Shown: positions 1 to 64,000 of the stretch, piece by piece
Layout of the letters: the number at the start of each line of letters is the position of its first letter
Position numbering within the stretch: position 1 is the first letter of the stretch
Program-made: the position numbers and the translations under genes
Notes under the pieces: model-generated
What the model was told of the DNA's origin: nothing
What the model saw: the letters and a program-made list of their open reading frames with translations, nothing else
Database searches by the model: none
Assembly: GCA_041567895.1 (NCBI GenBank)
Contig: JBFGAX010000001.1
Coordinates: 1,578-65,577 of the forward strand
Source: Acidimicrobiia bacterium
GTDB taxonomy: Bacteria; Actinomycetota; Acidimicrobiia; Spongiisociales; SHLN01
Direction of reading: 5' to 3'
DNA length: 64,000 nt

Positions 1-585
1 CATGGTCAGTGTTGCCTCGAGGAACCGATCGGCATGGCGTGGAGATTCGGCGTATGTTCGAATCGCCAAGCCGAAGGGCTCGCCTTCAACACGCACCGCA
101 CCGAGCGACCTCGCGACGTTGCCGGGAGCGCCGGTCGCAATGATCACGAGGCCGGCCAGCCATTGCTCGCCGGCCGCAGAGACGCCGATCACGCGGTCAC
201 CCTCGAACAACAGCGTCGCCTCCGACTGCCAATGCACAGCGGCTCCGGCCTCTTCTGCGGCATCGATCAGGGCAGCATCGAGGCGTTTTCGTGGCCATAC
301 GGCTCCCTGCGCCGGGAACCTGCTGGTTCCCGGCCAATCGAGTTGTCGTTGGGTGCGATTGGCGATCATGCGCAGCCCTTGTATGTGGTGAGCATCGGAC
401 ATGTCGATCTTCAGCTCGTTGAGAGCACCGACCGCCCTGGGTGTGAGGCCATCGCCGCATACCTTGTCACGGCCATACGGCGCCTTGTCGAATACGACGA
501 CCGCAGATCCGTTTCGTGCCGCCTGAATCGCCGCGGCAGCACCTGCGGGACCGGCGCCAATGACGGCGATGTCAACTGATTTCAT
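1..585 (-). CDS. FAD-dependent oxidoreductase, geranylgeranyl-reductase-like (N-terminal part only; gene runs off the left edge)
   Basis: Minus-strand frame open from the window edge to ATG at 585..583. My translation begins MKSVDIAVIGAGPAGAAAAIQAARNGSAVVVFDKAPYGRDKVCGDGLTPRA (GxGxxG FAD fold, CGDGL). Absent from the ORF track because there is no stop inside the window. Plus-strand ORFs 2..391 and 34..579 are antisense artefacts. Confidence 0.7.
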   Translation of the reverse strand, partial: MKSVDIAVIGAGPAGAAAAIQAARNGSAVVVFDKAPYGRDKVCGDGLTPRAVGALNELKIDMSDAHHIQGLRMIANRTQRQLDWPGTSRFPAQGAVWPRKRLDAALIDAAEEAGAAVHWQSEATLLFEGDRVIGVSAAGEQWLAGLVIIATGAPGNVARSLGAVRVEGEPFGLAIRTYAESPRHADRFLEATLTM

Positions 586-696
586 GGAGTACGCCCGGGC
601 ATGAGGGACTGCAACGTTACCTGCTGTGTGGTTTGGAACTCCGGTTGGTTCCCATGGCGGGGGGACACCGGCCGGTTCCCGTGTCGGAGACGAAAC

Positions 697-720
697 AGGG
701 GCGGCCCAAGGGCCGCCCCT
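697..720 (-). terminator. Intrinsic-terminator-like hairpin 22 nt downstream of the ABC substrate-binding gene
   Basis: Perfect inverted repeat aggggcggccc/gggccgcccct. On the minus-strand transcript it is followed by UGUUUCGU, a moderate U-tract. Confidence 0.45.
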
Positions 721-742
721 TTCATTCGCCTCGAGACCTTAA

Positions 743-2116
743 CTATCCCGCGGGATCCCAATCGGACATGTACGGGGCAACGAAAAAGTCGCTCACCGGC
801 TCCAGCCCGAACTGATTCTCCGCCGTTGCCACAGCAATGGCGTCGAGGTTCGTGGTGATGCGATCTTTCGGAGTCGGACCGAATCCGGCCGCACCGCCGC
901 CGAGCCCGAAGTCGACGTCCTGAACGAGGTCGACGGCTGACACCAGGCCCTTGCGGGTCAGGTCGCCGTTTTCGATTGCGGCCAACAGGATCTGCTCAAA
1001 GGTCTGAGCCTGCGTGAAGCCGAAGTAATAGAACGCCGTGATGGCCTCCGTCGGCACGCCTGCCGCCTCGGTGATTGCTCGCATCTGCTGCATGCCCGGC
1101 AAATCCGATTCCCACGTTGGCGAAGTACCGAGGTTGTAGAAGGGGAACGAGTTGAACGCCGCCGCGCCGGCCTCGGCTCCTCCTTCTCCACCAAGTGCGC
1201 CAAGCAGGACGTTGATGTACGACGGGCTCGAACCGAACAGCACAGGCGAGTATTGAATCGCCAGTGCAGTACCAGCCATCGTTGCCAGAGCGGTCGGCAA
1301 GGTGCATAGGAACAACACGTCGACGCCCGCTGCCTGGGCACCACCAACCTGGGCGCTGTAGTCGGTATCCGTTGCCGCGTAGGTTGCCTCGTACGCTGCG
1401 TTGAAGCCGAGGTTTTCCTGGGCGAAGTCGTAGCCATTCTTACAGTCCTCGCCGTAGTCGTCGGCCTGGTAGACGATCCCGACGACGCTCTCATCCGTTA
1501 TGACCGGCGGGTCGGCGATCTCCATGGCCCAGTACGGGGCGTTGGCGAACTGAGCGAAGTACGTGTTCGACGCCAGATTCAAAACGACGTTATTGGTGAG
1601 TGCCCACTGGGAAGCGAGCGATCCTGCTGCGACCAACAAGTCTTCGCCTGCCGCGTCTTCGTAAATGGTCGCGGTCGTTGGGGTTCCGATGGTCGACGAA
1701 AAGGCAAGGACCTCATCCTTGATTTCGTTGTAGACGACAACGTTCGTCTCCGGGTTGTAGGCGTTATCGCGAATCACGAGCTCGACGGGATACTTTCCGG
1801 CAACGCCACCGTCGGCGTTGACCGCGCCCCAGTAGGCCTGGTGACCTGCGAGCAAGGACTGACCGATACCGGCAATCGGGCCGGTAGTGGCAGCGAGGAC
1901 GCCCAGCTTGATCGTTCCGGTCTCGGGATCGAAACCGACGTCGCTGAGCATTTCCATTGCATCTGGATCGGGCTCGGGATCCGTCTCAGGAGCCGACGTC
2001 GTGGTCGGTGCCTCCGTAGTAGACGTCGCCAGGGTTGTCTCGCTCGTTTCCCCGCCGCAGGACACTGCAACGAGTGCCAGAACGGTGCACAGAGCAATCA
2101 GTTTTCTTACATTCAT
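743..2116 (-). CDS. ABC transporter substrate-binding lipoprotein, LivK/LivJ (branched-chain amino acid / hydrophobic acid) family
   Basis: ORF 743..2203. The likely true start is the internal MNVRKLIALCTVLALVAVSCGG (ATG at 2116), which has a signal peptide plus lipobox VAVSC. It is followed by a Thr/Pro-rich linker and a periplasmic-binding-protein type I fold. Confidence 0.85.
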   Translation of the reverse strand: MNVRKLIALCTVLALVAVSCGGETSETTLATSTTEAPTTTSAPETDPEPDPDAMEMLSDVGFDPETGTIKLGVLAATTGPIAGIGQSLLAGHQAYWGAVNADGGVAGKYPVELVIRDNAYNPETNVVVYNEIKDEVLAFSSTIGTPTTATIYEDAAGEDLLVAAGSLASQWALTNNVVLNLASNTYFAQFANAPYWAMEIADPPVITDESVVGIVYQADDYGEDCKNGYDFAQENLGFNAAYEATYAATDTDYSAQVGGAQAAGVDVLFLCTLPTALATMAGTALAIQYSPVLFGSSPSYINVLLGALGGEGGAEAGAAAFNSFPFYNLGTSPTWESDLPGMQQMRAITEAAGVPTEAITAFYYFGFTQAQTFEQILLAAIENGDLTRKGLVSAVDLVQDVDFGLGGGAAGFGPTPKDRITTNLDAIAVATAENQFGLEPVSDFFVAPYMSDWDPAG

Positions 2117-2209
2117 GGTGCTGGGATTTCCTTCTCTAGAGCGGCGGGAGGCTGGCCCGCACCGGACAAATGTAACCGCAACGAAACCCTTCTGCACGCT
2201 CAACGCGAT

Positions 2210-3373
2210 TTAATAGCTGAAGGGCCAGCCTTTCCAATAGTTGCGAACGCGGAGCCAGATCCCGAAAAGCCCGAGCGGCTCAAACACGAGGAACAGAATG
2301 ATGAACAGGCCGAAGAGAATCGCGCTGAAGACTGCGGTATCAAAGGTTCCTCCCCCAACGTCAGCGACGAACGGCAGCCATCCCTGTTGGGCGAGATACG
2401 ACACGAGCTCCGGAAGCCCTACCACGAACAGCGCACCCAGCGCAGCCCCTAGGACCGTTCCGATGCCACCGATCACGATCATCGCCACATATTCGACCGA
2501 AAGCAGAAGACCTGCGCCACCGCCGAAATTGCTTCCGATCGGGTTGCCGAGAAATACACCCAGCAATACGCCGGCCGCCCCCGCGTAGAACGAACTGATG
2601 CCAAATGCCACCAGCTTCGCCCACGTGACGTTGACGCCGATGACTTCTGCGGCGATATCACGATCGCGGGTTGCCTGAAAAGCCCGTCCGACTCTGCTGC
2701 GTGCGATGTTTTTGCCAACGAGATAGGCGATGATCGCGACGATCAAAGATGCGAAATACAGCTCTTCGCGATTACTCAGCCCAAAGAAAGCCTCCTCCTG
2801 TCCTGGCAGAACAAGAGATATAGGAGGGGCACTCCTGCCCCGCGAGGCTCCCGTGATCTGCTCGAGACCGGGAGCACCGAAGAGAAACTCACCAAAAAAG
2901 ACGAGGGCGACCGTCACCAGTGACAGATAGAGGCCCCGGAGCCGAACGGCGGCAGGAGCCACCAGCAAGCCAAGGACTGCCGCTACCAGACCCCCTGCCA
3001 GAACAGCCACCCACCACGGGAGGCCGAATCCCCAGAACGACACCCCCGAGAGCGTTGTGGCTCCCGGTTGCTGTGTCACCATGGCCCCCACGAACGCACC
3101 GACCCCCAGGAAAAAGGCATGACCCAACGACACCTGACCTGCGAATCCCGACAGGAGGTTCAGCCCGAGGGCACCCGTTGCCGCGATGAGGATCGAAATC
3201 CCGATGGTCAGCCAAAAGGATCCGCTCACGCCTATCACCGGCAGATCCGTTCTTGTCAGGAATGGAAATGCGACCAGAGCCGCAATCAGGATCATGAGCC
3301 AGGTCTTGTTCACCCGATCCGGAAACAGAGCCATGTCTTTGGCGTAGGTGGTACGAAGCTTGCGTTCGGGCAT
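2210..3373 (-). CDS. ABC transporter permease, LivM family
   Basis: 387 aa polytopic membrane protein with LivM-type conserved core. Start ATG overlaps the upstream permease stop (TGATG). Confidence 0.85.
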   Translation of the reverse strand: MPERKLRTTYAKDMALFPDRVNKTWLMILIAALVAFPFLTRTDLPVIGVSGSFWLTIGISILIAATGALGLNLLSGFAGQVSLGHAFFLGVGAFVGAMVTQQPGATTLSGVSFWGFGLPWWVAVLAGGLVAAVLGLLVAPAAVRLRGLYLSLVTVALVFFGEFLFGAPGLEQITGASRGRSAPPISLVLPGQEEAFFGLSNREELYFASLIVAIIAYLVGKNIARSRVGRAFQATRDRDIAAEVIGVNVTWAKLVAFGISSFYAGAAGVLLGVFLGNPIGSNFGGGAGLLLSVEYVAMIVIGGIGTVLGAALGALFVVGLPELVSYLAQQGWLPFVADVGGGTFDTAVFSAILFGLFIILFLVFEPLGLFGIWLRVRNYWKGWPFSY

Positions 3374-4407
3374 CAGACCCTCCTCACCTCTTCAGTACCG
3401 AACAGGCCATATGGGCGCACGAGCAACACGAGCAGCATGAGGACGTATGGGAACACCAGATGGAAGTTCGGGAGACTCACCGGAAGTTCGGCCAGAATCG
3501 GATTGAGGTATCGGGTTGAGAGCACCTGGGCGACGCCGATTCCGAGACCGCCGACAACCGCACCACCCGGCGAGTCGAGACCTCCGAGAATGGCTGCCGG
3601 AAAGGCGTTGAGGGCTGAGAATCGAACAGTGGTGAACGAGATGAAACCTGCCAGGCGAGCAGGAATGAACATGGCTCCGGCTATAGCTGCCATCGCTCCC
3701 CCGAGAGCCCAGGCCAGCCCGAATACCGTGGAGGCTTTGATGCCCATCGCCATTGCAGCCTCCTGATCGAGAGCCGTGGCGCGCATTGCAACCCCGTATT
3801 TCGAAAACTTGAAGAACGCGAAGAAACCGAGCACGACTACGACCATCACGACGATGGCCCAGACGCTCGCCCATTGGATGGAAAGATTTCCGACCCGCAG
3901 ACTGGCGGTGACCGGAAAGGGCGTTGGCATGGCCTTCTGTAGAGGATTCCAAAACGATTGGACGAGCGTGCTGATGACCAGCTCGAGACCCAGCGTCACG
4001 AGTACAACAGCAAACACTGGCTGCCCGACGAGCTTTCGCAATGCCGTACGCTCGATCAGTACTCCCAAGAGCGCAACGAAGACGATTGCGAGAAACACCG
4101 AAATCGGAAACCGCACATTGATGTGAAGACCGGTCCACCAATCCATCCACTCCGGAAAGGGCAGAAGTTGGCCGAGGCCGCTTATCGGCCATACTCTGGG
4201 AACCTGGCCCGCGACCAGGCTGAAGGTCACGTACACGCCAACCAGCATGAGAGCACCGTGGGCAAAGTTCAGAACGCCGGTGGCCTTGTAGATGATCACA
4301 AACCCCAGGGCAATCAGCGCATACACGGCGCCCAGCGCAAGCCCTTGCAGGGTGAGCTGGACAATTTCTTCGAATGTCGAGAGCTGCGCGATCTGGGCGA
4401 CGATCAT
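3373..4407 (-). CDS. ABC transporter permease, LivH family
   Basis: 344 aa; MIVAQIAQLSTFEEIVQLTLQGLALGAVYALIALGFVIIYKATGVLNFAHG is a classic LivH N-terminus. Confidence 0.85.
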   Translation of the reverse strand: MIVAQIAQLSTFEEIVQLTLQGLALGAVYALIALGFVIIYKATGVLNFAHGALMLVGVYVTFSLVAGQVPRVWPISGLGQLLPFPEWMDWWTGLHINVRFPISVFLAIVFVALLGVLIERTALRKLVGQPVFAVVLVTLGLELVISTLVQSFWNPLQKAMPTPFPVTASLRVGNLSIQWASVWAIVVMVVVVLGFFAFFKFSKYGVAMRATALDQEAAMAMGIKASTVFGLAWALGGAMAAIAGAMFIPARLAGFISFTTVRFSALNAFPAAILGGLDSPGGAVVGGLGIGVAQVLSTRYLNPILAELPVSLPNFHLVFPYVLMLLVLLVRPYGLFGTEEVRRV

Positions 4408-4408
4408 C

Positions 4409-6268
4409 TCAGCTCCCGTAGATGTCTGTGATGAGCTCAGAGAACATTTCGCTGATCTTGCTGCGTTTCACCTTCTGCGTTGCGGTGAGCTCACCATCTT
4501 CATGGTCAAGCGCTTTTGGCATGAGCCGGAATTCCCTCACCTGCTCGACTCGTGCAAAATCCTCGTTGACCCTGTCAACCTCCTTTTGAATGAGTTCTCG
4601 CACTTCGGACTTTTCTGTCAGATCCCTGAATGTCGTGAACGGAATGTTCTTGCGAAGAGCCCAGGCCGAGACGGTGTCCAACTCGATACCGATGAGGGCC
4701 GATACGAACTTGCGTCGGTCTCCGATCACAATCGCCTCTTTTATGAAGGGGGACACCTTCAGCTTGTTTTCGATTTCTGAGGGTGAAAGGTTCTTGCCCC
4801 CGGCCGTCACGATGATGTCTTTTTTCCGATCGACGATCTTGAGATGATCTCCATCCCACTCCCCCACATCGCCGGTGTGCAGCCAGCCATCCGGTGTCCG
4901 CGCCTCGGCCGTTGCCTCGGTGTCCTTGAAATAGCCGACGAACACAGCCGGATGCCGAACCATGATCTCTCCGTCAGTGCCCAGTTTCACCTCGCACCCG
5001 GGGTTCGGGACGCCCACCGTTCCCAGTTTTGAATCCCCCATGCGGTTGACGGTCGCATAAGCGGTGTTCTCTGTTTGGCCGTAGCCTTCGAAGATCGGTA
5101 CTCCCAGAGCCATGAAAAACTTCAGCACTTCCGGGGCGATCGGAGCGGCCGCCGAAAGTGCACCAACTGCATGCCTCATGCCGATCTTGTCTTTCAGAGA
5201 CCGATAGCAAAGGACATGGAACGGCCAATGCACGAGTTCGCCCAGAAATCCCCGACGACCCGTCTCGAGTATGCGATCGGCGTTCCACATTCCGGCCTTC
5301 ATGGCCAGACCGAAGATGAATCTCTTGACAGGCGAGGCATCTTGCATACGCAGCAGGATGCCGGCGTGAAGCTTTTCCCAAATGCGAGGTACGCCGAGAA
5401 ATACGGTTGGTTGCACTTCCCGAAGATCGGCGGCCACGGTGTCGATCGATTCTGCGAAGTTCACGATCCCGGCGAAGTACAGCACGTTGATCGTTGAGTA
5501 CAACTTTTCGGCGACATGGCACAACGGCAGATACGAGAGGATCTCAACCGGGTCCGGCATGTCGGTCAAGCCTGCAGCAACGACCTCGGGAACCCGGTCC
5601 ATCACCCAGACAATGTTGCGATGGGACAGCATCGCTCCTTTGGGGGGTCCGGTTGTCCCCGATGTGTACACCAGTGTCGCCAGCGAGTCAGGATCAATGT
5701 CATCGACGAGGCGATCAACAAACGTTGGTTCCGATGCGAGGGCGTCCTCGCCCAACTCCATGAACTCCGTCCACGACATCAGCAAGGGATCCCGATAATT
5801 TCGAACGCCTCTCGGTTCGATGTAGATGATCCTGGTCAGGTGCGGCAGCTGGTCCTTCACTGCGAGTGCTTTGTCGACCTGCTCCTGGTCCTCGGCGATG
5901 AGGACTCTGGCTTCAGAATGCTGCAGCAGGTAGAGGACCTCGGGAGTCGGGTTGGTCGGATAGAGCCCAACGCTGACAGCTCCGATACTCTGCGCGCCAA
6001 GGTCGCTGATGACCCACGCCTTTCGGTTTTCCGAGTGAATTGCGACCACATCGCCCGGCTCGACTCCGAGCGATCGCAACGCCATGCCGACGGTGCGCAC
6101 GGCGTCCCAGTACTCCAGGTAATTCGTCTCCTGCCAGATACCGAATTCCTTCTCCCGGAGTGCGACCCGCTCCGGAGTTTGGCGCGCGATCTGACGCAGC
6201 CGGGCAACAACACTGTTGACGGAGATCTCAGCCTCGGGCGGTACGACGGGTCGTTGAGTTGTTGTCAT
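4409..6268 (-). CDS. AMP-dependent synthetase/ligase (long-chain or aromatic acyl-CoA ligase) embedded in the ABC operon
   Basis: 619 aa; AMP-binding motif LVYTSGTTGPPKGAML and overall acyl-CoA synthetase architecture. Confidence 0.85.
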   Translation of the reverse strand: MTTTQRPVVPPEAEISVNSVVARLRQIARQTPERVALREKEFGIWQETNYLEYWDAVRTVGMALRSLGVEPGDVVAIHSENRKAWVISDLGAQSIGAVSVGLYPTNPTPEVLYLLQHSEARVLIAEDQEQVDKALAVKDQLPHLTRIIYIEPRGVRNYRDPLLMSWTEFMELGEDALASEPTFVDRLVDDIDPDSLATLVYTSGTTGPPKGAMLSHRNIVWVMDRVPEVVAAGLTDMPDPVEILSYLPLCHVAEKLYSTINVLYFAGIVNFAESIDTVAADLREVQPTVFLGVPRIWEKLHAGILLRMQDASPVKRFIFGLAMKAGMWNADRILETGRRGFLGELVHWPFHVLCYRSLKDKIGMRHAVGALSAAAPIAPEVLKFFMALGVPIFEGYGQTENTAYATVNRMGDSKLGTVGVPNPGCEVKLGTDGEIMVRHPAVFVGYFKDTEATAEARTPDGWLHTGDVGEWDGDHLKIVDRKKDIIVTAGGKNLSPSEIENKLKVSPFIKEAIVIGDRRKFVSALIGIELDTVSAWALRKNIPFTTFRDLTEKSEVRELIQKEVDRVNEDFARVEQVREFRLMPKALDHEDGELTATQKVKRSKISEMFSELITDIYGS

Positions 6269-6288
6269 TGCCAGGTCCTTTCGATCTC

Positions 6289-7119
6289 CTATTGGGTATC
6301 GACCGCAGGCTTCAGGGCCTGTGTCTCGGCTTCGATCAGTTCTTCCGACTCAAACTCTTCGCCAAGGTACGCGCGAATGACCTCGGGATCATTTTGAATG
6401 AAGGCGGGGGTTCCGGTGGAGATGTTGCGCCCGAAGTCGAGGACCATGATGCGTTCGGCGATGTCCATCACGAGGCCCATGTCGTGTTCGACCAGGATCA
6501 TCGCAATGCCCAATTCCTCCTGGATATCGAGGATGAATCTCGCCATGTCCTCGGTTTCTTCGAGGTTCATTCCGGCCACCGGTTCGTCGAGAAGCAAGAG
6601 TTTCGGCTCCATCGCCAGGGCCCGACCCAGCTCGATCCGCTTCTGGACGCCATACGGCAGCAATGCCACGGGAAACTGACGGTATTGCTCGATCTCGAGA
6701 AAGTCGATGATCTCTTCGACCCGCTCGCGGTTTTCGAGTTCTTCACGCCTGGCTTTTCCCAGCCAGACGCTGGCGGCCGCCCACGACGAGTTCATCTTGT
6801 GATGGCGCCCGAGCATCAAGTTTTGCAACACGGTCATCGCTCCGAACAATTCGATGTTCTGAAACGTTCGTGAAATGCCATCCTCGGCGATGTGATAGGG
6901 CTTGCGACCGATGATGTCCGAACCTTCCCAATAGATCTCACCGCTTTGAGGTTCGTACACGCCGTTCAAGCAATTGAAGATTGACGTCTTGCCCGCTCCG
7001 TTCGGACCGATGATGGCGAATAGTTCTCCCTCGTCGACATGAAACGAGACGCCGTCCAATGCCTTGACACCGGCGAACGACAAATGGACATCGCGGAAAT
7101 CGAGCAGGGGGTTAGCCAC
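6289..7119 (-). CDS. ABC transporter ATP-binding protein, LivG family
   Basis: Walker A GPNGAGKTS, ABC signature and Walker B present; LivG-type C-terminal extension. Confidence 0.85.
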   Translation of the reverse strand: MANPLLDFRDVHLSFAGVKALDGVSFHVDEGELFAIIGPNGAGKTSIFNCLNGVYEPQSGEIYWEGSDIIGRKPYHIAEDGISRTFQNIELFGAMTVLQNLMLGRHHKMNSSWAAASVWLGKARREELENRERVEEIIDFLEIEQYRQFPVALLPYGVQKRIELGRALAMEPKLLLLDEPVAGMNLEETEDMARFILDIQEELGIAMILVEHDMGLVMDIAERIMVLDFGRNISTGTPAFIQNDPEVIRAYLGEEFESEELIEAETQALKPAVDTQ

Positions 7120-7128
7120 AGATCACCA

Positions 7129-7923
7129 TCATGACAACCATCGCTTCTTTCGCTTGTAATGCTTCACGTCCTTGAATGACTTCCGCTCGTCGCCTTCTCC
7201 GTGGAGTCCCAGGTAGAACTCGCGAACATCTGCGTCTTTGGCGAGTTTTGCAGATTCGCCATCCATGACGATCTTGCCGGTTTCCATGATGTAGCCGTAG
7301 TCGGCGATATCCAATGCCATGAGGGCGTTTTGTTCGACCAACAAAACACTGGTGCCTTGACTGTTGATGTCGACAATGATGTCCCGTATCTGCTGCACGA
7401 GGCGAGGTGCCAGCCCCAGGGATGGTTCGTCCAGGAGAAGCACCTTCGGATCGCTCATCAAGGCACGACCGATTGCGAGCATCTGCTGCTCACCGCCCGA
7501 AAGATAGCCGGCAGTCGATTTGGCTCTCCGACCAAGGATCGGAAACAACGTCATGACTCTCTCATATGCCTGGTCGGAGCTCTCTCGATGTTCGTTGGTG
7601 TAACCGCCCGCCCGCAGGTTGTCATCAACGCTGAGTTCGGCGAAGATCCGCCTCCCTTCCAGAACCTGAACAACTCCCCTTTTGACGATTGAGGCCGCAT
7701 CGGCATTGTCGATCCGTTCGTCGTTGAGGGTCACCTCGCCTTTGGTCACCTCGCCGTTGTGGACACCAAGCAGACCGGAGATCGCACGAAGCACTGTGGT
7801 TTTTCCGGCTCCATTCGCTCCGAGAAGGGCAACGATGTTTCCGTCCGGGACCGAGAAGGAGACCCCACGCAAAACGAGGATGACGTCGTTGTACACGACT
7901 TCGAGATTTCGAACTTCGAGCAA
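7129..7923 (-). CDS. ABC transporter ATP-binding protein, LivF family
   Basis: Walker A GANGAGKTT. The track start is at 7971, but the probable start is TTG at 7923 (MLEVRNLEVVY...), which sits 6 nt after a perfect AGGAGG. It carries an unusual basic C-terminal tail GEGDERKSFKDVKHYKRKKRWLS. Confidence 0.75.
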   Translation of the reverse strand: MLEVRNLEVVYNDVILVLRGVSFSVPDGNIVALLGANGAGKTTVLRAISGLLGVHNGEVTKGEVTLNDERIDNADAASIVKRGVVQVLEGRRIFAELSVDDNLRAGGYTNEHRESSDQAYERVMTLFPILGRRAKSTAGYLSGGEQQMLAIGRALMSDPKVLLLDEPSLGLAPRLVQQIRDIIVDINSQGTSVLLVEQNALMALDIADYGYIMETGKIVMDGESAKLAKDADVREFYLGLHGEGDERKSFKDVKHYKRKKRWLS

Positions 7924-8002
7924 ACGTGTCCTCCTCGCGCACAACCTACCAGTGTGGTAGCAGCAGCTCAATGATCGACAAACGAAAAGCTATGGTGCCG
8001 AC

Positions 8003-9472
8003 ATGGAGAGAATCGGCATCGTAGGCGCCGGCACCATGGGCGGCGGGATCGGCCAGGTCGCAGCCACGCACGGTCACCACGTCATGTTGTACGACCATCA
8101 AATCGGCGCGGCGGAGGCAACGATCCAGAAGATTATCGAGCGCTTGGATCGATGGACGCTCTCGGGCCGGGTTGACAAAGGTGAGGTGACCGACATCATC
8201 GGCCGGCTCCGCTTTGCCACCTCGCTCGAGGATGTGGCGGCGTCGGAAGTGGTATTCGAGGCCGTCAGTGAGGATCTTGCGGTGAAACAGAAGCTGTTTG
8301 CGGCGCTGGAAGACATTGTCGGCAATAACACGATCCTCGCCTCAAACACGTCTTCGTTGTCGATAACCGACATCGCAACGGGCCTCCGCCGTCCGGAGCG
8401 GTTTGTGGGAATGCATTTCTTCAACCCGGCGCCGATCATGGAGCTCGTTGAGATCGTTTCAGGCGACCGCACGAGCCCCGAAGTGGCTAACCGTTGCTTT
8501 GACCTTGCACGAGGTTGGGACAAGAGCCCAATCATGTGTCGATCACATCCCGGTTTCGTAGGCAACTTCGTCAACCGCCCGTTCTATCTCGAAGCGCTGC
8601 GAATCCGCGAGGAGGGGGTGGCGGACGAACGAACCATCGACAAGCTCATGGTAGAGGCAGCCGCTTTTCGAATGGGTCCGTTCGAGCTCATGGATCTGGT
8701 AGGCGTGGATGTGAATCTCGCGGTGAGCGAGACTATTTGGAATGCGCTCGAACGAGACCCTCGCTTCGAACCCAGCGGCATTCAGCGCACGATGGTGAAA
8801 CTAGGAAACCTCGGACGAAAGACCGGGCAAGGCTTCTATCAATACGAGTTCAGCGAGGCGCCCTCGAGCCATCGGATCGTCCCACCTGGAGAGCGGGCGA
8901 CTTCGATTCGTGTCGGGCCGACCCCGGGAGGACTGGACGAGCTCGTCCAACGTGCCCGTGAACGAGACATCGTCGTGACGACCGGTGCGGAGATTGATGG
9001 GATAGAGGTCGGAGAGGTTCGACTGCTCTTGAGCGACGGTTATACGGCCAGGGAACACACGATGGGTTCGGCAATTCCCGCTGTGCTGGTTGATTGGGCA
9101 CACGATTTGTCGACCGCGTCGACGCTCGGGATTGCCTCCGATGTGCCGCGGGCCTTGTCGGCTGCAGCAGGATTCTTGGATCAGATCGGAGTCGAAGCCA
9201 TCCACCTCAACGACTCCTCCGGGCTGGTTGTCGGAAGAATCGTCTCCTGTCTCATCAACCTGGCTGCCGAAGCGCTCGAGAAGAAGGTCGCCACCCGGGC
9301 GGACATCGACTCCGCGATGTTGCTCGGGTTCAACTACCCCGAAGGTCCGCTCTCCTGGGGGCGGCGATTGGGACCTGCGGCCGTCGACAGGATCCTTCGA
9401 CAAATGGGTGAGCACCTCGACGGCGGCCGTTACGGTCCAACCGATGCATTAGAAGCTGCTCTGGCTACGTAA
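8003..9472 (+). CDS. 3-hydroxyacyl-CoA dehydrogenase, PaaH-like (NAD-binding domain plus duplicated C-terminal domain)
   Basis: MERIGIVGAGTMGGGIGQVAA Rossmann motif. At 489 aa it is longer than the ~285 aa Hbd, consistent with PaaH/FadB2-like architecture. It is divergent from the ABC operon. Confidence 0.8.
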   Translation: MERIGIVGAGTMGGGIGQVAATHGHHVMLYDHQIGAAEATIQKIIERLDRWTLSGRVDKGEVTDIIGRLRFATSLEDVAASEVVFEAVSEDLAVKQKLFAALEDIVGNNTILASNTSSLSITDIATGLRRPERFVGMHFFNPAPIMELVEIVSGDRTSPEVANRCFDLARGWDKSPIMCRSHPGFVGNFVNRPFYLEALRIREEGVADERTIDKLMVEAAAFRMGPFELMDLVGVDVNLAVSETIWNALERDPRFEPSGIQRTMVKLGNLGRKTGQGFYQYEFSEAPSSHRIVPPGERATSIRVGPTPGGLDELVQRARERDIVVTTGAEIDGIEVGEVRLLLSDGYTAREHTMGSAIPAVLVDWAHDLSTASTLGIASDVPRALSAAAGFLDQIGVEAIHLNDSSGLVVGRIVSCLINLAAEALEKKVATRADIDSAMLLGFNYPEGPLSWGRRLGPAAVDRILRQMGEHLDGGRYGPTDALEAALAT

Positions 9473-10646
9473 GTCTGATGTAGCGGCGTTTGCCGACCTG
9501 CACCACACGGCCGACGAGCTCGGCCCGGTCAAAGTCCTCGATCGTCACCGCATCACCGCCGTCGATCCGGACTGCTCCTTGCTTGATCATCCGACGTCCT
9601 TCACCATTCGAGGTCACGAGGCCGGCGTCGCAGAGGACGCCTGGGAGCCAAACCTGATCAGTCTCCGCCATGACGAAGTTGTCAATTTCGTCCGGGAGGG
9701 CGTGGTCGACAAACACACGATCGAAGGCCGCCTCCGCCTCCGCGGCAGCCGCATCATCGTGATAGAGAGCAACGATGGTCCGGGCGAGTTGTCGTTTTGC
9801 GCGCCCGGGATGCAGCGAACCATCCTCGACACTGCCAAGCACGCTGTCGATGTCAGCGGGTTCCAGCTCGGTAGCGAGACGGAAATACTGCTCCATGGCC
9901 GTGTCCGGAACGCTCATGACCTTCCCGAACATATCGCTCGCGTTGTCGTCGACACCTATGTAGTTGCCGAGCGACTGCGACATCTTCTGAACGCCATCGG
10001 TTCCAACCAGGAGCGGAACGGTCATCGCAACCTGGGGAGGCTGTCCGTATCTTGCCTGAACCGCCCTTCCCATGAGGAGGTTCCATAGCTGATCCGACCC
10101 TCCGAGTTCTATATCTGCTTCAACGGCCACCGAGTCGTAGCCCTGCAGCAGCGGGTACATGAACTCGAGCATGGAAATAGGCTCGCTCGCTGCGGTCCTC
10201 TTCGAGAAATCATCACGCTCCATCATCTGGGCGACGGTTGTCGACGATGTCAGCTCTAGGACGTCTGCCATGTTCAACGGTTCCAACCACTCCGAGTTGT
10301 ACCGAATCTCCAGGGGTTCGGGAAGCAGTACCCGTCGAAAACCATCGAGGACGTTGGCCGCATAGCCCCGAACCTCCTCGGCACTCAGCCTCTTTCTCGT
10401 CGCGCTCTTTCCACTGGGATCGCCTACCCGTGCGGTGAAGTCGCCGACGATCAGCACAGCGATGTGGCCTTCTTCTTGGAACTGCCGCAGCTTTCGCAAC
10501 ACCACTGCCCAGCCGAGGGTGACCTGAGGAGCGGTCGGATCCATTCCGAGCTTGACGCGCAAAGGTCGATCGAGCGCCAGCTTCTCGTCGAACTCCGATT
10601 CCGGCGCAATCGTATCCACGCCGCGCAGCAATTTGTTTCTATTCAT
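9465..10646 (-). CDS. tyrS: Tyrosyl-tRNA synthetase
   Basis: KMSKS-type motif KMSQSLGN and a C-terminal S4 domain (RRMIKQGAVRIDG). Start chosen at ATG 10646 (MNRNKLLRGVD), although the track ORF begins at TTG 10688. The HIGH motif is degenerate (see finding). The 3' end overlaps the convergent dehydrogenase by 8 nt. Confidence 0.85.
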   Translation of the reverse strand: MNRNKLLRGVDTIAPESEFDEKLALDRPLRVKLGMDPTAPQVTLGWAVVLRKLRQFQEEGHIAVLIVGDFTARVGDPSGKSATRKRLSAEEVRGYAANVLDGFRRVLLPEPLEIRYNSEWLEPLNMADVLELTSSTTVAQMMERDDFSKRTAASEPISMLEFMYPLLQGYDSVAVEADIELGGSDQLWNLLMGRAVQARYGQPPQVAMTVPLLVGTDGVQKMSQSLGNYIGVDDNASDMFGKVMSVPDTAMEQYFRLATELEPADIDSVLGSVEDGSLHPGRAKRQLARTIVALYHDDAAAAEAEAAFDRVFVDHALPDEIDNFVMAETDQVWLPGVLCDAGLVTSNGEGRRMIKQGAVRIDGGDAVTIEDFDRAELVGRVVQVGKRRYIRLT

Positions 10647-10723
10647 TCGACGGGAGCTTATGGCGGGCCCCAAATGGAGAGGAGTCAATGATTGCAGGAT
10701 CCCGGCGCGATCAACGAACTACT

Positions 10724-12025
10724 TCAAGCAGCCTGTTCTTCTCGAAGAGCCGCAGGGAGATCCAGAAGAAAACTGCTGATTCCATCAGAGCCGTCGTAGA
10801 GGAGAGTCCCGCCCATCTTTTCGGTCAGCATTCGCGAGATGGGCAAGCCGAGGCCCATCGAACCGGAGATGCGCTGGCCGCCCGATACCTGCTCAAACTC
10901 CTGAAAGATGCTCTCCCTCTCGGCGGCGTCCACGCCGGGCCCGTCGTCGACAACCCACAACCGGCAGCGCTCACCGACCCGGCGGATCTTCACCTGCACA
11001 TTTGGCCCCCCGTATCGGAAAGCGTTCGTCAGGAGATTACGAATGATCTGACGAATTCGTGCCGGGTCGCCAACTGCTTTGCACGACGTGGTGTCAGAAT
11101 CAATCGAGACCCGTGCATCGGAGTCCAGTCCTTCCAGAACCTGGGCCGTCTGCGCGATGAGATCCACATCTACGTTGTTGACCTGAAGCGTGCCCGACTC
11201 TGCTTTGGCGGCTACCAGTAGATCTTCGATGAGACCGGACACATCGGTGGCCTGATGACCCACGGTCCTGAGCAGCGATCGGCGTTCGTCGAGCGACAGG
11301 TCGCTGTCGGGGTCCACGAGCGTCTCGATGAATCCCACGATGGATGTCAGCGGGGTACGAATCTCGTGCGAAACGGTTGCCATGAACGTTTCCTTCTGCT
11401 TCATCGTGAGCTCGAGTTGCTCGTGACGCCGTTCCAGTTCGTCAACGGTCCATCTCAATTCGAGGAGAGCCATCACCTGCGTCGACAACGCGCGCAGCGC
11501 TGCTTGCTGTTCGTCGGTGAGCTGGCGCGGTTCGCGATCGATCACGCACAAAGTCCCCAATGCACTGCCGCTCGTGGTGACGAGAGGCACGGCCGCGTAA
11601 AAACGGATGGATGGAGCTGAAATAACGAGCGGATTGTCTGCGAAGCGGTAATCGGAGGCCGCGTCCCGGACGATCGTCATCTCGTTCGGCTCCAGAATCG
11701 CATAGCCGCAGAACGCGTGCTCGCGGGGCAGCTCCGAAACCGGGACGCCCACCCTGGATTTGAACCATTGACGATCGCGGTCGATCAGGTTGATGAGGGC
11801 TATGGGAACGTCGCAAATCTGCGATGCCAGCAGAGTGATCGCGTCGTAGGCCTCTTCGGGCAGCGAATCCAGAATGTCGAGCGATTCGAGCTCCGCAAGA
11901 CGCGCTTCCTCATTTTCGGGAAACGGGGCACCGGCCTTTGTTTTCTCGCTCACGTTGATTTGATCGGCATCAAATGCGCCCCACTTAATGGTGTGATTAC
12001 CTCGTCGCAGAAATCCAAATGCCAC
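10724..12025 (-). CDS. Cytoplasmic sensor histidine kinase with N-terminal GAF domain
   Basis: GAF signature (PIALINLIDRDRQWFKSRVG), HisKA H-box (ATVSHEIRTPLTSI) and HATPase_c G-boxes (DDGPGV, GLGLPISR). No TM segment. No response regulator is adjacent. Confidence 0.8.
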   Translation of the reverse strand: MAFGFLRRGNHTIKWGAFDADQINVSEKTKAGAPFPENEEARLAELESLDILDSLPEEAYDAITLLASQICDVPIALINLIDRDRQWFKSRVGVPVSELPREHAFCGYAILEPNEMTIVRDAASDYRFADNPLVISAPSIRFYAAVPLVTTSGSALGTLCVIDREPRQLTDEQQAALRALSTQVMALLELRWTVDELERRHEQLELTMKQKETFMATVSHEIRTPLTSIVGFIETLVDPDSDLSLDERRSLLRTVGHQATDVSGLIEDLLVAAKAESGTLQVNNVDVDLIAQTAQVLEGLDSDARVSIDSDTTSCKAVGDPARIRQIIRNLLTNAFRYGGPNVQVKIRRVGERCRLWVVDDGPGVDAAERESIFQEFEQVSGGQRISGSMGLGLPISRMLTEKMGGTLLYDGSDGISSFLLDLPAALREEQAA

Positions 12026-12067
12026 GAATGGAGGGGCTTAGGGGGTACCTTGCGCGCAGGAGTAAGT

Positions 12068-14461
12068 ATGAAAAGAGCCTTGCTGGCCCTCGCGCTGGTC
12101 GTTTCAGCCTGCACAATTCAGCAAACCGACGACCCCGGTATCGGAGAACACGCGCTCACGACTCTCGTATTCGCGGCTGACGGCAGCGTTTTGGCCGAGT
12201 GGCACGCCGGCGAAGATCGCATCATGACCACGATCGATCAAATTCCCCAGCACATGATCGACGCGGTCGTATCTATCGAAGACGAACGATTCTGGACACA
12301 CGCGGGTGTGGACGTGCAGGCCATAATGCGGGCCGCGCGTGTCAACACGGAGGTCGGTTCCATTGTCCAGGGGGGATCGACGATCACCCAGCAGTACATC
12401 AAGAACACCCTTCTGACGAACGAGGTGACGCTCGAGCGAAAGATGGAAGAGGCGAGCCTCGCTCTCAAGCTGGAGTCGACGCTCACCAAGGAAGAAATCC
12501 TCGAGAGGTACCTCAATACCGTGTATTTCGGTTCCGGGGCCTACGGCATATCGACCGCTGCGGCGAGCTACTTTGGAAAACCGGTCTCGCAATTGACGGT
12601 TTCGGAGTCTTCGTTGCTGGCCGGCTTGATTCAGGCGCCTTCGTCGATCGACCCCAGGAACAATCCCGAAGGCGCCCTCGCTCGCCGAGAGCTGGTACTG
12701 CAAAAGATGGTTGAGCTGGACTATGTGGATTACGCAACGGCGGCCACGGCCAACGTGCAGCCTCTCGTTCTCGCCCCCCGACCCACGGACAGCCTCAGGA
12801 CCCGCTACCCCTATTTCGTCGAAGAACTCAAGAGGCGCCTGCTCGACGATGAGCGACTCGGCGCTACGCCTACCGACCGCTACAACACGCTATTCAAGGG
12901 CGGTCTTCGCATCTACACGACCATCGACCCGGCGTCTCAGGCCATGGCCGAGCAGGCCATAGCCAATGTCGTGCCAGAGGACGGTCCTGATGTGGCTCTC
13001 GTAGCCATTGAGCCGGGAACCGGAATGGTGCGCGCCATGGTGGGCGGGAGGGACTTCTATGACGAGGACGACCCGATAGCGATGTTCAATCTTGCTACCC
13101 AGGGACAGCGACAGCCGGGGTCGGCTTTCAAACCGTTTGTCCTCGCTGCGGCGCTTGAAAGTGGCGTCGAACTCGATGACATCATCGGCGGCGGACGGGA
13201 GGTTGTGATCGAGACCGATGCCAGGCCGTGGGAGGTCGAAAATTACGCAGGTCTTCGCTTTCCTGATCTACCTGTCCTGGAGGCGACAGTGTTCTCGGTC
13301 AACGTGGCGTACGCCAGGCTGGTCGACATTGTCGGTCCGGAGAAGGTCACCGAGATTGCAGGGCGTCTCGGCATCACGGGCACGTTGCTTCCCTATCACG
13401 CCCTGGCGCTGGGCGCTCAGGAGGTGTCGCCAATCGACATGGCGTCTGCATACTCAACATTTGCGGCCGGCGGTCTCCATTCGGAACCAACGTTTTTCAC
13501 TCGCATCGAGACGACGGACGGTGACGTTGTGATCGACAATGCCCCACCGGCAAAACGCGTCATCGACACCTGGATCAGCGATCAGGTGACAACGGCCCTC
13601 ACCCAGGTCGTCGAACGAGGTACCGGGGTCAGGGCCAATATCGGTCGGCCGGTCGCGGGCAAGACCGGAACGTCTCAGGATCACAAGGACGCGTGGTTCG
13701 TTGGCTACACGCCGCAGCTCTCCGCGGCGGTATGGGTCGGCTTCGCGGAATCACCTGCTCCCATGGAAGAACCCAACACACCTTTCAGCATCACCGGGGG
13801 AACGTGGCCGGCCGAGATCTGGGCCAACTTCGCCGCAGGAGTCCTGAACGGAGTTTCATACGGCAGCTTGGCTGGAGCCCAAGATCTCGACTTGATTCCG
13901 GTCGCGATCGACACCGTGACCGGCCTGCTCGCCGGACCGGCGTGTCCTCGCGAATTCGTCGTGACGGTGTATCTGCCCGCTGATGCCATCCCGACCGAAA
14001 CATGTACGCTCCAGACCCTTCAATCGTCCGGCTCGAACCTCCGACCTGGATTCGTACCTGCGGTTGTCGGCAAGCCGATCACCGACGGAGTAGCCGATCT
14101 CAATGCGTTGGGTTACGACGTCAAGGTCACCTGGGTTGACGGTGAAATCAGCGGCACCATCTCCGAACAGGATCCACCGGCTGAAACCGAGCTTCTCTAC
14201 GGTTCTACCGTTGGGATTTCGGTTGTCGGCCCGGAACCAGGTGCCGAAATGCCGGACGTTTTGGCCTTTACCAGCGAAGCGGCGGTCGCGGAACTCACCG
14301 TGCGCGGTATTCCCGTTCGGATCATCGAAGAGACGGAAGACAACCCGTCAGACGCCAAACGGCGCGCGGGCCGGGTCTGGAGTCAAACTCCGGCAGCAGG
14401 ATCGGTGCCGCAGGAAACGGCGGTGATCTGGGTAAATCCGACCACCGATGGTGGCGACTAG
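12068..14461 (+). CDS. Class A penicillin-binding protein (GT51 transglycosylase + transpeptidase) with two C-terminal PASTA domains; predicted lipoprotein
   Basis: True start ATG 12068 (SD GGAG 6 nt upstream) gives MKRALLALALVVSAC with lipobox VSAC. GT51 motifs IEDERFWTHAGVD and GGSTITQQ are present. Transpeptidase motifs SAFK, SVN and KTGT are present, followed by two PASTA-like repeats at the C-terminus. Confidence 0.85.
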   Translation: MKRALLALALVVSACTIQQTDDPGIGEHALTTLVFAADGSVLAEWHAGEDRIMTTIDQIPQHMIDAVVSIEDERFWTHAGVDVQAIMRAARVNTEVGSIVQGGSTITQQYIKNTLLTNEVTLERKMEEASLALKLESTLTKEEILERYLNTVYFGSGAYGISTAAASYFGKPVSQLTVSESSLLAGLIQAPSSIDPRNNPEGALARRELVLQKMVELDYVDYATAATANVQPLVLAPRPTDSLRTRYPYFVEELKRRLLDDERLGATPTDRYNTLFKGGLRIYTTIDPASQAMAEQAIANVVPEDGPDVALVAIEPGTGMVRAMVGGRDFYDEDDPIAMFNLATQGQRQPGSAFKPFVLAAALESGVELDDIIGGGREVVIETDARPWEVENYAGLRFPDLPVLEATVFSVNVAYARLVDIVGPEKVTEIAGRLGITGTLLPYHALALGAQEVSPIDMASAYSTFAAGGLHSEPTFFTRIETTDGDVVIDNAPPAKRVIDTWISDQVTTALTQVVERGTGVRANIGRPVAGKTGTSQDHKDAWFVGYTPQLSAAVWVGFAESPAPMEEPNTPFSITGGTWPAEIWANFAAGVLNGVSYGSLAGAQDLDLIPVAIDTVTGLLAGPACPREFVVTVYLPADAIPTETCTLQTLQSSGSNLRPGFVPAVVGKPITDGVADLNALGYDVKVTWVDGEISGTISEQDPPAETELLYGSTVGISVVGPEPGAEMPDVLAFTSEAAVAELTVRGIPVRIIEETEDNPSDAKRRAGRVWSQTPAAGSVPQETAVIWVNPTTDGGD

Positions 14462-15012
14462 TTGCCCGAAGTCGCAATCTCGGCGGCCGCCACGAATCTC
14501 CACGGGTAGTCGACGGCCTTACTTATACCGATGCGGGGGGTCGTCAGGATCGGTCGATCCAGCGGACCTCCCGCAATGAGCCGTATCGGACCGGAATCGA
14601 GACCGGCGCCGTCGTGATCACCGGTGATTCCGAGTGCCTGTGATAGCTTTCCCGGCCCGTCTACCAAATTGTCGGATCGACCGCGCCGTTGCTTGATGAT
14701 GTCGACGCCCTCGGCGATCTCTCCTCCACGGATCAGGACGGCCGAAGGTTGCCCCGGTGGGTTCAGGACGATGTTCGAACACCAGTGCATCCCATAGGAC
14801 CGATAGACGTAGAGATGACCGGGAGGACCGAACATGGGACTGTTGCGGGCCGTCCGGCCGCCGAATGCATGGCTGGCCGGATCGTCCCCTCCCGAATATG
14901 CCTCCACTTCGGTGATGACGACTTCCGTGACGCCTTCCGCAAACTCCGTGCGAAGACGAAACCCCAACAACTGCGGAGCAATCTCGTGCGGTAGCCCTAC
15001 CAGCTCGATCAT
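14458..15012 (-). CDS. mpg: DNA-3-methyladenine (methylpurine) glycosylase, AAG/Mpg family
   Basis: HAFGGRTARNSPMFGPPGHLYVY core. Start ATG at 15012 overlaps the argF stop (ATGA). Its stop overlaps the PBP stop on the opposite strand (CTAG). Confidence 0.8.
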   Translation of the reverse strand: MIELVGLPHEIAPQLLGFRLRTEFAEGVTEVVITEVEAYSGGDDPASHAFGGRTARNSPMFGPPGHLYVYRSYGMHWCSNIVLNPPGQPSAVLIRGGEIAEGVDIIKQRRGRSDNLVDGPGKLSQALGITGDHDGAGLDSGPIRLIAGGPLDRPILTTPRIGISKAVDYPWRFVAAAEIATSGN

Positions 15013-15908
15013 CGAGATTCCATGTCGCCGAGACATTCGAGAAGAATCGATTTGAATGCGTGCAGGCGATTCTCGGCTTGATCGAACACGCGAGAAGCTG
15101 AACTCTCAATGACTTCTCGTGCCACTTCCTCGTCGTCATGGGCCGGCAAACAGTGGAGGAAAATCGCTTGGGTATCCGCCAGAGACATGAGCTCGGGCGT
15201 AACCCGGTAATCGGCGAAATCCGACCTGCGATCCCCGGCGTGCTCTTCGTCTCCCATCGAGGTCCAAACGTCTGTGTAAACCACATGGGCGCCGCTGACG
15301 GCCTCCGCTGGATTACGAACGAGTTCGACCACGTCGCCGCCCGCATCGACAAACGACGGAGCAGGGTCATAGCCTTTCGGACTGGAGATGCGAATGTTCA
15401 TGCCGGTACGATGCGCCGCGTGGATCAGCGAATGAGCCACGTTGTTTCCGTCGCCCACATAGGCGAGAACCGTGCCCTCGAGCGGGCGGTGCTCGGCGAT
15501 CGTCACGACGTCGGCAACGGCCTGACACGGGTGTTCTGCATCTGAGAGGAGATTGATCACGGGCATGGCGGTGGTCTCGGCGAATTCTGTGAGGGTTGCA
15601 TGCTCGAATACCCGCATTGCGACGGCCGCCAAATACCGTTCCATGACGCGAGAGACGTCACCAGGCGCCTCGCGTGTTCCCACGCCGATCTGTTCCTGAG
15701 AAACGACCAGTGCATGACCGGCCATCTCGGCAACGCCGACGAAACTACTGAGGCGCGTGCGAAGCGAGGGCTTAGCGAAGAACAGACCGATACTGCGGCC
15801 GGCCAGCGCTGTGCTGTAGTCGTCTGGATGGGCCTTCATATCGAGCGCACGGTGCACCACCCGGTCCCATATTTCCGAGCTGAAATCGGCTGCGCTCAGA
15901 AAATGCAC
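15009..15908 (-). CDS. argF: Ornithine carbamoyltransferase
   Basis: STRTR, HPCQ and HCLP motifs; 299 aa. No other arg genes are nearby. Confidence 0.9.
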   Translation of the reverse strand: MHFLSAADFSSEIWDRVVHRALDMKAHPDDYSTALAGRSIGLFFAKPSLRTRLSSFVGVAEMAGHALVVSQEQIGVGTREAPGDVSRVMERYLAAVAMRVFEHATLTEFAETTAMPVINLLSDAEHPCQAVADVVTIAEHRPLEGTVLAYVGDGNNVAHSLIHAAHRTGMNIRISSPKGYDPAPSFVDAGGDVVELVRNPAEAVSGAHVVYTDVWTSMGDEEHAGDRRSDFADYRVTPELMSLADTQAIFLHCLPAHDDEEVAREVIESSASRVFDQAENRLHAFKSILLECLGDMESR

Positions 15909-15909
15909 G

Positions 15910-18306
15910 TCAGGTACCTCTCAGTCGCGCACCGCAGGACGACTCGACTTCATTTATGAGACGTTGACGCAGCGGTGCGGTGTCTTCATCAGAAAGGGTG
16001 GTCTCCTTTCCTCGCAGCACCACCCTTGCTGCCACGCTCTTACGACCGGATTCTGCAAGAGAACCCGCGCTGAACTCATCAAAAATCACCGCAGATTCCA
16101 ACTCTTCGACCCCTGCCTGCACGAGGGCTCTGGTAACACATCCTCCCGGTGTGTCCAGATCGAGTTCAAAGGCCAGATCGAAAATGACCGGTGGTTGTGT
16201 GCTCGGATCGACAAACTGATGGTCGCCACGGGTCGCTATGAAGGGCGCCAGGTCAATCTCGCCGACAGCGACCCTCCCTTCGATGCCGATACGTCTGGCG
16301 ATTCGGGGATGCAACTCTCCGACCTGGCCCACGGATCGGCCACCGATCACCACGTCCGCTCCTCTGCCAGGATGCAATCCTGCGCCCTCGACATTCTCGA
16401 GCTGTGCCGCGTCTTCACCGCCCAAATTGTGCGATATCAACGTACGAATGACCCCGGCCGCAAAATGTCCATCGACGGGAGCATCCGGTGAGGCGAGGCC
16501 AGAGCTCCTCGGATTGCCGACGGCGGCAAAGGCGATCCGTCGTGGCTGGTCGGGCAAGTCGGCGAATTCTGGAGAAATGTCCTGTCGGAACACGCGTCCA
16601 AGCTCATAGAAAGCAACGTTTGCCTGGCCGTAACCCTGGTTGAATGCAATGGCCCGGAGGAGGCCTGGCAGGAGGGAAGTCCTCAGGTAGCCCTCCTCTT
16701 CCCTCAATGGATTGACGATCCGAACCGCAGATCCGATCGGATCGCCGAACATGGTGATCTCTGCGGGACCGACGAACGTTGAAACCTGAGCTTCGTTGAA
16801 CCCGACGCCTTGCATCGTGGCTCGGACCCTGCGCTCTGCGTCCTGCGCCGGTGTCAGCCCACCCCCTGGTCCGACCGGAACGGTCTCCGGGAATTTCTCA
16901 TAACCGTGAAGTCTTGCGACCTCCTCGACCAGATCTGCCGCCCTGGTGAGGTCCGGCCGAAAGGTGGGGATCGTCACGACCAGAGGATCACCCGCTTCGG
17001 TTTCCAGGCCGAAGCGTTGGAGATAATCGATGATCACCTTCTCGTCGAACGGCACACCGAGGAGACGTTCCGGTTCGTTCTTTGGGAGTTCGACGGTCCA
17101 CGGGCGGACCTCGGCGGGATACACGTCGATCGCTTCGCCGACCGGCGATGCTCCCGCCCAGTCCATGAGAAGACGCGCCGCCCGGGCAACGGCCGATGGC
17201 GGCAGATTGGGGTCCACACCACGCTCGAAGCGCGCCGATGCCTCGCTCCGTAAGCCAAGCCGCTTGCTCGTATGGAGAACGGTTGGCGCATGCCATGCCG
17301 CACCTTCGATGATGAGGCGGGTTGTGCCGTCGTTGACTTCTGAGTGAGCGCCCCCCATGACGGCACCCAGCGCGCTCGGGCCGTCGTCGTCCGTCACGAG
17401 AAGATCACCTTCGGTGAGCGTGCGCTCGACACCGTCGAGTGTCGTCAGCCGCTCGCCCTCCGTGGCTCGTCTGATGGTTATTGCTTGGCCCGCAATTCGA
17501 TCCGCATCAAACGCATGGAGCGGTTGCCCGAGTTCGAGCATCACGTAATTGGTGACATCTACCGCGTTTGAGATGGGGCGCACTCCGGACAGGCGGAGCC
17601 GGTGACGTACCGAAAACGGGGACGGAGCCACCGTTACATCCGCCATCTCCTGGGCTACGAAGCGGGGACACCCGTCGGGGGTTTCGATGGTCACCCGAAC
17701 ATCGCTGCTACCAATGACTGTTCCCAGATCGTGGACCGGGTGCCGTACCGGGATTTTGTAGTACGCAGACAGCTCCCGAGCGATTCCGTGGATGCTCATC
17801 GCATCCGGACGATTCGAGGTCACATCTATGTCGTATACCACGTCCGGCAAACCGACTACCTCGGCGAAATCGTCGCCGACGTTGAAGGACTCGTCGAGGA
17901 CCAGAATGCCCTTGTGATCGTCGCCAAGACGAAGCTCCTTTTCGGAACAAATCATCCCGTTCGAGACAACTCCTCTGATCTCTCGAGCTCCGATCTCGAA
18001 TCCCCCGGGCAATACGGCACCCTCGACAGCAAGGGCAATCAGGTCGCCCTCGCCAAAATTCCAAGCTCCGCAGACGACCTCCTGCGCACCCGATGCGCGT
18101 TCGACCGTAGCGAGGCGAATGTTGTCTGCGTCAGGATGCGAGCGGATCGATTCCACCCTTCCGACTTCGACTCCCGTGAATTCGGCCTCGTAGCGATCGA
18201 TCGACTCGACTTCCAGACCGAGCATCAGCAGCACATGAGCGATCCGGTCCGGATCGGTTTCCGGAATGTCGACAAACTCGCGGAGCCAGCGGAGCGACGC
18301 TCTCAC
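15910..18306 (-). CDS. pheT: Phenylalanyl-tRNA synthetase beta subunit
   Basis: 798 aa with N-terminal tRNA-binding domain, B3/B4 and B5 domains and a C-terminal FDX-ACB-like region. Confidence 0.95.
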   Translation of the reverse strand: MRASLRWLREFVDIPETDPDRIAHVLLMLGLEVESIDRYEAEFTGVEVGRVESIRSHPDADNIRLATVERASGAQEVVCGAWNFGEGDLIALAVEGAVLPGGFEIGAREIRGVVSNGMICSEKELRLGDDHKGILVLDESFNVGDDFAEVVGLPDVVYDIDVTSNRPDAMSIHGIARELSAYYKIPVRHPVHDLGTVIGSSDVRVTIETPDGCPRFVAQEMADVTVAPSPFSVRHRLRLSGVRPISNAVDVTNYVMLELGQPLHAFDADRIAGQAITIRRATEGERLTTLDGVERTLTEGDLLVTDDDGPSALGAVMGGAHSEVNDGTTRLIIEGAAWHAPTVLHTSKRLGLRSEASARFERGVDPNLPPSAVARAARLLMDWAGASPVGEAIDVYPAEVRPWTVELPKNEPERLLGVPFDEKVIIDYLQRFGLETEAGDPLVVTIPTFRPDLTRAADLVEEVARLHGYEKFPETVPVGPGGGLTPAQDAERRVRATMQGVGFNEAQVSTFVGPAEITMFGDPIGSAVRIVNPLREEEGYLRTSLLPGLLRAIAFNQGYGQANVAFYELGRVFRQDISPEFADLPDQPRRIAFAAVGNPRSSGLASPDAPVDGHFAAGVIRTLISHNLGGEDAAQLENVEGAGLHPGRGADVVIGGRSVGQVGELHPRIARRIGIEGRVAVGEIDLAPFIATRGDHQFVDPSTQPPVIFDLAFELDLDTPGGCVTRALVQAGVEELESAVIFDEFSAGSLAESGRKSVAARVVLRGKETTLSDEDTAPLRQRLINEVESSCGARLRGT

Positions 18307-19298
18307 GGGAACTGCCTCAGAACGCGCACGTCGTTTTCGTAGAAGCGCCGGATGTCGCGGATGCCGTACTTCGTCATCGCAAGTCGTTCGACGCCCATTC
18401 CGAAAGCGAAGCCAGTGTATTTCTGTGGGTCATAGCCAACATTCATCAGGACATCCGGGTCGACCACTCCGCAACCCAGCATCTCCAACCAGGTGCCATC
18501 GAGTTTCACATGCAGCTCCGCAGACGGCTCTGTGAAAGGAAAGAAGTGAGGGTTGAACTGAACCTCGGTTCCGGGACCGAAAAACTCCTGCACGAAGTGA
18601 ATGAGCGTGCCCTTCAGATCCGAGAACGTGATGTGCTCGTCGACCACGAGTCCTTCGATCTGGTGGAACGAAGGACTGTGGGTGGCGTCCCAGGTGTCGG
18701 TGCGAAAGGTCCGGCCAGGAGCAATGATGTACACGGGCGGATCATGCGCCTCCATGTATCGGGCCTGAACCGGCGAAGTATGCACCCTCATCAAGACGTC
18801 GTCGCGCCCCTGATAATCAACATAGAGAGTGTCGCTCTCGAGCCTGCTTGGATGCCACTCCGGCGTGTTGAGCGCGTCGAAGTTGTACCAGACATTCTCG
18901 ACCTCGGGCCCATCTGCCACTACGTATCCAAGAGCCAGGAATATGTCTGTGACCTCTTCGATGACCCGCGTTATCAGGTGCCGGGTTCCGACCGTGGGAA
19001 CCCACGCGCCAATGGTGAGATCCAACCGGTCCGATGCCAGGAGATCGCGCTCTGCCGTCATTTCGAGGACTTCTCGCCGTTCAGCAACCAATGACTTGAG
19101 TCGGTTTGCGACCTCTTGAACTTTCGCGCCTACGACCGGGCGTTGTTCGGGATCGAGTTGCCCCATTCCCTTCCTGAGTTCACCCACAACGGACGCTTTT
19201 CCGAGTAATTGGGCTTCGATCGATTCGAGCTCCGCGAGGTCGGCGGCGTTACCGATGAGGGCGGGAGCGGCCTCCAAAATGGGGTCAAGTCGTTCCAT
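18303..19298 (-). CDS. pheS: Phenylalanyl-tRNA synthetase alpha subunit
   Basis: 331 aa class II catalytic core (motifs 1-3). The 4-nt overlap with pheT is typical. Confidence 0.95.
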   Translation of the reverse strand: MERLDPILEAAPALIGNAADLAELESIEAQLLGKASVVGELRKGMGQLDPEQRPVVGAKVQEVANRLKSLVAERREVLEMTAERDLLASDRLDLTIGAWVPTVGTRHLITRVIEEVTDIFLALGYVVADGPEVENVWYNFDALNTPEWHPSRLESDTLYVDYQGRDDVLMRVHTSPVQARYMEAHDPPVYIIAPGRTFRTDTWDATHSPSFHQIEGLVVDEHITFSDLKGTLIHFVQEFFGPGTEVQFNPHFFPFTEPSAELHVKLDGTWLEMLGCGVVDPDVLMNVGYDPQKYTGFAFGMGVERLAMTKYGIRDIRRFYENDVRVLRQFP

Positions 19299-19310
19299 GG
19301 GCGCAAAACC

Positions 19311-20069
19311 TTAGCGGGAGGCCGTCTTCCGCCACTCCCACATCAACATCGCTCCCGCTTGAGCAGCGTTCAACGATTCCGTCGATTCGACCATCGGTAT
19401 CGAGACGCGGCGCGACCGCTCGATCACAGTTCCTGGAAGCCCGTGCGCCTCGTTACCGACAATGATCGCCGGTGCACCGGAAATGGCCAACACAGCCGGG
19501 TTTTCGCCACCACGGGGAACAGCCGCAAACCAATCCCAGGCCTCTAGAACATCGGCGGCGTCATCGACATCAACCCGAACTACGGCGGTCCTGAAATGCC
19601 CACCTGCCGCGGCACGCATACATTTGGGAGCCCAGGGATCGGCTCCGGCTACCACCAGCACCTGCAACCCGAACGCTGCGGCGGTGCGAATGAGAGTTCC
19701 CGTGTTCCCCGGATCGGCCAGGTCCCAAAGCACCACGACTGCGCGGCCCGGTTTGAGACCGGACTCTGGAATCCGGACGACCGCCACGGGGGATTGAGGG
19801 GTCTCGGTATCAGCGACTTTGGCGAACACATCAGCCGTCACCACGAGTGGCGCGACTTCGGCTATATCAGCCAGAGCCATGCCCCGTTCGTCGCCGTCGA
19901 CCACAAACAGTCGATCGAACGCGATACCCGCCTCCAAAGCTTCCTGACATGCCACCGGTCCCTCGACGAGACAAAGGCCCTCTGGTCTATCACGCCGAAA
20001 ACGAGCAGCGGCAACGATTGTCGGGTTGGAACGTGACGAAATCGGGTCCATACGGGGCGCCGCCCGCAC
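19311..20069 (-). CDS. TrmH/SpoU-family RNA 2'-O-methyltransferase
   Basis: SPOUT motifs (VVLWDLADPGNTGTLIRTAAAFG). It occupies the conserved position between rplT and pheS. Confidence 0.8.
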   Translation of the reverse strand: MRAAPRMDPISSRSNPTIVAAARFRRDRPEGLCLVEGPVACQEALEAGIAFDRLFVVDGDERGMALADIAEVAPLVVTADVFAKVADTETPQSPVAVVRIPESGLKPGRAVVVLWDLADPGNTGTLIRTAAAFGLQVLVVAGADPWAPKCMRAAAGGHFRTAVVRVDVDDAADVLEAWDWFAAVPRGGENPAVLAISGAPAIIVGNEAHGLPGTVIERSRRVSIPMVESTESLNAAQAGAMLMWEWRKTASR

Positions 20070-20071
20070 AG

Positions 20072-20431
20072 CTACTTGTCGTTGGCCGCCATGGCAACAT
20101 CCACCAGTTGCTTGAAAGCCTCCGGCTCATGTACGGCCAGATCGGCCAGCATTTTGCGATCCACTTCAACCTCAGCAGCCTTGAGGCCGCTTATGAATTG
20201 CGAATAGGTCGAGCCGTGCTGGCGAGCTCCGGCGTTGATTCTTGCAATCCACACGCGCCGAAAGTCGCCTTTCTTGGCGCGCCGGTGTCGGAACGCGTCG
20301 TCGCCCGCGCCGATGACCTGTTCGCGAGCGGTGCGATATCGACGGCTGCGTGCACCCTGATATCCCTTGGCACTCTCGAGAACCTTGCGCCGTTTCTTCT
20401 TTGCGTGTACCGAACGTTTTACGCGTGCCAT
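20072..20431 (-). CDS. rplT: 50S ribosomal protein L20
   Basis: [24 protein letters not shown]... is the canonical L20. Confidence 0.95.
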
Positions 20432-20437
20432 GTCTCG

Positions 20438-20632
20438 CTACCTTCCCAACAGACGCTTCACTTCGGGCACATCGGCCTTTGCCACCTCGGTTTCGCCCGC
20501 CAACCGACGAAGCCTTCGACCGCTCTTGGTCATCTTGAGGTGATTCCGTCCGACCTGACGACGGCGAAGCTTGCCGGTGCCGGTTACCTTGAACCGGTCC
20601 TTGGACCCGCTATGTGTTTTTTGTTTTGGCAT
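20438..20632 (-). CDS. rpmI: 50S ribosomal protein L35
   Basis: MPKQKTHSGSKDRFKVTGTGKLRRRQ is the canonical L35. Confidence 0.95.
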   Translation of the reverse strand: MPKQKTHSGSKDRFKVTGTGKLRRRQVGRNHLKMTKSGRRLRRLAGETEVAKADVPEVKRLLGR

Positions 20633-21480
20633 TACGCCTCCTCGGTGGCAGATACCGAAGTGTGTACTTCGGCAGCCGATTCGCTCTCATCCGGTTGTGA
20701 TTCGGCTTGTTCGTCTCGTCCGTCTGGTTGTTGCTTGCTCTCTTGCACCGATGCGGCGTTTGCCGATTCCTCGGTCGGGACGCCGACCAGGTCCCCGGTC
20801 TTTTCAGTCGATTCCGGTTCTTGATCAGGATCTTCGTCCCCGATTGCGCCGGATCCTGAGTCGGATTCCTGGGCATCGGCGTCATCCCCTGCGCCGGGCG
20901 CCGACTCCGCCGGTGGCGGTTCGGCCTCAGCCGCTGCTGCCGCAGCCTCTGCCGCCTTCAACGCTTTGATCTTGGCCTTGTCCGGTATCAGGGTCATATT
21001 CATGCTGCGGCCTTCGCGACGCGGCTCTGACTCGATTTCGGATACATCAGCAAGTGCGGCGATCATCTTGTCCAATAAGGCAGCGCCCAATTCGGTGTGG
21101 GTGATCTCCCGGCCGAAAAACATGACAATGGCCTTGATCTTGTGGCCGTGCATCAAGAAGTTGCGGGCCTGGCGGATCTTTGTCTGAAAGTCGTGCTCAT
21201 CGATTTTGATGCGAAACTTGACTTCTTTGACGACCGTTTTCGTCTGCTTCTTACGTGCCTCCCGGTTACGAACCGACTGCTCGTATTTGTATTTGCCGTA
21301 GTCCATGAGCCGACACACGGGTGGATCGGCATTTGGCGAGACCTCGACGAGGTCCATCTCCAGATTCTTTGCGAGCCAGAGAGCCTCTTCGATGGATTTG
21401 ACGCCAACCTGGCTCCCATCGGGGGCCACAACCCGAACTTCTTTGGCCCGGATTCGATCGTTTACGCGTGGTTCAGCGAT
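20632..21480 (-). CDS. infC: Translation initiation factor IF-3, with non-AUG (ATC) start and long acidic C-terminal tail
   Basis: The IF3 N-domain (IAEPRVNDRIRAKEVRVVAPDGSQ) extends upstream of the track start. The frame opens 11 codons after an in-frame TAG. ATC at 21480..21478 is preceded by GAAGGAG 8 nt upstream. The C-domain is intact and is followed by a ~100 aa Ala/Glu/Asp/Ser-rich tail. Confidence 0.8.
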   Translation of the reverse strand: MAEPRVNDRIRAKEVRVVAPDGSQVGVKSIEEALWLAKNLEMDLVEVSPNADPPVCRLMDYGKYKYEQSVRNREARKKQTKTVVKEVKFRIKIDEHDFQTKIRQARNFLMHGHKIKAIVMFFGREITHTELGAALLDKMIAALADVSEIESEPRREGRSMNMTLIPDKAKIKALKAAEAAAAAAEAEPPPAESAPGAGDDADAQESDSGSGAIGDEDPDQEPESTEKTGDLVGVPTEESANAASVQESKQQPDGRDEQAESQPDESESAAEVHTSVSATEEA

Positions 21481-21600
21481 GTTGGATGCTCCTTCGTATC
21501 GTCCACTCCTCTAGTTGTCGTGTGGTCGTCGTATGTATTGGGCGGCCCGTTTTCGCTCTGTCTCGTGCCGCCCGCAGTTGAGACAGATCCCAACCACCCA

Positions 21601-21629
21601 TAGAAAAACGCAGCATGACTGCTGCGTTT
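21601..21629 (-). terminator. Rho-independent terminator downstream of ribH (end of the rib operon)
   Basis: aaacgcagca-GUCA-ugcugcguuu hairpin followed by UUUUCUA on the minus-strand transcript. Confidence 0.65.
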
Positions 21630-21758
21630 CATGACACCGTGCTGCCGTTTGGCTACGAATCTTCGGGAATCGTATGGCCGTGCTCGATGGTGTACCGGAA
21701 CTCGCTCTGGCGGCCCGGTGGGAAGCAGCAGCTTCCACTTGCTCTATGGAAACCTGGA

Positions 21759-22187
21759 TTATATCGACCGTAGAGCGCGAATCGTATCGAGAACTGCAGA
21801 AGCCGCCTCAGCCCCCTTGTTCCCCGCGCCAGGAGCGCTGCGTTCGCGGGCGTGTTCGAGCTTGCGAACCGTCAAGAGTGCGTTACCGACCGGGACGCCC
21901 GTTTCGAGCATGACGTGTTGCAGGCCTCGTGATGCCTCCGCCGCTATGAACTGATAGTGGTCGGTTTCGCCTTCGATCACCGCACCGATTGCTACCACCC
22001 CATCGACTCCATTCAACGCCAGGGTTCTGGCGGCGAGCGGAAGCTCCCAAGCTCCCGGAACCCTCACAACAGTGACCTCGCCAACATCTTCGAGGGCGGC
22101 TTGAGCCGCCGAGAGCAGACCCGAGGTTATGACCTCGTTGAATGCCGCTACCGCAACGCCAATCCGTAATCCGGATGCCGATGTCAA
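21759..22187 (-). CDS. ribH: 6,7-dimethyl-8-ribityllumazine synthase
   Basis: 142 aa; LRIGVAVAAFNEVITSGLL...VRVPGAWELP is the canonical lumazine synthase. Confidence 0.9.
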   Translation of the reverse strand: MTSASGLRIGVAVAAFNEVITSGLLSAAQAALEDVGEVTVVRVPGAWELPLAARTLALNGVDGVVAIGAVIEGETDHYQFIAAEASRGLQHVMLETGVPVGNALLTVRKLEHARERSAPGAGNKGAEAASAVLDTIRALRSI

Positions 22188-23377
22188 AGCGAGTGACCCA
22201 TTTTGTGTGCTTTGGTGTTGAGATACTCACGATTCGTTGCGCTGGTCGGGGCAATGAGTGCAACCGTATCGGTGACCTTGATACCCGCGAGCTCGAGACC
22301 GGCCTTCTTTTCAGGATTGTTCGACAGCAATCGAACCGACTTGACACCCAGATCGTCCAGGATATGGGCAGCTGCTTCAAACCTTCGAGCGTCGGCTGGG
22401 AAACCCAGATTGAGATTCGCCTCCACGGTGTCCTCGCCACCCTCGTCTTGCCGCTGATAGGCAGCCAGCTTGTTGAGCAGGCCGATACCACGTCCTTCGT
22501 GACCATCCATGTATATCACTGCCCCCGACCCAGACGATGCGACCTGATCCATCGCCGCATCGAGCTGCCAGCGACAATCACATCGAGTCGAGTTGAACAC
22601 GTCACCCGTACGGCATTCGCTGTGAACGCGCACCAGCATGCCTTCCGACGGCTCACCGCTGACGAGCGCCACATGTTCCGCCCCGGTCACCTGGTCGAGA
22701 TAGCCGAATACAGTGAAGTCACCGTGGACCGTTGGCAGCGAGGCCTGTGCTCGGCGAGTAACCGTGTTCTCCGTCTGGAGTCGATAGGTGATCAGATCCT
22801 CGATCGAAATCATTTTTATGCCGTGTTCCTGGCTGAAACGTTCGAGATCCTCTCCCCTCGACATCGTTCCGTCGTCGTTGACCAATTCGCAGAGAATGGC
22901 TGATGGATAAAGACCGGCAAGGACTGCGAGATCCACACCTGCTTCTGTATGGCCAGGTCGTCGCAACACGCCCCCGCTCGTGTATCGGAGTGGAAAAACG
23001 TGGCCGGGCCGAGCAAGATCGACTGGACGGGTGTCTGGATTGATCAGGCTGAGAATTGTGTTTGCCCGGTCTTCGGCAGAGATTCCGGTTGTTGTGCCGG
23101 GCACGTGATCGACAGAGACCGTGAACTGTGTGTGATGGACATCGCCTGCGGCCGGGACCATGAGAGGGAGCTCCAGCGCATCGAGCTGTTCGCCCAACAT
23201 GGGCTGGCAGATCAGACCTGACGTATATCGCACCATGAAGGCCACCGCCTCCGGCGTGACCTTCTCGGCCGCCATGATCAGATCCGCCTCGTTTTCACGA
23301 TCGGCCGCATCCACGACGAGCAAGAACTCTCCATTCTTGAACGCCTCAATGCCCTCTTCAATACTGACGAGGTTCAT
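22184..23377 (-). CDS. ribBA: Bifunctional 3,4-dihydroxy-2-butanone-4-phosphate synthase / GTP cyclohydrolase II
   Basis: True start is MNLVSIEEGIEAFKNGEFLLVVDAADRENEADL, at an ATG overlapping the ribE stop (ATGA). The DHBP synthase N-half and GCHII C-half with CxC..C zinc site are present. Confidence 0.9.
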   Translation of the reverse strand: MNLVSIEEGIEAFKNGEFLLVVDAADRENEADLIMAAEKVTPEAVAFMVRYTSGLICQPMLGEQLDALELPLMVPAAGDVHHTQFTVSVDHVPGTTTGISAEDRANTILSLINPDTRPVDLARPGHVFPLRYTSGGVLRRPGHTEAGVDLAVLAGLYPSAILCELVNDDGTMSRGEDLERFSQEHGIKMISIEDLITYRLQTENTVTRRAQASLPTVHGDFTVFGYLDQVTGAEHVALVSGEPSEGMLVRVHSECRTGDVFNSTRCDCRWQLDAAMDQVASSGSGAVIYMDGHEGRGIGLLNKLAAYQRQDEGGEDTVEANLNLGFPADARRFEAAAHILDDLGVKSVRLLSNNPEKKAGLELAGIKVTDTVALIAPTSATNREYLNTKAHKMGHSL

Positions 23378-23970
23378 CCTCGTCTCCTTTCGTCGACCAA
23401 TCGTTCTACGTATTTGGCAAGGACATCTGTCTCGAGATTCAATACCCGACCAACTTCCATATCTCCAAACGTCGTTATGGCGATCGTGTGCGGTATGAGG
23501 GTCACAGCGAAACCTGCATCGTCGACTCCGGCAACCGTGAGGCTCACTCCGTCGAGTGCCACCGAGCCTTTCTCGACCACGTACCGCATGAGGTGAGGTG
23601 GCGTATCGAACCACGCGCGGACACCATCGCCTTCAGACTCGACGGTCCTCACCGTCACGGTTCCATCGACGTGGCCCTGCACGATGTGTCCGTCAAAACG
23701 TCCCGTGGCAGGCATCGCCCGCTCGAGATTCACACGCGATCCAGAGACCAGGCAACCGAGGTTGGTTCGGCTGAGGCTCTCGTTCACGACATCGAAACCC
23801 AGGGTTTCGTCGTGGAGGTCAACCACCGTGAGGCACGTGCCGTTGATGGCGACCGAGTCTCCGATACCGACGTCGTGAGCCAGAGGATGGCGCACCGTGA
23901 TGCGAGCTCCGTCGCCGGTGACTGCGATCTCCGCAATCGTTGCAACAGATTCAACGATTCCGGTGAACAT
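23374..23970 (-). CDS. ribE: Riboflavin synthase alpha subunit
   Basis: MFTGIVESVATIAEI... with duplicated lumazine-binding repeats. Start ATG overlaps the ribD stop (TGATG). Confidence 0.85.
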   Translation of the reverse strand: MFTGIVESVATIAEIAVTGDGARITVRHPLAHDVGIGDSVAINGTCLTVVDLHDETLGFDVVNESLSRTNLGCLVSGSRVNLERAMPATGRFDGHIVQGHVDGTVTVRTVESEGDGVRAWFDTPPHLMRYVVEKGSVALDGVSLTVAGVDDAGFAVTLIPHTIAITTFGDMEVGRVLNLETDVLAKYVERLVDERRRG

Positions 23971-25058
23971 CACGCCACCTGCCCGCTACGGGAGCTGGGA
24001 ACGCTTGGACGCACGATTCCTCGAATAACGATGTCATGGCCTGCGTGGCTGACACTCACAATGTCTATCTCGCGGGCATCGGTAAGCGTCTCGAACACCC
24101 GGTCGAACATGGGCCTGCCGACGCCTCCGGCGATCTTGCCTGCCAGGAACAGCAATACTTCATCAACGAGACCGGCGCTCCAGAAGCTGGCAGCGAGGCG
24201 TGCTCCGCCCTCAACCATCACGTCGAGATAACCTCGATCGCCGAGATCAGCTACGACGCCCCCGAGATCCACTCCAGACTCGCCCGGCATCGGAATCGCA
24301 CCGCCGCCGGCATCTGGCCCGTATACGAGAGGGTCTATGAGAGAGTGTGTTGCCGGCAAGCTCCTCTGACCGGCTATCACAACACTGCGCGGCTGACGAC
24401 CCTCGTAGCCGTCGAGACGCACGGTGAGCTGCGGATCATCTGCGATGACCGTCCCGATCCCAACGACAACGGCGTCGACTTCGCTTCTCAGTTCATGAGC
24501 CTGCTTCCGGGCGGATTCCCCGGTGATCCACTGTGACTCTCCGTTGGCGGCTGCCGTCTGCCCGTCCAATGTCGCAGCCAGTTTGAGCAGAATGCGCGGG
24601 CGCCCGTCCCGCCGATGCCGAGCGTATCCGGGGTCGAGCTCCTCAATACCAGGGCCGATCACCGACACCTCGATGCCGGCTGCTTCCAGGGATTTGATGC
24701 CGGCTCCGCGCACCCGCGGGTCAGGATCGACCGATCCGACGACCACGCGTGTAATCCCAGCCTCGATGATCGCTTCCACACATGGTGGCGTTCTACCGGT
24801 ATGCGAGCATGGTTCGAGGGTGACTACGGCAGTAGTGGCGACGCCACGATCCGCGAGATGGGAGAGTGCGTCACGCTCGGCATGGGGTTCACCGGCGGCG
24901 CGGTGGTAGCCCTCCGCCACGATCTGATCAGCGGCATCGAGCAAGACGCAGCCAACACGTGGGTTGGGGTGGGGTCGGGCGCGCTTTGCCAACGCCATTG
25001 CCCGCTCCATCGCCTCACGATCTTCCATTGCCGTTCCTTCGCACGTGCCTGTTCGCAC
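23970..25058 (-). CDS. ribD: Bifunctional riboflavin biosynthesis deaminase/reductase
   Basis: Cytidine-deaminase zinc motif (HAERDAL...PCSHTGRTPPC) followed by a reductase domain. The start may be an internal Met (MEDREAMERAMALAK, ~25028). Confidence 0.85.
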   Translation of the reverse strand: MRTGTCEGTAMEDREAMERAMALAKRARPHPNPRVGCVLLDAADQIVAEGYHRAAGEPHAERDALSHLADRGVATTAVVTLEPCSHTGRTPPCVEAIIEAGITRVVVGSVDPDPRVRGAGIKSLEAAGIEVSVIGPGIEELDPGYARHRRDGRPRILLKLAATLDGQTAAANGESQWITGESARKQAHELRSEVDAVVVGIGTVIADDPQLTVRLDGYEGRQPRSVVIAGQRSLPATHSLIDPLVYGPDAGGGAIPMPGESGVDLGGVVADLGDRGYLDVMVEGGARLAASFWSAGLVDEVLLFLAGKIAGGVGRPMFDRVFETLTDAREIDIVSVSHAGHDIVIRGIVRPSVPSSRSGQVA

Positions 25059-25209
25059 GCGTAGGTGCCACTACGTTCCACATCCGCTTCAGGAATCCAA
25101 GGCACGAGCCATGGCGAGAAAAGGCGAAAGCTGCCACCCGGCTGATCCGGGGGCGCACCTGTCGCACGGCATCGATCGACGGGCCGACGAAACCGGCACG
25201 CGACCGTGC

Positions 25210-25380
25210 AAACCGTCTACTTCTCCCATCCGGACTCTCACCGTCGGCTCTGGAATTTCACCAGATCAGTCCCTGGGAACGCTGTGCGTTCCTGAGGAGT
25301 CGCGGGCTTGCGCGTCATCGACTATTGCCGATGGCGGCATCACCGCCGGTAGGGACTTTCACCCTGCCCTGAAGTAGGAC
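25210..25380 (-). ncRNA. FMN riboswitch (RFN element) in the ribD leader
   Basis: Minus-strand sequence CUUCAGGGCAGGGUGAAAGUCCCUACCGGCGGUGAUGCCGCC...AGCCCGCGACUCC...GAUCUGGUGAAAUUCCAGAGCCGACGGUGAGAGUCCGGAUGGGAGAAG matches the conserved RFN core blocks in order. It lies ~160 nt upstream of ribD. Confidence 0.85.
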
Positions 25381-25468
25381 TGAATCCATGTTAGAGCGTG
25401 TTTGGCCAACTCGAAATAGTTCCTATTTCCATGGAGGCCCACCAGATTCCGGCCGAACCTCTGTCGGC

Positions 25469-26641
25469 TCATCGGCCATACGCCTGTTCTGCGGCAGCAC
25501 GGTGGGCGGCCAGACGTTCCGCATCGGACGCGGCCACATTCGAGATACCGGCCAAAAGAACGACGAACCCGAGAACGAGCCACGGAATGATGTGGAGCCC
25601 GGCCCTGGCCCCTATTTCGCCAACCAGCCACGGACCGACCCCGGCCCCGACTCCAGCAGCCGCGAACGACCAGCCGATGACGTAATCGGTCTGATCCCCG
25701 AAGCCGCGGGCAGAAACCGAAACCATTGTTGGGAACACGAGCGCAATGCCGATCCCCGCCAGAGGGAGACTCCAGGCACCGAGTCCTCCCGGATCTGCAC
25801 CGAACCACGCGAGGCCGACAATCAACGCTGCCGAGCTGATCGCGAGTTTCACGCGGTACGGTACGGCTTGGCCGAAGAAAACCCCGGACAGCCGCCCGAG
25901 CGTGAGACCACCCCAGTACGCCGCCACAAATCGAGCTGCCGGCTCCAGCGCCATTCCCCGGTCTTCGAGGATCGAAAAAGACCACTGCCCCATCGAAAGC
26001 TCAACAGCCACCGCCAGGAGAAACGCTGCGAGATATGGAACGGTCGGGCCGAGTGACGGAGTGCGCCCGCGCGAATCATCCTGATCGACCTGCGGTGCCC
26101 GCCATTGATGACGGGTCACCATCACAGCCCCGACCGCGATCATGACCGCTACCGCACTCACGACATAGGCGGGACGCCAATCTCCGAAACCCGAAAGGGA
26201 TCGGGCCATGAGAATCGGCCCGAAGACGGCACCGACCCCGAACGTGGCGTGCAGCAGGTTCATGGCCCGGGGACCGTGTTCGAGTGCGACGTGCGAATTG
26301 ACGCCAGGGTCGATGAGCCCCCACCCGAAACTCAGCACCACCGACGCCGTTACCAGAACCATCCACGAAGGTGCCATTGCGATTCCTACGAGTCCACCGA
26401 CAGCCAGCACCGGTCCCGCCATCAGCAGCCGCCCAAGCCCGAACCGTCGAGCCATGGAACCCGACAGAGCGGAGCTGACACTGCCGGTGGCCACCCCGAG
26501 GAGAGCCAGTAGTCCGAGGTCCTGGATCGGTCGATCGAACTCGAGCCGCATGGTCGGCCATGCCGTACCGATCAAGCTCGTGGTCAAGCCGATGACGGCG
26601 AGCAACCCGATAGCGATGATCAACAAACGACGTCGAGCCAT
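25469..26641 (-). CDS. MFS transporter (12-TM, drug/metabolite exporter-like)
   Basis: 390 aa with hydrophobic periodicity and MFS motif-A-like GxLaDrxGrkR equivalents (RRFGLGRLLMAG). Position is analogous to the MFS pump next to ribG in mycobacteria. Confidence 0.7.
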   Translation of the reverse strand: MARRRLLIIAIGLLAVIGLTTSLIGTAWPTMRLEFDRPIQDLGLLALLGVATGSVSSALSGSMARRFGLGRLLMAGPVLAVGGLVGIAMAPSWMVLVTASVVLSFGWGLIDPGVNSHVALEHGPRAMNLLHATFGVGAVFGPILMARSLSGFGDWRPAYVVSAVAVMIAVGAVMVTRHQWRAPQVDQDDSRGRTPSLGPTVPYLAAFLLAVAVELSMGQWSFSILEDRGMALEPAARFVAAYWGGLTLGRLSGVFFGQAVPYRVKLAISSAALIVGLAWFGADPGGLGAWSLPLAGIGIALVFPTMVSVSARGFGDQTDYVIGWSFAAAGVGAGVGPWLVGEIGARAGLHIIPWLVLGFVVLLAGISNVAASDAERLAAHRAAAEQAYGR

Positions 26642-26683
26642 CTCCTGAGCCTATGCCCACCGGAGAGGCGGTTTCGTTCTGTC

Positions 26684-27610
26684 CTACGTGCGGCGATCGA
26701 TCTCGTAGACGCTGCCCGCCTGGCGCTTGGCGTGTTCCTTCATTTCGGAGGCAATTGCGGAAGCCTCCCACTGGTTCTGGATCGGGCGATGCTGATTTGT
26801 CACAACGCCCAGAGAAATCGACGTCAGCGGAAACGCATGACGCTCGCCCCGGCGATCGACCACTTCGATGTAACCACGCAACACATCGGCCGTGTCATAG
26901 AAGTCCAGCACGCCCTCGTCGAACGTCCTGATAACGGTCTTGCAAAAGTCTTCGACCCGCTCGGGATCGACCAGGGCGATGAAGTCGTCCCCACCGATGT
27001 GTCCGATGAATGGCTCAGCCTCCTCGAGCGCGGCTTGAGCCTCCAGGAGAACGTGGGCGGAGAATTTGATGACTCCGTCGCCCCGCATGAATCCATAATG
27101 ATCGTTGAACGCCTTGAAGTTGTCGAGATCGGCATGGACGAGGGCGAACGGCTTGCCGGAATCGATGCGACGCTCCAATTCCTGAGAGATCCGGAAGTTG
27201 CCGGGTAGCCCGGTGAGAGGCGACAGATCGCGGTTGGCCTGAGCTCTGGCCAATACAGTCTGAATGCGAGCAACGAGCTCGTCGAATTCAAAAGGTTTGG
27301 TCACGTAATCATCCGCCCCGAGCTGCAGACCCTCGACCCGATCCTGCGGCAGCGCTTTAGCCGTCAGGATGATGACCGAGATATTGGCCGTTGCAGGGTG
27401 CGTCCGCATGCGCCGAAGCACCGAAAGACCATCCATTCCCGGCATCATGATGTCGAGAATGACGAGATCGGGTGGATTTGCGGTGATAGCAGCCAGAGCT
27501 TGCTTGCCATCGTGAGCCGAATCCACTTCATAGCCGTCCAGCTCGAGGTTGACCCTGACGAAATGGACGATATCTGGATCATCATCGGCGACAAAGATCC
27601 GCTGACCCAT
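26684..27610 (-). CDS. Response regulator with REC domain fused to a GGDEF (diguanylate cyclase) domain; active-site variant GGDDF
   Basis: The REC domain is intact: acidic pocket DDD and the phospho-Asp in LVILDIMMPGMDG. In the GGDEF domain the GTP-contacting N (FND) and D (RGDG) are present. The A-site reads HIGGDDF and there is no RxxD I-site. Start is 2 nt after the rpe stop. Confidence 0.85.
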   Translation of the reverse strand: MGQRIFVADDDPDIVHFVRVNLELDGYEVDSAHDGKQALAAITANPPDLVILDIMMPGMDGLSVLRRMRTHPATANISVIILTAKALPQDRVEGLQLGADDYVTKPFEFDELVARIQTVLARAQANRDLSPLTGLPGNFRISQELERRIDSGKPFALVHADLDNFKAFNDHYGFMRGDGVIKFSAHVLLEAQAALEEAEPFIGHIGGDDFIALVDPERVEDFCKTVIRTFDEGVLDFYDTADVLRGYIEVVDRRGERHAFPLTSISLGVVTNQHRPIQNQWEASAIASEMKEHAKRQAGSVYEIDRRT

Positions 27611-27612
27611 AC

Positions 27613-28269
27613 CTAACTCAATGCCTCTCGTATCGCTTTCGCTGCATTGACGGGGTTTTCTACCCGAAAAAGGGCAGTGCCGACCACGAAGGCTTCAGCA
27701 CCGGCTGACCGGGCCAAAGGAGCCGTCGTAGCGGTAATCCCACCGTCGACTTGTACATCGGCATCCAGGTCGTTCGAATCAACCCTTTCTCGCACTTTTT
27801 CGATCTTGGGCAGCACCGATTCGAGAAAACTCTGGCCTCCAAAGCCAGGGTGGACCGTCATGACGAGAAAATGGTCGCACAGCGCCATGAACGGTGCGAT
27901 GGCGTCAGCAGGCGTCGGCGGGTTGAGGGCGAGCCCGAACCGCAATCCGTGTTCTCTTGCTGCAGCTGCCACCTCAGTCGGATCCGGATACACCTCGATG
28001 TGGACCGAAACCGCCTCACAGCCGGCATCGGCGAAATCTGCAAAATACTCATGGGGATTGGTCATCATCAGCTGCGTGTCGAAATGAAGATCGGTGAGAG
28101 GACGCAGTGATTTGATGACAGGGGCTCCAAACGAGAGATTCGGCACGAAATGGCCATCCATGACGTCAAGATGCACTCCGTCCACGAACGGCTCCACCCG
28201 CTTGATCTCCTCGCCCAGCCTGGAGAAATCAGCGGCGAGAGCGGACGCGTATATCTTGGCAGGCTTCAC
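27613..28269 (-). CDS. rpe: Ribulose-phosphate 3-epimerase
   Basis: 218 aa TIM-barrel; DVMDGHFVPN and HPGFGGQSF motifs. Confidence 0.9.
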   Translation of the reverse strand: MKPAKIYASALAADFSRLGEEIKRVEPFVDGVHLDVMDGHFVPNLSFGAPVIKSLRPLTDLHFDTQLMMTNPHEYFADFADAGCEAVSVHIEVYPDPTEVAAAAREHGLRFGLALNPPTPADAIAPFMALCDHFLVMTVHPGFGGQSFLESVLPKIEKVRERVDSNDLDADVQVDGGITATTAPLARSAGAEAFVVGTALFRVENPVNAAKAIREALS

Positions 28270-28390
28270 TGAACTCCGTTCGTGGCTTGGCGCTCAGTGT
28301 ACGTTCCCGTCCACGTCGCGCTCTGTGTGATCGAGCTCGAACCTCCGGTCGCAGCCGCCGCGTCCGTCCTCGGACTGCCATGTGACGCGC

Positions 28391-29305
28391 TCAATCAGTT
28401 GTATCGAGGGGAATCGATTCCCATGTCACGCCCCGCGCCCAGTCGGCGCCCCGCATGCGACGCTTCCCGCCCGGTTGAACTTCGAGGAGCTCGATGGTGC
28501 CATCAGATAAGCCCAGTAACGCTGCTCCCGAACTGACATCGAGCGACCCGGGCGGGACCTTCACGGGAGCCCGGGTCGCCTTCCACACCTTGATCCGGTC
28601 GCCGTCGACGTCCATCCAGGCCCCGGGACTCGGGTTGAAGGCCCGGATGTGAGACAAGGCGATCTCCCGGTCGACCCGGTGATCGATTCTGGCCTCCTGT
28701 GTCTTGAGCTTGGCCGCGATGGTCGCGTATTCGTCGACCTGATCCATGAGCTGGATCGACCCGTCCACGTAGTTCTGTAGCTGGCTGGCGAGCAAGGCCG
28801 CTCCAACGCCAGAGAGTCTGGCCGTCAGGGTTCCCGTCGTCTCCGAGCGATTGATCTCCGTGCGCCATGTGGCAAAGACGGGTCCGGTATCCAAGCCCGA
28901 ATCGAGCTGCATCAAACTCACCCCGGTGTGCTCATCACCGGCGAGGATTGCCCTGGCTACCGGAGCAGCTCCTCGCCAACGCGGGAGCAGCGAAAAGTGG
29001 AGGTTGACAAAGCCCCGGCGCGGTGCGATCAGGAGAGCATCAGGGATGATCTGCCCGTAGGCGACGACCACAGCGACATCCACCTCGAGCATGGCGTCGA
29101 TGAGCTCGCCCGGACGCCCAGGCTGCACAACCTCCATGCCCCATTGGTTCGCCGCAACCTTCACCGGTGGTGCAACCGGCTGCTTGGAACGGCCCTTGGG
29201 TCGGTCCGGTTGCGTCACCACGAGAGCAATCTCGGCAACCTCGGAAATAGCGGCCAGCGACGGTACCGCAGCCGAAGGAGTCCCGAAAAAGGCGACCCGG
29301 GTCAT
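28391..29305 (-). CDS. fmt: Methionyl-tRNA formyltransferase
   Basis: MTRVAFFGTPSAAVPSL...HFSLLPRWRGAAP (SLLP motif) with a C-terminal tRNA-binding domain. Confidence 0.9.
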   Translation of the reverse strand: MTRVAFFGTPSAAVPSLAAISEVAEIALVVTQPDRPKGRSKQPVAPPVKVAANQWGMEVVQPGRPGELIDAMLEVDVAVVVAYGQIIPDALLIAPRRGFVNLHFSLLPRWRGAAPVARAILAGDEHTGVSLMQLDSGLDTGPVFATWRTEINRSETTGTLTARLSGVGAALLASQLQNYVDGSIQLMDQVDEYATIAAKLKTQEARIDHRVDREIALSHIRAFNPSPGAWMDVDGDRIKVWKATRAPVKVPPGSLDVSSGAALLGLSDGTIELLEVQPGGKRRMRGADWARGVTWESIPLDTTD

Positions 29306-29315
29306 CGGTTCACTC

Positions 29316-29822
29316 CTACAGCTGAGCCTTGCGCCATTCGCGCATGAACTCGGTTCTCAAGTCAGGCTCGAGGCGTTTCAGTAACAGGATGCCGTTGAGA
29401 TGATCGACCTCGTGTTGCAGCATCCGTCCCATGAGCTCGTCGCCCTCCAATTCGATGGCTTGACCATCAATGTCGAAGCCGGCCACGTGAGCGTACTCGG
29501 GACGACGTATAGGCCAGAAATGACCCGGAACCGATAGGCAACCCTCGTCGAACTCATGGGTTCCACTCGTTTCGACGATGTCCGGGTTGATGATCGCGCC
29601 GGGTCCCTCTCCAATGTCGTATACGAACACTCGCTTCGAGATACCGATCTGGGGAGCGGCCAATCCCACTCCCGGAGCGTCATACATGGTTTCAAGCATG
29701 TCCTCGACGAGATGTTCGAGATGAGCGTCAAATTCCGTGACAGGCTGAGCCGTCTGTCGAAGGACGGGGTCGCCGAAGGTCCTGATGGGATATATCGCCA
29801 TGGCCGGGTGAGGATAGGTCAC
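29316..29822 (-). CDS. def: Peptide deformylase
   Basis: GVGLAAPQIG, EGCLSVPG and HEVDHLNG motifs. Confidence 0.9.
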   Translation of the reverse strand: MTYPHPAMAIYPIRTFGDPVLRQTAQPVTEFDAHLEHLVEDMLETMYDAPGVGLAAPQIGISKRVFVYDIGEGPGAIINPDIVETSGTHEFDEGCLSVPGHFWPIRRPEYAHVAGFDIDGQAIELEGDELMGRMLQHEVDHLNGILLLKRLEPDLRTEFMREWRKAQL

Positions 29823-31627
29823 AGGTCACGCGGATCTGCATCGACGCGAACCGTGATTCCCCTCTGTCGCCAGGTATGTATCACGTCTCGCAAACCAATT
29901 CGAAAAGCACGCAAATCACGCCCCTGCGCCAGCCAGCGGTATCCGTGGCCGGCCGGCGCCGGTCCGAACAGGTCCACGTCGCGCTGATCAGCGAGCTCAG
30001 GAAGCTCATCGGTGGGCTCCGACGTCTCAACGACAAGCACCTCCCCTGCCGGCGGCAACATCAAGCGAGCGCGTTCGGAGAGTTGTTCCATCATGAACTC
30101 CGAGGCATCCCCCCGTCGCAGGGCGACGATCACCGGATCAAGCGGGTGGCTGGTCTGCACGATCAGCCGGTTTCCTCTCCCCCGTTCGACGAGTCTCGCC
30201 ACCCGAACCATTATTTGGAGGGACCGCTCGCGAGCCCGGTAATGCGGAGCCGCGATCAACCCGTCTGCGTCAACAATCAGTGCCACATCGACACCGTTGG
30301 CCTCAGCGAGATCCGCTTCGCTTCCAACGAAAACCCGGTTCTCTGCACCGGACTCTGAGAGGTCGATATCCAATACTCGGCCAACGTGTTCGGCTATTCG
30401 GTCGACTCCGGCACCAAGCGGCTCGAATCTGGCACCGTGGCAGGCTGCACACACGCCTGACTCTTGGCCGCATCGCTCACACGCCGTCCCCCTGCCTAGT
30501 CGTGCCTCACAGGCTGAACACGTGCGGACGGTGCGACACTGCACGCATCGGAATGCCGGCGCATACCCCCTTCTATGAGCGAATACGAACACCCTCTTTC
30601 CGTTTTCGTAGGCATGTTTGAGCGCCCGGGTACCGGACGGACTGAGGAGCCGGCCTTCGGGTGGTTCCGCAGAACGATCAACCACCTCAACGAGCGGCCA
30701 GAGCCTCGTTGACGTGATCACGACTCCCACCCCTGCGTTCAGCAGGTCCGTTGAGGCCGTGGGGCCCAGGAATGCCAGCGCAAATTTCTCTACCGTCGCA
30801 CGTTTCCGCAATACCTCGCGCACGTGCATGGTTGGAGTCTGCGGCTCCTTCATGGCGGGACGTTCCTCCTCGACCGCAATCGAGATACCGAGATCAGCGA
30901 CCGGCCAAAGCACCCCCTCCCGGGTCCCGACGAGCACATTCCCCACCTGTGCAGCCATCCTCACCCACGCGCGCGTTCGAATTCTCGATTCGAGTCTGCT
31001 GTGGGTGACCACAATCCGGTTCCCGAACCATGCTTCGAGGGCCTGAGCCAGCCGATCGGTTTCGACCACGGTGGGCGCTATCACCATTGCTGATCGGCCA
31101 GACCCCACCACGGGTCCCAGCAAACCGGCAATAACGGCGGGCAATTCGTCACGCACGAGTATTGCCGTAGCCGGCGTCCGCTTGCGATTGGCGGCGGCCG
31201 ACGTGAACGACGGATGAACCGATGCTGGCGTTCGGGCCGGATCGTCAAGCGCGGGCAACCGGATTCTCTTTGGAAGATTCGGAGGCGTGGTTTTGGCAAG
31301 CACCACCGACATCGGAGCAACGTAGTGGGTTGCGATCCAGCGCAGCACCTCAACCCCCGAGGCCGAGAATGCCGGATAGTCGCTCGATACTGCAGCTATC
31401 GGCTTCAATCCCGTTGTCTCTCCGCGACGAAGGGAAATCACATACCCACGCTTCCTCCGGTTACCCACAGGAATCCTGACGACCGAGCCGACCGAGACGT
31501 CGAGTCCGGCAGGCACCGAATAGCTGAAGCCGTCATCGACAGCGAATGTGGGAATCGCTGGAACCACCTGTGCTATCAGCTGTTCGTCAGCGTCGCTCAA
31601 GCACCGTATCCCATAGCCGGTGAGCAA
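29819..31627 (-). CDS. priA: Primosomal protein N' (PriA) homologue with degenerate helicase motifs
   Basis: N-terminal 3'-DNA-binding domain and a Cys-rich zinc-binding insert (CVQCRTVRTCSACEARLGRGTACERCGQESGVCAACHG). The Walker A-equivalent reads GSGRS and the DExH position reads EEER. Confidence 0.75.
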   Translation of the reverse strand: MLTGYGIRCLSDADEQLIAQVVPAIPTFAVDDGFSYSVPAGLDVSVGSVVRIPVGNRRKRGYVISLRRGETTGLKPIAAVSSDYPAFSASGVEVLRWIATHYVAPMSVVLAKTTPPNLPKRIRLPALDDPARTPASVHPSFTSAAANRKRTPATAILVRDELPAVIAGLLGPVVGSGRSAMVIAPTVVETDRLAQALEAWFGNRIVVTHSRLESRIRTRAWVRMAAQVGNVLVGTREGVLWPVADLGISIAVEEERPAMKEPQTPTMHVREVLRKRATVEKFALAFLGPTASTDLLNAGVGVVITSTRLWPLVEVVDRSAEPPEGRLLSPSGTRALKHAYENGKRVFVFAHRRGYAPAFRCVQCRTVRTCSACEARLGRGTACERCGQESGVCAACHGARFEPLGAGVDRIAEHVGRVLDIDLSESGAENRVFVGSEADLAEANGVDVALIVDADGLIAAPHYRARERSLQIMVRVARLVERGRGNRLIVQTSHPLDPVIVALRRGDASEFMMEQLSERARLMLPPAGEVLVVETSEPTDELPELADQRDVDLFGPAPAGHGYRWLAQGRDLRAFRIGLRDVIHTWRQRGITVRVDADPRDL

Positions 31628-32762
31628 CTTCGGCCTTGGTGAGGGTCGGCCAGACGTCCTGTTGCCCGTCCGGCGTCACGAGCATGACCTGATTGGTATC
31701 TGTCCCGAACCCTGAGTCGGGTCGGGACACGTCGTTGGCTACGAGGAGATCGACCTTTTTACGCTTGGCTTTGTCGATGGCTCGATCGAGCGAACCCACT
31801 TCCGCCGCGAACCCGACGAGGTACGTCTCGGGCGATCGTTCTGCCACCCCGGCGAGCACGTCTGGAGTCGGTTCCATCGCCAGCGTGGGTGGCCCCGATG
31901 AACGGTCCATCTTCGCCTCTGATTTCTTGCCGGGCCTGAAGTCGGCGACTGCCGCGGCCATGACGGCCACGTCAAGACCCTCGAGCGAAGCCCACGTGGC
32001 CTCGGCCATCTCCTCGGCGGATTCGACCGTGATAACAGATATGTTCTCGTGGACAGGAGCACTCACCGAGGTGATCAGCCACACGCGAGCTCCTCTTCTC
32101 GCCGCGTCGAGAGCAATGGCGTTGCCCATCTTTCCGCTTGAACGGTTGCCGATGTAGCGAACAGGATCTATCGGCTCCCGCGTGCCACCGGCCGTCACCA
32201 GAACGGTCAAGCCATCCATGTCCCCCGGTCCCAGAATTCGAATGACCTCAGAAAGAATCTCGTCGGGTTCGACCATCCTCCCGTGGCCGTGGTCGCCGCT
32301 GGTCAACGCTCCTTCATCCGGGCCAACGAGATGAACGCCATCGGCAAGAAGTTGGGCAGTATTTCGACGCGTTGCAGGTTGCTCCCACATCTCGGTATGC
32401 ATAGCAGGGGCGAACAGGCGGGGAGCTTTCGAAGCAAGCAACGTTGCCGACAGCAGATCGTTCCCCCCGCCAATCGCGGCTCTCGCCAGAAAGTTGGCCG
32501 TTGCCGGCGCAACCACGATGATTTCTGCCCAACGGGCTAGATCGGTGTGAGGGCTCGGCGTCAGCCCGTCGAACAGGTTGGTATGCACGGGACGCCCGGC
32601 GATCGCGGCCAGAGTTTGCTGGCCGACAAACTGCTGAGCCGCATCCGTGAGAATGACTTCGAGTTCGGCACCGGCCTCTATGAATCTCCTGGCGAGATAT
32701 GCGGCTTTATAGGCGGCAACGCCTCCACTGATACCCAGAAGAACTCGCCGACCGGCGAGCAC
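31587..32762 (-). CDS. coaBC: Bifunctional phosphopantothenoylcysteine decarboxylase / phosphopantothenate-cysteine ligase
   Basis: Flavoprotein N-domain (VLLGISGGVAAYKA) plus DFP C-domain. Confidence 0.9.
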   Translation of the reverse strand: MLAGRRVLLGISGGVAAYKAAYLARRFIEAGAELEVILTDAAQQFVGQQTLAAIAGRPVHTNLFDGLTPSPHTDLARWAEIIVVAPATANFLARAAIGGGNDLLSATLLASKAPRLFAPAMHTEMWEQPATRRNTAQLLADGVHLVGPDEGALTSGDHGHGRMVEPDEILSEVIRILGPGDMDGLTVLVTAGGTREPIDPVRYIGNRSSGKMGNAIALDAARRGARVWLITSVSAPVHENISVITVESAEEMAEATWASLEGLDVAVMAAAVADFRPGKKSEAKMDRSSGPPTLAMEPTPDVLAGVAERSPETYLVGFAAEVGSLDRAIDKAKRKKVDLLVANDVSRPDSGFGTDTNQVMLVTPDGQQDVWPTLTKAEVAHRLWDTVLERR

Positions 32763-32763
32763 G

Positions 32764-32997
32764 TTACTCCGGCTCGACGATGTCTACCGCAACCTTGCCT
32801 GCCGCGATTTCCTCGAGTGCAATAGACAGCGGCTTGCGGGACAGCGTCTGCACCTGAGGCGGTGCGTACGTCCCGATACCTTCGCCGAGCTGGTTGTAGT
32901 AGGCATTGATCTGGCGTGCTCTCCTGCTCGACAGGACAACGAGCGTGAAGCGAGACTTCGTCTCCTTGAGGACGTCTTCGATTGGCGGGTTGATCAT
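32764..32997 (-). CDS. rpoZ: DNA-directed RNA polymerase subunit omega
   Basis: 77 aa; SRFTLVVLSSRRARQINAYY is the canonical omega. Confidence 0.9.
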   Translation of the reverse strand: MINPPIEDVLKETKSRFTLVVLSSRRARQINAYYNQLGEGIGTYAPPQVQTLSRKPLSIALEEIAAGKVAVDIVEPE

Positions 32998-33840
32998 TTA
33001 TTGCATCCGAAACTTGGGGAGAACCCGGAGTATAGAGCGCAGCTCCTCTGCGGCACGTTCTACGTCGTCGTTGACGACGGTGAAATCAAAAAAGGGCACC
33101 TCCTCCAGTTCCCTTCGCGCCGTGTCGAGGCGCTCGCCAACATTGGTTGTGTCACCTCGTCCTTTGAGTCGCTGTTCCAGCTCTTCGACGCTCGGGGGAA
33201 GGATGAATACGAGCACCGCCTCGGGCATCGCGGTCTTTACCTGCCGGGCTCCCTGGACTTCGATTTCGAGCACGACGTCTCGACCCGCTTGCAAGTGTTG
33301 TTCGACCGCCGCACGCGGCGTACCGTAGAGGTTGCCTGCGTACTCCGCCCACTCGAGCAGGCGATCTTCCTCGATCCATTCCTTGAATTCTTCTTCACTG
33401 AGAAAGAAGTAGTCACGGCCGTCTTTTTCGCCGGGACGCATCTGCCTCGTCGTAGCTGAGACCGAGAGGTGAAACGTCGTCAGCTCGGCGAGAGCTCGAA
33501 TCACCGTTCCCTTTCCTACTCCACTCGGCCCGGAGACCACGATCAACCGCCCGCGTGCCAACTCGAGAAGTGCCTTGCGGGCTTCAGGCCGGAGATCCGC
33601 GATTCGGACGGTCTCGTCGACCCCCAGATCCTGAAGGCAGGAAAACGTTTTGACCTTTCCCACGCCTGGTATGACCCACATGAGTGATGCCACTTTCGAT
33701 GCGCCCAGCGTCGAATCGTCTACCGCCTGGTCGAATAGTTCCTCGAGGGTCATCGATCTCGTGCGGAGAGCCTCTCGGGCGTGCCTGCGTGCGTCCCGGA
33801 AGCGTGCAGCATGGTCGAGCACGTCATCGCGATCAGCCAC
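32998..33840 (-). CDS. mihF-gmk: In-frame fusion of actinobacterial integration host factor (mIHF/sIHF family) and guanylate kinase
   Basis: Single ORF with no stop between the two parts. The N-part (ARRHAREALRTRSMTLEELFDQ...KVASLMWVIPGVGKVKTFSCLQDLGVD...RPEARKALLELA) resembles mIHF. It joins directly to the Gmk P-loop (RGRLIVVSGPSGVGKGTV) and a full guanylate kinase. The probable start is GTG at 33840, overlapping the pyrF stop by 8 nt. Confidence 0.7.
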   Translation of the reverse strand: MADRDDVLDHAARFRDARRHAREALRTRSMTLEELFDQAVDDSTLGASKVASLMWVIPGVGKVKTFSCLQDLGVDETVRIADLRPEARKALLELARGRLIVVSGPSGVGKGTVIRALAELTTFHLSVSATTRQMRPGEKDGRDYFFLSEEEFKEWIEEDRLLEWAEYAGNLYGTPRAAVEQHLQAGRDVVLEIEVQGARQVKTAMPEAVLVFILPPSVEELEQRLKGRGDTTNVGERLDTARRELEEVPFFDFTVVNDDVERAAEELRSILRVLPKFRMQ

Positions 33841-34600
33841 GCGATACTCCGGCGATCTCCTCGTTGATACGTACAGCGGCCTCGAGCGGGTCTGTGGAGG
33901 CAGTGATAGGGCGCCCGACCACCAGATAATCGGCGCCGCGTGCAACGGCTTCGGATGGTGTCGCCGAGCGGCGCTGGTCTGCAGGTTCGCTTGCAGCGGG
34001 GCGAATGCCGGGCGTCACCTTGACCAGTTCGGGAGCAACGTCAGCGACCACTCCGAGTTCCGGGACTCCGCAAACAACACCTTCGACCCCTGCCGCGGCT
34101 GCCGCGCGAGAAAGTCGTGAAACCAGCTTCCCGGGCGTTGTCCCTGGGGAGATCCTCTCTACGTCATCCGGTTCGAGGCTGGTGAGGACCGTGACCGCCA
34201 GGATTCCGACATCGCCACCGCCCGCGCCCGACCTCATACCTTCGTTGGCGGCCTCCATCATCGTCCGACCCCCGGATGCGTGGACCGTCAACCATCGTGC
34301 GCCGTAGTGACCGACCCGCCTGGCCGCCGCCTCGACCTGGGATGGAATGTCGTGAAGTTTGGCGTCGACGAATACGGGGAGGCCAAGACGCGCCAGGGCC
34401 GCAGTGGTAGCAGGTCCAGGTCCCATCAAGAGCCCCAGGCCGATCTTGAAACCGGCGACATGATCCTTGAGTCGTTGGGCGGTTGTCACGGCTTCGTCCG
34501 CGCTGGGTAGATCGAGCGCCAACAGGATGCGACTCGCTACCACGGTGTGGCAGTTCCAACCAGGTCTGCGGGCGACGACTCGTTGTTGTGTCGCAACCAA
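33833..34600 (-). CDS. pyrF: Orotidine 5'-phosphate decarboxylase
   Basis: LLALDLPSADEA and FVDAKLHDIP motifs. The track start overlaps pyrD; the true start is probably a GTG/TTG ~60 nt downstream. Confidence 0.85.
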   Translation of the reverse strand: MVATQQRVVARRPGWNCHTVVASRILLALDLPSADEAVTTAQRLKDHVAGFKIGLGLLMGPGPATTAALARLGLPVFVDAKLHDIPSQVEAAARRVGHYGARWLTVHASGGRTMMEAANEGMRSGAGGGDVGILAVTVLTSLEPDDVERISPGTTPGKLVSRLSRAAAAAGVEGVVCGVPELGVVADVAPELVKVTPGIRPAASEPADQRRSATPSEAVARGADYLVVGRPITASTDPLEAAVRINEEIAGVSRG

Positions 34601-35441
34601 CGGTTCAGTTCCTTGATGATTCGTTTACCGGCGCGTGGCTCGGCAAAATGCGTCGAGCCGATCTGAACCGCAGACGCACCTGCCATGAGGTACTCCACAA
34701 CATCCCGACCGGAACGAACACCGCCACAACCCACGATCGGAAACCCGGGCAGCGATTGATGCACTTCCCAGACACAACGCAATGCAATCGGCTTCAGACC
34801 GACTCCTGAATAGCCGCCGACACCGCCGGAAAGCAGGGGCTTTCGAGTGTCGATGTCGACCCCGAATCCCCAGGCTGTATTCGTGAGAACCACCCAGTCA
34901 GCTCCTGCGTCCTGAACGGCCGCTGCCACCCGCACGATGTCTTCGCTGTTGGGTGACAGTTTGGCGCCGATCGGTTTGCTGGTTGCGGCCCTGACCTCGG
35001 AGATGACCTTGGCCGATGCGTCAGGGCTCAGCGCGAACATTTCATGATCCAGATTTGGGCAAGCGAGGTTGACCTCAACGGCACCCACGGCGGCCACGCC
35101 ATCGATGGCAGCCGCGACCTGGGCGAACTCGGCAACTGTATGCCCGACTGCCGAGGCCCACACGTCAACGTCCAGGTCAGCAAGTGATGGGGCGAACTCT
35201 TGCAGCCAGGCTTCGACACCCGGGTTTTGGATGCCGATGCCGTTCAACATCGACGCACCCACCGGTGCCATCCGTGGCGGCGTTCTTCCGTCCCATGCCA
35301 CCGGGGAGACTGACTTTGCCACTGCTGCGCCATAAGGCCGGAGCGATGCAACTTCGGCGAATTCGACGACCGATCCGACGGTTCCCGACGCTGCTATCAG
35401 AGGGGTTCGGAGGTCCTTGTCGCCGAGTTTGACGGCCAAAT

Positions 35442-35445
<4 letters not shown>
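34537..35445 (-). CDS. pyrD: Dihydroorotate dehydrogenase (class 1, cytoplasmic type)
   Basis: 302 aa TIM-barrel with NLACPN and GGVRSGRD motifs. GTG start overlaps the carB stop (GTGA). Confidence 0.85.
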
Positions 35446-38683
<3,238 letters not shown>

Positions 38684-38684
<1 letters not shown>

Positions 38685-39835
38685 CAGCGCAGCTCCATGG
38701 CCGATACAAACTGGTCGAAGAGACCGGCCGCGTCATGTGGTCCTGGTGCGGCTTCGGGGTGGTACTGAACTCCGAATGCAGGAACATCGAGACAGGCGAA
38801 TCCTTCGATGGTTCCGTCGTTGAGATTCTGATGAGTGGACGCAACAACCCCGAACTCGGATGAGACCCGGGCAGGAACCAGATCAGGTGTCGGCACTCCG
38901 GATCTGGCCGGCGCAGAGTCGTCGGTGAGCGACCACAAATCGACGGCGAATCCGTGATTCTGAGCCGTGATTGCAACCCTCCCGGTTTCCAGGTTCCGCA
39001 CCGGATGGTTTCCGCCGTGATGTCCGAATCCAAGCTTGTACGTGCGTGCGCCCAATGCCAAACCCAGAACTTGCAAGCCGAGGCATATTCCGAAAACGGG
39101 CACCTGCCCGAGGAGACCCCGTACCGCCTCAACCGGAGCGTTCAGCGGTTCGGGGTCTCCGGGACCGTTACTGACGAATACTCCGGTTGGGTGGAGTGCG
39201 AGAATCTCGCCGGCCGTAGTAGCTGCAGGGACCACGTGGACTTCGTTTCCGCGCCGGACGAGTTGGGAGATGATGTCACGCTTGATGCCGAGGTCGATCG
39301 CAACCACCCTTCCGACAGGAGGCTCGGTAGGTGAGACCACATAGGGCTCCAGTGTGCTGACGCCTGTGGCGAGGTCGCACCCTTCCATCCGGGGGGCGTT
39401 GGCAGCAATCTCGACTAGCTCAGCCCTGTCGCAATCGACTCCAACGGCGACCGGCATGGCTCCCCGGTCACGCAGATGCCGGGTGAGACGACGGGTATCG
39501 ATACCGCCAATCCCCACAATGACGTGTCGATTGAGATAGTCGCCAAGGCCACCTTCGGCTCTCCAATTCGAGTGGAGCCGAGCCATCGATCGCATCACAA
39601 ACGCAGACGCATGAGGCGCTTCGGCCTGCTGGTCGGCATCGGTGACACCGTAGTTTCCGATGTGGGAGGCGGTCATGACGACAACCTGGCCTGCGTACGA
39701 CGGATCGCTCAGAATCTCCTGATACCCGGTCATGGATGTGTTGAACACGGCTTCGCCAGTTGCCACACCCTCGACTCCAACCGATTCGCCGACGAACTCG
39801 AGCCCGTCGGCTGTGACAAGCACCGCAGGCTTCAT
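38684..39835 (-). CDS. carA: Carbamoyl-phosphate synthase small subunit (glutamine amidotransferase)
   Basis: 383 aa with a class I GATase triad (GICLGLQ...H...E). Confidence 0.95.
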
Positions 39836-39926
39836 CGAGCCTCCCCCACCGTGATGGCACCGATGCCTGGTTGCACCCTCGCGACACGCTGAGAGGCCCG
39901 CATGGCAGTAGCAGATCGATCATGAT

Positions 39927-41213
39927 TCATAGCAGCCGGCCTTCCGAAGATGTGGTTCGACCCATCGAGACTGTGAGCATCACTTTTCCGGTGAGCGTCA
40001 ACCCGGTGTAGGGAGCGTTTGCGGATTTTGAGGCATAGTCACCCGGGGTCCATCTGGCAGTGGGGTCGAAGACGACGAGGTTTGCAAGTTCACCTTCCGT
40101 CGGACCCCGGCCTTGATTGGGCATCCGTGCGATACTCGCCGGACCTGTCGACATCCACGAGAAGAGTTGCAGAGCTTCGGGCTGTAGAACTGTATTCACC
40201 ACTGCAGCGGCTGTCTCCAAGCCGATCACACCGTTGGCAGCTTCTTCGAAAGGGACCTCTTTGTCAGCAGCAACATGCGGTGCGTGATCGGTGGCGACAA
40301 CGTCGATGACGCCCCTTCGCAGCCCTTCGATGAGCGCCTGGCGATCAGCTTCGGTGCGGAGCGGAGGATGCATCTTGAAAACCGGATCGGTACCGGCCTC
40401 GATTTCTTTTTCGGTGAACATCAGATGGTGGGGCGTAACTTCAGCCGTGACCTGGACCCCGCGCAACCGGGCGTCTGCGATCAGTTCGACAGACCTTGCT
40501 GAGGAAAGATGTTGGAAGTGAACGGGACGATCGGTCATCTCGGAAAGTGCAATATCGCGGGCGACGACAATGTCCTCGGAGGATGGAGGAATTCCTCGGA
40601 TTCCCAACAGGGATGAAACAGATCCTTCGTGCATGTGTCCGCCCCTCGACAGGCCTTTGTCTTCACAGTGTTGGGATACGACTCCGCCGAGGTCGCCGAT
40701 GTACTCGAGCGCCCGGCGCATGATGCCGCTGTCGGCGACGGGATCACCATCGTCGGTGAACAGACGGCAACCTGCTTCCCACAGGTCATCGAGGTGGCTC
40801 AGTTCATGACCCTGTCGTCCCAGTGTCACTGCTCCCGCCGGCTGGACCTCGACCAACCCGACCTCGCGTCCACGGGCCGCGACGAGCCGGGCGATGTGGC
40901 CCGAATCGATCGCAGGCATCGTGTTCGGCATCGCTACCACCGCTGTATACCCACCCCGCGCAGCGGCTTGCGAGCCGGTCTGGATGTCTTCTTTGTACTC
41001 GTGACCCGGTTCTCGAAGATGCGTGTGGATATCGACGAATCCGGGACCGATCCAACACCCTGTGACATCGATCTCGGGGTGCACGGCGTCGTTCGCGAGG
41101 TTCGCACCGACCGACACCACTCTGCCACCTTCGATCGAGATGTCGACGGTTTCCAGGCCATTTTGTGACAACACCTGGCCTCCCCGGAGCAAAAGATCAG
41201 TCATGGTCGGCAC
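39927..41213 (-). CDS. pyrC: Dihydroorotase
   Basis: 428 aa amidohydrolase with DIHTHLREPG metal-binding motif. Confidence 0.9.
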   Translation of the reverse strand: MPTMTDLLLRGGQVLSQNGLETVDISIEGGRVVSVGANLANDAVHPEIDVTGCWIGPGFVDIHTHLREPGHEYKEDIQTGSQAAARGGYTAVVAMPNTMPAIDSGHIARLVAARGREVGLVEVQPAGAVTLGRQGHELSHLDDLWEAGCRLFTDDGDPVADSGIMRRALEYIGDLGGVVSQHCEDKGLSRGGHMHEGSVSSLLGIRGIPPSSEDIVVARDIALSEMTDRPVHFQHLSSARSVELIADARLRGVQVTAEVTPHHLMFTEKEIEAGTDPVFKMHPPLRTEADRQALIEGLRRGVIDVVATDHAPHVAADKEVPFEEAANGVIGLETAAAVVNTVLQPEALQLFSWMSTGPASIARMPNQGRGPTEGELANLVVFDPTARWTPGDYASKSANAPYTGLTLTGKVMLTVSMGRTTSSEGRLL

Positions 41214-42129
41214 CGGCGAGCGTCATCATCACGGCCATCCGAACCGCTACGCCATTTCGCACCTGGCTGAGGACGAGTGATCGATCTGCCTCGGCAACAC
41301 CGTGGGCGATCTCGACTCCTCGATTCATGGGCCCGGGATGCAACACGACCGAGTCTCCAGACATGCGGGCATATCGCGCATCCGTGAGCCCAAAACGGCT
41401 CACATACTCGGGGAGCGATGGAACAACCTGATCGCCACCGCGCTCTGCCTGGATCCGCAGGAGATACAGGACATCCGTCGACTCGATGATGTCGTCGATG
41501 TGGTGCGCCACCCTGACAGGCCAATCGTCGAGGGTAGGCGGGAGCAGGGTCGGCGGTGCCACGAGTGTCACCTCGGCACCAAGAGCCGTCATTGCGAACA
41601 CGTTGGAACGCGCAACCCTGCTGTGTCTGATGTCTCCCACAATCGCAACCGCCAACCCGTCCAATTTGCCGAAACGTTTGCGCAAGGTCAAGGCATCGAG
41701 AAGCGCTTGTGTCGGATGCTGGTTGGTACCGTCTCCGGCATTGATGACCGGGACATCGACCCATTCGCTGATGCGATGCGCAGCACCAACGGCATGATGC
41801 CTGACAACCATCAGATCGGCTCCAAGAGCCTCCAGCGTGAGTGCCGTATCGCGCAAGCTCTCACCCTTGGTCATTGAGGACCCTTGCGATCCGAAGGTCA
41901 TCGTGTCCGCAGAAAGCGCCTTGGCAGCTCTTTCGAAGCTCAGTCGCGTGCGGGTGGAGTTCTCAAAGAACAACAATCCAACGGTCTTGCCACGCAGCGT
42001 CGGTACTTTCGGAATCGGCCGCTCGAGCACCTCGGCCATCTCGTCCGCCATGTTCAGGATCCACGTCAACTCGGTTGCCGTCAGATGCTCCGTCGAGAGC
42101 AAGTGCCTCATGCCAACCGCTCCAACCAC
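41197..42129 (-). CDS. pyrB: Aspartate carbamoyltransferase catalytic subunit
   Basis: STRTR and HPxQ motifs; 310 aa. Confidence 0.9.
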
Positions 42130-42710
42130 ACGCCCTCGGTTCCGTCGATTTCCTCGAGCTGGACTGTCACCCGCTCATCTATCGCCGTTGGAAGGTTCTT
42201 GCCAACGTAATCCGCTCGAATTGGCAGCTGCCGATGACCTCGATCAACCAGAACCGCCAATTGGACATGGGAGGGTCGGCCCAGGTCGGCAAGCGCATCG
42301 AGAGCAGCCCTGATCGTTCGGCCGGTGAACAGCACATCGTCAACGAGGATCACGGTCCGGCCATCCAGGCCTACCGGCACCTCTGTGGGACCAAGCCGGG
42401 TCGTCGGACGATGATCGAGATCGTCTCGGTACATACCCACATCCACCGATCCCACCGGTACCTCCGTGTCGCCGGATTCACGTATCGCGAAAGCGATGCG
42501 ATGCGCCAGAGGCACCCCTCGTGTTGGGATTCCCAAAATCACCACTTGATCGAGATGGCGATGTTGTTCCCGAATCTCGTGTGAGATCCTCCGCAAGGCG
42601 CGTTGGATGTCATCATCGGTGAGCAAAAGCGGACTCGGGCCGGTATGAGCCGGTTTCTGAGCCCCTTTCTGGGCCGTCTGATGAGCCGTTTCGAGGCCGG
42701 GTTCGATCAC
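42108..42710 (-). CDS. pyrR: Bifunctional pyrimidine operon regulator / uracil phosphoribosyltransferase
   Basis: PRTase motif [21 protein letters not shown] start at 42710. Confidence 0.9.
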
Positions 42711-42713
42711 AGT

Positions 42714-42750
42714 TTCCTTTCCGGCCTCACAGGACCGGTCTTAAAGGTTC
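42714..42750 (-). promoter_or_regulatory. PyrR-binding RNA stem-loop overlapping the pyrR ribosome-binding site
   Basis: The minus-strand leader UUUAAGACCGGUCCUGUGAGGCCGGAAAGGAAACUGUG(start) contains a UCCUGUGAGGCC core resembling the PyrR binding-loop consensus (UCCNGNGAGGNU). The hairpin is GACCGGUCC...GGCCGG. The SD-like AAAGGA lies immediately 3' of it. Confidence 0.5.
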
Positions 42751-42826
42751 AGGCGAGATTAGCGAACGATCGCCTGCAATCTGGTACCCCCGCCCCTGGT
42801 CGCGAAAGATTTGAAAGCTGCGACCC

Positions 42827-43180
42827 CTAAGGACGGGTAGAACGAGCGACTGCCGCGAGCACGCCGTTGACGAACGACCCCGATTGTTCGGTCGAGTACC
42901 GTTTTGCGAGCTCCACGGCCTCGTTGATGATGACGCCGGTTGGTATGTCAGGCCGTGATACCAATTCGAACACGGCCAAACGAAGTATCGATGCGTCGAC
43001 CGAGGCCATGCGTTGTATCGACCAGTTGTTCGCAGCGCTCTCGATGAGACTGTCGATGTCTTGCTGTCGATCAAGCACGCCTTGAACCAGCTCGCCTACC
43101 CGTCCGTCCGGGATGTCGGCCGAATTCCTCGTGTGCCGCTCGTACAACGCCAACAGCGCCTTCTCGCGTGGTTCGGTCAT
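42827..43180 (-). CDS. nusB: Transcription antitermination factor NusB
   Basis: 117 aa; REKALLALYERHTRN...RLAVFEL is the canonical NusB. Confidence 0.9.
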   Translation of the reverse strand: MTEPREKALLALYERHTRNSADIPDGRVGELVQGVLDRQQDIDSLIESAANNWSIQRMASVDASILRLAVFELVSRPDIPTGVIINEAVELAKRYSTEQSGSFVNGVLAAVARSTRP

Positions 43181-43737
43181 GAGATGCGGGTCATGTACTC
43201 CCCGGTCCGGGTATCGACCTTGATGGTGTCGCCAATGTTGACGAACAGCGGAGCCTGCACGACCAATCCGGTTGACAACGTGACGGGCTTCGTGGCCCCC
43301 GAGACTCGATCTCCTTTGACGCCGGGCTCTGTGTGCGTCACCTCTAACTCCACCGAAGCTGGAAGATCGACAGACAGTGGTATTCCGTCGTAAACCGGCA
43401 ACTGCACCGTGGCACCGTCATCGAGGTACGGCACAGCGTCGCCGACCTGTTCGGCACTCAATGCGAACTGAGCGTACGTCTCGAGATCCATGAAATGGAA
43501 GTCGGCACCCGACCGGTACAAAAACTGGTGATCACGCCGATCGATGACCGCTTGTTTGACATCCTCTCCCGCGCGAAACGTCTTGTCGACAACGGCGCCC
43601 GAATTGAGGTTCTTGAGTTTCATTCGCACAAAAGCTTTCCCTTTTCCGGGCTTTACGTGCTGATAGTCGACGATCTGGAACAGACCCTCCGGGAGGTCCA
43701 GAGACTGCCCTGGCCGAACATCATTGGTGGATGCCAT
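43177..43737 (-). CDS. efp: Elongation factor P
   Basis: 186 aa; VKPGKGKAFVRMKLKNL loop with the conserved Lys. Confidence 0.95.
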   Translation of the reverse strand: MASTNDVRPGQSLDLPEGLFQIVDYQHVKPGKGKAFVRMKLKNLNSGAVVDKTFRAGEDVKQAVIDRRDHQFLYRSGADFHFMDLETYAQFALSAEQVGDAVPYLDDGATVQLPVYDGIPLSVDLPASVELEVTHTEPGVKGDRVSGATKPVTLSTGLVVQAPLFVNIGDTIKVDTRTGEYMTRIS

Positions 43738-43781
43738 AGTTTCCTTTGAGAACCGGTTTGCGAGCCGGAGTGTAAAGCGTT

Positions 43782-45464
43782 CTAGATATGACGATTGACG
43801 GCGTTCATCACAGCTCGTAGCGACGCAGTTGTGATGTCGGAATGCAAACCGACACCCCAGACCTCTTCATCGTCAACCCGCATCTCCAGGTACGTGACCG
43901 CCTCGGCATCTCTGCCCGTGCCCATCGCATGTTCGTGATAGTCCATCACCCGCAGCGATATACCCAAGCGATCCTCAACGGCGGCAACGAATGCGTCCAC
44001 GGCACCGTTGCCTTCGCCGACAATCGTCCACTGTTCTCCGGATTCCTCTATGAGGGCTTCCACCGTTGTCCGGTCGTTTCCGCGAGCATTGTGCGAGCTG
44101 GTGTGCCGGATCAAGCGGTATTTGGCGTCGGGAGGGTTGACATACGTGCTACGGAATTCGGTCCATATCTCGTTCGGTTGGATCTCTCTTCCGGTTTCAT
44201 CCGTGATCGATTGGATGACACGCATGAAATCAATCTGCAGCCGCCTTGGCAGCTCCATCTTCTGCTCTGTCTTCAACACGTACGCCACACCGCCCTTGCC
44301 AGACTGGCTGTTGACGCGAATCACGTCCTCGTACGATCGACCGAGATCTGCCGGGTCAAGTGGCAGGTACGGCACGTCCCACAGCGCCTCACCTCCGACA
44401 GCCGCATCCTCCTTCTCCTGGGCCTCGAATCCCTTCTTTATCGCATCCTGATGCGATCCCGAGAATGCGGTATAGACCAGATCACCCACGTACGGATGAC
44501 GAGGATGGACCGGCAATTGATTGCAGTGTTCGGCCACCCTGCGTATCTCATTGATGTCGCTGAGGTCCAGGCCGGGATCGACCCCCTGGGTGAAGAGATT
44601 GAGAGCAAGGGTCACGACATCGACGTTTCCGGTTCGTTCGCCGTTTCCGAACAGCGTGCCTTCAACCCGGTCGGCGCCTGCCATCACTCCGAACTCGGCT
44701 GCGGCGACCGCCGTCCCCCGATCGTTGTGCGGGTGCACACTCAGGACAATCGCCTCACGCCGATCGAGATTCGTGTGCATCCATTCGATCATGTCGCCAA
44801 AGAGGTTGGCCGTCGACATCTCAACTGTCGCCGGAAGGTTGATGATCACCTTGTCCGACGGTGTCGGCTCGAAGACATCCATGACCGCCTCACACACCTC
44901 TTTTGCGAACGGCAGTTCGGTACCCGTGAAACTCTCCGGCGAGTATTCGTATCGAATGCGGGTGTCGCCCATCGCGGCTTCGAACTCCTTGCAGTGTTCA
45001 GCGCCCTTCACCGCGATATCGACGATTCCGGCCTCGTCCAACCCGAAGACGACCCGTCGCTGCGTTGTCGACGTCGAGTTGTAGAGATGCATGATCCCCT
45101 CACGGGCTCCGACGAGGCTTTCGTATGACCGTTCGATGAGATCGCGCCGCGCCTGCGTCAACACCTGGATCGTTACATCGTCCGGGATGAGATCCTCTTC
45201 GATGATGAGGCGCACGAAATCAAAATCCGTCGCCGAAGCGGCAGGAAATCCAACTTCGATCTCCTTGAAGCCCAACGCGACGAGTGTCTGGAACATCATG
45301 AGCTTCCGCTCCGAGTCCATCGGATCGATGAGCGCCTGATTGCCGTCTCGTAGATCAACACTGCACCAGATTGGTGACGTGGTGATGCGGGTATCGGGCC
45401 AGGTTCGATTACCCAGCTCGACGGAGGGGAAGGGTCTGTATTTGTGGACAGGCATGCGGTTCAT
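43782..45464 (-). CDS. leuA: 2-isopropylmalate synthase (long, mycobacterial-type LeuA)
   Basis: 560 aa; HxH TIM-barrel catalytic domain ([10 protein letters not shown]...) plus a C-terminal regulatory domain. Confidence 0.9.
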
Positions 45465-45594
45465 CGGTGAACTCCCGGGAATTGCGACGTGACGTGTGAG
45501 CGGGTTCCGGCAGCGTTAGCGCGCCGGGCGCGTAAGTCGAAGAACCGACTTGTTGCGTGGAGAGTCGTCGTGCGTCGTCACAATGCGATTGAGC

Positions 45595-46623
45595 CTATTG
45601 GACGGCTGCCCCGGCCGCAACCATCGCAGCCGTGATCAACGCCGGGTCGACATGCATGACAACGGGGTCGCCGAATGCTCTCAAGAGCACCATTCGCAGT
45701 CCCCCGGCGTCCCGTTTCTTATCGAGAACAACCAGTTCCTCGAGATCATCTAGAGCAAGGTCTGGAATCCGGGTGGGAAGATTTTGGGCAGCAAGCAAGG
45801 TTTTCTGACGCGCGCTGCCATCAAAGCCGAGAAGCTCACGCGAAATGTCGGCCGCTACCGTCATGCCGATAGACACTGCGTCGCCGTGTGGCAGGCTGCC
45901 CGCGATCTCCACTGCGTGTCCAACCGTATGTCCGTAGTTGAGGATTGCGCGGCGGCCCGACTCTTTCCAATCGTCGCTCACAATATCGGCCTTGACACGC
46001 ACGGCTTCCAACACCACTTCATCGAGATCGACCAGTGGGCCCTCGATTTCGTAAAGATCAAGAATGCGGTCGCTGCCGATGCATCCGGCCTTGATGACTT
46101 CTGCGTGTCCCTGCCGGGCAATCGCTGAAGGGAGCTCGGCCAGCAGCAGGGTATCAATCACAACCCGCGACGGGTGCGAAAAGACCCCAACGAGGTTCTT
46201 GCCGTCGACGTTGACTCCGGTTTTGCCTCCGATCGCCGCGTCCACTGCTCCGAGCAATGTGGTCGGAACATAGACCGCCTCAATGCCACGCAGATACGTA
46301 CCGGCCACGAACCCGGCCAGATCGGTTGCGGCCCCGCCGCCGACGCCCACCACGGTGTCGGCGCGGCTCATCCCGATGCTGTTCAGCCAGCGAAACACCG
46401 CGCCGGCCGTCTCGAGACTCTTTGCCGCCTCTCCATCCGGTAGTTCAAAAAGGTCAGCCCGAGGTAGCCGATCGAGAAGTGCTTGGGCCACCTCCTCTGG
46501 CTTTCCCGGTTGGTGAAGAACCGCAACACGATGCCGATCCCGGTCGTTGACGATCGGGTCCGTCTCGATCGTCCCTTTCCCGATAACGATCTCGCAGTCG
46601 GAAATGTGTATCCGGTGTGACAT
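45595..46623 (-). CDS. aroB: 3-dehydroquinate synthase
   Basis: The track ORF starts inside aroC. The probable start is MSHRIHISDCEIVIGKG (ATG 46623, 4 nt after the aroC stop). Glycine-rich NAD loop VVGVGGGAATDLAGF is present. Confidence 0.85.
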   Translation of the reverse strand: MSHRIHISDCEIVIGKGTIETDPIVNDRDRHRVAVLHQPGKPEEVAQALLDRLPRADLFELPDGEAAKSLETAGAVFRWLNSIGMSRADTVVGVGGGAATDLAGFVAGTYLRGIEAVYVPTTLLGAVDAAIGGKTGVNVDGKNLVGVFSHPSRVVIDTLLLAELPSAIARQGHAEVIKAGCIGSDRILDLYEIEGPLVDLDEVVLEAVRVKADIVSDDWKESGRRAILNYGHTVGHAVEIAGSLPHGDAVSIGMTVAADISRELLGFDGSARQKTLLAAQNLPTRIPDLALDDLEELVVLDKKRDAGGLRMVLLRAFGDPVVMHVDPALITAAMVAAGAAVQ

Positions 46624-46627
46624 GGGA

Positions 46628-47779
46628 TCAGAAGGTAGCGATGCGCTTGCGATATGCCTCGACTGCCCCGACGAAATCCGAAATCGTGTCTCCCCCAAAC
46701 TTGCGTTGCATCTCCTGGGCAAGCACGATCGCCACCATTGATTCTGCGACTACTCCGGCCGCAGGCACTGCGCAGACATCCGAGCGTTCCCGAATGGCCG
46801 ATTTCTCATCCTTCGTCTCGACATCGACGGTTTTGAGTGCCTTCATCAACGTGGAGATCGGCTTCATTGCAGCCCGCACCCGCACCACCTGGCCGTTTGT
46901 CATGCCTCCCTCGATGCCTCCCGCCCTATCCGTACCCCGGACAAACTCTCCTTCGGCGTACGCGATCTCATCATGGGCGACCGATCCCCTTCTCCTCGCC
47001 GATTCGAAACCGTCCCCTACCTCGACTCCCTTGATCGCCTGAATGGACATCAGCCCCATCGCCAGCAGAGCGTCCAGTTTCCGGTCGTAGTGGACGTGAC
47101 TTCCAACCCCAACTGGCACCCCATATGCCAACACTTCGACGACGCCACCGAGGGTATCACGATCGGCTTTGGCCGCTTCGATGGCTGCGACCATGGCTGA
47201 TTCCGAGGCCGGGTCAGCAGACCGAACGGGAGAGGCGTCGATGGTGGAGAGATCATCGGGTGTCGGCATGGGACCGGTCGCTTCCGCTTCACCGATAGCA
47301 ACCACGTGCGAAAACACCTCTACGCCTACCTGATGCAATAGTTGCTTGGCCAGATAGCCGGCGACGGCCCTGGCAGCAGTTTCCCTGGCGGAGGCTCGTT
47401 CGAGAATGTCGCGAGCATCGTGCGTGTCATATTTTTGCATTCCCGCCAGATCGGCATGTCCCGGGCGGGGAGCTGTAGCGGGACGGGCGCTGGTCCCGGA
47501 TTCGGGATTCATCTCTTCCGTCCACTTGGTCGCGAATTCGGTATTTCGTACCAGTACCGAAACCGGGGATCCGAGCGTCATCCCAAAACGAAGACCGCCC
47601 AGGAACTCGATCTCGTCCTGTTCCAACTGCATACGCCGACCTCGCCCATAGCCGAGGCGCCGCCGGGCCAACTCGGCGGCAAGCCCTTCGCGACTCACGG
47701 GCAGACCAGACGGAAGACCTTCAACGATGGTGGTCAGGCCGGGCCCGTGCGATTCTCCAGCGGTCAACAAGCGCATCAT
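46628..47779 (-). CDS. aroC: Chorismate synthase
   Basis: 383 aa; MRLLTAGESHGPGL is the canonical N-terminus. Confidence 0.9.
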   Translation of the reverse strand: MMRLLTAGESHGPGLTTIVEGLPSGLPVSREGLAAELARRRLGYGRGRRMQLEQDEIEFLGGLRFGMTLGSPVSVLVRNTEFATKWTEEMNPESGTSARPATAPRPGHADLAGMQKYDTHDARDILERASARETAARAVAGYLAKQLLHQVGVEVFSHVVAIGEAEATGPMPTPDDLSTIDASPVRSADPASESAMVAAIEAAKADRDTLGGVVEVLAYGVPVGVGSHVHYDRKLDALLAMGLMSIQAIKGVEVGDGFESARRRGSVAHDEIAYAEGEFVRGTDRAGGIEGGMTNGQVVRVRAAMKPISTLMKALKTVDVETKDEKSAIRERSDVCAVPAAGVVAESMVAIVLAQEMQRKFGGDTISDFVGAVEAYRKRIATF

Positions 47780-47829
47780 ATTCGTCGAGATGGTAGCTGT
47801 CGCCGCAATGAGCTCTCGGCCAACCGCCG

Positions 47830-48342
47830 CTACTTCAGAATCTGTTGTCCCTCACCCAAAACGAACGTCGAGTCACCAAAGAGGAACGTGACCTTGTCGT
47901 CGTCCAGGGCGACAATCTTGTACCGACCGGCAAATGTTTCGCCGACGCCAACGGTGTACTCGGTGCCATCGACCCGAACGATTGCCCTTCGATTCCCAGC
48001 GGCATCGGTGGTTATAGCCACGACTGTCACATTACTTCCGGCGAGTGGATCATCGGATCCGGTGACGTCGGGGGCACCGACAATGAGGGGTCGAAACGGA
48101 TCGCGGGGTTGGGCAGCCTGGAAAGCCTCCACCACACGTGAGCCGCGCAACAAACTGTCCGTGGAGCCGACGCCCGCAACCACGCCGGCGTCGGTGGCTG
48201 ACGGCAGCACGACGTTCTGCGGAGCATCGAGCGTCGTGCGCGAGGCGCCGAAGACGCCAGGCGCCACCAGCAGCCAGCTGATCGACACCAGCGCAGCCAG
48301 CAGCAAAATCGTCGTGATGAGTGTCGAGCTTCGCTTGACCAT
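47830..48342 (-). CDS. PilP-like type IV pilus assembly protein (N-terminal TM anchor, no lipobox)
   Basis: 170 aa; N-terminal TM helix, RDPFRP motif, then a beta-rich domain (AIVRVDGTEYTVGVGETFAGRYKIVALDDDKVTFLFGDSTFVL) resembling the PilP C-domain. It lies immediately downstream of pilM/N/O. Confidence 0.55.
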   Translation of the reverse strand: MVKRSSTLITTILLLAALVSISWLLVAPGVFGASRTTLDAPQNVVLPSATDAGVVAGVGSTDSLLRGSRVVEAFQAAQPRDPFRPLIVGAPDVTGSDDPLAGSNVTVVAITTDAAGNRRAIVRVDGTEYTVGVGETFAGRYKIVALDDDKVTFLFGDSTFVLGEGQQILK

Positions 48343-48923
48343 CAGTTCACCGCCTCCTCTAGTTCCAGGGTTCCCGGCAGTGGATTGGTTGAGAAGGCCC
48401 TTGCCGTCAAATTGGTCTGGAGAATGTTTGTCGACGTCTCTTCATCGAGATTGGCCGAGATCGAAAGCTGATCGACACGGATCAGCCTGTCGAGATCCTC
48501 CAAATCGAACAGGAATTGCAGCGTCCTGAAGTACTCGCCCTCGATCCCGAGATTGAGCGCGATTTCGTAGAGGTCCTCACTCAGCGTCGAACTGGCAGGC
48601 GGTATGGCCGAAAGCTGGGTAATAGTGAGCCCCGAGTCCCTCGCCAGAGCCCGGATGGACTCGAGCAATGCGGCCTCACTTGGATCCTCCGGGATCGAGA
48701 CAGAAATCTCAGCCACGGCGGCGTCGAACTGACCCTGCTGTCGCTGCAGCTCCAACAATCTCGTGATGCGAGCCTCGAGGGTCTCTTGCTCTTGCACTGC
48801 CGTCTGTAGATCAGCCTCGACATCATCAATAGTGGCAGTCGATCCCCGCCAAAACAAGAAAAACCAAAGAGCCAAAATGACCAATCCCACAAGCACCGCT
48901 ATCAACACATTCCGTCGGTTCAT
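48342..48923 (-). CDS. pilO: Type IV pilus assembly protein PilO-like
   Basis: 193 aa; N-terminal TM, coiled-coil (LQTAVQEQETLEARITRLLELQRQQ) and a C-terminal alpha/beta domain. Start overlaps the pilN stop. Confidence 0.65.
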   Translation of the reverse strand: MNRRNVLIAVLVGLVILALWFFLFWRGSTATIDDVEADLQTAVQEQETLEARITRLLELQRQQGQFDAAVAEISVSIPEDPSEAALLESIRALARDSGLTITQLSAIPPASSTLSEDLYEIALNLGIEGEYFRTLQFLFDLEDLDRLIRVDQLSISANLDEETSTNILQTNLTARAFSTNPLPGTLELEEAVN

Positions 48924-49519
48924 GAGATCTCCGGAATTCTGGATGCGATTCTGGTGCTGGCCGCTCCTTCAGTGAGTTGTGCCGTCGACTGATAGCTGAC
49001 GACCTCAACCCCACTGACGTCAGCAGCGGTGACCGAAGTCACCCAGGTAGAACCGAGTCCGGCGTAATTGGTGTTGTCGACCGAGCGCAGCCAGTTGGCT
49101 ACGTCCTCGTATTCGAACGCCGTACCCGAGACCGATATCTGCTCTTCATTTCCCGTCAGCGTGTTGAGCCACACGCGGTCCGGAATGAATCGGCCGAGAT
49201 CATTGAGCAGGCGAGCCCACGAGACATCTCCAGCAAGAGCTGCAGCCACGAGCTCGGTTCTGGCCTCGAAATTCTGGAGAGGAATTTCGAATTGGCCGAG
49301 AGAATCGATTTCGGCCTGTCTCGCTGCATTTGCTTGTTGCTGGGCAACGAGATCGTCTTCGAGGTCCCGGATGGTTGAGAGGCGCCCGAGTGTCAGAAAT
49401 GCAAGCAAGACGACCAGCAGCACCAGACCCGCCAGCAAAACGACGCGGTTGCGACGAGACGCCTCCTCTTCGAAGATCTCGCCAGGAAGGAGGTTTATAT
49501 CTCTCATTCGGGGCTCCAC
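48920..49519 (-). CDS. pilN: Type IV pilus assembly protein PilN
   Basis: 199 aa; INLLP motif (DINLLPGE) followed by a TM segment and periplasmic domain. Confidence 0.75.
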   Translation of the reverse strand: MEPRMRDINLLPGEIFEEEASRRNRVVLLAGLVLLVVLLAFLTLGRLSTIRDLEDDLVAQQQANAARQAEIDSLGQFEIPLQNFEARTELVAAALAGDVSWARLLNDLGRFIPDRVWLNTLTGNEEQISVSGTAFEYEDVANWLRSVDNTNYAGLGSTWVTSVTAADVSGVEVVSYQSTAQLTEGAASTRIASRIPEIS

Positions 49520-50565
49520 AGGGCCAGGCCGACCGGGACCGGGAGCACAGGCTGCAGAGGGGATACGACTTCATCGGACAGTTTGCCGGTGCTGAGGTGA
49601 CTGAGAACGCGAGCGGGTTCTACCGGTGCATCGAGCGCACGCCCGAGTCGATTGGCCAGGTGAGGCAGGCGGGCGCCGTTACCGGCCACAATCACCTTGC
49701 TCACCGAACCACCATCGCCCTGGCTCAGGAAGAAGTTGACGGATCCGCGAATCTCTTCAATGAACCTGCCGGCCTCTGCGGTCAAGAGTGACTGGGCCAC
49801 TTCGTCTTCGGTCTCGTCCCCGGATGCTGCGGCCGCGTCGTCATCCACCGAAATCCCGATCCGACGTTTGAGCTGCTCGGCGGCTTGGAATTCGAGATTC
49901 AAACCCTCAACGAGCGTCTCTGTGAACGCCGAACCACCGGTTTGAATGATGCGAACAAAACGTGGGGTCAATCCACTGACGAGCACGACCTGCGTGATGT
50001 CGGCCCCGATATCGACCAACACGGCAATACCGCTTACCGGCTGAGGAACCAGGGACCGGACGAGGGCAAAAGCTTGGAGATCGACAGCGATGACATTGAG
50101 TCCTGCAGAGGTGGTGACATCGAGGAAATCCTGAACCATCGATCGATGAGCGGCAACGGCGAGGATGGCCTGCATCGGTTCGCCCTCTGGCGTTGTGAAC
50201 TCGTCGATGCCAACGTGGTCGAGGATTGCCTCCTCGACTGACATTGGCATGTACTCCTGAACTTGAAACGGGAGGGCATCTCTCAACTCCGCTTCACCCA
50301 TCAGAGGAACATCGACCTGACGAACCACGACTCGCTGATTGGCGATGCCGATAACCACCCTCTTCTTGGGCAATCGATGCTTGCGCCAGAGCTCCTTGAT
50401 GGCGTCGACGATCGCAGCCCCGTCGATGATCTCGCCTGCGGCAACTGCACCTTCTGGCAACAGCACCTCACCGACCTTGCGAAGGACGGGCTGTGACTTT
50501 CCGGCGTCAATGGCCACAGCGCGAACGCTGCTGGAACCTATATCCAGGCCAACGTTGACTGCCAT
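49504..50565 (-). CDS. pilM: Type IV pilus assembly ATPase-like actin-fold protein PilM
   Basis: 353 aa; MAVNVGLDIGSSSVRAV (FtsA/actin-like phosphate-1 motif) with PilM-family architecture. Confidence 0.85.
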   Translation of the reverse strand: MAVNVGLDIGSSSVRAVAIDAGKSQPVLRKVGEVLLPEGAVAAGEIIDGAAIVDAIKELWRKHRLPKKRVVIGIANQRVVVRQVDVPLMGEAELRDALPFQVQEYMPMSVEEAILDHVGIDEFTTPEGEPMQAILAVAAHRSMVQDFLDVTTSAGLNVIAVDLQAFALVRSLVPQPVSGIAVLVDIGADITQVVLVSGLTPRFVRIIQTGGSAFTETLVEGLNLEFQAAEQLKRRIGISVDDDAAAASGDETEDEVAQSLLTAEAGRFIEEIRGSVNFFLSQGDGGSVSKVIVAGNGARLPHLANRLGRALDAPVEPARVLSHLSTGKLSDEVVSPLQPVLPVPVGLALWSPE

Positions 50566-50650
50566 CTACTCTCCGCCTCTTCATCTCGTGATGTATCCGG
50601 ATGCCCAGCGCGGGCGTTCCGGTTACTGCTTTGGTCTGTCTTGCTCGAGT

Positions 50651-50680
50651 GCTTGTTCGTGCTTGTTCGTGCTTGTTCGG
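50651..50680. repeat. 3x tandem 10-bp repeat (gcttgttcgt) ~85-115 nt upstream of the pilM start
   Basis: gcttgttcgt gcttgttcgt gcttgttcgg, preceded by a degenerate copy (cttgctcgagt). One-helical-turn phasing. Confidence 0.6.
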
Positions 50681-50872
50681 GTTCTGCTGCCGCTCGATCT
50701 TCGGTCGTACATCCACGAACGTGTTGTAATTACGCACGTGTCATTTACTCGGCGAAAGCATAGCGATGAGGGGTATGGCCCGCGGTCTTTGGGCGGGACC
50801 GCGAAAACTTCCCTAAACGGCGCGGTTACGCCGTTATCGGGGAACCCGGTCGTAGTCGCATGTGGGCAAGGT

Positions 50873-51646
50873 TCATAGCCCGAGATACCACGATGCGATG
50901 GAGTCTCCCCAGAGAGCACCCAGCCAAGCTGCCGCCATCATGGCCGGACCGAATGGCATTTTGGCTTTCCGTCCACGTTTCGTGAACACCATGATCGCAA
51001 CTCCGGCCAATCCCCCGATCAAGAATGCGAGAAAGACACCAACGACCAGCTCCGACCATCCCGAATAGGCCATCACAAATCCGAGCAAAAAGGCCAGTTT
51101 GACATCGCCGAAGCCGAATCCCCCCGGGGTGATCATGAACAGAACGAAGAAAAGTACGAGGTAGGCGAAGCCGCCTGCGAACGCACCAGGCAGTTGGTCG
51201 GTCTGTCCCTCGAGAACGCTGCCACCGATGAACAGTGCAATCGTCAACCCGGTGCCGGTGAACACGATGCGATCGGGCAGACGCTTGTGATCGAGATCAG
51301 TGAGTATCAAGGCAATCGTGGTGCCCGCAAAGAACAGATACCCGGCCAACAAGGCATTGGGGCCGACCCACCAGGCAACGAGACCAAAGCTGACGGCCGT
51401 CGCCACTTCCACCACGGCGTACCGTCCGGAAACCGGATTCCCGCAATCACGGCATTTGCCGCCGAGACGCAGCCAGCCGATAACCGGGATATTGTCCGAC
51501 GAACGAATCGGGGCATCACAAACCGGACAAGCCGAACCCGGGGTAACTACCGATTTGCCCAACGGCACCCGATAGGCAACCACATTCAAGAACGATCCGA
51601 TAACGAGCCCAACCAGACCTGAAAACGCGATCAGCAGCTCATGCAT
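50873..51646 (-). CDS. pilD: Prepilin peptidase (A24 family, PilD)
   Basis: 257 aa; N-terminal zinc-binding CPVCDAP...CRDCGNP tetracysteine. Catalytic Asp context is present (DLDHKRLPD; GFGFGDVKL). Confidence 0.9.
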   Translation of the reverse strand: MHELLIAFSGLVGLVIGSFLNVVAYRVPLGKSVVTPGSACPVCDAPIRSSDNIPVIGWLRLGGKCRDCGNPVSGRYAVVEVATAVSFGLVAWWVGPNALLAGYLFFAGTTIALILTDLDHKRLPDRIVFTGTGLTIALFIGGSVLEGQTDQLPGAFAGGFAYLVLFFVLFMITPGGFGFGDVKLAFLLGFVMAYSGWSELVVGVFLAFLIGGLAGVAIMVFTKRGRKAKMPFGPAMMAAAWLGALWGDSIASWYLGL

Positions 51647-51655
51647 GCTCTATTG

Positions 51656-52147
51656 CTACCAGCCGGAGGCGGCCCACACCGGAGAAGGTGGAACCAGCGA
51701 GGGACAGGAACCACCGAAAAGCCCGGAGGCGGTAGACGCCTTACCGAACGCGGTAGCGTCCTGGACCGCATCCCAGATCCCGAACCAGGTTCCCGATTGG
51801 CTTTGCACAACCACGCAAACCGTGTCGCTTCCGTTGACGGCGACTCCGACCTGTCCGACTCCCGGTGTCAGCGATGCCACAAAGGCCAGGCTCGGTTCGA
51901 CTTCCTGTAGCACGGTCACATCGTCGGTATACGCGATCGTGGCTGCCATCACGCTCTTTTCGGCGACCAGGCCATGGCGTAGCGCAGTCTGAGCAGCTCG
52001 ATCCTGGGCAGTGGTCCGCTGACCGAGGAATGTCGGAACTGCGATAGAAACCAGGATCGCTACGATCAAAACAACCACCATCAGCTCTATCAAGCTGAAA
52101 CCGGCCTCACTGTCTCTCCTGAACATGAGACAGTATCGACGCCTCAC
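51656..52147 (-). CDS. pilA: Type IV pilin (class III signal peptide), copy 1
   Basis: ...EAG|FSLIELMVVVLIVAILVSIAVPTF has the prepilin cleavage site G/F and Glu+5, with a C-terminal Cys pair. The start is either GTG 52147 or ATG 52126. Confidence 0.85.
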   Translation of the reverse strand: MRRRYCLMFRRDSEAGFSLIELMVVVLIVAILVSIAVPTFLGQRTTAQDRAAQTALRHGLVAEKSVMAATIAYTDDVTVLQEVEPSLAFVASLTPGVGQVGVAVNGSDTVCVVVQSQSGTWFGIWDAVQDATAFGKASTASGLFGGSCPSLVPPSPVWAASGW

Positions 52148-52180
52148 AAACCGGCCTTGAAAGATTCCCCGCAGCCCACA

Positions 52181-52214
52181 TCAAAAAGAGCGGGACCCAG
52201 TCGGGTCCCGCTCT
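52181..52214 (-). terminator. Strong intrinsic terminator between the two pilin genes
   Basis: Perfect 12-bp stem agagcgggaccc/gggtcccgctct with loop agtc, followed by UUUUU on the minus-strand transcript. It sits 40 nt downstream of the pilin copy-2 stop. Confidence 0.65.
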
Positions 52215-52254
52215 AGATGAAGCCTCGTGAGAGGCTTTACCAACTAGTCAGCTG

Positions 52255-52707
52255 CTACCAGCCGGCGCCAGCAGAGCAAGCTGCTTCATCCGCCGGAGTT
52301 GCGGCACCGGAGCCGTAAACGGTTGCCTGCTGTGGATGCTCATAGATCCAGAAGAAGGTTCCGCTGGCGGACTCGGACACCAGGCACACGGCACCTGTTG
52401 CAGCGTAAAGCGTCGGCAACACACCACTGTCGGCGGCGTCGTCAACTGTCCAGTCGAGGCTTGGCTCGATGGCGCTGAGATCCGCGGCTGTGGCCGTGTA
52501 GGCCTGATCATTCGCGTAGATGGTTTTTTCCGTGGCCAGGGCGTTGCGCAGGTTCGACTGAGCAGCGCGGTCCTGGGCCGTCTCACGTTGACCGAGGAAG
52601 GTCGGGATCGCGATAGCGACCAGGATGGCGATGATAAGCACCACGACCATAAGCTCGATCAGTGTGAAACCGTCTTCGTTCAGACGATTGCGCATCCGAT
52701 TCAACAT
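52255..52707 (-). CDS. pilA: Type IV pilin (class III signal peptide), copy 2 (probable major pilin)
   Basis: True start ATG 52707 (GGAGG 10 nt upstream): MLNRMRNRLNEDG|FTLIELMVVVLIIAILVAIAIPTF, with a C-terminal Cys pair. The track ORF extends further 5'. Confidence 0.85.
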   Translation of the reverse strand: MLNRMRNRLNEDGFTLIELMVVVLIIAILVAIAIPTFLGQRETAQDRAAQSNLRNALATEKTIYANDQAYTATAADLSAIEPSLDWTVDDAADSGVLPTLYAATGAVCLVSESASGTFFWIYEHPQQATVYGSGAATPADEAACSAGAGW

Positions 52708-52977
52708 GTTGTATTGCCTCCTATGACAATGAATCCGGGACGCAATGCGCGCCCCATGTACAACAGCTGTATCGGCGCCCCTCCCAGCTTCCTTGAGGGT
52801 GATCGACCAATTTCCCAAACGAACTAGTCCCCCGGGTATGCACCCTGAATGCGCTGCAAAAAGGCGCAGTCATCGCTTGGAGACAATCCGGGCCAACCGT
52901 GGGCTCGTCACAGTTCACATTCAACGTGCAGGCCGAGCGAAGGTTCGTTCGCTTTCGGTCGAGAGGGGGTTTGAGGG

Positions 52978-53036
52978 GCATGCGCAGTATTAATGAGGTG
53001 GCATGCGCAGTGTCAATGAGGTGGCATGCGCAGAGG
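52978..53036. repeat. Three direct 23-bp repeats (GCATGCGCAG-T(A/G)T(T/C)AATGAGGTG) between pilC and the pilin gene
   Basis: Copies are at 52978-53000 and 53001-53023. The third, at 53024, is interrupted by a 20-bp palindromic insert (agggcttcgagccct) before its GTCAATG half. The whole array is flanked by the inverted repeat tgaggggc/gcccctca. Confidence 0.6.
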
Positions 53037-53132
53037 GCTTCGAGCCCCTCAGCGTCAATGTAGATGGCGAACCCCCACGGACAACATCAACGAGAAACCA
53101 ACAAGCGTTTAGCCGCCGACAATCAACGCGCA

Positions 53133-54359
53133 TTACCCGATGACATTGACCAGGTTGAACATCGGTAAGTAGAGGGCCACGAGGATGGCGCCGACTGTTG
53201 CACCCATGAACGCGATGAGGATCGGCTCGAGGAGGCTGGTGAGAGCGTCTACGGTGTCGTTGACTTCACGGTCGTAAAAGTCGGAGACCTTGTCGAGCAT
53301 GTTGTCGAGGGCGCCGGTCTCTTCGCCGACCGCCATCATCTGCACGACCATGGGCGGAAAGATTTTTCCCTCTTTGGCCAGCGGCTGGGAGATTGAATCT
53401 CCACCCTTGACGGCCTGTGCGACCCGGTTGACTGCGTCTCCGACCACTACGTTTCCAGCTGTCAACTCGACGATGGTCATGGCTTCCAGAATCGGAACGC
53501 CGGAACGGACGAGCACGCCGAGGGTTCTGGCGAATCGGCTGATCGCGGTTTTGTGGTTCATGGTGCCGAACACGGGCGCTCGCAATTTGAACGCATCCCA
53601 CATACGACGTCCGCCCGTGGTGTTGATCCAGCGCCTGAACGCGTAGACCGAGGCACCAAACGCGGGGAAGATGATGTACCACTTTGAGGTGAGAACGCCC
53701 GAGGCTCCGATCAGGGCTCTCGTCGCGATTGGAAGTTCGCCTCCAACATCCGCGTACATATCAACGAACTGGGGGACGACGAAGAGAAGCATCAGGGTTA
53801 CAACACCCGCCACCATGCTGAGTACCACGATCGGGTATGCCATGGCCGACTTGATCTTGCTGCGCAGCGCCGCTGCGGATTCGAGCGTATCTGCGATACG
53901 TTCGAGGGTCTCGTCCAGTACACCTGCTGCTTCACCGGCTTGCACCATCGCGACAAATAGCGTGTTGAAGACTTTGGGATGCTGCTCGAGTGCAACGCTG
54001 AGGCTTGCACCTCGCTCCACGCTGGCTCGTACCTCGCCAATCGTCTTCTTGAGGGGCTTGGAAACGGTCTGTTCTTCGAGAACATAGAGAGATCTCAGGA
54101 GCGACAGACCGGAATTGATCATGGTCGCAAACTGGCGGCTGAAGATGGCAATCTCTTTGGCTTTTATCCGGTCGGTTATGCCCGGGATCGAGATCTCTTT
54201 CTGGAGACCGTCGGTCTTCTTCTCGGCGACGCCGAGCGGTGTCATCCCGCTTTCCTTCAGAGCGCGGATGACCGCTTCTTTGGAGGAGCCCTCCAACTCC
54301 CCTTCGATGACTTTGCCGCTCTTGGCGTCACGAACCTTGTACGTGTACATCGAGGCCAT
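53133..54359 (-). CDS. pilC: Type IV pilus inner-membrane platform protein PilC (GspF family)
   Basis: 408 aa with two GspF repeats and 3 TM segments. Confidence 0.9.
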   Translation of the reverse strand: MASMYTYKVRDAKSGKVIEGELEGSSKEAVIRALKESGMTPLGVAEKKTDGLQKEISIPGITDRIKAKEIAIFSRQFATMINSGLSLLRSLYVLEEQTVSKPLKKTIGEVRASVERGASLSVALEQHPKVFNTLFVAMVQAGEAAGVLDETLERIADTLESAAALRSKIKSAMAYPIVVLSMVAGVVTLMLLFVVPQFVDMYADVGGELPIATRALIGASGVLTSKWYIIFPAFGASVYAFRRWINTTGGRRMWDAFKLRAPVFGTMNHKTAISRFARTLGVLVRSGVPILEAMTIVELTAGNVVVGDAVNRVAQAVKGGDSISQPLAKEGKIFPPMVVQMMAVGEETGALDNMLDKVSDFYDREVNDTVDALTSLLEPILIAFMGATVGAILVALYLPMFNLVNVIG

Positions 54360-54362
54360 GAT

Positions 54363-55901
54363 TTAGCCGCCCTGTAGGAGGCGTTGCATTGCCTCTTTGT
54401 CGTTGCATCGTTCCATGGCGAGTTCTCGAGTGATCTTGCCCTGTTTGGTCATTGCTGCAAGCGCCATGTCCATCGTCTGCATTCCGTATTTGCCACCGGC
54501 CTGAATCGCGCTGGGAATCTGGTGGACCTTGCCATCGCGCACGAGGTTTCTAATAGCCGATGTCGCGATCATGACCTCGACTGCTGCGATCCGGCCCTTG
54601 CCGTCAACGGTCGGGAGTAACTGTTGAGACAGAACGGCCTGCAGCGATCCTGCCAACATCACCCGAACCTGAGATTGCTGGTGGGCCGGAAATACATCGA
54701 TGATTCGCTCGATGGATTGAGGCGCACTCTGGGTATGCAGGGTTCCGAATACGAGGTGTCCGGTTTCGGCTGCAGTTAGCGCAGCACCGATGGTTTCGAG
54801 ATCTCGCATCTCACCCACCAGGATCACGTCAGGATCCTGCCGCAAAATGTGCTTGAGCGCCTGATTGAATCCGAGCGTGTCGGTTCCGACTTCTCGTTGA
54901 TTCACAATGCTCTTCTTGTGCCGGTGCAAGAACTCGATCGGATCCTCAACCGTGATGATGTGACTCGCCCGCTCAGTGTTGATGAGGTTGATGATCGACG
55001 CCAACGAGGTTGACTTACCTGAACCGGTCGGGCCGGTCACGAGTACGAGACCACGATGCAGATGCGCAAGCGAGTTGACGGCCGCAGGCATGCCGAGCTC
55101 GTCGGGGTTCTTGATCTCATTCGGAATGGAACGAAGAACTGCCGCTACCGAATCACGCTGGAAGAACACGTTTACACGAAACCGTCCTCGTCCAGGGAGC
55201 GGATGAGACGTGTCCAGTTCACGAGTTTCTTCGAACCGGGTTCGCTGCTCAGCCGTGAGAATGTCGTACAAGATTCGGCGAAGCTCGGCCGGCATCAGAA
55301 TATCGAACCCCTCCATGGGCTCGAGCGATCCGTGGACGCGCACCATGGGCGGTGAACCGGCCGTCAGATGAAGATCGGAACCTTGCTTTTCAATCAACAA
55401 CTCGAGGAAGTCGTTGAGATGAACCTGTTCGGAAACTTCTGTCGGTACGCGACGCGGCTCCTCATCGAGGCCCATGAAAAATGAATTGAGCATCTCGTCG
55501 ATGCCGGTCTGGCTGGCAAGCGCCATCGTCACGGCTGAGCCACACACCGTCTCGAGGCTGGTCTGAATGTCGCGGATGAACGGATTGGCGACCGCCACAA
55601 TCACACGGCCGTCTTCAACCTTGATCGGTATGGCATTGAAGCGGTGTGCAGTATCGGGATCGAGCCTGGACACTGCCTCGGGCTGCAGCACTTCGTTCTG
55701 TACGTCGACATACCTCATGCCTATCCGGTCGGCGACCGTAGCAAGCAGATCCCCCGGTGAGACGTGGCCGTTTTGCAGAAGGATTCGCGCGAGGGGAACA
55801 TCCGTGTCCTTCTCCTGTACGTACAGGGCTTCGAGTACATCACGGCTGAGCAGCCTCTTATCGACGAGTGACTCGCCGATTTGTTTGGATACCCGGTTCA
55901 C
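54363..55901 (-). CDS. pilT: PilT-type retraction ATPase carrying an N-terminal T2SSE_N/MshEN-like domain
   Basis: The C-terminal ~360 aa is a PilT core: Walker A GPTGSGKST, HIITVEDPIEF, GHLVFGTLHT, and the signature AIRNLVRDGKVHQ, with no tetracysteine. The N-terminal ~150 aa parallels the PilB N-domain (IGESLVDKRLLSRDVLEALYVQ...PLARILLQNGHVSPGDLLATVADRIG...IPIKVEDGRVIVAVANPF). Confidence 0.85.
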   Translation of the reverse strand: MNRVSKQIGESLVDKRLLSRDVLEALYVQEKDTDVPLARILLQNGHVSPGDLLATVADRIGMRYVDVQNEVLQPEAVSRLDPDTAHRFNAIPIKVEDGRVIVAVANPFIRDIQTSLETVCGSAVTMALASQTGIDEMLNSFFMGLDEEPRRVPTEVSEQVHLNDFLELLIEKQGSDLHLTAGSPPMVRVHGSLEPMEGFDILMPAELRRILYDILTAEQRTRFEETRELDTSHPLPGRGRFRVNVFFQRDSVAAVLRSIPNEIKNPDELGMPAAVNSLAHLHRGLVLVTGPTGSGKSTSLASIINLINTERASHIITVEDPIEFLHRHKKSIVNQREVGTDTLGFNQALKHILRQDPDVILVGEMRDLETIGAALTAAETGHLVFGTLHTQSAPQSIERIIDVFPAHQQSQVRVMLAGSLQAVLSQQLLPTVDGKGRIAAVEVMIATSAIRNLVRDGKVHQIPSAIQAGGKYGMQTMDMALAAMTKQGKITRELAMERCNDKEAMQRLLQGG

Positions 55902-57580
55902 GCCACGACCCTCATGATCTCTTCGATGGATGTCCTGCCCTGGCGGACCTTGGTCATTCCGTCATCCCACAGTTCGAGCATGCCTTGTTCTTTGGCGACG
56001 ACTTTGATCTCGTTCGAAGGTCGGTTCTCGACGGCCATACGCCGAATCTCGTCGGATATCAGCATGACCTCGTGTAATGCCAACCGCCCGCGATATCCAT
56101 TTGAACAAGCACCACACCCCTTCGGATCAGCGGCGTAAATCTGTGAGGCGCTGACCTTCTCGATTTCCTCGTCGGACCAACGAGCTTTCACAAGCATGTC
56201 CTTGTCGGGAGAAAACTCGACTTTGCACTTCTTGCACAAACGTCTGGCGAGACGTTGGCCCAACACTGCGTCGAGCGACGAAGAAACCAGATACGGTTCG
56301 ACGCCCATCTCGATGAGGCGTCCGATGCTCGATGGCGCATCGTTTGTGTGCAACGTTGAAAGCACGAGGTGACCGGTCAGGGCGGCCTCGATCGCGATTT
56401 GTGCTGTTTCGTGGTCGCGAATCTCACCAACAAGGGCAATGTCAGGGTCGGACCGCAGGATGGATCGCAAAGCCGTGGCAAACGTCAAGCCAGCCTTCTT
56501 GTTGACCTGAACTTGCGTTATCCCTTCCAGCCGATACTCAACCGGATCCTCAGTGGTGATGATGTTGACCTCCGGCCTGTTCAACACGTTGAGCGTTGCG
56601 TACAGGGTCGTCGATTTACCGGAACCGGTTGGGCCGGTTACGAGAATGGCGCCGTAGGGCTTGGTGTAGGCCGATTCAAATCGGGCGAGTGTTTGGGGTA
56701 GGAAACCGAGATCCACCAGTTCCAAGAGCACCGAGGATCGATCGAGAATACGCAGCACGACTTTCTCACCGAACACCGACGGCAATGTGGCAACGCGCAA
56801 GTCGACGGGTTTGCCGTTCATCTTGAGAGACATACGGCCGTCTTGCGGCACCCGTCGCTCGGCGATGTTGATGTCTGCCATGATCTTGAGACGACTCACG
56901 AGGGCGTTCGAAATCGCCTTGGGGGTCGACATGACTTCATGCAGAACACCGTCGACCCGGAAACGAACGCGCAGGTCCTTTTCGCCCGGTTCGATATGAA
57001 TATCGGAGGCGCCTTCGTTCACAGCCCGGGTCACGATCGTGTTGACGAGTTTGACGACCGGTGCCTCATCCACTGCCTCTTTGAGAGCGGAGAGGTCTTC
57101 CTTCTCTTCTTCCTCTCCAAAGTCGGCGAACTCGGTGACCGAATCGTTATACGACGACATTCGTGCAATCGCAGCCTCGACCGCACTGCGGGGAGCGACC
57201 CGGGGAACGATCTCCATACCGGAAATCGACCTGATGTCGTCCATGGCGAGCACGTTGGCCGGGTCAGCCATCGCAACAATGAGCTTGTCTCCGTCGAATA
57301 GCACAGGCAAGGCCGCATACCGCTTGGCGATGTTGTCCGGAATCAGAGCCGCCGCGGTGGGATCGACCGTGATTTCTTCGAGAGCGATGTATTCGATGCC
57401 AATTTGCTTGGCGAGCACTTTCACGAGATCGGTTTCGTCGACGAACTCCTGATCGACCAGGATGCGCGTGAGCGACTTGCCGCTTTCACTCTGTATTTGC
57501 TGCGCTTCGTCGAGCTGCTCTTTCGTGAGCACGCCCTCTTGCACAAGCATCGAGCCGAAATGACGCGATTCGGTTCTCAA
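55898..57580 (-). CDS. pilB: Type IV pilus assembly (extension) ATPase PilB
   Basis: 560 aa with an N-terminal MshEN-type motif (HFGSMLVQEGVLTKEQLDEAQQIQ), Walker A GPTGSGKST, and a tetracysteine CKKC...CGAC. TTG start with AGGAG 5 nt upstream. Confidence 0.9.
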   Translation of the reverse strand: MRTESRHFGSMLVQEGVLTKEQLDEAQQIQSESGKSLTRILVDQEFVDETDLVKVLAKQIGIEYIALEEITVDPTAAALIPDNIAKRYAALPVLFDGDKLIVAMADPANVLAMDDIRSISGMEIVPRVAPRSAVEAAIARMSSYNDSVTEFADFGEEEEKEDLSALKEAVDEAPVVKLVNTIVTRAVNEGASDIHIEPGEKDLRVRFRVDGVLHEVMSTPKAISNALVSRLKIMADINIAERRVPQDGRMSLKMNGKPVDLRVATLPSVFGEKVVLRILDRSSVLLELVDLGFLPQTLARFESAYTKPYGAILVTGPTGSGKSTTLYATLNVLNRPEVNIITTEDPVEYRLEGITQVQVNKKAGLTFATALRSILRSDPDIALVGEIRDHETAQIAIEAALTGHLVLSTLHTNDAPSSIGRLIEMGVEPYLVSSSLDAVLGQRLARRLCKKCKVEFSPDKDMLVKARWSDEEIEKVSASQIYAADPKGCGACSNGYRGRLALHEVMLISDEIRRMAVENRPSNEIKVVAKEQGMLELWDDGMTKVRQGRTSIEEIMRVVA

Positions 57581-57640
57581 CCTGTCTCCTTAACTGTGTC
57601 GCCATTATTTCGGCCCACGCAGTTGAGGTCTTGAGCGTGT

Positions 57641-58417
57641 TTACAAACCGGCTGCGATTCTCATCTCGTGGCGCGGGGCTGGCAGACCGGTCCACCATTC
57701 GAAGCTGAGCGCAGCTTGCTCGACGAGCATGTCGATTCCGGAAACGACCGGTATCCCGCCCTCCGTGGCCAGGCTGACCGCAGGAGTTGGTTGGTCGGCA
57801 TAGGCCATGTCGAAGAGCCCCGTGGCACCAGCCGACATCGGCGTCGGGAGCTCCTCGGCAGCCATTCCGAGAGGAGTGGCGTTGACGAGCACACCTGCAA
57901 ACGGATCGCCCCAATCCAAAACGGTACCGGTCACCCCGACCGATTTCAGAACTGCTGTGGCAGCCCCCTGGCGTCTGGCCGAGACACTGATCCGACCCGT
58001 CGTGATCGAAGCCACAGCGACCAACGCCGCCGCTGCCGCGCCACCGCCTCCCAGGATGAGCACATCACCCGTGGGTAGCTCGGCACTTCTCCAGCACGCG
58101 CGTATAGCCGGGATGTCGGTGCTGATGCCCATGACTCTCTCGCCACGAACCATCATCGCGTTTACAGACCGGGCAATGGCCGCATCGGCGGAAACCACAT
58201 CGGACGACGTATACGCCAGGCCCTTGTGCGGCATGGTCACGTTCACGCCCGTCAACCTTCCACTCGCAATCTCCGAGACAGCAGATGTGAACTGCACAGC
58301 ATCCACCTCCCGCGCCTCGTAGGCGCCCTGAACTCCGTGATAGGCCAGAGCTGTCTGATGCATGGCCGGAGATCGGGAGTGGCCAACCGGGTTGCCCAGC
58401 AGAGCCAGGCGCATCAT
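57641..58417 (-). CDS. aroE: Shikimate dehydrogenase
   Basis: The track ORF is over-extended. The probable start is MMRLALLGNPVGHSRSP (ATG 58417, overlapping the mltG stop, TGATG). A GGGGAAAA NADP loop is present. Confidence 0.8.
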   Translation of the reverse strand: MMRLALLGNPVGHSRSPAMHQTALAYHGVQGAYEAREVDAVQFTSAVSEIASGRLTGVNVTMPHKGLAYTSSDVVSADAAIARSVNAMMVRGERVMGISTDIPAIRACWRSAELPTGDVLILGGGGAAAAALVAVASITTGRISVSARRQGAATAVLKSVGVTGTVLDWGDPFAGVLVNATPLGMAAEELPTPMSAGATGLFDMAYADQPTPAVSLATEGGIPVVSGIDMLVEQAALSFEWWTGLPAPRHEMRIAAGL

Positions 58418-59478
58418 CAGAAGACGCCTTCGGCGCGGGCCTTTGCCACCTTTTCGTTGTGCTCCTCGAGCGTCACGCTGAAACCATGACTGCCGTCGGG
58501 GTCGACCAGCACATAGTAAAAGAAGGGTGTGTCTTCGGGATCTCCGGCGGCGATGAGCGACCGCAAACCTGGAGCGGCAATCGGCGTTGGCGGGAGTCCG
58601 GCTCGAACGTAGCTGTTGTAGGGAGACGAAGATTGCTTGTCGGCGTTCGTGGGAACTCCTCGCTCGCCCCGCCCGTACACCAGCATGGCATCGATCTGAA
58701 GCAAGATGCCCTCTCGAAGACGGTTGTAAACGACACTGCTGATGATCGGCCGATCGGGATCGAGTTTCGCCTCGGCTTCGATGATGGATGCGATGATGAG
58801 TGTCTCGTACTCGGTAACTCCGAGTTCTTCCATTCGGTTCCACTCGGCCGCCTCGACCCTGAGCTGCATTTCGGTGGCCATCTTTTGCAGAACTGTTGCG
58901 GGCGATGCATCCTCAAAAAACTCGTAGTTGGCCGGAAACAACAATCCTTCCCAATCTGCCAGGTTGCCCGGCGTTCCCGGAAACAGCGGCGAAACTACGC
59001 TGCCATCGAGCAGAGCCGTTGCGTACGCGTCGACCGAGTGAGGAGATTGTTCCGACAGGGATTGAAGGATTTCACTCACCCATAGCCCCTCCCTGATCTT
59101 GACGGTATACACGTCCTTCAACTCCGGACCCTGACGGAGAATCTCAACCGCAGCTTCGGATCCCATTCCGGTGGTCAGCTCGTAGGTACCGGCCTGCAGC
59201 GAAAAGCCGAGGCCGTTGGCCTTCACATACGACTCGAATTGGCTGGCGCGCTCTACGACACCTGCCTCCGCGAGCACGTTGCCGATGTCTTCGGCACTCG
59301 ATCCAGATTCGATGTCGACGATCACCGACTGGCCGGCAACGATCGTGGTGGCGGGTCCGCCTCCAAACGACTCGGCGAGCCGGGTAGCGCCCCATGCCAC
59401 GATGGCGAGTGCGAGGAGGCCGATCATGATCCCGAGCCATACCGGAAAGCCCCCCGAGGGTTTGTCGTACTCGATCAT
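58417..59478 (-). CDS. mltG: Endolytic murein transglycosylase MltG (YceG family)
   Basis: 353 aa with an N-terminal TM segment and a YceG-like domain. Confidence 0.85.
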   Translation of the reverse strand: MIEYDKPSGGFPVWLGIMIGLLALAIVAWGATRLAESFGGGPATTIVAGQSVIVDIESGSSAEDIGNVLAEAGVVERASQFESYVKANGLGFSLQAGTYELTTGMGSEAAVEILRQGPELKDVYTVKIREGLWVSEILQSLSEQSPHSVDAYATALLDGSVVSPLFPGTPGNLADWEGLLFPANYEFFEDASPATVLQKMATEMQLRVEAAEWNRMEELGVTEYETLIIASIIEAEAKLDPDRPIISSVVYNRLREGILLQIDAMLVYGRGERGVPTNADKQSSSPYNSYVRAGLPPTPIAAPGLRSLIAAGDPEDTPFFYYVLVDPDGSHGFSVTLEEHNEKVAKARAEGVF

Positions 59479-59879
59479 TGTCTATCCAGGTAGCTCTGGA
59501 GGATCAGTGCCGCGGCCACGCCATCGAGCGTTTTGCGACGTTCGGATCGCCTGGTGCCGCTCTCGATCATGGACCTTTCCGCCAACACGCTCGTAAACCG
59601 CTCGTCCTCAACTTCGACGTCCAGTCCGGTGGCGCCCGCGACCTCTGACGCGAACGCGCGGGCCGCTTCTGCCGATGGACCATCTTCTCCACTCAGTGAG
59701 GTGGGCATTCCTATAACGATAGATTCCACGTCATGGGCACGTACGGCACCGGCGATCACGTCGATTGCTGTAGCTCGATCACAAACCATGAGCGGAGAAG
59801 CTATCAGATGTGACGGGTCTGAGAGTGCAATACCAACTCGCTTTGTGCCGTAATCGATTCCCATCAATCGTCCCATCAC
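59475..59879 (-). CDS. ruvX: Holliday-junction resolvase-like putative pre-16S rRNA nuclease RuvX/YqgF
   Basis: 134 aa; LMGIDYGTKRVGIALSD is the canonical N-terminus. Confidence 0.85.
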   Translation of the reverse strand: MMGRLMGIDYGTKRVGIALSDPSHLIASPLMVCDRATAIDVIAGAVRAHDVESIVIGMPTSLSGEDGPSAEAARAFASEVAGATGLDVEVEDERFTSVLAERSMIESGTRRSERRKTLDGVAAALILQSYLDRQ

Positions 59880-62494
59880 GCCAACAACTCCCGGGCCTTC
59901 TTCCCCATTGCCTCGACCGCCTCCGAAACATCATCACCACCGGGACCGCCCGCCATGGATAGTTCTGCATCCTTGCCGCCGCCACCACGAACGATCCTGG
60001 CTCCTGTGGCAACGATGTCTGCCGCGGACAAACCTTTCTGGACGAGATCCTTTGACAGCAGCACGACCAGACTCGCTTTGCCGTCTCGATTGGTACCGAG
60101 CACCACGACGGAACTTCCGAGCCGGTCCCGGAGCTGGAGGGCGAGCATCCGAAGACCGTCGGGGGTCGCGTCGGGAACCGTGGCCGCCACGACGCTCGAC
60201 GCTCCGATTGCCTCGGCAGCCCCGGCCAATGCTGCCGCCGCCTCGCTCCTGTGACGCTGCTCGAAGTCGGCAATTCTCTTTTCCTGATCTTTCACTCTTC
60301 CGAGTAACGAACCGATGGCGCCGGGTAACTCGGCCGGCGTGCTCTTCAGCAGGCCGGCGCCGGAACGGACTGTGTTACGAAGTTCAACGATGTGCAGGTA
60401 GGCATCGGTTCCGGTCAAAGCCTCAAAGCGGCGAATGTTGGCACCGATCGACGATTCGGTCGAGATCAGAAGTGGTCCCACCTGGCCGGTGGAAACGGTG
60501 TGAGTTCCGCCGCAGAACTCGAGCGAGTACCCACCGGCGGAGACGACCCGCACCTGTTCTCCGTACTTGTCGCCGAAGAACGCAACGGCACCCATCTTTT
60601 CAGCTTCTTCTTTGGTCGCCTCGATGGTTCGTACGCGATCGTTTTCGATGATCCGCTCATTGGTCAATCGCTCCACCTCGGCCAGTTCATCCGGTTCGAG
60701 CGCAGCGTGATGACTGAAGTCAAACCTCAAGCGCCCGGCTTCAACCAGCGAACCGTTCTGACGAGCGTGTGGTCCGATCACATCGCGCAGTGATGCGTGG
60801 AGAACATGGGTTCCTGTGTGGCTCTTGCTCACTCGCTCGCGCCGATCGTGATCAATCTCGGCGTGTGCATCCTGGCCAACGGCAACCGACCCTCGCACGA
60901 CTCTCGCCTTGTGACCGTGTAGTCCGGTCACTGGTGCCTGCGTGTCGACCACTCTCACCGCACCGGTTTCGGTAACGATTTCACCGGTATCACCCACCTG
61001 TCCGCCCCCTTCTGCATAGAAGGGTGTGCGGTCGACAAATAGCTCGACCTCTTCGCCTTCGGCGGCGGAAGTCACCATTTCTCCTTCGCGAACAATCGCC
61101 AGGATCAAGGCCGGCGACGTCTCGAGCTCGTAACCGACGAATTCTGTTGCACCGGCGCTGTCCAAAACGTCACGAATGATCTCTGCGGCCTGAAAATCGT
61201 CCGCATCGAACGACAGCAACCTGGAACGGCGACGCTGTTCTTGCATTGCTTCGTCGAATCCGTCCCGGTCCACGGTCGCCCCCCGTTCGCCGGCGATCTC
61301 GGTCGTGAGCTCGATGGGAAACCCGTACGTATCGTGCAGGCGGAAAGCGGTGCTGCCATCGATTCGGTTCTCCGTCGACTCTTCGAGCGCATCCTCGAGC
61401 ATTGCATAGCCGGTTTCGAGGGTGCGCCGGAACCCGACCTCCTCACGTTCCACGACTTCCTTGATGAAATCACGTTCCGCCCCAAGATCGGGATATGCGT
61501 CTGACATGATGTCGACGGTGATATCAGCCAACCCTGGTGTGACGTTGTCCTCGCAGCCGAGTTGCCAGGCATGTCTGACAGCTCGCCGGATCAGACGACG
61601 GAGGATGTATCCGCGCCCTTCGTTCGATGGTACGACGCCATCGCCGATCAGGAACGTCATGGTGCGCCCGTGGTCGGCGAGGATCCGGAGACTCACATCG
61701 GTGGTTTCGTTCTCGCCGTATTTCGTGTCGGTCGCCTGCGCCCCGAAGTCGAGCACCGGCCGGACGGTGTCCGCATCGAACACCGAATCCAGATCGTTGA
61801 GAACCATGTTCAGCCGCTCGATACCCGCCCCGGTGTCAATGCTCTTCTTCGGGAGGTCGCCTACAACGTGATAAGGAGCGTCCTGAATATTCTGCATGAA
61901 CACCAGATTCCAGATCTCGACGAACCGGTCTTCATCTCCTCCGATCGGCCCCCCGTCCTCGCCCCGGTGAGCACCCCGGTCGTAGAAGATCTCCGAGGCG
62001 GGTCCACACGGACCCGGAACGCCCATCTGCCAGAAATTGTCTTTGTCACCCCGCTGGAGTCGTTCAGGAGGAACGCCGACGCCGTCAATCCAGATTTCTG
62101 CTGCCTCGTCATCGTCCTTATATACGGTGAACCACAGACGCTCGGGATCTAGCCCGAATCCGTCCGTAACGAGCTCATAGCTCCAGGGAATCGCAAGTTC
62201 TTTGAAGTAATCGCCGAAGCTGAAGTTTCCGAGCATCTCGAAGAAGGTGAAGTGGCGATCGGTGGTCCCGATGATGTCGATGTCAGAGGTCCGGGCACAT
62301 TTCTGTATGGACGTGGCGCGTGGATACGGAGGCGGTTCATCGCCCAAAAAGTAGGGCTTGAACTGCACCATTCCGGCGTTGGTGAGAAGGAGCGTGGGAT
62401 CGACCGGTATCAGAGAAGAGCTCGCTACGATGACGTGGTCGCGCTCTGCGAAGAAACTCGAGAAAATCCGCCTGATTGAGTTGCTATCGGGCAT
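59876..62494 (-). CDS. alaS: Alanyl-tRNA synthetase
   Basis: 872 aa class II core, editing domain (HxxxH...CxxxH) and C-Ala domain. Confidence 0.95.
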   Translation of the reverse strand: MPDSNSIRRIFSSFFAERDHVIVASSSLIPVDPTLLLTNAGMVQFKPYFLGDEPPPYPRATSIQKCARTSDIDIIGTTDRHFTFFEMLGNFSFGDYFKELAIPWSYELVTDGFGLDPERLWFTVYKDDDEAAEIWIDGVGVPPERLQRGDKDNFWQMGVPGPCGPASEIFYDRGAHRGEDGGPIGGDEDRFVEIWNLVFMQNIQDAPYHVVGDLPKKSIDTGAGIERLNMVLNDLDSVFDADTVRPVLDFGAQATDTKYGENETTDVSLRILADHGRTMTFLIGDGVVPSNEGRGYILRRLIRRAVRHAWQLGCEDNVTPGLADITVDIMSDAYPDLGAERDFIKEVVEREEVGFRRTLETGYAMLEDALEESTENRIDGSTAFRLHDTYGFPIELTTEIAGERGATVDRDGFDEAMQEQRRRSRLLSFDADDFQAAEIIRDVLDSAGATEFVGYELETSPALILAIVREGEMVTSAAEGEEVELFVDRTPFYAEGGGQVGDTGEIVTETGAVRVVDTQAPVTGLHGHKARVVRGSVAVGQDAHAEIDHDRRERVSKSHTGTHVLHASLRDVIGPHARQNGSLVEAGRLRFDFSHHAALEPDELAEVERLTNERIIENDRVRTIEATKEEAEKMGAVAFFGDKYGEQVRVVSAGGYSLEFCGGTHTVSTGQVGPLLISTESSIGANIRRFEALTGTDAYLHIVELRNTVRSGAGLLKSTPAELPGAIGSLLGRVKDQEKRIADFEQRHRSEAAAALAGAAEAIGASSVVAATVPDATPDGLRMLALQLRDRLGSSVVVLGTNRDGKASLVVLLSKDLVQKGLSAADIVATGARIVRGGGGKDAELSMAGGPGGDDVSEAVEAMGKKARELLA

Positions 62495-62517
62495 GAGCGG
62501 CCAGATTACTACCAGGT

Positions 62518-64000
62518 CTACTCAGCGGGATGAGCTTCCATGGACTCTTCGACCTCGGGCCGAAGATCAATGCCGAGCTCAGTGAGCTGTTCGTCAGTGA
62601 CCGGACTCGGCGACGAGGTCAACGGATCAAACCCGGTCTGGGTTTTCGGGAACGGCATCACTTCACGAATATTCGGCTCATTCTGGAGTACCGAGACCAG
62701 CCGATCGATGCCGAATGCAAATCCGGCGTGGGGAGGCGTTCCGTAGCGCAGCGCTTCCAAGAACCATCCAAATCGTTGATGAGCCTCCTCGGGCTCTATG
62801 CCGAGGATGTCGAAGACTTCTTGCTGTACCGCCGGATCGTGGATTCGAACCGAGCCCGATCCCAGCTCCACGCCGTTGACCACCAGGTCGTAGGCTTTGG
62901 CCACGGCGGTCTCCGGCGAATCCCTCAGCTCTTCCACGGATCTCGGAGCCGTGAATGGATGATGCGCGGGCGCCAGTCCCCCGTCGTCAGCAACTTCGAA
63001 CACGGGAAAATCTGTGATCCAGAGAAATGAGAGATCGTCGTGTCCGTCGGGACGTCCATGATCGATGCGCAATTGGCCAAGCACCTGCGATGCCCGCCGG
63101 TGCTCGTCGGCGACGAGCAACAATACGTCCCCGACCTCGCCGTCCAGGGCGTGTTTGATGGCGTCCGTCTCGCTGGATTGGAGGAACTTTGCGACGGGCG
63201 AACGAATCGTGCCACCTTCTTCGATCACCATCCAGACGAGACCCTTGGCCCCGAGTGCTTTGGCTCGTTCGATGATCCCGTCGAGATGACTGCGGCTCGT
63301 TTCCGAGCCGCCGATGTTGATCGCACGAACAACTCCTCCTTCTTCCACGACAGTGGCGAAGGCTTTGAACTCTGACATCGCAAACACGCTCGACAGATCG
63401 GCTATCTCCATGCCGAAGCGCAGGTCTGGTTTATCGGAGCCGAACCGATCGATCGCCTCTGCGTATGTCATTTGTGCGAGCGGGAGGGTGAGCGCTTCAC
63501 CCCGAACCGCCGCAACGGTGTCCGAAACGACGGATTCGATCGTCGCCAGAACCTCGTTCTGTCCCCAAAACGAACCTTCGAGATCGAGTTGCGTGAACTC
63601 GATCTGACGATCTGCGCGGAAGTCCTCATCGCGATAGCAGCGGGCGATCTGGTAGTAGCGGTCTACGCCTGCCACCATCAACAGCTGCTTGAAGAGCTGG
63701 GGGGATTGGGGGAGAGCGTAGAAGTGACCCTGGCGATGCCTGCTCGGGACGAGCACGTCCCGGGCGCCCTCCGGAGTCGACTTGATGAGCGTAGGGGTCT
63801 CGACCTCCATGAACCCGGCCGAGTCCAGATTGTTGTGGATTGCAGCCACCGCACGGGACCTCGCTTTGAGGTTTCGAGACATCCGATCGCGCCTCAGATC
63901 TAGATATCGGTATTGCAGTCGAACCTGTTCGTCGGTCTCTATCGCATCGTCGAGCTGGAATGGCAGCGGTTGAGCGGTGCTGAGGACTTCGACGGTTTTC
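62518..64000 (-). CDS. aspS: Aspartyl-tRNA synthetase (C-terminal ~490 aa; N-terminus lies beyond the right edge)
   Basis: Class II motifs and a GAD insertion domain are present. The frame stays open upstream of the track start to the window end (...LPFQLDDAIETDEQVRLQYRYLDLRRDRMSRNL). Confidence 0.9.
   Translation of the reverse strand, partial: KTVEVLSTAQPLPFQLDDAIETDEQVRLQYRYLDLRRDRMSRNLKARSRAVAAIHNNLDSAGFMEVETPTLIKSTPEGARDVLVPSRHRQGHFYALPQSPQLFKQLLMVAGVDRYYQIARCYRDEDFRADRQIEFTQLDLEGSFWGQNEVLATIESVVSDTVAAVRGEALTLPLAQMTYAEAIDRFGSDKPDLRFGMEIADLSSVFAMSEFKAFATVVEEGGVVRAINIGGSETSRSHLDGIIERAKALGAKGLVWMVIEEGGTIRSPVAKFLQSSETDAIKHALDGEVGDVLLLVADEHRRASQVLGQLRIDHGRPDGHDDLSFLWITDFPVFEVADDGGLAPAHHPFTAPRSVEELRDSPETAVAKAYDLVVNGVELGSGSVRIHDPAVQQEVFDILGIEPEEAHQRFGWFLEALRYGTPPHAGFAFGIDRLVSVLQNEPNIREVMPFPKTQTGFDPLTSSPSPVTDEQLTELGIDLRPEVEESMEAHPAE

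Follow-up and report, generated by a model that had tools for sequence, protein, structure and literature searches.

What does it mean when the gene for an aminoacyl-tRNA synthetase of class I, sitting where the housekeeping gene should be, encodes neither of the histidines of the HIGH motif? Class I synthetases are defined by two signatures, HIGH and KMSKS, whose part in catalysis was first established on the tyrosyl-tRNA synthetase (TyrRS), the product of the gene considered here. This tyrS lies in a contiguous stretch of 64,000 nucleotides of acidimicrobial DNA (the window), whose initial annotation read the tetrapeptide TLGW in place of HIGH and left two ways of accounting for it: a non-canonical solution to ATP binding, or a catalytically impaired paralogue whose canonical counterpart is encoded elsewhere. 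We examine below the gene and its product, the locus, the residues that change together with the signature and the distribution of the variant among bacteria.

The tyrS product and its altered signatures

The features of the gene and its active site on which the argument turns are the following.

9465..10646, minus strand: tyrS coding sequence, 393 amino acids from the ATG (open reading frame list, TIGR00234, PF00579 and alignment to 1h3e)
10509..10520, minus strand: T43-L44-G45-W46 at the HIGH position, codons ACC CTC GGC TGG (10520..10509), counterpart of Thermus H52-L-G-H55
9972..9986, minus strand: K221-M-S-Q224-S, the KMSKS loop with its second lysine replaced by glutamine (alignment and homologues)
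10533..10535, minus strand: T38 of the DPT motif, retained
10395..10397, minus strand: R84, invariant in all groups compared

Upstream of the ATG the frame stays open to an alternative TTG at 10688; the nearest relatives, at 93% identity, are likewise 393 residues long. The protein is a member of the tyrS equivalog family TIGR00234 (346.6 bits, cut-off 113.8, residues 8-392), with a catalytic domain that matches PF00579 at 230 bits in Pfam, and its best-aligned structure is the Thermus thermophilus TyrRS 1h3e (phmmer, E=1e-94; 43-44% identity). An AlphaFold2 model (pLDDT 91.5) superposes on the full-length Thermus enzyme (9sfq/1h3e) with a TM-score of 0.88 and an rmsd of 3.0 Å, so that, taking PF00579 and the model together, the TyrRS fold of a Rossmann catalytic domain followed by a C-terminal S4-like domain is present. 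The S4 domain named in the initial annotation is faint in Pfam, where PF22421 reaches only a sub-threshold E=8.8e-4, and is recovered through the model. Assignment to tryptophanyl-tRNA synthetase (TrpRS) was considered and rejected, the score against TIGR00233 being just 27.1 bits for a cut-off of 176.75. No T-box or other leader RNA 5′ of the gene gave an Rfam match at E<=1 within positions 8000-16000, and no promoter-like site was found upstream of tyrS.

The peptide around the motif, DPTAPQVTLGWAVV, aligns by phmmer to DPTRPDLHLGHAVV of 1h3e, and because this alignment is gap-free there, TLGW sits at the HIGH position itself. The codons and the local peptide are as first described, and both histidines are indeed absent (T43 and W46 against Thermus H52 and H55), the glycine alone remaining of the H-x-G-H signature. 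The possibility that the true HIGH motif lies elsewhere in the protein was discarded on the strength of this gap-free alignment, and the protein has no other H-x-G-H. What did not hold was the description of the KMSKS-type loop as normal, for it reads KMSQS: the first lysine (K221) is retained and the second is glutamine. Threonine at the first signature position has precedent in the TIGN of TrpRS and in several TyrRS lineages met here that combine TLGH with KMSKS. A literature search returned no description of TLGW, KMSQS or HLGW as synthetase motifs, nor any support for HVAY, HIAY or HIGY as a eukaryotic form of the fourth position.

The remainder of the active site is of the ordinary kind. 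T38, D76, R84, Y164, Q168, D171 and the G182-G-x-D-Q motif either do not vary or reach at least 95% conservation, both among enzymes with the altered signatures and among canonical ones, and K221 is likewise conserved. In a sample of 511 homologues, 252 with tryptophan at the fourth HIGH position (W46) and 259 others, T38 is found in all 252 of the former, and R84 in 252/252 and 259/259, respectively. We take T38 and R84 to be Thr40 and Arg86 of the Bacillus stearothermophilus enzyme, and D76, Y164, Q168, D171 and GGxDQ presumably correspond to its D78, Y169, Q173, D176 and GGSDQ. The protein resembles the Thermus enzyme (type 2, or TyrZ-like) in the order of its Rossmann catalytic, helical and S4-like C-terminal domains and is identical to it at the tyrosine-binding residues, DPT, GDP, R84, GGxDQ and the first KMSKS lysine, whereas it differs, in Thermus numbering, by HLGH to TLGW, KMSKS to KMSQS, Asp(-2) to Gln, Tyr108 to Val, Ala112 to Phe and TRPP to TRKR.

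A selected gene at the housekeeping locus

An error of sequencing, assembly or frame in the 12 nucleotides of the motif, base-calling error being a caveat already attached to the initial annotation, is an explanation to which we give no credence. Base-calling error is excluded because TLGW together with KMSQS occurs in all 120 of the nearest database homologues, from independent assemblies, and because the motif codons for Thr, Leu, Gly and Gln differ synonymously from genome to genome. Over 250 independent sequences in the databases, some from single-cell genomes and some from long contigs, moreover have the same residues, and the reading frame is unbroken throughout tyrS. With a dN/dS of 0.06-0.2, the gene is under strong purifying selection.

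The neighbourhood of the gene is as follows.

10724..12025, minus strand: GAF-HisKA-HATPase sensor kinase, the next gene upstream of tyrS, in the same orientation
12068..14461, plus strand: class A penicillin-binding protein (transglycosylase-transpeptidase-PASTA), divergent from tyrS, a conserved neighbour; start uncertain
14458..15036, minus strand: mpg, methylpurine-DNA glycosylase, conserved among the Actinomycetota as the upstream neighbour of tyrS
15009..21429, minus strand: argF, pheT, pheS, SpoU-type methylase ... infC, a conserved translation/arginine cluster

The resulting order, infC, SpoU methylase, pheS, pheT, argF, mpg, the gene for the penicillin-binding protein PBP1A on the opposite strand, GAF histidine kinase and tyrS, agrees with the syntenic argF-mpg...tyrS arrangement that had been recognised at the outset, and falls within the conserved actinobacterial infC-rpmI-rplT-pheST-arg-mpg-tyrS region; this context places tyrS as the housekeeping copy. 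A 1.34-Mb contig (L040) carries its TLGW gene in the same gene order. The sensor kinase is a lineage-specific insertion, found in L001 and absent from L040, L034 and the Candidatus Actinomarina loci. In single-cell genomes of Ca. Actinomarina the order is infC-pheS-pheT-mpg-tyrS, without argF; the genomes of these organisms are very small, among the smallest of free-living bacteria. Other Acidimicrobiia have a TyrRS with HLGF and KMSKS at the same mpg-PBP1A-tyrS locus, so the HLGF and TLGW forms are positional orthologues and not paralogues.

It is against this setting that the impaired paralogue has to be weighed, a pseudo-synthetase with some other role, in cells where a canonical TyrRS encoded elsewhere charges tRNA-Tyr. 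The protein has neither histidine of HIGH and no second lysine in KMSKS, and loss of these motifs is typical of synthetase-like paralogues such as HisZ, the cyclodipeptide synthases and one half of the trypanosomatid pseudo-dimer. A dead copy should show relaxed constraint and drifting remnants of its motifs. The present gene instead has a dN/dS of about 0.06, replacement residues that do not vary and an intact tyrosine pocket; K221, R84 and T38 are conserved to the same degree as in canonical enzymes, and so is the C-terminal domain that binds tRNA. The gene is, besides, the positional orthologue of tyrS in a conserved cluster, is retained in the Ca. Actinomarina single-cell genomes and takes its HLGF and TLGW forms at one and the same locus in different genomes; a tblastn search of the 64-kb window with the protein returned tyrS itself and no further TyrRS. 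Synteny and selection together make the paralogue reading quite improbable.

Of the two alternatives first proposed, therefore, it is the non-canonical ATP-binding solution that is favoured by the clade-wide motif, purifying selection, synteny and intact catalytic and tyrosine-binding residues. We consider that the gene encodes a working TyrRS of the Thermus-like type 2, probably the only one of the organism, in which the subsite for the ATP phosphates has been rebuilt, and put the probability of this reading, drawn from comparison of sequences, at roughly 0.8.

Co-varying residues and their distribution

Four further positions or pairs change together with the signature.

10350..10352, minus strand: V99, Tyr or Phe in canonical enzymes; third member of the triad W46, aliphatic 99, Q224
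10338..10340, minus strand: F103, one helix turn past V99, Phe in 241 of 252 W46 sequences
10524..10526, minus strand: Q41, two residues before the motif, Asp or Glu in canonical and HLGF enzymes
10389..10394, minus strand: K85-R86, directly after R84, a gain of basic residues in the Acidimicrobiia clade with W46 and Q224 (W/Q clade)

Glutamine at 224 and an aliphatic residue at 99 accompany W46 in 251 of the 252 sequences that have it, position 99 being V, I or L in 249 of the 252; with H46 or F46 it is nearly always Y or F. Position 103 is mostly small or aliphatic in canonical enzymes, yet three canonical relatives of the Chloroflexota type (P0156, P0174 and P0385) already have phenylalanine there, so that F103 may have been a permissive change. 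An acidic residue (D or E) stands at 41 in 233 of the H46 and F46 sequences listed, as against 5 of the 252 with W46. The first HIGH position alternates between His and Thr in the W/Q enzymes; W46 and Q224, for their part, are invariant among sequences just ~45% identical. The sequence around R84 is TRKRL in the Acidimicrobiia W/Q enzymes, TRP(P/Q/M)L in canonical ones and TRPRL in the HLGF clade, and K85-R86 might play a compensating role. At a threshold of 85% no basic residue emerged as a simple compensating gain, the K85/R86 gain being lineage-specific; the Chloroflexota W/Q clade shows no basic-residue gain and often also lacks Lys or Arg at position 80, and charge compensation is therefore not general. 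Covariation and helix periodicity would place W46, V99, F103 and Q224 in mutual contact.

With taxa taken from the source names of the database records, the clade of TLGW enzymes that the initial annotation proposed to look for exists in the Acidimicrobiia and also in the Chloroflexota, where a second large W/Q clade (Chloroflexota/Dehalococcoidia) carries the same residue set. In a neighbour-joining tree built on simple distances with the motif columns removed (200 bootstrap replicates), whose deep nodes are unresolved, the Chloroflexota W/Q clade joins TLGH/KMSKS sequences at 100% bootstrap and HLGH/KMSKS sequences at 75%, and none of the 200 replicates unites all W/Q sequences in a single clade; the reciprocal identities point to the same grouping. 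Besides the two large clades there are a third W/Q group (P0131, P0133 and P0207) and a singleton, P0441. That the Chloroflexota clade groups with canonical Chloroflexota-type enzymes suggests that the residue set arose convergently in the two lineages. Stepwise intermediates exist: HLGF/KMSKS, TLGH/KMSKS and HLGW/KMSQS. The HLGF/KMSKS enzyme of other Acidimicrobiia and Actinomycetota (e.g. P0121, GCA_009886115.1), 56% identical and sharing the arg genes-mpg-PBP1A-tyrS locus, has an aromatic residue already at the fourth position while keeping His at the first, Asp41, Tyr99 and the second lysine, and seems to represent the stage that preceded the W/Q state. The history at this one locus in Acidimicrobiia was likely HLGH/KMSKS to HLGF/KMSKS to HLGW/KMSQS to TLGW/KMSQS.

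Such a series could also be the work of drift, in slow-growing lineages able to get by with a slower TyrRS, followed by epistatic lock-in, which would leave a poorer catalyst with no new property. The known intermediates fit this account, as do the loss of the basic residue at position 80 in the Chloroflexota clade and the habits of Acidimicrobiia and Dehalococcoidia, said to be mostly slow-growing oligotrophs. Drift does not, however, predict that the triad of tryptophan, aliphatic residue and glutamine should arise twice, nor that W46 and Q224 should stay invariant at ~45% identity, and we regard it as unlikely.

A proposed rebuilt ATP-phosphate subsite and its precedents

How might the rebuilt subsite work? 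The canonical one comprises Asp41, His43, His46, Tyr99 behind the histidines and Lys224, in place of which there are here a neutral residue at 41, Thr43, Trp46, Val99 (together with Phe103) and Gln224. The hydrogen bonds that His and Lys make to the ribose and phosphates could come instead from the Trp46 indole NH and the Gln224 amide, Val99 giving space for the bulkier indole, and Thr43 could hydrogen-bond the γ-phosphate as the threonine of TIGN does in TrpRS. The lost positive charge may be offset by the loss of Asp41 and, in Acidimicrobiia, by K85 and R86 in the mobile loop beside R84 as well; a bound monovalent or divalent cation possibly compensates too, as is reported for human TyrRS, whose natural sequence has no second lysine. 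Against a working enzyme stands the older enzymology: in the studies of Fersht and First on the B. stearothermophilus TyrRS, His45, His48 and Lys233 reportedly all stabilise the transition state, so that three classical catalytic residues are missing here at once. Mutation of the first HIGH histidine, further, lowers the activation rate ~1000-fold in several class I synthetases (PMC10485003), which likewise counts against the reading that we prefer.

Known systems nevertheless depart from the signatures and work. Bacterial TrpRS, of the sister class Ic, has TIGN for HIGH and is fully active (PMC10201369); it is like the present protein in having Thr at position 1 and no His at position 4, and unlike it in retaining KMSKS and in having Asn, not Trp, at position 4. 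Yeast TyrRS is active with KMSAS (PMC1934993) and human TyrRS with KMSSS (PMC7613620), the latter with the first HIGH histidine (His49) retained. These cytoplasmic enzymes share with the present one the lack of the second KMSKS lysine; they differ in being of the archaeal/eukaryotic type, with another C-terminal domain, in keeping the first HIGH histidine and in having neither the Gln nor the Trp. Potassium is said, to go by the title of a 2002 paper of Austin and First, to replace the second KMSKS lysine functionally in the human enzyme.

The closest parallel in kind is IleRS2, which has a G/AXHH motif, a normal kcat and up to 1000-fold resistance to mupirocin (Brkic et al. 2023, PMC10485003). 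There too, the HIGH change is natural and clade-wide in an active housekeeping class I synthetase, its surroundings have co-evolved, and it has arisen and reverted more than once; IleRS2 differs in being another enzyme, in that its histidine is moved, not lost, in its intact KMSKS and in its demonstrated link to mupirocin resistance. The parallel raises the possibility that the remodelled motifs confer insensitivity to a natural inhibitor that mimics tyrosyl-adenylate or occupies the ATP site, which would be compatible with a working enzyme and would account for why the change arose. An altered HIGH in an otherwise intact, fully active class I synthetase can give hyper-resistance, as in IleRS2 (PMC10485003), and the present enzyme has such an altered HIGH in an otherwise intact protein; natural TyrRS inhibitors exist, e.g. 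SB-219383, co-crystallised with Staphylococcus aureus TyrRS (PDB 1jii); and the recurrence of one residue set in two phyla suggests a specific selective advantage. Yet neither a biosynthetic cluster nor a second, sensitive TyrRS lies near the gene in the 64-kb window, and the trait extends through a whole class, in lineages that are free-living and oligotrophic, whereas most resistance traits are patchy. On balance, we think inhibitor insensitivity improbable as the explanation, to about the same degree as drift.

Returning to the working enzyme with a rebuilt subsite, a stronger form of the proposal can be put forward more tentatively, at somewhat under even odds. It holds that a neutral residue at 41, Thr or His at 43, Trp46, an aliphatic residue at 99, Phe103 and Gln224 would constitute a second, mechanistically distinct ATP-phosphate subsite, convergent in Acidimicrobiia and Chloroflexota, which dispenses with the three classical transition-state residues and might confer a measurable new property, be it cation dependence, altered nucleotide handling or resistance to a natural inhibitor.

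As judged from sequence, the combination of TLGW and KMSQS seems to be a functional but undescribed form of a textbook active site, and neither a mistake in the data nor a defunct copy. In two large lineages of bacteria, among them the abundant marine Actinomarina and Dehalococcoidia, translation appears to run on a TyrRS with neither HIGH histidine and no second KMSKS lysine. Their strictly conserved, co-varying replacements amount to a natural experiment in the rebuilding of an active site, for whose analysis by mutant cycles natural intermediates (HLGF/KMSKS, TLGH/KMSKS and HLGW/KMSQS) are available, and there may be a parallel to the inhibitor resistance of IleRS2. They also call for caution in motif-based annotation and in declaring a synthetase catalytically null from missing signatures.

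Signature motifs of the window TyrRS

The tyrS gene of the window encodes a protein whose best match among all PDB chains is Thermus thermophilus TyrRS (1h3e; phmmer, E=1e-94) and which, its motifs apart, is clearly a TyrRS: it scores 346.6 bits with TIGR00234 (cut-off 113.8) and 230 bits with PF00579, and its AlphaFold2 model, made with 46 homologues as input, has a mean pLDDT of 91.5 and superposes on the full-length Thermus enzyme with a TM of 0.88. The gene and its two class I motifs are:

9465–10646, minus strand: tyrS ORF, 393 aa from ATG, reading frame free of stops back to a TTG at 10688
10520–10509, minus strand: HIGH-position motif T43-L44-G45-W46, codons ACC CTC GGC TGG
9972–9986, minus strand: KMSKS loop, K221-M-S-Q224-S, from alignment to T. 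thermophilus TyrRS

The initial annotation had read T-L-G-W at the HIGH site, and the minus-strand codons bear this out (local peptide, DPTAPQVTLGWAVV). TLGW is assigned to the HIGH position because this region pairs gap-free with the 1h3e segment DPTRPDLHLGHAVV in the phmmer alignment; with no other H-x-G-H in the whole protein, a HIGH motif elsewhere in the sequence is ruled out. The same alignment contradicts the description of the KMSKS-type loop as normal: since it reads K221-M-S-Q224-S, the second lysine is lost too.

Conservation and genomic setting

All 120 best database matches (65–100% identity, many of them named Acidimicrobiia MAGs) combine TLGW with KMSQS. Among GTDB species genomes, this combination occurs in Acidimicrobiia MAGs and, at 47% identity, in 16 assemblies of Ca. 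Actinomarina/OCS155 that derive from single cells or are MAGs, and the matches from other phyla are all H[LI]GH with KMSKS. The motif codons vary synonymously between genomes (Thr: ACC, ACT, ACG, ACA; Leu: CTC, CTG, TTA, TTG; Gly: GGC, GGT, GGA; Gln: CAG, CAA), and close tyrS pairs have a pairwise dN/dS of 0.06. A decaying gene and a sequencing error, including miscalled bases in the 12 nt of the motif, are thereby excluded.

Gene order on the minus strand is infC, a SpoU-type methylase gene, pheS, pheT, argF, mpg, a GAF histidine kinase gene and tyrS, with a class A PBP gene on the opposite strand between mpg and the kinase gene. The proposed mycobacteria-like synteny therefore stands, with argF, mpg and tyrS in that order within the infC–pheST cluster, an infC..pheST..arg..mpg–tyrS arrangement that is also that of Mycobacterium tuberculosis (Rv1641–Rv1689). 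An Acidimicrobiia contig of 1.34 Mb (L040) has a TLGW gene in the same order of neighbours, and in Ca. Actinomarina it is simply infC–pheS–pheT–mpg–tyrS. The closest non-W relative of the window protein, P0121 (56% identical), has HLGF and KMSKS, as do 117 of its 120 nearest homologues, those named being Acidimicrobiia or Actinomycetota MAGs; its locus, argF–argR–argH–mpg–PBP1A–tyrS, matches the position of tyrS in the window. Acidimicrobiia therefore carry two positional-orthologue forms of tyrS, HLGF and TLGW, neither of which retains the fourth HIGH histidine. The 64-kb window holds no TyrRS paralogue, and no T-box or other Rfam element was found upstream of tyrS.

Other features of the locus are:

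10724–12025, minus strand: GAF-HisKA-HATPase sensor kinase gene, an insertion that separates tyrS from the PBP1A gene
14458–15036, minus strand: mpg ORF, overlapping the argF end by 28 nt (longest ORFs as called)
15009–15908, minus strand: argF ORF

The kinase gene, which ends 35–77 nt before the start of tyrS on the same strand, is present in a 93%-identical relative (L001) and missing from the L040, L034 and Actinomarina loci. L001 also keeps the mpg/argF overlap (3805 against 3832), a sign either that the two genes are translationally coupled or that mpg starts later than called. Directly downstream of tyrS, L040 has a complete rRNA operon (16S, 23S, 5S; 11621–16594), where the window has a 3-hydroxyacyl-CoA dehydrogenase gene. 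The window protein is of the Thermus-like type (43–44% identical to 1h3e, 23–24% to M. tuberculosis TyrRS, PDB 2jan), and mpg–tyrS is the position of tyrS in Mycobacterium as well, so that two very different TyrRS types share a conserved actinobacterial position. In one homologue of 600 aa (P0115), a methylpurine-DNA glycosylase domain (PF02245) and TyrRS domains fall in one gene call, either a real mpg–tyrS fusion or a merged call of two adjacent genes.

A covarying residue network and its origins

Residues were tallied in 511 homologues in window numbering, the counts being of sequences and not of independent events. Trp46 occurs in 252, and all but one of these (251/252) combine Gln224 with Val, Ile or Leu, or in rare cases Cys or Ser, at 99. 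Where residue 46 is His or Phe, residue 224 is Lys and residue 99 is nearly always Tyr or Phe; two sequences combine Tyr46 with Gln224. Position 41 is acidic (Asp or Glu) in 5/252 Trp46 sequences, as against 233 of the His46/Phe46 sequences listed, and 241 of the 252 have Phe103. Position 43 is labile (231 Thr and 21 His in the Trp46 set, 15/134 Thr in the His46 set), and both HLGW with KMSQS and TLGH with KMSKS therefore occur. Only the singleton P0441 (TLGW, Tyr99, KMSKS; 404 aa, on a 3.3-kb JGI metagenome contig) breaks the triad. It is like the W/Q (Trp46/Gln224) clade in its N-terminal 60 residues and like the HLGF clade in the remainder, and could be a chimeric assembly, a product of natural recombination or a genuine intermediate in evolution. 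The rest of the active site is kept in W/Q and canonical groups alike (T38, G45, D76, R84, Y164, Q168, D171, G182-G-x-D-Q, N189, K221, M222, S225). A strictly conserved, covarying set replaces D41/H43/H46/Y99/K224 in an otherwise unchanged TyrRS active site and fold. The initial annotation had also entertained a catalytically impaired paralogue, which locus, selection and residue conservation make unlikely. Canonical enzymes have TRP(P/Q/M)L in the loop after R84, HLGF-clade enzymes TRPRL, and those of the Acidimicrobiia W/Q clade TR(K/R)RL; basic residues are thus gained stepwise in this loop as the His and Lys residues of the motifs disappear.

TLGW clades do exist, one of Acidimicrobiia/Actinomarina and one of Chloroflexota sequences. 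The latter is represented by P0144 (TLGW/KMSQS), whose large clade has Chloroflexota/Dehalococcoidia MAGs as named members; among its top 120 matches, 88 TLGW, 19 HLGW and 4 TMGW were scored with KMSQS, six more are TLGW given other strings by the pattern search, and two are TLGH/KMSKS. In neighbour-joining bootstraps (200 replicates, motif and network columns removed), the Chloroflexota W/Q set grouped with TLGH/KMSKS sequences in 100% of replicates and with the HLGH/KMSKS proteins P0156 and P0174 in 75%, and all W/Q sequences were monophyletic in 0/200. Reciprocal identities agree: P0144 is 67% identical to P0385 (TLGH/KMSKS) versus 46% to the window protein, itself 56% identical to P0121. 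Both clades share W46, Q224, aliphatic 99, F103 and the loss of acidic 41; the Chloroflexota clade is without the K85/R86 gain, frequently carries Q, A or E at 80, and has canonical relatives already carrying F103. The neighbours of a third, small W/Q group (P0131, P0133, P0207) are FlgM, MotAB and G5/3D–ksgA, which is not an actinobacterial setting. At least two origins of the W/Q state are likely, though not proven, since the tree method is simple and leaves deep nodes unresolved.

Unusual fusions also occur among the homologues. Six proteins of 630–714 aa (P0214, P0223, P0183, P0191, P0197, P0172) carry a B3/4 domain (PF03483), which in PheRS is the beta-subunit editing domain, N-terminal to the TyrRS catalytic domain, several with deviant motifs (HIGR with KMSSS or KMSTS; HLGY with KMSQS). 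No B3/4–TyrRS fusion is known to have been described; these could be cis-editing TyrRSs. P0250 (731 aa; TLGH at the HIGH position) fuses prephenate dehydratase and ACT domains to TyrRS, coupling an aromatic-amino-acid biosynthesis/regulatory module with the synthetase.

Proposed working of the active site and precedents

Phe being similar to His in size, HLGF would need no other change. The bulkier Trp would require the Tyr99 behind it to be swapped for an aliphatic residue (99 lies one helix turn from 103, within helix 89–103 of the AlphaFold2 model). With the adjoining KMSKS lysine changed to Gln, hydrogen bonds to ribose and phosphates would be made by the indole NH and by the amide of Gln224, Thr43 would act like the Thr in the TIGN motif of TrpRS, and loss of Asp41 would offset that of Lys224. 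T38, R84 and K221 would provide the residual stabilisation of the transition state, joined in Acidimicrobiia by K80, K85, R86 and perhaps a bound cation. In human TyrRS, going by the title of a 2002 paper by Austin and First, the second lysine is reportedly replaced by potassium.

Bacterial TrpRS resembles the window TyrRS in its motif deviation, being an active class I enzyme with TIGN instead of HIGH (PMC10201369), and yeast and human TyrRS have KMSAS (PMC1934993) and KMSSS (PMC7613620), respectively. For IleRS2 with G/AXHH, kcat is 45 per second and mupirocin resistance is raised up to 1000-fold (PMC10485003). Deviations of this sort are thus tolerated in active class I enzymes. Inhibitor resistance is one possible reason why the W/Q state arose, drift plus entrenchment another. 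In full-text literature searches, no paper turned up in which TLGW, HLGW or KMSQS serves as a motif of synthetases, and NCBI annotates W/Q proteins simply as tyrosine--tRNA ligase. The identity of the gene is itself ordinary; the W/Q TyrRS is of real interest for synthetase enzymologists.

Follow-up and report, generated by a model that had tools for sequence, protein, structure and literature searches.

The gene shown above lies on the minus strand of a 64-kb stretch of DNA from an Acidimicrobiia bacterium, which was analysed as a whole and is called the window here. It is very probably a genuine and evolutionarily fixed translational fusion of the neighbouring, co-transcribed genes mihF and gmk, and its sequence predicts one polypeptide of about 31 kDa.

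When the product was compared with domain models, an mIHF/sIHF-like domain was found to be followed by a guanylate kinase (Gmk) domain, with neither a stop nor a linker between the two halves (Table 1). Only about three residues separate the HMM-matched domains, both of which run to the ends of their models, and the junction reads …KALLEL-AR-GRLIVVSGPSG. In the AF2 model built on alignment A2 (pLDDT 93.3, pTM 0.86), the last IHF helix (residues 85-94) leads almost directly into Gmk strand b1 (residues 99-103), where inter-domain confidence has to be read with only about 13 sequences covering the N-domain.

The first-pass annotation had described an IHF-like sequence that continues into Gmk without a stop, and the peptide strings that it quoted are present in the 280-aa ORF. 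Its proposal of a genuine in-frame fusion, as opposed to read-through or a sequencing error, was borne out by the survey of related genomes that it had suggested. At least eight assemblies, independent of one another and from different projects, share the junction (…ALxEL-Ax-GRLxVVSGPSG) at identities of 51-97%, and it is uninterrupted in the independent assemblies L001, L002, L003, L090, L091 and L092. Identity to the window was 97% for P0001, 88% for L001 (Acidimicrobiia MAG JABDOU01), 77% for L002/P0002, 68% for L003/P0004, 64-67% for P0005 to P0008 and 51% for P0010. The context pyrF-[fusion]-rpoZ-coaBC is kept among the fused relatives where flanks were available, and corresponds to the usual order pyrF-mihF-gmk-rpoZ.

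Nei-Gojobori dN/dS values were calculated among the window, L001, L002 and L003. For the IHF part they were 0.13-0.27 in five of the six pairs and 0.44 in the saturated pair L002-L003; for the Gmk part they were 0.08-0.09. Judged from these ratios, both halves of the fusion are under purifying selection. Across residues 94-103, three synonymous and no non-synonymous changes were counted between the window and L001. A sequencing error is excluded for the clade because the junction recurs in independent assemblies, both halves are constrained and the changes at the junction are synonymous only.

It was reported previously that mihF-gmk-rpoZ in M. tuberculosis behaves as an operon with polar effects (PMC6155035), and that msIHF, which is essential, still functions when EGFP is fused to its C-terminus (PMC10028186). 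The mIHF fold thus tolerates a C-terminal partner, and the two reports together lend plausibility to the fusion.

Gene layout, start codon and operon context

The minus-strand gene order is carB, pyrD, pyrF, [fusion], rpoZ, coaBC and priA, and the genes are tightly packed. The fusion gene would be translated from its own GTG with the GGAG motif upstream, and its translation is probably coupled to that of pyrF through the 8-nt overlap and to that of rpoZ through TAA-ATG. GGAG or GGAGG likewise stands 5' of the fusion gene in L001 and L003, and the abutment of the fusion's TAA and the ATG of rpoZ was also seen in L090 and L091.

Table 1 Features of the fusion gene and its immediate neighbours (window positions; residues are numbered from the GTG start)
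Feature	Position	Strand	Details
Fused mIHF-like/guanylate kinase CDS	33840..32998	minus	280 aa, GTG start, TAA stop; ORF translation and full-length homologues at 51-97% identity
Start and stop codons	GTG 33840; TAA 32998-33000	minus	single 280-codon ORF
GGAG Shine-Dalgarno-like motif	33847..33850	minus	6 nt 5' of the GTG start; upstream sequence CGCCGGAGTATCGC-GTG
Overlap of pyrF stop and fusion GTG start	33833..33840	minus	8 nt; pyrF TGA 33833-33835; GTGGCTGA
mIHF/sIHF-type H2TH domain	33562..33834	minus	residues 3-93
H2TH hairpin PGVGKVK	33649..33669	minus	residues 58-64; from alignments; retained; corresponds to the secondary DNA contact of sIHF
Lid between helices a4 and a5	33577..33624	minus	residues 73-88, GVDETVRIADLRPEAR; net charge -1
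Fusion junction L94-A-R-G-R98	33547..33561	minus	from HMM end points and AF2 secondary structure
Internal start-capable codons	33538..33561	minus	TTG L94 33559-33561; TTG L99 33544-33546; GTG V101 33538-33540
Complete guanylate kinase domain	33025..33552	minus	residues 97-272
P-loop GPSGVGKGT	33505..33531	minus	residues 104-112
rpoZ (omega subunit)	32764..32997	minus	ATG abuts the TAA of the fusion (TAAATG)

Two other start codons were considered and rejected. The mechanically called ORF (33945..32998, 315 codons) begins at a TTG that lies inside pyrF, whereas all homologues begin at a GTG or ATG equivalent to 33840 and the GGAG motif stands 5' of this GTG. The residue numbers L134 and V136 given in the first-pass annotation are offset by 35 because the mechanical ORF, by extending to this TTG, adds 35 codons (33841-33945, minus strand) upstream of the real start. 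The second candidate was Met54 (MWVIPGVGK), which is the NCBI start for P0003. A start at this position would halve the H2TH domain, and residues 2-53 are conserved (dN/dS 0.27). P0003 (L001 5857-6843) is the closest GenBank relative and is annotated by NCBI as a 227-aa 'guanylate kinase' from this internal Met54. That annotation conceals the fusion, as the ORF of L001 continues upstream to a GTG equivalent to window position 33840.

Several other features were observed in and around the operon. In L090 (1394-3008 of a 54-kb ENA contig) pyrD was called as 80+204 aa and pyrF as 57+161 aa, which suggests nearby frameshift errors; the 280-aa fusion gene of this contig is intact despite these split calls. 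No metK was found between coaBC and priA in the window (29819-32762, minus strand) or in L081, where priA directly follows coaBC, whereas metK is present between the two genes in L083, L085 and M. tuberculosis. The longest priA ORF of the window overlaps coaBC by 41 nt. CoaBC is a single 391-aa protein in the window (31587-32762), while coaC (Flavoprotein, 179 aa) and coaB (DFP, 220 aa) were called as two overlapping genes in L081/L082 (4847-6038), which represents a second fused/split difference in the operon relative to the unfused L081/L082. An FMN riboswitch (RF00050) unrelated to the fusion was found full-length at 25214-25380 of the window on the minus strand (103 bits; gathering score 66), and a tandem repeat of a 23-nt unit (2.7 copies, 92% matches) at 52972-53033.

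The N-terminal IHF-like domain

The N-terminal domain was matched by Pfam H2TH_5 (PF22525; residues 25-93, model positions 1-69 of 71) at 37.3 bits, which is above the gathering cut-off of 27, and by NCBIfam actino_IHF (NF041260; residues 3-93, model positions 9-99 of 102) with E=1.7e-14. The actino_IHF score of 54.1 bits is lower than the NCBIfam equivalog-domain cut-off of 60, but homology is still evident from the E-value and the coverage. When the N-part alone was compared with PDB sequences, it matched mIHF of M. tuberculosis (6tob, E=3.3e-9) and sIHF of S. coelicolor (4itq, E=3e-8). In the structural model the domain is predicted to adopt the sIHF fold, a long N-terminal helix with a four-helix H2TH core. 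It is encoded immediately upstream of the gmk-rpoZ region, as in actinobacterial IHF; instead of forming a free-standing protein of about 100-110 aa, it is in frame with Gmk without a stop. Within the 64-kb window no second IHF copy was found, and none of the 25 candidates was significant when homologues of the IHF part alone were sought by a word-indexed search.

In sIHF, DNA is contacted mainly by a basic lid of 11 residues, which lies between helices a4 and a5, and by the dipole of a5, while a PGxGKVK-type hairpin makes a secondary contact and the N-terminal helix makes no DNA contact (PMC3627587). For the conserved N-terminal helix, protein-protein contact was suggested by Swiercz et al. 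When the window domain was aligned with mIHF, the lid TRRLRGLGDRQR of mIHF was paired with ETVRIADLRPEAR. The net charge of the lid is -1 in the window and -1 to -3 in its clade, compared with +1 to +4 in 39 canonical stand-alone IHFs (e.g. GIASNRRIRGLSERQR). The whole domain has a net charge of -2, against mostly +5 to +12 for the canonical proteins, so that neither the basic lid nor the overall basic character of actinobacterial IHF was found. Acid lids were also present in a few stand-alone IHFs at the same genomic position (P0255 of L087, P0194, P0128 and P0166), and the basic lid RRxRGLGxRQR is kept in other fusion clades (Nanopelagicales, Microbacteriaceae). It is because of these two observations that the lid change is regarded as a lineage trait and not as a consequence of the fusion.

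The domain is a homologue and positional orthologue of mIHF, and the likeness to mIHF given in the first-pass annotation holds at the level of homology. The name 'nucleoid-associated protein' given there is uncertain, as the equivalog cut-off is not reached and the basic lid is missing. From the acid lid and the net acidic domain, we infer that the N-domain of this clade may have ceased to be a nucleoid protein of the classical, DNA-coating kind. The sIHF fold would have been kept for some function different from the bulk binding of DNA, for which protein-protein contact through the N-terminal helix is a candidate. We lean towards a domain that has given up bulk nucleoid coating and would serve as a Gmk-attached module for protein-protein contact, or for weak nucleic-acid contact via the PGVGKVK hairpin.

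A domain that still works as a nucleoid-associated DNA-binding module, tethering GDP synthesis to the chromosome or the transcription machinery, is possible, though we hold it to be rather doubtful. Retention of the fold and of the hairpin, purifying selection on the domain, the basic lids of the Nanopelagicales and Microbacteriaceae fusions, the tolerance of msIHF for C-terminal fusions and the adjoining rpoZ are all compatible with it. However, it is the main DNA contact of sIHF that has changed charge in the clade, the N-terminal helix makes no DNA contact in sIHF, and the actino_IHF score falls short of equivalog level.

The guanylate kinase domain and internal initiation

The C-terminal domain was matched by Pfam Guanylate_kin (PF00625; residues 97-272) at 169.6 bits against a cut-off of 25.2. 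NCBIfam TIGR03263 (Gmk) covered the same residues with model positions 1-179 of 180, at 231.3 bits against a trusted cut-off of 160.45. Besides the P-loop (GxxGxGK[ST]), the S-x-S-x-TTR…R-x-GE motif, the Tyr/Glu/Tyr set and the LID arginines are present; S126, S128, T130, T131, R132, R135, E138, Y144, E163, Y172, R224, R228 and R237 were invariant or near-invariant in alignments A1 and A2. We take these residues to have the catalytic and GMP-binding roles assigned in known Gmk structures. The Gmk fold is also predicted by the structural model. With intact motifs and strong constraint, this half is probably the guanylate kinase of the cell (GMP + ATP -> GDP + ADP).

It had been stated that the normal N-terminal ~20 residues of Gmk are deleted. 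This is correct relative to lineages with an N-extension (P0012, P0019 and M. tuberculosis), but not relative to L087, in which Gmk starts directly at (M)GRLFV, and the TIGR03263 domain of the fusion is complete.

The first-pass annotation had also offered re-initiation of gmk at an internal TTG or GTG, in which case the ORF would be continuous while Gmk would also, or mainly, be made separately from TTG L94, TTG L99 or GTG V101, leaving the two functions physically separate. The window does have start-capable TTG, TTG and GTG codons at the junction, and gmk of the nearest unfused relative (L087) begins at a TTG just before GRL, which makes M-ARGRLIVVSGPSG a plausible Gmk N-terminus. We nevertheless consider this reading improbable, as no junction position keeps a start-capable codon across the seven members of the clade. 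A TTG at L94 was found in two of the six members that have this position (the junction of L092 differs and has no equivalent), a TTG at L99 in three of seven and a GTG at V101 in four of seven; in L091, the 14 codons that precede SGPSG include neither ATG nor GTG nor TTG. The putative ribosome-binding sequence GGGCGG is a poor anti-SD match that abuts TTG L99 without a spacer, and most of strand b1 would be lost if translation began at V101. When 32500-36000 was scanned for promoters and terminators, the IHF part was found to contain no promoter-like site on the minus strand, and a terminator between the domains was likewise not found, which weighs little as evidence. With no conserved internal start, and none in those 14 codons of L091, conserved production of a separate Gmk is unlikely; some low-level internal initiation in the organism of the window is possible from the codons present.

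Distribution, origin and comparison with known systems

An exhaustive phmmer search with residues 1-140, which span the junction, was run against 1.84 billion cluster representatives and gave at least about 20 distinct 50%-identity clusters with a match across both domains. In a search of a 5.8-billion protein set with a profile built from 21 fusions (A3), the 120 best clusters listed were all 268-315 aa long, with P0003 (227 aa after its truncation at Met54) in addition, and precomputed PF22525+PF00625 matches are carried by nearly all of them. The named cluster proteins are all labelled only 'guanylate kinase'. They derive from Candidatus Nanopelagicales, Pontimonas sp., Galbitalea sp. SE-J8, Actinomycetota and Acidimicrobiia; Galbitalea sp. 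SE-J8, which has entries in both RefSeq and UniRef, is a Microbacteriaceae isolate grown in culture, and one fusion cluster has 245 members on contigs of up to 720 kb. The length of the linker varies among the fusion groups, with 0 to about 17 extra residues. The description of the fusion as unusual was therefore not upheld. The mIHF-Gmk architecture is common, not rare, in public actinobacterial data, where it is catalogued but unstudied, and literature searches combining mIHF, sIHF or integration host factor with guanylate kinase or gmk found no description of it. The window gene is a further member of this widespread architecture, with a zero-length linker and a de-basified lid.

Six database 'fusions' (P0125, P0130, P0138, P0176, P0136 and P0213) become Arg/Pro/Ala-rich nonsense part-way, which points to frameshifted assemblies. 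Counts of fusions in protein databases are thus inflated by artefacts. That the window fusion is itself an assembly or sequencing artefact, a frameshift merging mihF and gmk at their boundary, is hardly credible and effectively refuted: the boundary is short or overlapping in relatives, where a single indel error would join the genes, and such junk is evident in four of the entries above (P0125, P0130, P0138, P0176), but the same junction architecture was found across independent projects, its divergence is synonymous only, and the flanking domains are complete to the HMM ends with nothing resembling a leftover spacer.

In a rough NJ tree of Gmk domains, fused sequences fell into at least eight groups interleaved with unfused ones; with mixed taxa and no support values, this tree is too crude for counting independent fusion events. 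The pattern suggests repeated fusion or fission, and the fused groups may have arisen independently.

The order pyrF-IHF-Gmk-rpoZ was found as separate genes in L081, L085 and L087. The nearest unfused state is that of L087 (1223-2087), in which the 98-aa acid-lid IHF (P0255) ends in …GALLTALS* and is separated by 10 nt from gmk, which has a TTG start in another frame and encodes 185 aa (MGRLFVIFGPSG). The public gene call for this gmk is only 164 aa, from a downstream start that would remove the P-loop. In L081 and L085, mihF (103-104 aa, ending in …ALIDELS* or …ALLSELG*) and gmk (202-206 aa) were called separately and overlap out of frame by 41 nt and 29 nt, respectively. In the ancestor of the fusion, mihF and gmk would have been separated by 10 nt or would have overlapped out of frame. 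The mihF stop and the short spacer could then have been lost in a small deletion with a length not divisible by three, joining the last IHF helix to the first Gmk strand; a deletion of 10 nt would fit the arrangement of L087.

In mycobacteria mIHF is an essential nucleoid protein about which little is yet understood, and the operon mihF-gmk-rpoZ is conserved in actinobacteria. The fixation of mIHF-Gmk fusions in several lineages offers a testable hint that the two proteins work jointly. It is conceivable, although we think it unlikely, that in the zero-linker acid-lid clade a former nucleoid protein has been turned into a regulatory or docking domain of Gmk, and/or that the recurrent fusions are a 'Rosetta-stone' signal of an mIHF-Gmk partnership. 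If the former is true, possible contacts of the docking domain would be topoisomerase I, RNA polymerase or omega, or components of the stringent response. If the latter is true, mIHF and Gmk would interact physically even as separate proteins (Mycobacterium, Streptomyces), and the supply of GTP precursors would be linked to chromosome organisation and transcription. The acid-lid variant may also serve as a natural loss-of-charge mutant for the part that the lid plays in DNA binding. Annotation pipelines hide the IHF half, either through the name 'guanylate kinase' or through truncation at the internal Met, and so mIHF could mistakenly be counted as missing when the nucleoid-protein repertoires of Acidimicrobiia, Nanopelagicales and Microbacteriaceae are surveyed.

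When compared with mIHF (Rv1388, PDB 6TOB) and sIHF (SCO1480, PDB 4ITQ), the window protein's N-terminal domain is significantly similar in sequence over nearly the whole protein length and shares the PGxGKVK hairpin and the genomic position between pyrF and gmk-rpoZ (PMC6155035). Whereas mIHF and sIHF are free, basic proteins of about 105 aa, the window domain is fused at its C-terminus, is net acidic and has exchanged the basic lid.

With Gmk (Rv1389, PDB 1S4Q; TIGR03263), the window protein shares a full-length match above the trusted cut-off and all catalytic and GMP-binding residues, but its domain lacks both a start codon and an N-terminus of its own. The low-complexity N-extension of about 20 residues seen in some unfused Acidimicrobiia and in mycobacterial Gmks is also lacking.

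The H2TH_5+Guanylate_kin proteins of about 290-310 aa (Nanopelagicales, Pontimonas, Galbitalea sp. SE-J8 and other Actinomycetota) have the same domain order and the same annotation as the window protein, and the pyrF-[fusion]-rpoZ-coaBC context is shared where it was checked (L048, L083). These proteins carry 11-25 extra residues as a linker and keep the basic lid, whereas in the clade of the window the linker is absent and the lid is acidic or neutral. In eukaryotic MAGUK proteins the GK domain is joined to PDZ and SH3 domains and acts as a protein-binding module without catalytic activity; in contrast, the GK domain of the window protein keeps every catalytic residue and has an H2TH domain as its partner.

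Follow-up and report, generated by a model that had tools for sequence, protein, structure and literature searches.

Within the window, that is, the whole 64-kb stretch of DNA analysed here, we found a pil cluster bordered by aroE on one side and by aroC-aroB on the other (Table 1). Read along the minus strand, its order is pilB, pilT, pilC, pilA2, a hairpin terminator, pilA1, pilD, pilM, pilN, pilO and a PilP-like gene, with 60 nt between aroE and pilB and 50 nt between the PilP-like gene and aroC downstream. The ORF list and the Pfam matches of the flanks bore out an earlier note on this DNA, which had placed ten successive minus-strand pil genes at this position and recorded a gap between pilD and pilM; this gap measures 307 nt, and a further one of 425 nt lies between pilC and pilA2. 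The surrounding backbone reads alaS-ruvX-mltG-aroE ... aroC-aroB-efp-nusB-pyr, the aroE product being 258 aa long in the gene calls of sister metagenome-assembled genomes (MAGs) and aroB lying directly 3' of aroC with no intervening aroK in this lineage; in three other loci of our comparison (L026, L030 and L031) aroK sits between aroC and aroB. Spacing suggested four transcription units: (aroE-)pilB-pilT-pilC, pilA2, pilA1-pilD, and pilM-N-O-PilP-like(-aroC-aroB).

Table 1 Features of the pil cluster and its flanks, with positions in the 64-kb window
Feature	Position	Strand	Evidence or remarks
aroB, 3-dehydroquinate synthase	45595..46630	-	DHQ_synthase and DHQS_C
aroC, chorismate synthase	46628..47779	-	Chorismate_synt E=1e-113
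pil cluster	47830-57580	-	ten consecutive co-oriented ORFs fill the whole span (ORF list)
PilP-like gene, 170 aa	47830..48342	-	PilP/GspC-type fold; RDPF-containing motif
pilO, 193 aa	48342..48923	-	PF04350 E=6e-13; T2SSM_b E=2e-7
pilN, 199 aa	48920..49519	-	PF05137 E=6e-12; overlaps pilM and pilO
pilM, actin-like cytoplasmic alignment protein, 353 aa	49504..50565	-	TIGR01175 185 bits (cut-off 133); PilM_2 E=2.5e-35
pilD-pilM spacer, 307 nt	50566..50872	-	47-nt conserved block 50724-50770: CTCATCGCTATGCTTTCGCCGAGTAAATGACACGTGCGTAATTACAA
pilD, bifunctional-type prepilin peptidase, 257 aa	50873..51646	-	A24_N_bact E=1e-30; Peptidase_A24 E=7e-13
pilA1, second type IVa prepilin, 156 aa	51656..52126 (refined start)	-	N_methyl E=1e-7; leader MFRRDSEAG, then FSLIEL
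Terminator/attenuator hairpin after pilA2	52182..52214	-	12-bp stem, 9 G-C pairs, T5; 52214->52187
pilA2, type IVa prepilin, 150 aa	52255..52707 (refined start)	-	N_methyl E=3e-8; leader MLNRMRNRLNEDG, then FTLIEL
Upstream region of pilA2, non-coding, 425 nt	52708..53132	-	23-bp tandem repeat, 2.7 copies, 52972-53033
pilC, inner-membrane platform protein, 408 aa	53133..54359	-	T2SSF, two domains, E=9e-64
pilT, retraction-type ATPase, 512 aa, fusion	54363..55901	-	PilT core aa 160-512; MshEN/GSPII-like aa 1-144
MshEN-like N-domain part of pilT (aa 1-144)	55470..55901	-	PF05157 E=7e-13, aa 61-144
pilB, extension ATPase, 560 aa, N-terminal MshEN	55898..57580	-	TIGR02538 647 bits; T2SSE E=3e-140; MshEN E=8.5e-21
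aroE, shikimate dehydrogenase, upstream flank	57641..58417	-	Pfam Shikimate_dh_N and SDH_C

The best model for PilB was TIGR02538, at a score just under the equivalog cut-off of 676 bits, and the translation showed a Walker A motif (GPTGSGKST) and a CxxC...CxxC tetracysteine of the zinc-binding type, which together with the T2SSE core identified it as a PilB-type extension ATPase. Its MshEN domain scored 55 bits on the c-di-GMP motif model NF053729 (cut-off 38), motif II itself being imperfect, and the passing of this curated model suggested that extension via PilB is probably stimulated by c-di-GMP. The organism may make this messenger, given a response-regulator-GGDEF gene in the window, whose match to the GGDEF profile is confined to the first half of that profile.

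The protein that the earlier note had called PilT does contain a canonical PilT core, but as part of a 512-aa fusion with a PilB-like MshEN domain in front of it. The GTG start of pilT and the stop codon of pilB overlap by 4 nt. The core (aa 162-502) scored 480 bits on TIGR01420 (cut-off 319), carried the AIRNLVRD motif and was 53-54% identical to Geobacter PilT4, with a target-normalised TM-score of up to 0.94, compared with only about 25% identity to PilB, indicating a retraction ATPase of the PilT family. The N-domain is colinear with that of PilB from residue 1 (25% identity, E=5e-13), and the AF2 model folded it with pLDDT >90 into a four-helix bundle and an alpha/beta subdomain, followed by a disordered linker at 145-157. 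The fusion is conserved in over 100 clusters of full-length homologues, while all solved PilT/PilU chains, which come from diderms, are 317-361 aa long and lack an N-domain. The canonical MshEN motif consists of two tandem 24-residue stretches, (R/K/L)LGxx(L/V/I)(L/V/I)xxG(L/V/I)(L/V/I)xxxxLxxxLxxQ, and MshEN has been described as part of extension ATPases, secretion ATPases and glycosyltransferases (PMC11731258). Like the c-di-GMP receptors MshE, PilB and PilF (PMC11731258), both PilB and the PilT fusion carry a full MshEN/GSPII-type domain, here joined to a retraction-type ATPase; unlike in canonical MshEN, key Gly residues are replaced in both 24-residue motifs of the fusion (G10->R in motif I and G3->A in motif II), a deviation conserved across the family, and NF053729 gave 25 bits, below its cut-off of 38. 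Because the motif is degenerate though conserved, the domain is more likely a docking or regulatory module than a canonical c-di-GMP receptor.

Both motors would act on PilC, a PilB hexamer powering extension and PilT retraction. PilC showed the two PF00482 stretches of a two-domain platform protein, and its best NCBIfam match was the PilC model (430 bits, under the equivalog cut-off of 700), ahead of GspF at 387 and ComGB at 128. PilD showed CPVC...CRDC and GFGDVK motifs in its translation; it would cut both prepilins after Gly-1 and probably N-methylate them. The two prepilins, paralogues with 50% identity, have short leaders of 13 (PilA2) and 9 (PilA1) residues with Gly-1, Phe+1 and Glu+5, as expected of substrates for an A24 peptidase, and PilA2 holds two Cys in its C-terminal region. 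The earlier note's terminator between the two pilin genes was confirmed by the stem and its T5 run (fold z-score -3.2) and by perfect 12-18-bp hairpins at the equivalent place, behind the first pilin gene, in the related loci L007, L009 and L026. An upstream region of its own, a strong ribosome-binding site (AGGAGG) and the terminator that follows make PilA2 the probable major pilin, with PilA1 as a putative second or low-abundance subunit. The region upstream of pilA2, whose tandem repeat had a Tandem Repeats Finder score of 103 and whose length varies among relatives, is presumed to be a promoter or operator region, and the pilD-pilM spacer is likewise presumed to be the promoter or operator of pilMNOP(-aroCB): it contains a 10-bp x3 repeat (50649-50679), its 47-nt block is conserved in alignment with L007, L009 and L026, and it matched no Rfam family.

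PilM exceeded its TIGR01175 cut-off and PilN and PilO exceeded the gathering scores of PF05137 and PF04350, and the three would form the cytoplasmic and membrane parts of the alignment complex. The 170-aa ORF that follows had no family match, the Pfam PilP sequence match not being significant. Its product has an N-terminal transmembrane helix (aa 5-26) without a lipobox Cys, so that it is not a lipoprotein, then an invariant QPRDPFRPL motif (aa 78-86), a Gly/Pro-rich linker and a C-terminal beta domain of seven strands (aa 104-169), for which GspC was the closest structural match. Fold and motif agree with the PilP/GspC/GspB group; because sequence similarity lies below family thresholds, we assign the protein to an unannotated family of its own, for which at least 1129 representatives exist. 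Compared with the secretin-coupling beta domains of GspC (HR domain), GspB and PilP, it shares the bitopic topology of GspC and GspB and the RDPF motif as found in HofP, but it has no PDZ or coiled-coil domain and no partner secretin gene nearby. Anchored in the membrane without lipid, it probably binds PilN/PilO via the RDPF-containing segment and would place the PilP/GspC-type beta domain outside the membrane.

Taken together, the gene set described in the earlier note was confirmed, with extension and retraction ATPases, platform, peptidase, two pilins, PilMNO and the PilP-like protein, and profile matches favour a type IVa pilus (T4aP) over a type II secretion system (T2SS), Com or Tad. 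The description of this machine as complete has to be qualified with respect to minor pilins and a secretin. T4aP normally need minor pilins. A six-frame scan of the 64 kb yielded no more than two prepilin motifs that come with a hydrophobic segment of the pilin type, and thus no minor pilins, which may lie elsewhere in the same genome; the clusters of two relatives (L021 and L023) encode minor pilins of 235-448 aa. None of the large ORFs in the window, about 57 in number, encodes a secretin, and TsaP was also absent from the window, the secretin PilQ being expected in diderm T4aP only.

The explanation that we consider best, and hold with fairly high confidence on genomic grounds, is a functional, vertically inherited T4aP machine of Acidimicrobiia (Actinomycetota) at an old conserved chromosomal site. 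Compatible with it, though rather unlikely, is that the machine serves mainly for DNA uptake or utilisation, as in E. coli Hof or Thermus pili, and not for twitching or adhesion. In E. coli the syntenic genes hofMNOPQ carry an annotation as DNA-utilisation proteins, and retractile T4aP take up DNA in many species (PMC6916266), but comEA, comEC and dprA were not seen in the 64 kb and no sequence feature discriminates between pilus functions.

The earlier note had also described the cluster as inserted into the shikimate operon, at a position where mycobacteria were said to have just a prepilin-peptidase-like gene. Read in this way, the cluster would be a horizontally acquired pil island in a pre-existing operon, at a site where other actinobacteria have only the peptidase gene. 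Such an origin would fit the patchy distribution among relatives (full cluster, pilD alone or nothing), the frequent horizontal transfer of type IV filament systems (Denise et al. 2019, PMC6668835) and signs of allelic exchange between close relatives in the pilin genes and, less so, in pilD, pilN and pilO. We compared synteny at the aroE...aroC site in a sample anchored on aroC and blind to pil content, and the result favoured an old conserved linkage over an insertion. In L009, L014 and L020 aroE and aroC enclose the full cluster, the gene order is the same in L007 and L018 as far as their contigs reach, and L021 and L023 have the cluster with their extra minor pilins, while four Acidimicrobiia genomes (L010, L012, L013 and L017) keep an intact pilD alone at the same site and the distant loci L026, L028, L030 and L031 keep pilMNO-PilP-like-aroC. 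Order and position were identical in loci with AroC 57-73% identical and the PilP-like protein 33-37% identical, and the divergence of Pil proteins followed that of flanking proteins. GC3 of the pil genes (0.63-0.73) was inside the range of the flanks and indistinguishable from them, and we saw no integrase, tRNA or repeat boundaries, the gaps to aroE and aroC being only 60 and 50 nt. Outside Actinomycetota, E. coli K-12 has the same order (hofM-N-O-P-Q-aroK-aroB), and in Acinetobacter baylyi aroB and aroK are among the essential genes listed within type IV pilus operons (PMC5542475).

Because composition equals that of the flanks, the arrangement is conserved across deep Actinomycetota divergence and E. 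coli offers the hof-aro parallel, the cluster is most plausibly old and vertically inherited, and acquisition as an island appears improbable. An old pil-aro linkage with repeated reduction fits best, the lone pilD being best read as a vestige of loss, since intact pilD stays in place at reduced loci and loss is simpler than repeated targeted gain. We therefore propose that the pilMNOP-aro linkage predates this lineage and that pilD-only relatives are reduced derivatives, an argument drawn from about 24 actinobacterial loci and one proteobacterial outgroup without formal reconstruction.

The locus comes from the MAG of an uncultured Acidimicrobiia bacterium. No frameshifts or internal stops were found in the ten pil ORFs, and the seven pil genes covered in full by independent MAGs had the same gene-caller lengths there (pilB, pilT, pilC, pilA2, pilA1, pilD and pilM: 560, 512, 408, 150, 156, 257 and 353 aa); pilN is 195 aa in sister-MAG calls and 199 aa here, reflecting an alternative start codon. 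We calculated dN/dS against two relatives, L007 and L009, at an unsaturated dS of about 0.6, and obtained 0.01-0.10 for all pil genes against L009 and for all except pilA2 (0.36) against L007, compared with 0.03-0.04 for the flanking leuA and aroC. These results agreed with the earlier note's view of the cluster as functional and not a remnant: with intact ORFs and such low dN/dS, it is a real pilus system, probably functional and maintained by selection. It is very improbable that the cluster is a dying remnant on its way to the pilD-only state, with pili no longer made. The locus does lack the minor pilins of more distant relatives, several relatives are already reduced to pilD alone, and pilB and aroE are broken up in L028; yet all ten ORFs are intact with dN/dS like that of housekeeping neighbours, the overlapping start and stop codons indicative of translational coupling are still kept, and, as alaS is also fragmented in L028, the breaks there resemble assembly errors.

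The identity of the system was examined further by running the profile-HMM annotation that the earlier note had called for, in which T4aP families were preferred to T2SS and Com: PilT and PilM passed NCBIfam cut-offs and PilN and PilO those of Pfam, and the PilM-PilN-PilO alignment subcomplex is specific to T4aP (PMC6916266). Some T2SS signal exists, in that PilB scored 599 bits on the GspE model (cut-off 630) and PilC 387 on GspF (cut-off 424), GspM models also match PilO, and GspC is the best structural match for the PilP-like domain. A Com pseudopilus would be recognised by ComGA/ComGB equivalogs and ComGC-GG pilins in the absence of PilT or PilMNO, both of which are present here, and a Tad (type IVc) system is at odds with the single two-domain platform gene and with pilins of 150-156 aa that are not Flp-like. 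That the genes encode a T2SS, Com pseudopilus or Tad system is hardly credible, as T4aP models outscored the alternatives in every case, ComGA (259 against a cut-off of 300), ComGB (128 against 240) and the TadA model TIGR03819 (50 against 373) all failed, the PilT-family ATPase exceeds its curated threshold, bears the AIRNLxRx motif and is 53-54% identical to solved PilT4, and no GspD or GspL homologue, GspH-K minor pseudopilin set, Flp pilin or TadB/TadC pair was found in the 64 kb.

The cluster is a variant of a known T4aP pilus system. With the diderm T4aP of Pseudomonas aeruginosa, Neisseria and Myxococcus xanthus it has in common the core of PilB, PilT, PilC, PilD, PilM, PilN and PilO, pilins in which Phe+1 and Glu+5 follow a short leader, and an RDPF-containing protein of the PilP fold, and shikimate genes come immediately after its pilMNOP genes, just as aroKB comes after hofMNOPQ in E. 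coli. It differs from them in that the 64 kb contains no secretin, TsaP or minor pilins, the PilP-like anchor is a transmembrane helix instead of a lipid, PilT has the additional MshEN-like domain, and all genes are in one locus, whereas the diderm ones are in several. The monoderm Firmicutes T4aP of Streptococcus sanguinis, Clostridium perfringens and C. difficile (PMC6916266) resemble it in having a single locus without a secretin and share PilB (PilF), PilT, PilC (PilG), PilD, PilMNO and two similar major-type pilins. Firmicutes loci, in contrast, encode several minor pilins, where this locus has none, and lack PilP, an absence called "logical" for monoderms (PMC6916266), whereas the PilP-like gene is conserved here.

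The zoospore type IV pili of Actinoplanes missouriensis, a member of Actinomycetes and thus of a different class from Acidimicrobiia, were reportedly studied experimentally by Kimura et al. in 2019 (J Bacteriol 201:e00746-18). Among experimentally studied actinobacterial type IV pili, a 2019 review covers the Tad type only (PMC6916266), and type IVa systems in Actinomycetota are otherwise known from genome surveys (PMC6668835). Two features of the present cluster are undescribed: a PilP-like protein without a nearby secretin gene and the addition of a sensor-type domain to the retraction motor.

It is a tentative possibility that Actinomycetota own a distinct monoderm T4aP flavour, defined by a secretin-free, membrane-anchored PilP/GspB-like protein and an MshEN-bearing PilT. 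If so, the PilP/GspB-like protein would do its work with no secretin, for instance by forming a ring or conduit across the cell wall, and the sensor-type domain on PilT could place retraction, and not extension alone, under the direct control of a second messenger or a partner protein. The "prepilin peptidase" gene that stands alone between aroE and aroC in many actinobacteria would, moreover, be the fossil of an ancestral pilus locus, in which case the pil-aro link would predate the Actinomycetota/Proteobacteria split. The isolated prepilin-peptidase gene in the actinobacterial shikimate region is, at any rate, probably the remnant of an old pilus cluster.

The locus offers a clean, conserved gene set as a template for Acidimicrobiia T4aP, with two testable departures from the textbook monoderm machine, the PilP-like component and the PilB-type regulatory domain on the retraction ATPase, which bear on how a pilus passes through a thick wall without a secretin and on the balance between extension and retraction. 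Soils, sediments, sponges and water harbour abundant Acidimicrobiia, whose adhesion, motility or DNA uptake such pili could influence.

The ORF list of the window confirmed the ten consecutive minus-strand genes between aroE and aroC-aroB that the earlier note had described. Upstream, the cluster was flanked by aspS-alaS-ruvX-mltG-aroE, and downstream by aroC-aroB, a LeuA-like gene and efp-nusB-pyrR-pyrB-pyrC-carA-carB-pyrD, with gmk-coaBC-priA farther away; these flanking genes form a housekeeping backbone that is conserved in Actinomycetota. Homologue names, together with exact-match look-ups, placed the window sequence among uncultured Acidimicrobiia MAGs. As to its neighbourhood, aroK intervenes between aroC and aroB in the homologous loci L026, L030 and L031 and is missing there in the window lineage, and relatives carry aroQ and/or pepP at the position of the LeuA-like gene.

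Coordinates of the cluster, its putative regulatory features and side observations (window positions unless another locus is named)
Feature	Position	Strand	Description
pil cluster	47830-57580	-	ten ORFs in unbroken series
PilP-like ORF	47830-48342	-	170 aa, last pil gene before aroC
aroC-aroB	45595-47779		direct, without intervening aroK
LeuA-like gene	43782-45464		HMGL-like and LeuA_dimer; between aroB and efp
23-bp tandem repeat	52972-53033		2.7 copies, + strand consensus TGAGGTGGCATGCGCAGTATCAA, within 425-nt region upstream of pilA2
47-nt block	50724-50770		upstream of pilM, near-palindrome AAATGACACGTGCGTAATT
10-bp repeat	50649-50679		three copies, GTGCTTGTTC, near the 47-nt block
ORFs without any Pfam family	10688-11620 and 19462-21603	+	five, 111-325 aa; the three at 19462-21603 lie between pheS and the rib operon, GC3 slightly lower (0.60-0.62)
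rib operon	21759-25058		ribD-...-ribBA-ribH
FMN riboswitch	25214-25380	-	RF00050, 103 bits, upstream of rib operon
Receiver-GGDEF gene	26684-27610	-	308 aa, 20 kb from cluster
Extra prepilin-like genes, L021	1950-3980 (approx.)		two, between pilA and pilD
Extra prepilin-like genes, L023	1891-3930 (approx.)		two, between pilA and pilD
alaS, aroE, pilB in fragments, L028	6242-9860		372-kb metagenome contig

Profile searches identified nine of the ten products. PilB (560 aa) matched T2SSE (E=3e-140) and TIGR02538 (647 bits) and carried an N-terminal MshEN domain, with the c-di-GMP motif model NF053729 at 55 bits (cut-off 38), and PilT (512 aa) matched TIGR01420 over residues 162-502 (480 bits, cut-off 319) and MshEN over residues 61-144 (E=7e-13). 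PilC contained two T2SSF domains, PilD combined A24_N_bact with Peptidase_A24, PilM scored 185 bits with TIGR01175 (cut-off 133), and PilN and PilO matched PF05137 and PF04350, respectively. Both pilins, 50% identical to each other, gave N_methyl matches, with cleavage sites G|FTLIEL in PilA2 and G|FSLIEL in PilA1. Models for Com, T2SS and Tad systems (NCBIfam) gave lower scores or fell below their cut-offs on the cluster proteins, so the comparison that the earlier note had named as its refutation test, assignment to T2SS or competence families, favoured type IVa pili.

The cluster had been read as inserted into the shikimate operon. We rejected a compositional island, since GC and GC3 of the cluster were no different from those of its flanks. 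We then mapped the window proteins onto the 18 loci returned by sampling relatives by AroC, a sampling blind to pilus content. The full cluster from pilB to the PilP-like gene, with aroE directly upstream, was found in L009, L014 and L020; L007 and L018 had the same gene order on contigs that stop before aroE; in L021 and L023 the part from pilC to the PilP-like gene was visible together with two extra large minor pilins; and L008, L011 and L022 gave partial views because the contigs end. In four others (L010, L012, L013 and L017) an intact pilD stood alone between aroE and aroC, and no pil gene was found upstream of aroC in L015, L016, L019 and L024 (Elusimicrobiales). The order pilM-N-O-PilP-like-aroC-(aroK)-aroB-...-efp recurred in distant loci found via homologues of the PilP-like protein (33-37% identity) or of PilT (57%), and hofM-N-O-P-Q-aroK-aroB of E. 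coli K-12 follow the order and orientation seen in the window. Taken together, composition, the AroC-sampled and distant loci and the hof order argue against insertion, and the simplest reading of these sequence comparisons would be an old pilMNOP(Q)-aro linkage, with many Acidimicrobiia keeping the whole cluster and others having repeatedly lost all of it but pilD. Essential genes listed for the type IV pilus operons of Acinetobacter baylyi include aroB and aroK (PMC5542475). The earlier note's remark that mycobacteria keep only a lone prepilin-peptidase-like gene at this position would be in line with such a history; a search of the literature on that mycobacterial peptidase (Rv2551c, with shikimate genes) gave nothing usable. 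On L028, the fragmentation of alaS, aroE and pilB probably reflects assembly frameshifts, and a PatA_N-domain gene lies between aroE and pilB.

All cluster ORFs were intact and lay close together, with start codons that overlap stop codons. Compared with L007, at an unsaturated synonymous divergence (dS) of about 0.6, dN/dS was 0.01-0.05 for pilT, pilC, pilM, pilN, pilO, pilD and the PilP-like gene, and 0.03-0.04 for leuA and aroC; compared with L009, it was 0.03-0.10 for every pil gene. PilT, PilC, PilM and the PilP-like protein were 96-99% identical to their L007 counterparts at a dS of about 0.6. PilA2 was the exception, with 70% identity and a dN/dS of 0.36 against L007 but 95% identity to L009, although L009 is otherwise the more distant locus. 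PilA1 was 74% identical to that of L007 with raised dS, and dS was also raised in pilD, pilN and pilO (1.3-1.8). This mosaic divergence suggests that pilin alleles have been exchanged by recombination, with diversifying pressure on the pilins in addition.

The description of the locus as complete needs a reservation: a six-frame scan of the 64 kb turned up just two prepilin motifs that have a pilin-type hydrophobic segment, and no secretin was encoded by any of the large ORFs in the window, roughly 57 in number. Minor pilins may lie elsewhere in the genome; that the locus itself has none is the chief reservation about its function. The extra prepilin-like genes of L021 and L023, from more distant Actinomycetota, encode mature proteins of about 418-448 and 235-240 aa, candidate minor or tip pilins; genes of this type are missing from the Acidimicrobiia clusters.

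The PilT label proved right for the core, and the protein as a whole is a fusion with an extra N-domain. In an AlphaFold model with 49 homologues, this domain (pLDDT above 90) combined a four-helix bundle with an alpha/beta subdomain and was followed by a disordered linker (residues 145-157) and the PilT core. Sequence identity of the core was 53-54% to Geobacter PilT4 (target-normalised TM-score up to 0.94), against only about 25% to PilB structures. All solved PilT/PilU chains among the matches had 317-361 residues, indicating that none carries the extra N-domain. The N-domain was colinear from residue 1 with that of the adjacent PilB (25% identity, E=5e-13). An annotation artefact was rejected, because the GTG start of pilT and the stop codon of pilB share an overlap of 4 nt and more than 100 protein clusters cover the fusion over its full length at 54-68% identity. 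Measured against a published consensus (PMC11731258), both c-di-GMP motifs of the PilT N-domain were degenerate at key glycines, a degeneracy conserved across the family, which casts doubt on canonical c-di-GMP binding by PilT; for PilB such binding is plausible. The receiver-GGDEF protein (diguanylate-cyclase-type), which matches only the first half of the GGDEF profile, is of interest here because c-di-GMP might control PilB and PilT through their MshEN domains.

Within the cluster, pilA2 is followed by a strong hairpin and T-tract. Folding revealed that L007, L009 and L026 have equally perfect hairpins of different sequence 3' of their first pilin gene; a simple terminator scan had overlooked those of L009 and L026. 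This conservation would fit high expression of a major pilin combined with partial read-through. Rfam at the gathering threshold gave no RNA family in the cluster, the FMN riboswitch being the sole match in the window. We claim no promoter, as shuffled sequence yielded more sites in the consensus scan than the real one did, and inspection by eye found no sigma-54 GG-N10-GC promoter upstream of pilA2. The 23-bp repeat is a possible regulator-binding array; in L009 the spacer upstream of the pilA2-equivalent measures only about 195 nt. The 47-nt block, which has no Rfam match, is common to L007 and L009 and partly to L026. A small ORF or HTH regulator in the 307-nt pilD-pilM spacer was rejected, as the window has no convincing ORF there; an HTH_17 gene occupies this position in L031.

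The existence of such a cluster is not new, since genome surveys have already recognised type IVa pili in Actinobacteria (PMC6668835) and PGAP has named the cluster proteins in public MAGs. Within limited literature coverage, we found no description of the MshEN-PilT fusion, of a lone actinobacterial pilD read as the vestige of this pilus locus, or of a PilP/GspB-like family conserved in actinobacterial clusters that lack a secretin.

The 170-aa member of this last family had no significant match in Pfam, NCBIfam or profile-versus-PDB searches, and its 32 close homologues were all labelled hypothetical. When 1.84 billion representatives were searched with a profile, 1129 proteins matched at E<=1e-3, the named members all being from Actinomycetota MAGs. 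In the 170-aa protein, a transmembrane helix is followed by a variable linker, the invariant motif QPRDPFRPL, a second linker rich in Gly and Pro, and a C-terminal beta domain (model pLDDT about 90) that closes with GQQILK. Some members (P0176, P0181, P0189 and P0231 among them; 260-310 aa) have this domain duplicated in tandem, and a Cys pair (…CVT…LCEG…), absent from the window protein, is conserved in many. The signal came only from fold comparison, which named four PilP structures and OutC/PulC, and from a scan of family members, with weak Pfam T2SSB matches in 16 of 99 and PilP or T2SSC in a few. E. coli HofP, a PilP homologue, has RDPFKP straight after its signal peptide; hhalign of the 170-aa ORF with HofP aligned just the 9-residue RDPF motif at 6.7% probability. 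The PilP-like label is thus borne out at the level of fold and motif. Unlike canonical PilP, the protein is not a lipoprotein, falls under sequence-family thresholds and has no secretin gene nearby. PilP is described as absent from monoderms, which was termed logical given the lack of a secretin (2019 review, PMC6916266), whereas this cluster has a PilP-like gene; its presence is the most interesting departure from the PilP-less picture of monoderm pili.

Follow-up and report, generated by a model that had tools for sequence, protein, structure and literature searches.

Canonical retraction ATPases of type IV pili (PilT) are proteins of about 345–375 aa that begin directly at the N2 domain, and the absence of an N1 domain is a standard feature separating them from the extension ATPases (PilB). 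In N1 domains of the GSPII/MshEN type, the N-subdomain is a four-helix bundle, which in canonical domains provides the pocket for c-di-GMP. To our knowledge, wherever c-di-GMP controls type IV pili it does so through extension (MshE, PilB, PilF, or FimX/PilZ with PilB). The canonical binding motif, (R/K/L)LGxxhhxxGhhxxxxLxxxLxxQ, occurs in two copies (Wang et al. 2016, extended in 2024).

N1 domains have also been linked to the pilus or secretion platform: the GSPII domains of EpsE/XpsE bind EpsL/XpsL, a PilM/PilN homolog, and GSPII-C of Thermus thermophilus PilF passes the stimulation exerted by PilMN on to the ATPase (PMC6325625). [quoted passage not shown]

The fused protein and its locus

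The window analysed here, a 64,000-nt stretch of the genome of an uncultured Acidimicrobiia bacterium, contains a pilus operon (Table 1) in which a PilT core is fused to a PilB-type N1 (GSPII/MshEN) domain, both motors of the operon sharing this fold. Such a fusion had been proposed in an earlier sequence-only reading of this DNA, and domain searches together with core scores confirm it. The protein, hereafter PilT-long, consists of a GSPII/MshEN-fold domain (residues 1–143), a disordered linker and a complete PilT.

Table 1. Coordinates of PilT-long, its parts and the neighbouring operon genes in the window
Feature	Residues	Coordinates	Strand	Basis or remarks
pilT-long, MshEN-PilT fusion protein, 512 aa		54363..55901	(-)	
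Four-helix bundle	1–60	55722..55901	(-)	AF2 helices 3–14, 20–33, 37–43, 49–59, pLDDT >90
Motif I, QIGESLVDKRLLSRDVLEALYVQE	7–30	55812..55883	(-)	deviates at 1 (Q), 10 (R), 21 (Y), 24 (E)
Motif II, PLARILLQNGHVSPGDLLATVADR	36–59	55725..55796	(-)	deviates at 1 (P), 3 (A), 11 (H), 21 (V), 24 (R)
Alpha/beta C-subdomain of MshEN	61–143	55473..55721	(-)	PF05157, AF2, 2bh1_X TMt 0.68
Disordered acidic/Pro linker	144–160	55422..55472	(-)	pLDDT <50 for residues 144–157
Complete PilT body (N2 domain + ATPase CTD)	161–512	54363..55421	(-)	TIGR01420 and solved PilTs
Walker A, GPTGSGKST	290–298	55008..55034	(-)	invariant in family
PilT signature, AIRNLVRDGK	449–458	54528..54557	(-)	R451, R455, K458 invariant
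pilB extension ATPase, 560 aa	own MshEN 1–~145	55898..57580	(-)	TIGR02538 647 bits, NF053729 55 bits
pilC platform protein		53133..54359	(-)	Pfam T2SSF x2
pilin 1		52255..52818	(-)	N_methyl motif
pilin 2		51656..52147	(-)	N_methyl motif
pilD prepilin peptidase		50873..51646	(-)	
pilM actin-like platform protein		49504..50565	(-)	Pfam PilM_2
pilN		48920..49519	(-)	
pilO		48342..48923	(-)	
Conserved 170-aa protein		47830..48342	(-)	no Pfam match

The identity of the core is clear from profile scores. TIGR01420 (pilT_fam) matches residues 162–502 end to end (model positions 2–341 of 343) with 480.6 bits against a cutoff of 319, while the PilB model TIGR02538 reaches only 181 bits (cutoff 675); compared with solved proteins, the core scores 337–402 bits with PilTs, 268–297 with PilU and about 100 or less with PilB/GspE. 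On these scores a PilU or PilB identity was rejected; the core belongs with PilT and not with PilB/GspE. Residues 161–512 align end to end with the canonical PilTs of G. metallireducens (6ojx), G. sulfurreducens (5zfq), A. aeolicus (2ewv) and P. aeruginosa (3jvu), with which PilT-long has in common the Walker A and B motifs, the Asp and His boxes, the AIRNLxRxGK signature and the lack of a zinc site; like canonical pilT genes, pilT-long adjoins pilB and pilC. It differs from these proteins by about 160 extra N-terminal residues, namely the GSPII/MshEN domain and the linker. In a 34-sequence alignment of the family, the Walker A motif, DPDVILVGEMRD (residues 356–367), EDPIE (319–323), TLHT (387–390) and the AIRNLVRDGK signature are all conserved, most of their residues being invariant. 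Translations show CKKC...CGAC in PilB, whereas PilT-long contains only two cysteines (C120 and C498) and thus has no tetracysteine site, so that the sequence-only reading, which had recognized a PilT core by its signature and by the missing zinc tetracysteine, was right on both points. We infer from homology and operon context that PilT-long powers pilus retraction in vivo.

The N-terminal part is of the MshEN type by sequence and by predicted structure. Pfam MshEN (PF05157) matches residues 61–144 with 48.8 bits (gathering threshold 23.1), and AlphaFold2 predicts the two-subdomain MshEN fold, a four-helix bundle followed by an alpha/beta subdomain, with a pLDDT of 94 for the N-domain alone and 86 for the full-length protein. 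The best 20 Foldseek matches of the N-domain in the PDB are all MshEN, GSPII, PilB-N1 or XpsE-N domains (TM 0.50–0.68), headed by Thermus PilF GSPII-A (9g1w); the bundle matches 5htl and 8pdk. The N-terminus aligns without gaps to residues 1–120 of PilB at about 30% identity and is thus collinear with the PilB N-domain, as had been claimed for the first ~150 aa; the domain scan and the structure prediction proposed along with that claim both place an MshEN domain there. With PilB, MshE and GspE (e.g., V. cholerae MshE, 5htl, or M. xanthus PilB), PilT-long shares the N1 fold, the spacing of the two motifs and the order N1-linker-N2-CTD, and it differs from them in being a PilT-clade motor without tetracysteine. 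The linker varies from 12 to 39 aa across the family.

Could such an ORF be an artefact, through an over-extended start or a chimeric assembly joining pilB to pilT, or else a decaying, functionless remnant? The two genes are adjoining paralogs, and one database entry (P0109) gives a 353-aa PilT without the N-domain, but we give this explanation next to no credence, and the results refute the artefact or chimera reading. One uninterrupted frame runs through the ORF; its GTG is the first start codon past an in-frame upstream stop, shares 4 nt (GTGA) with the end of pilB, lies 7 nt downstream of a Shine-Dalgarno-like GAGGG, and coincides with the start residue of the homologs; the N-domain is predicted to fold with high confidence, and its identity to that of the adjoining PilB is too low for a recent duplication or chimera. 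The P0109 entry was rejected as a true short paralog of the same clade and attributed to a miscalled start: the N-domain is encoded in frame upstream, and 511 residues align in one frame at that locus (L038), the gene caller having thus clipped off the N-domain in at least one genome. A tblastn search detected no further PilT in the window.

The same architecture recurs in more than 110 protein clusters of 508–551 aa that carry PF05157 and PF00437. It is found in 35 Acidimicrobiia/Actinomycetota genomes with the common order alaS-ruvX-mltG-pilB-pilT(long)-pilC-pilin-pilD-pilMNO, a count that describes the Acidimicrobiia subfamily and not the full taxonomic range, as the scan relied on a tight N-domain alignment and narrow patterns ([AV]SR[KQ]LG[ED]LLV and similar). 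This is an old fusion, maintained by purifying selection, and its operon context is the same in all the genomes of uncultured Acidimicrobiia recovered. In most loci long enough to contain it, the conserved 170-aa protein closes the operon. Pilin 1 probably has its true start at the internal MLNRMRNRLNEDG|FTLIELM. Databases label the fusion protein plain PilT, and domain-architecture tables hide it because PilB and PilT share PF05157 and PF00437; our search of the openly accessible literature found no published PilT with an MshEN/GSPII domain.

State of the c-di-GMP motifs

Is the N-domain of PilT-long a working c-di-GMP receptor, possibly with a lower or pH-dependent affinity conferred by Glu24, gating both motors directly? 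The framework of the site is preserved: a five-residue spacer (KDTDV, residues 31–35) keeps the 24+5+24 spacing exact and free of gaps relative to PilB, MshE and PilF, and position 2 of motif I is Ile, a conservative change. The motif residues themselves are degraded at positions kept by MshE and PilB. The curated c-di-GMP-motif model NF053729 gives PilT-long 25.2 bits, under its cutoff of 38, and measured against the relaxed motif given in the founding paper on MshEN, the protein is off at three positions in motif I and two in motif II; functional c-di-GMP sensing by the PilT module, as the sequence-only reading proposed it, is not supported in that form. The same reading had called motif I of the adjacent PilB a close match, which is roughly right: this PilB passes the model, even though it deviates at motif I positions 1, 2 and 21, as well as at motif II positions 1, 3, 10 and 11. 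PilB proteins of the same genomes score 48–65 bits and have near-canonical motifs.

The family as a whole stands closer to the consensus than the protein of the window. Five typical family N-domains score 37–43.8 bits, four of them just passing the cutoff (39–44), and family motif I reads (K/Q)LG..LV...LL....L...L, with Lys at position 1 being an accepted high-affinity variant (a consensus member is the L002 protein, KLGELLVDRRLLS...). The guanine-contacting Leu residues (positions 2, 17 and 21) and Gly3 of motif I are nearly invariant, and mean pairwise identity is 53% in the four-helix bundle versus 39% in the alpha/beta subdomain, all of which speaks for a retained receptor. Against it, the family fixes R/H for Gly10 and Glu for Gln24 in motif I, and Ala at 3, Val at 21 and Arg at 24 in motif II, where Gly never occupies position 3 (A/T/P instead); R/H10, the missing Gly3 and Arg24 break even the relaxed motif, and PilT-long adds Q7, I8 and Y27 to these family-wide deviations.

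Thermus PilF offers experimental reference points for both sides. Its GSPII-A domain (9g1w) resembles the family in having Ala3, a beta-branched aliphatic residue at 21 and Arg24 in motif II (the corresponding residues are A41, I55, I59 and R62), a likeness of motif residues and fold, as the lack of binding by GSPII-A depends also on its N-cap and intersubdomain contacts. Motif I of GSPII-A is nearly intact; unlike the N-domain of PilT-long, GSPII-A is one of three GSPII domains arranged in tandem in an extension ATPase. When binding was resurrected in GSPII-A, H33Q, S39R and R62Q had to be combined before any could be measured, and high affinity (about 10-fold) further required A41G; binding by this domain is not predictable from sequence motifs alone. 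[quoted passage not shown] Changes matching those fixed in the family are linked in PilF to a non-binding domain or to 10- to 100-fold weaker binding. The window contains a REC-GGDEF-like gene, which favours a receptor, but its product has GGDDF, which makes cyclase activity uncertain. On the motifs, second-messenger control of retraction is possible, and for PilT-long it is the less likely reading: we consider a working receptor doubtful. Binding, if shown, would be the first case of a second messenger acting directly on pilus retraction.

The deviating positions are themselves strongly conserved, and R/H at motif position 10, E at position 24, the invariant residues D21 and D51, and P36, A38 and R59 are fixed, not drifting, as expected of a pocket re-tuned to another ligand, be it a different nucleotide, cyclic or linear, or a peptide of a partner protein. 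The high identity of the bundle would fit as well. Such conservation can however be structural, and the literature searched yielded no MshEN domain with another ligand; we regard a re-tuned pocket as improbable.

Docking on the platform

Degradation of the c-di-GMP-binding residues in PilT-long makes a docking handle likelier than a second-messenger sensor. We estimate at roughly 50% the probability that its N1 domain serves mainly to couple the motor to the platform, as a 'landing pad', rather than as a high-affinity c-di-GMP receptor. Through its N-domain, PilT would be held at the PilM(N) ring by the same kind of handle as PilB, with PilM as the putative docking partner of both N-domains, and the two motors, through this shared handle, would be rivals for a single docking site. 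Any c-di-GMP made here would act mainly on PilB with its near-canonical motifs, shifting the occupancy of the platform by PilB and PilT and, through it, the balance between extension and retraction.

One precedent comes from type II secretion, unlike the pilus system considered here: in the complexes of EpsE/XpsE N1 with EpsL/XpsL (2bh1, 4pht, 2d27), the motor docks on a PilM/PilN-like platform, and the alpha/beta C-subdomain of PilT-long is the equivalent of the N1 module involved, superposing on the EpsL-binding module of EpsE (2bh1) in what is a fold-level comparison. Further precedents are PilF GSPII-C, with its transfer of PilMN stimulation, and the non-binding PilF GSPII-A. Several observations point the other way. 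The best conserved part of the N-domain is the bundle of the nucleotide pocket and not the alpha/beta subdomain, the near-invariant Leu and Gly residues of motif I resemble a retained ligand site, and most of the typical family members do pass the NF053729 cutoff, if barely. In PilF, moreover, the GSPII domains are dispensable for PilMN binding and required only for stimulation (PMC6325625).

Does N1 serve in docking, allosteric coupling or ligand sensing? A class-wide PilT with an N1 domain, which means that the retraction motor too can use this handle, provides a natural system for asking this question. Proof of docking would favour a motor-exchange model, the two ATPases vying for a single site on PilM.

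Lineages of the fusion

In a neighbour-joining tree, the core of PilT-long falls within a pure MshEN-bearing clade of 16, and fusions are distributed over one large clade, one small clade and five singletons; as the tree has no bootstrap support, the number of independent fusions is only indicative. A second MshEN-PilT lineage, of which P0139 is a member, belongs to the Armatimonadota, according to the taxonomy of homolog searches, and its motif II is more canonical, WLG..L(I/V)..G, which favours c-di-GMP sensing. Extended to the Acidimicrobiia, Armatimonadota and other lineages, this reading would make the MshEN-PilTs direct c-di-GMP receptors in which binding to the N-domain brings PilT onto the platform or releases it, one signal reciprocally gating both motors, a scheme that we put forward tentatively and consider rather unlikely; no such reciprocal gating of type IV pili is described in the literature searched. 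One protein among those examined, P0213, carries two MshEN domains.

A PilT core behind an MshEN domain

The minus-strand pil operon of the window comprises pilB, a 512-aa ORF, pilC, two pilins, pilD, pilM, pilN, pilO and a conserved 170-aa ORF, with aspS-alaS-ruvX-mltG-aroE upstream. The core of the 512-aa product is that of a PilT: residues 162-502 cover the full TIGR01420 (PilT/PilU) model at 480.6 bits (cutoff 319), versus 181 bits for the PilB model, and scores against solved structures range from 337-402 bits for PilTs to 268-297 for PilU, 133 for DotB and ~100 or less for PilB/GspE. Walker A/B, Asp-box, His-box and AIRNLVRDGK are present and conserved (most residues invariant in a 34-sequence family alignment), and with just two cysteines the protein has no zinc site. 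Its N-terminus matches the MshEN domain (also named GSPII or N1, PF05157; residues 61-144, 48.8 bits, threshold 23.1), similarity to the GSPII domains of Thermus PilF (E 3.8e-24) and to V. cholerae MshEN extends over residues 1-159, and the first 120 residues align gap-free with the neighbouring PilB at ~30% identity. The sequence-only reading, a PilT core devoid of the zinc site and preceded by a PilB-type domain collinear with that of the adjacent PilB, is right in each checkable detail, and the protein belongs both to the PilT family and to the MshEN/GSPII fold family.

An AlphaFold2 model built with the 34-sequence alignment (full-length pLDDT 86; N-domain alone 94) predicts that residues 3-59 form a four-helix bundle and residues 61-141 an alpha/beta subdomain, from which a disordered linker (144-157, pLDDT <50) leads to the PilT body. 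The best 20 Foldseek PDB matches of the N-domain model are all MshEN, GSPII, PilB-N1 or XpsE-N structures, the top one being PilF GSPII-A; TM scores reach 0.63-0.68 against PilF GSPII-B and c-di-GMP-bound MshEN, and the alpha/beta half superposes on the EpsL-binding EpsE N1 module. The GTG start is the first start codon past the upstream in-frame stop, overlaps the pilB stop (GTGA) and follows a GAGGG site by 7 nt; that the long ORF is an artefact is extremely improbable.

Coordinates of the features discussed
Feature	Sequence	Coordinates	Strand	Remark
pilB	window	55898..57580	-	operon member upstream of the pilT ORF
pilT ORF, 512 aa	window	54363..55901	-	
Receiver/GGDEF-type gene	window	26684..27610	-	signature GGDDF, not GG(D/E)EF
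Conserved gene after pilO	window	47830..48342	-	terminates the pil operon
Pilin	window	52255..52818	-	mechanical ORF over-extended
aroE (shikimate dehydrogenase)	window	57641..58843	-	mechanical ORF over-extended
pilT of locus L038	GCA_029862705.1, JAOTWY010000116.1	3530..5056		deposited as 353 aa, 467-nt "intergenic" gap after pilB

Spread of the fusion and other PilT architectures

The MshEN-PilT fusion is no one-off: it defines a family. Searching 5.8 billion proteins by word index yielded more than 110 clusters (508-551 aa, 54-68% identity, all PF05157+PF00437), which are called "PilT" or "PilT/PilU family" where the source gives a name, and Acidimicrobiia where that name bears a taxon; one database entry is 99% identical, which makes an Acidimicrobiia MAG the probable source of the window. 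Scanning GTDB species representatives with an alignment of the N-domain recovers the family in 35 Acidimicrobiia/Actinomycetota MAGs, none of them from a culture, with the common order alaS-ruvX-mltG-pilB-pilT(510-530 aa)-pilC-pilin(s)-pilD-pilM-pilN-pilO-X170. In locus L038, the deposited PilT (P0109, 353 aa), the one close relative that looks short, lacks MshEN because the gene caller picked an internal start: the domain is encoded in the gap, and all 511 residues align in a single frame on the contig, at 66% identity to the window PilT.

Among the 150 closest PilT-core clusters (exhaustive HMMER, 1.84 billion representatives), 17 carry MshEN by both family HMM and Pfam, and the remainder are tandem PilT-PilT proteins or have extensions without a domain; their 25 most frequent Pfam families include no other non-ATPase accessory domain. 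In a neighbour-joining core tree without bootstrap, the window PilT sits in an all-MshEN clade (n=16), with a second such clade (n=4) and five singletons elsewhere. This second clade (P0139, P0281-P0398) corresponds to Armatimonadota MAGs, with more than 70 clusters of 525-555 aa. Many of the nearest relatives are tandem fusions of ~694-754 aa with two core matches each (P0040, P0123-P0128, P0353-P0397), assigned to Myxococcota and Eremiobacterota MAGs where names bear a taxon. P0213, an 887-aa protein from a Logan assembly, carries MshEN twice in tandem (residues 8-149 and 186-323) before a PilT core (519-878), a multi-GSPII arrangement like that of PilF, but with a retraction-type motor.

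No description of a PilT carrying an MshEN/GSPII domain was found in the literature searched: PilT is absent from the founding MshEN paper, and recent reviews treat the domain for extension ATPases only. Databases label these proteins as plain PilT, and the fusion is hidden there because its Pfam architecture is identical to that of PilB. It should come as a moderate surprise to pilus specialists and offers a way to test what N1 domains do.

The c-di-GMP motifs and the role of the N-domain

Second-messenger control of retraction would be a more exciting claim than the architecture, but it is hypothetical and, for the window PilT, somewhat unlikely. The c-di-GMP site consists of two 24-residue motifs, (R/K/L)LGxxhhxxGhhxxxxLxxxLxxQ, with 5 residues between; in the window PilT (residues 7-30 and 36-59) the spacing is exact but the residues deviate. 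The family consensus (115 members, repeated with 34 genome-derived PilTs) is (K/Q)LG..LV..(R/H)LL....L...L..E for motif I, with never a Gly at position 10 and Glu at position 24, and P-h-A..L(V/T/I)..G(H)V....L...V..R for motif II, with never a Gly at position 3. PilBs of the same genomes retain HLG..LL..Ghh....L...L and PLG..LV...hV....L...L.

Thermus PilF provides an experimental yardstick. Its non-binding GSPII-A has A41, I55, I59 and R62 at motif II positions 3, 17, 21 and 24, H33 at motif I position 24 and S39 at motif II position 1. Truncated GSPII-A binds measurably only with H33Q, S39R and R62Q combined, binding being abolished when S39 is put back, and high affinity requires A41G (~10-fold loss with Ala). 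Full-length GSPII-A with a perfect motif still does not bind, because of its N-cap and intersubdomain contacts. GSPII-B Q190E (motif I position 24) still binds through a protonated Glu, with a KD shifted from ~6 nM to ~800 nM at pH 8.5.

The sequence-only reading had raised the possibility that the PilT N-domain itself senses c-di-GMP. In favour, conservation within the N-domain is highest in the bundle (53% pairwise identity versus 39% for the alpha/beta subdomain), and in motif I the guanine-stacking leucines and Gly3 hardly vary. The Armatimonadota motif II, WLG..L(I/V)..G(L/x)(V/I)....I...L..H, departs less from the consensus than that of the Acidimicrobiia and has at position 1 a large hydrophobic residue, which has been reported as a predictor of high affinity. 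Against this, the NCBIfam c-di-GMP-motif model (cutoff 38 bits) gives the window PilT 25.2 bits, with 37-43.8 for five typical family PilTs, 55 for the window PilB and 48.5-64.7 for family PilBs. On the evidence here the window PilT lies outside the c-di-GMP-binding subset, and direct sensing is doubtful; a pocket re-tuned to another ligand seems more doubtful still. Both window N-domains are outliers in their families at ligand-contact positions (Q7, I8 and Y27 in PilT; F8, Q27, S36, T38 and E45 in PilB), which suggests that nucleotide binding may be under weaker constraint in this lineage.

Beyond the architecture, its conservation and the PilT identity, which are established, the likeliest reading, inferred by analogy and with a probability of about one half, is that the N-domain serves as a platform-coupling handle. 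EpsE/XpsE GSPII domains bind EpsL/XpsL, the PilM/PilN homolog, PilMN stimulation of PilF ATPase requires GSPII-C, and a landing-pad role has been proposed for the non-binding GSPII-A. With the same handle on both, PilB and PilT would compete for the PilM ring, and the outcome could be shifted by c-di-GMP sensed through the near-canonical domain of PilB.

The sole c-di-GMP-related gene seen within the 64 kb combines a response-regulator receiver domain with a GGDEF-type domain matching Pfam model positions 5-90 of 161 only, and its product could be a diguanylate cyclase that is atypical or has lost activity; given this gene and its GGDDF signature, c-di-GMP signalling in this organism is plausible.

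Genes around the two ATPases

The protein encoded after pilO (~165-225 aa, N-terminal hydrophobic segment, no Pfam match) occupies the same place in most of the L001-L031 operon loci reaching that far, and is possibly a platform or alignment component specific to the lineage (PilP-like?). The true pilin start is most likely the internal MLNRMRNRLNEDG|FTLIELM, and that of aroE most likely lies at about MMRLALLGNPVGHSRSP, the Pfam domains of the over-extended ORF being confined to its C-terminal 285 aa.
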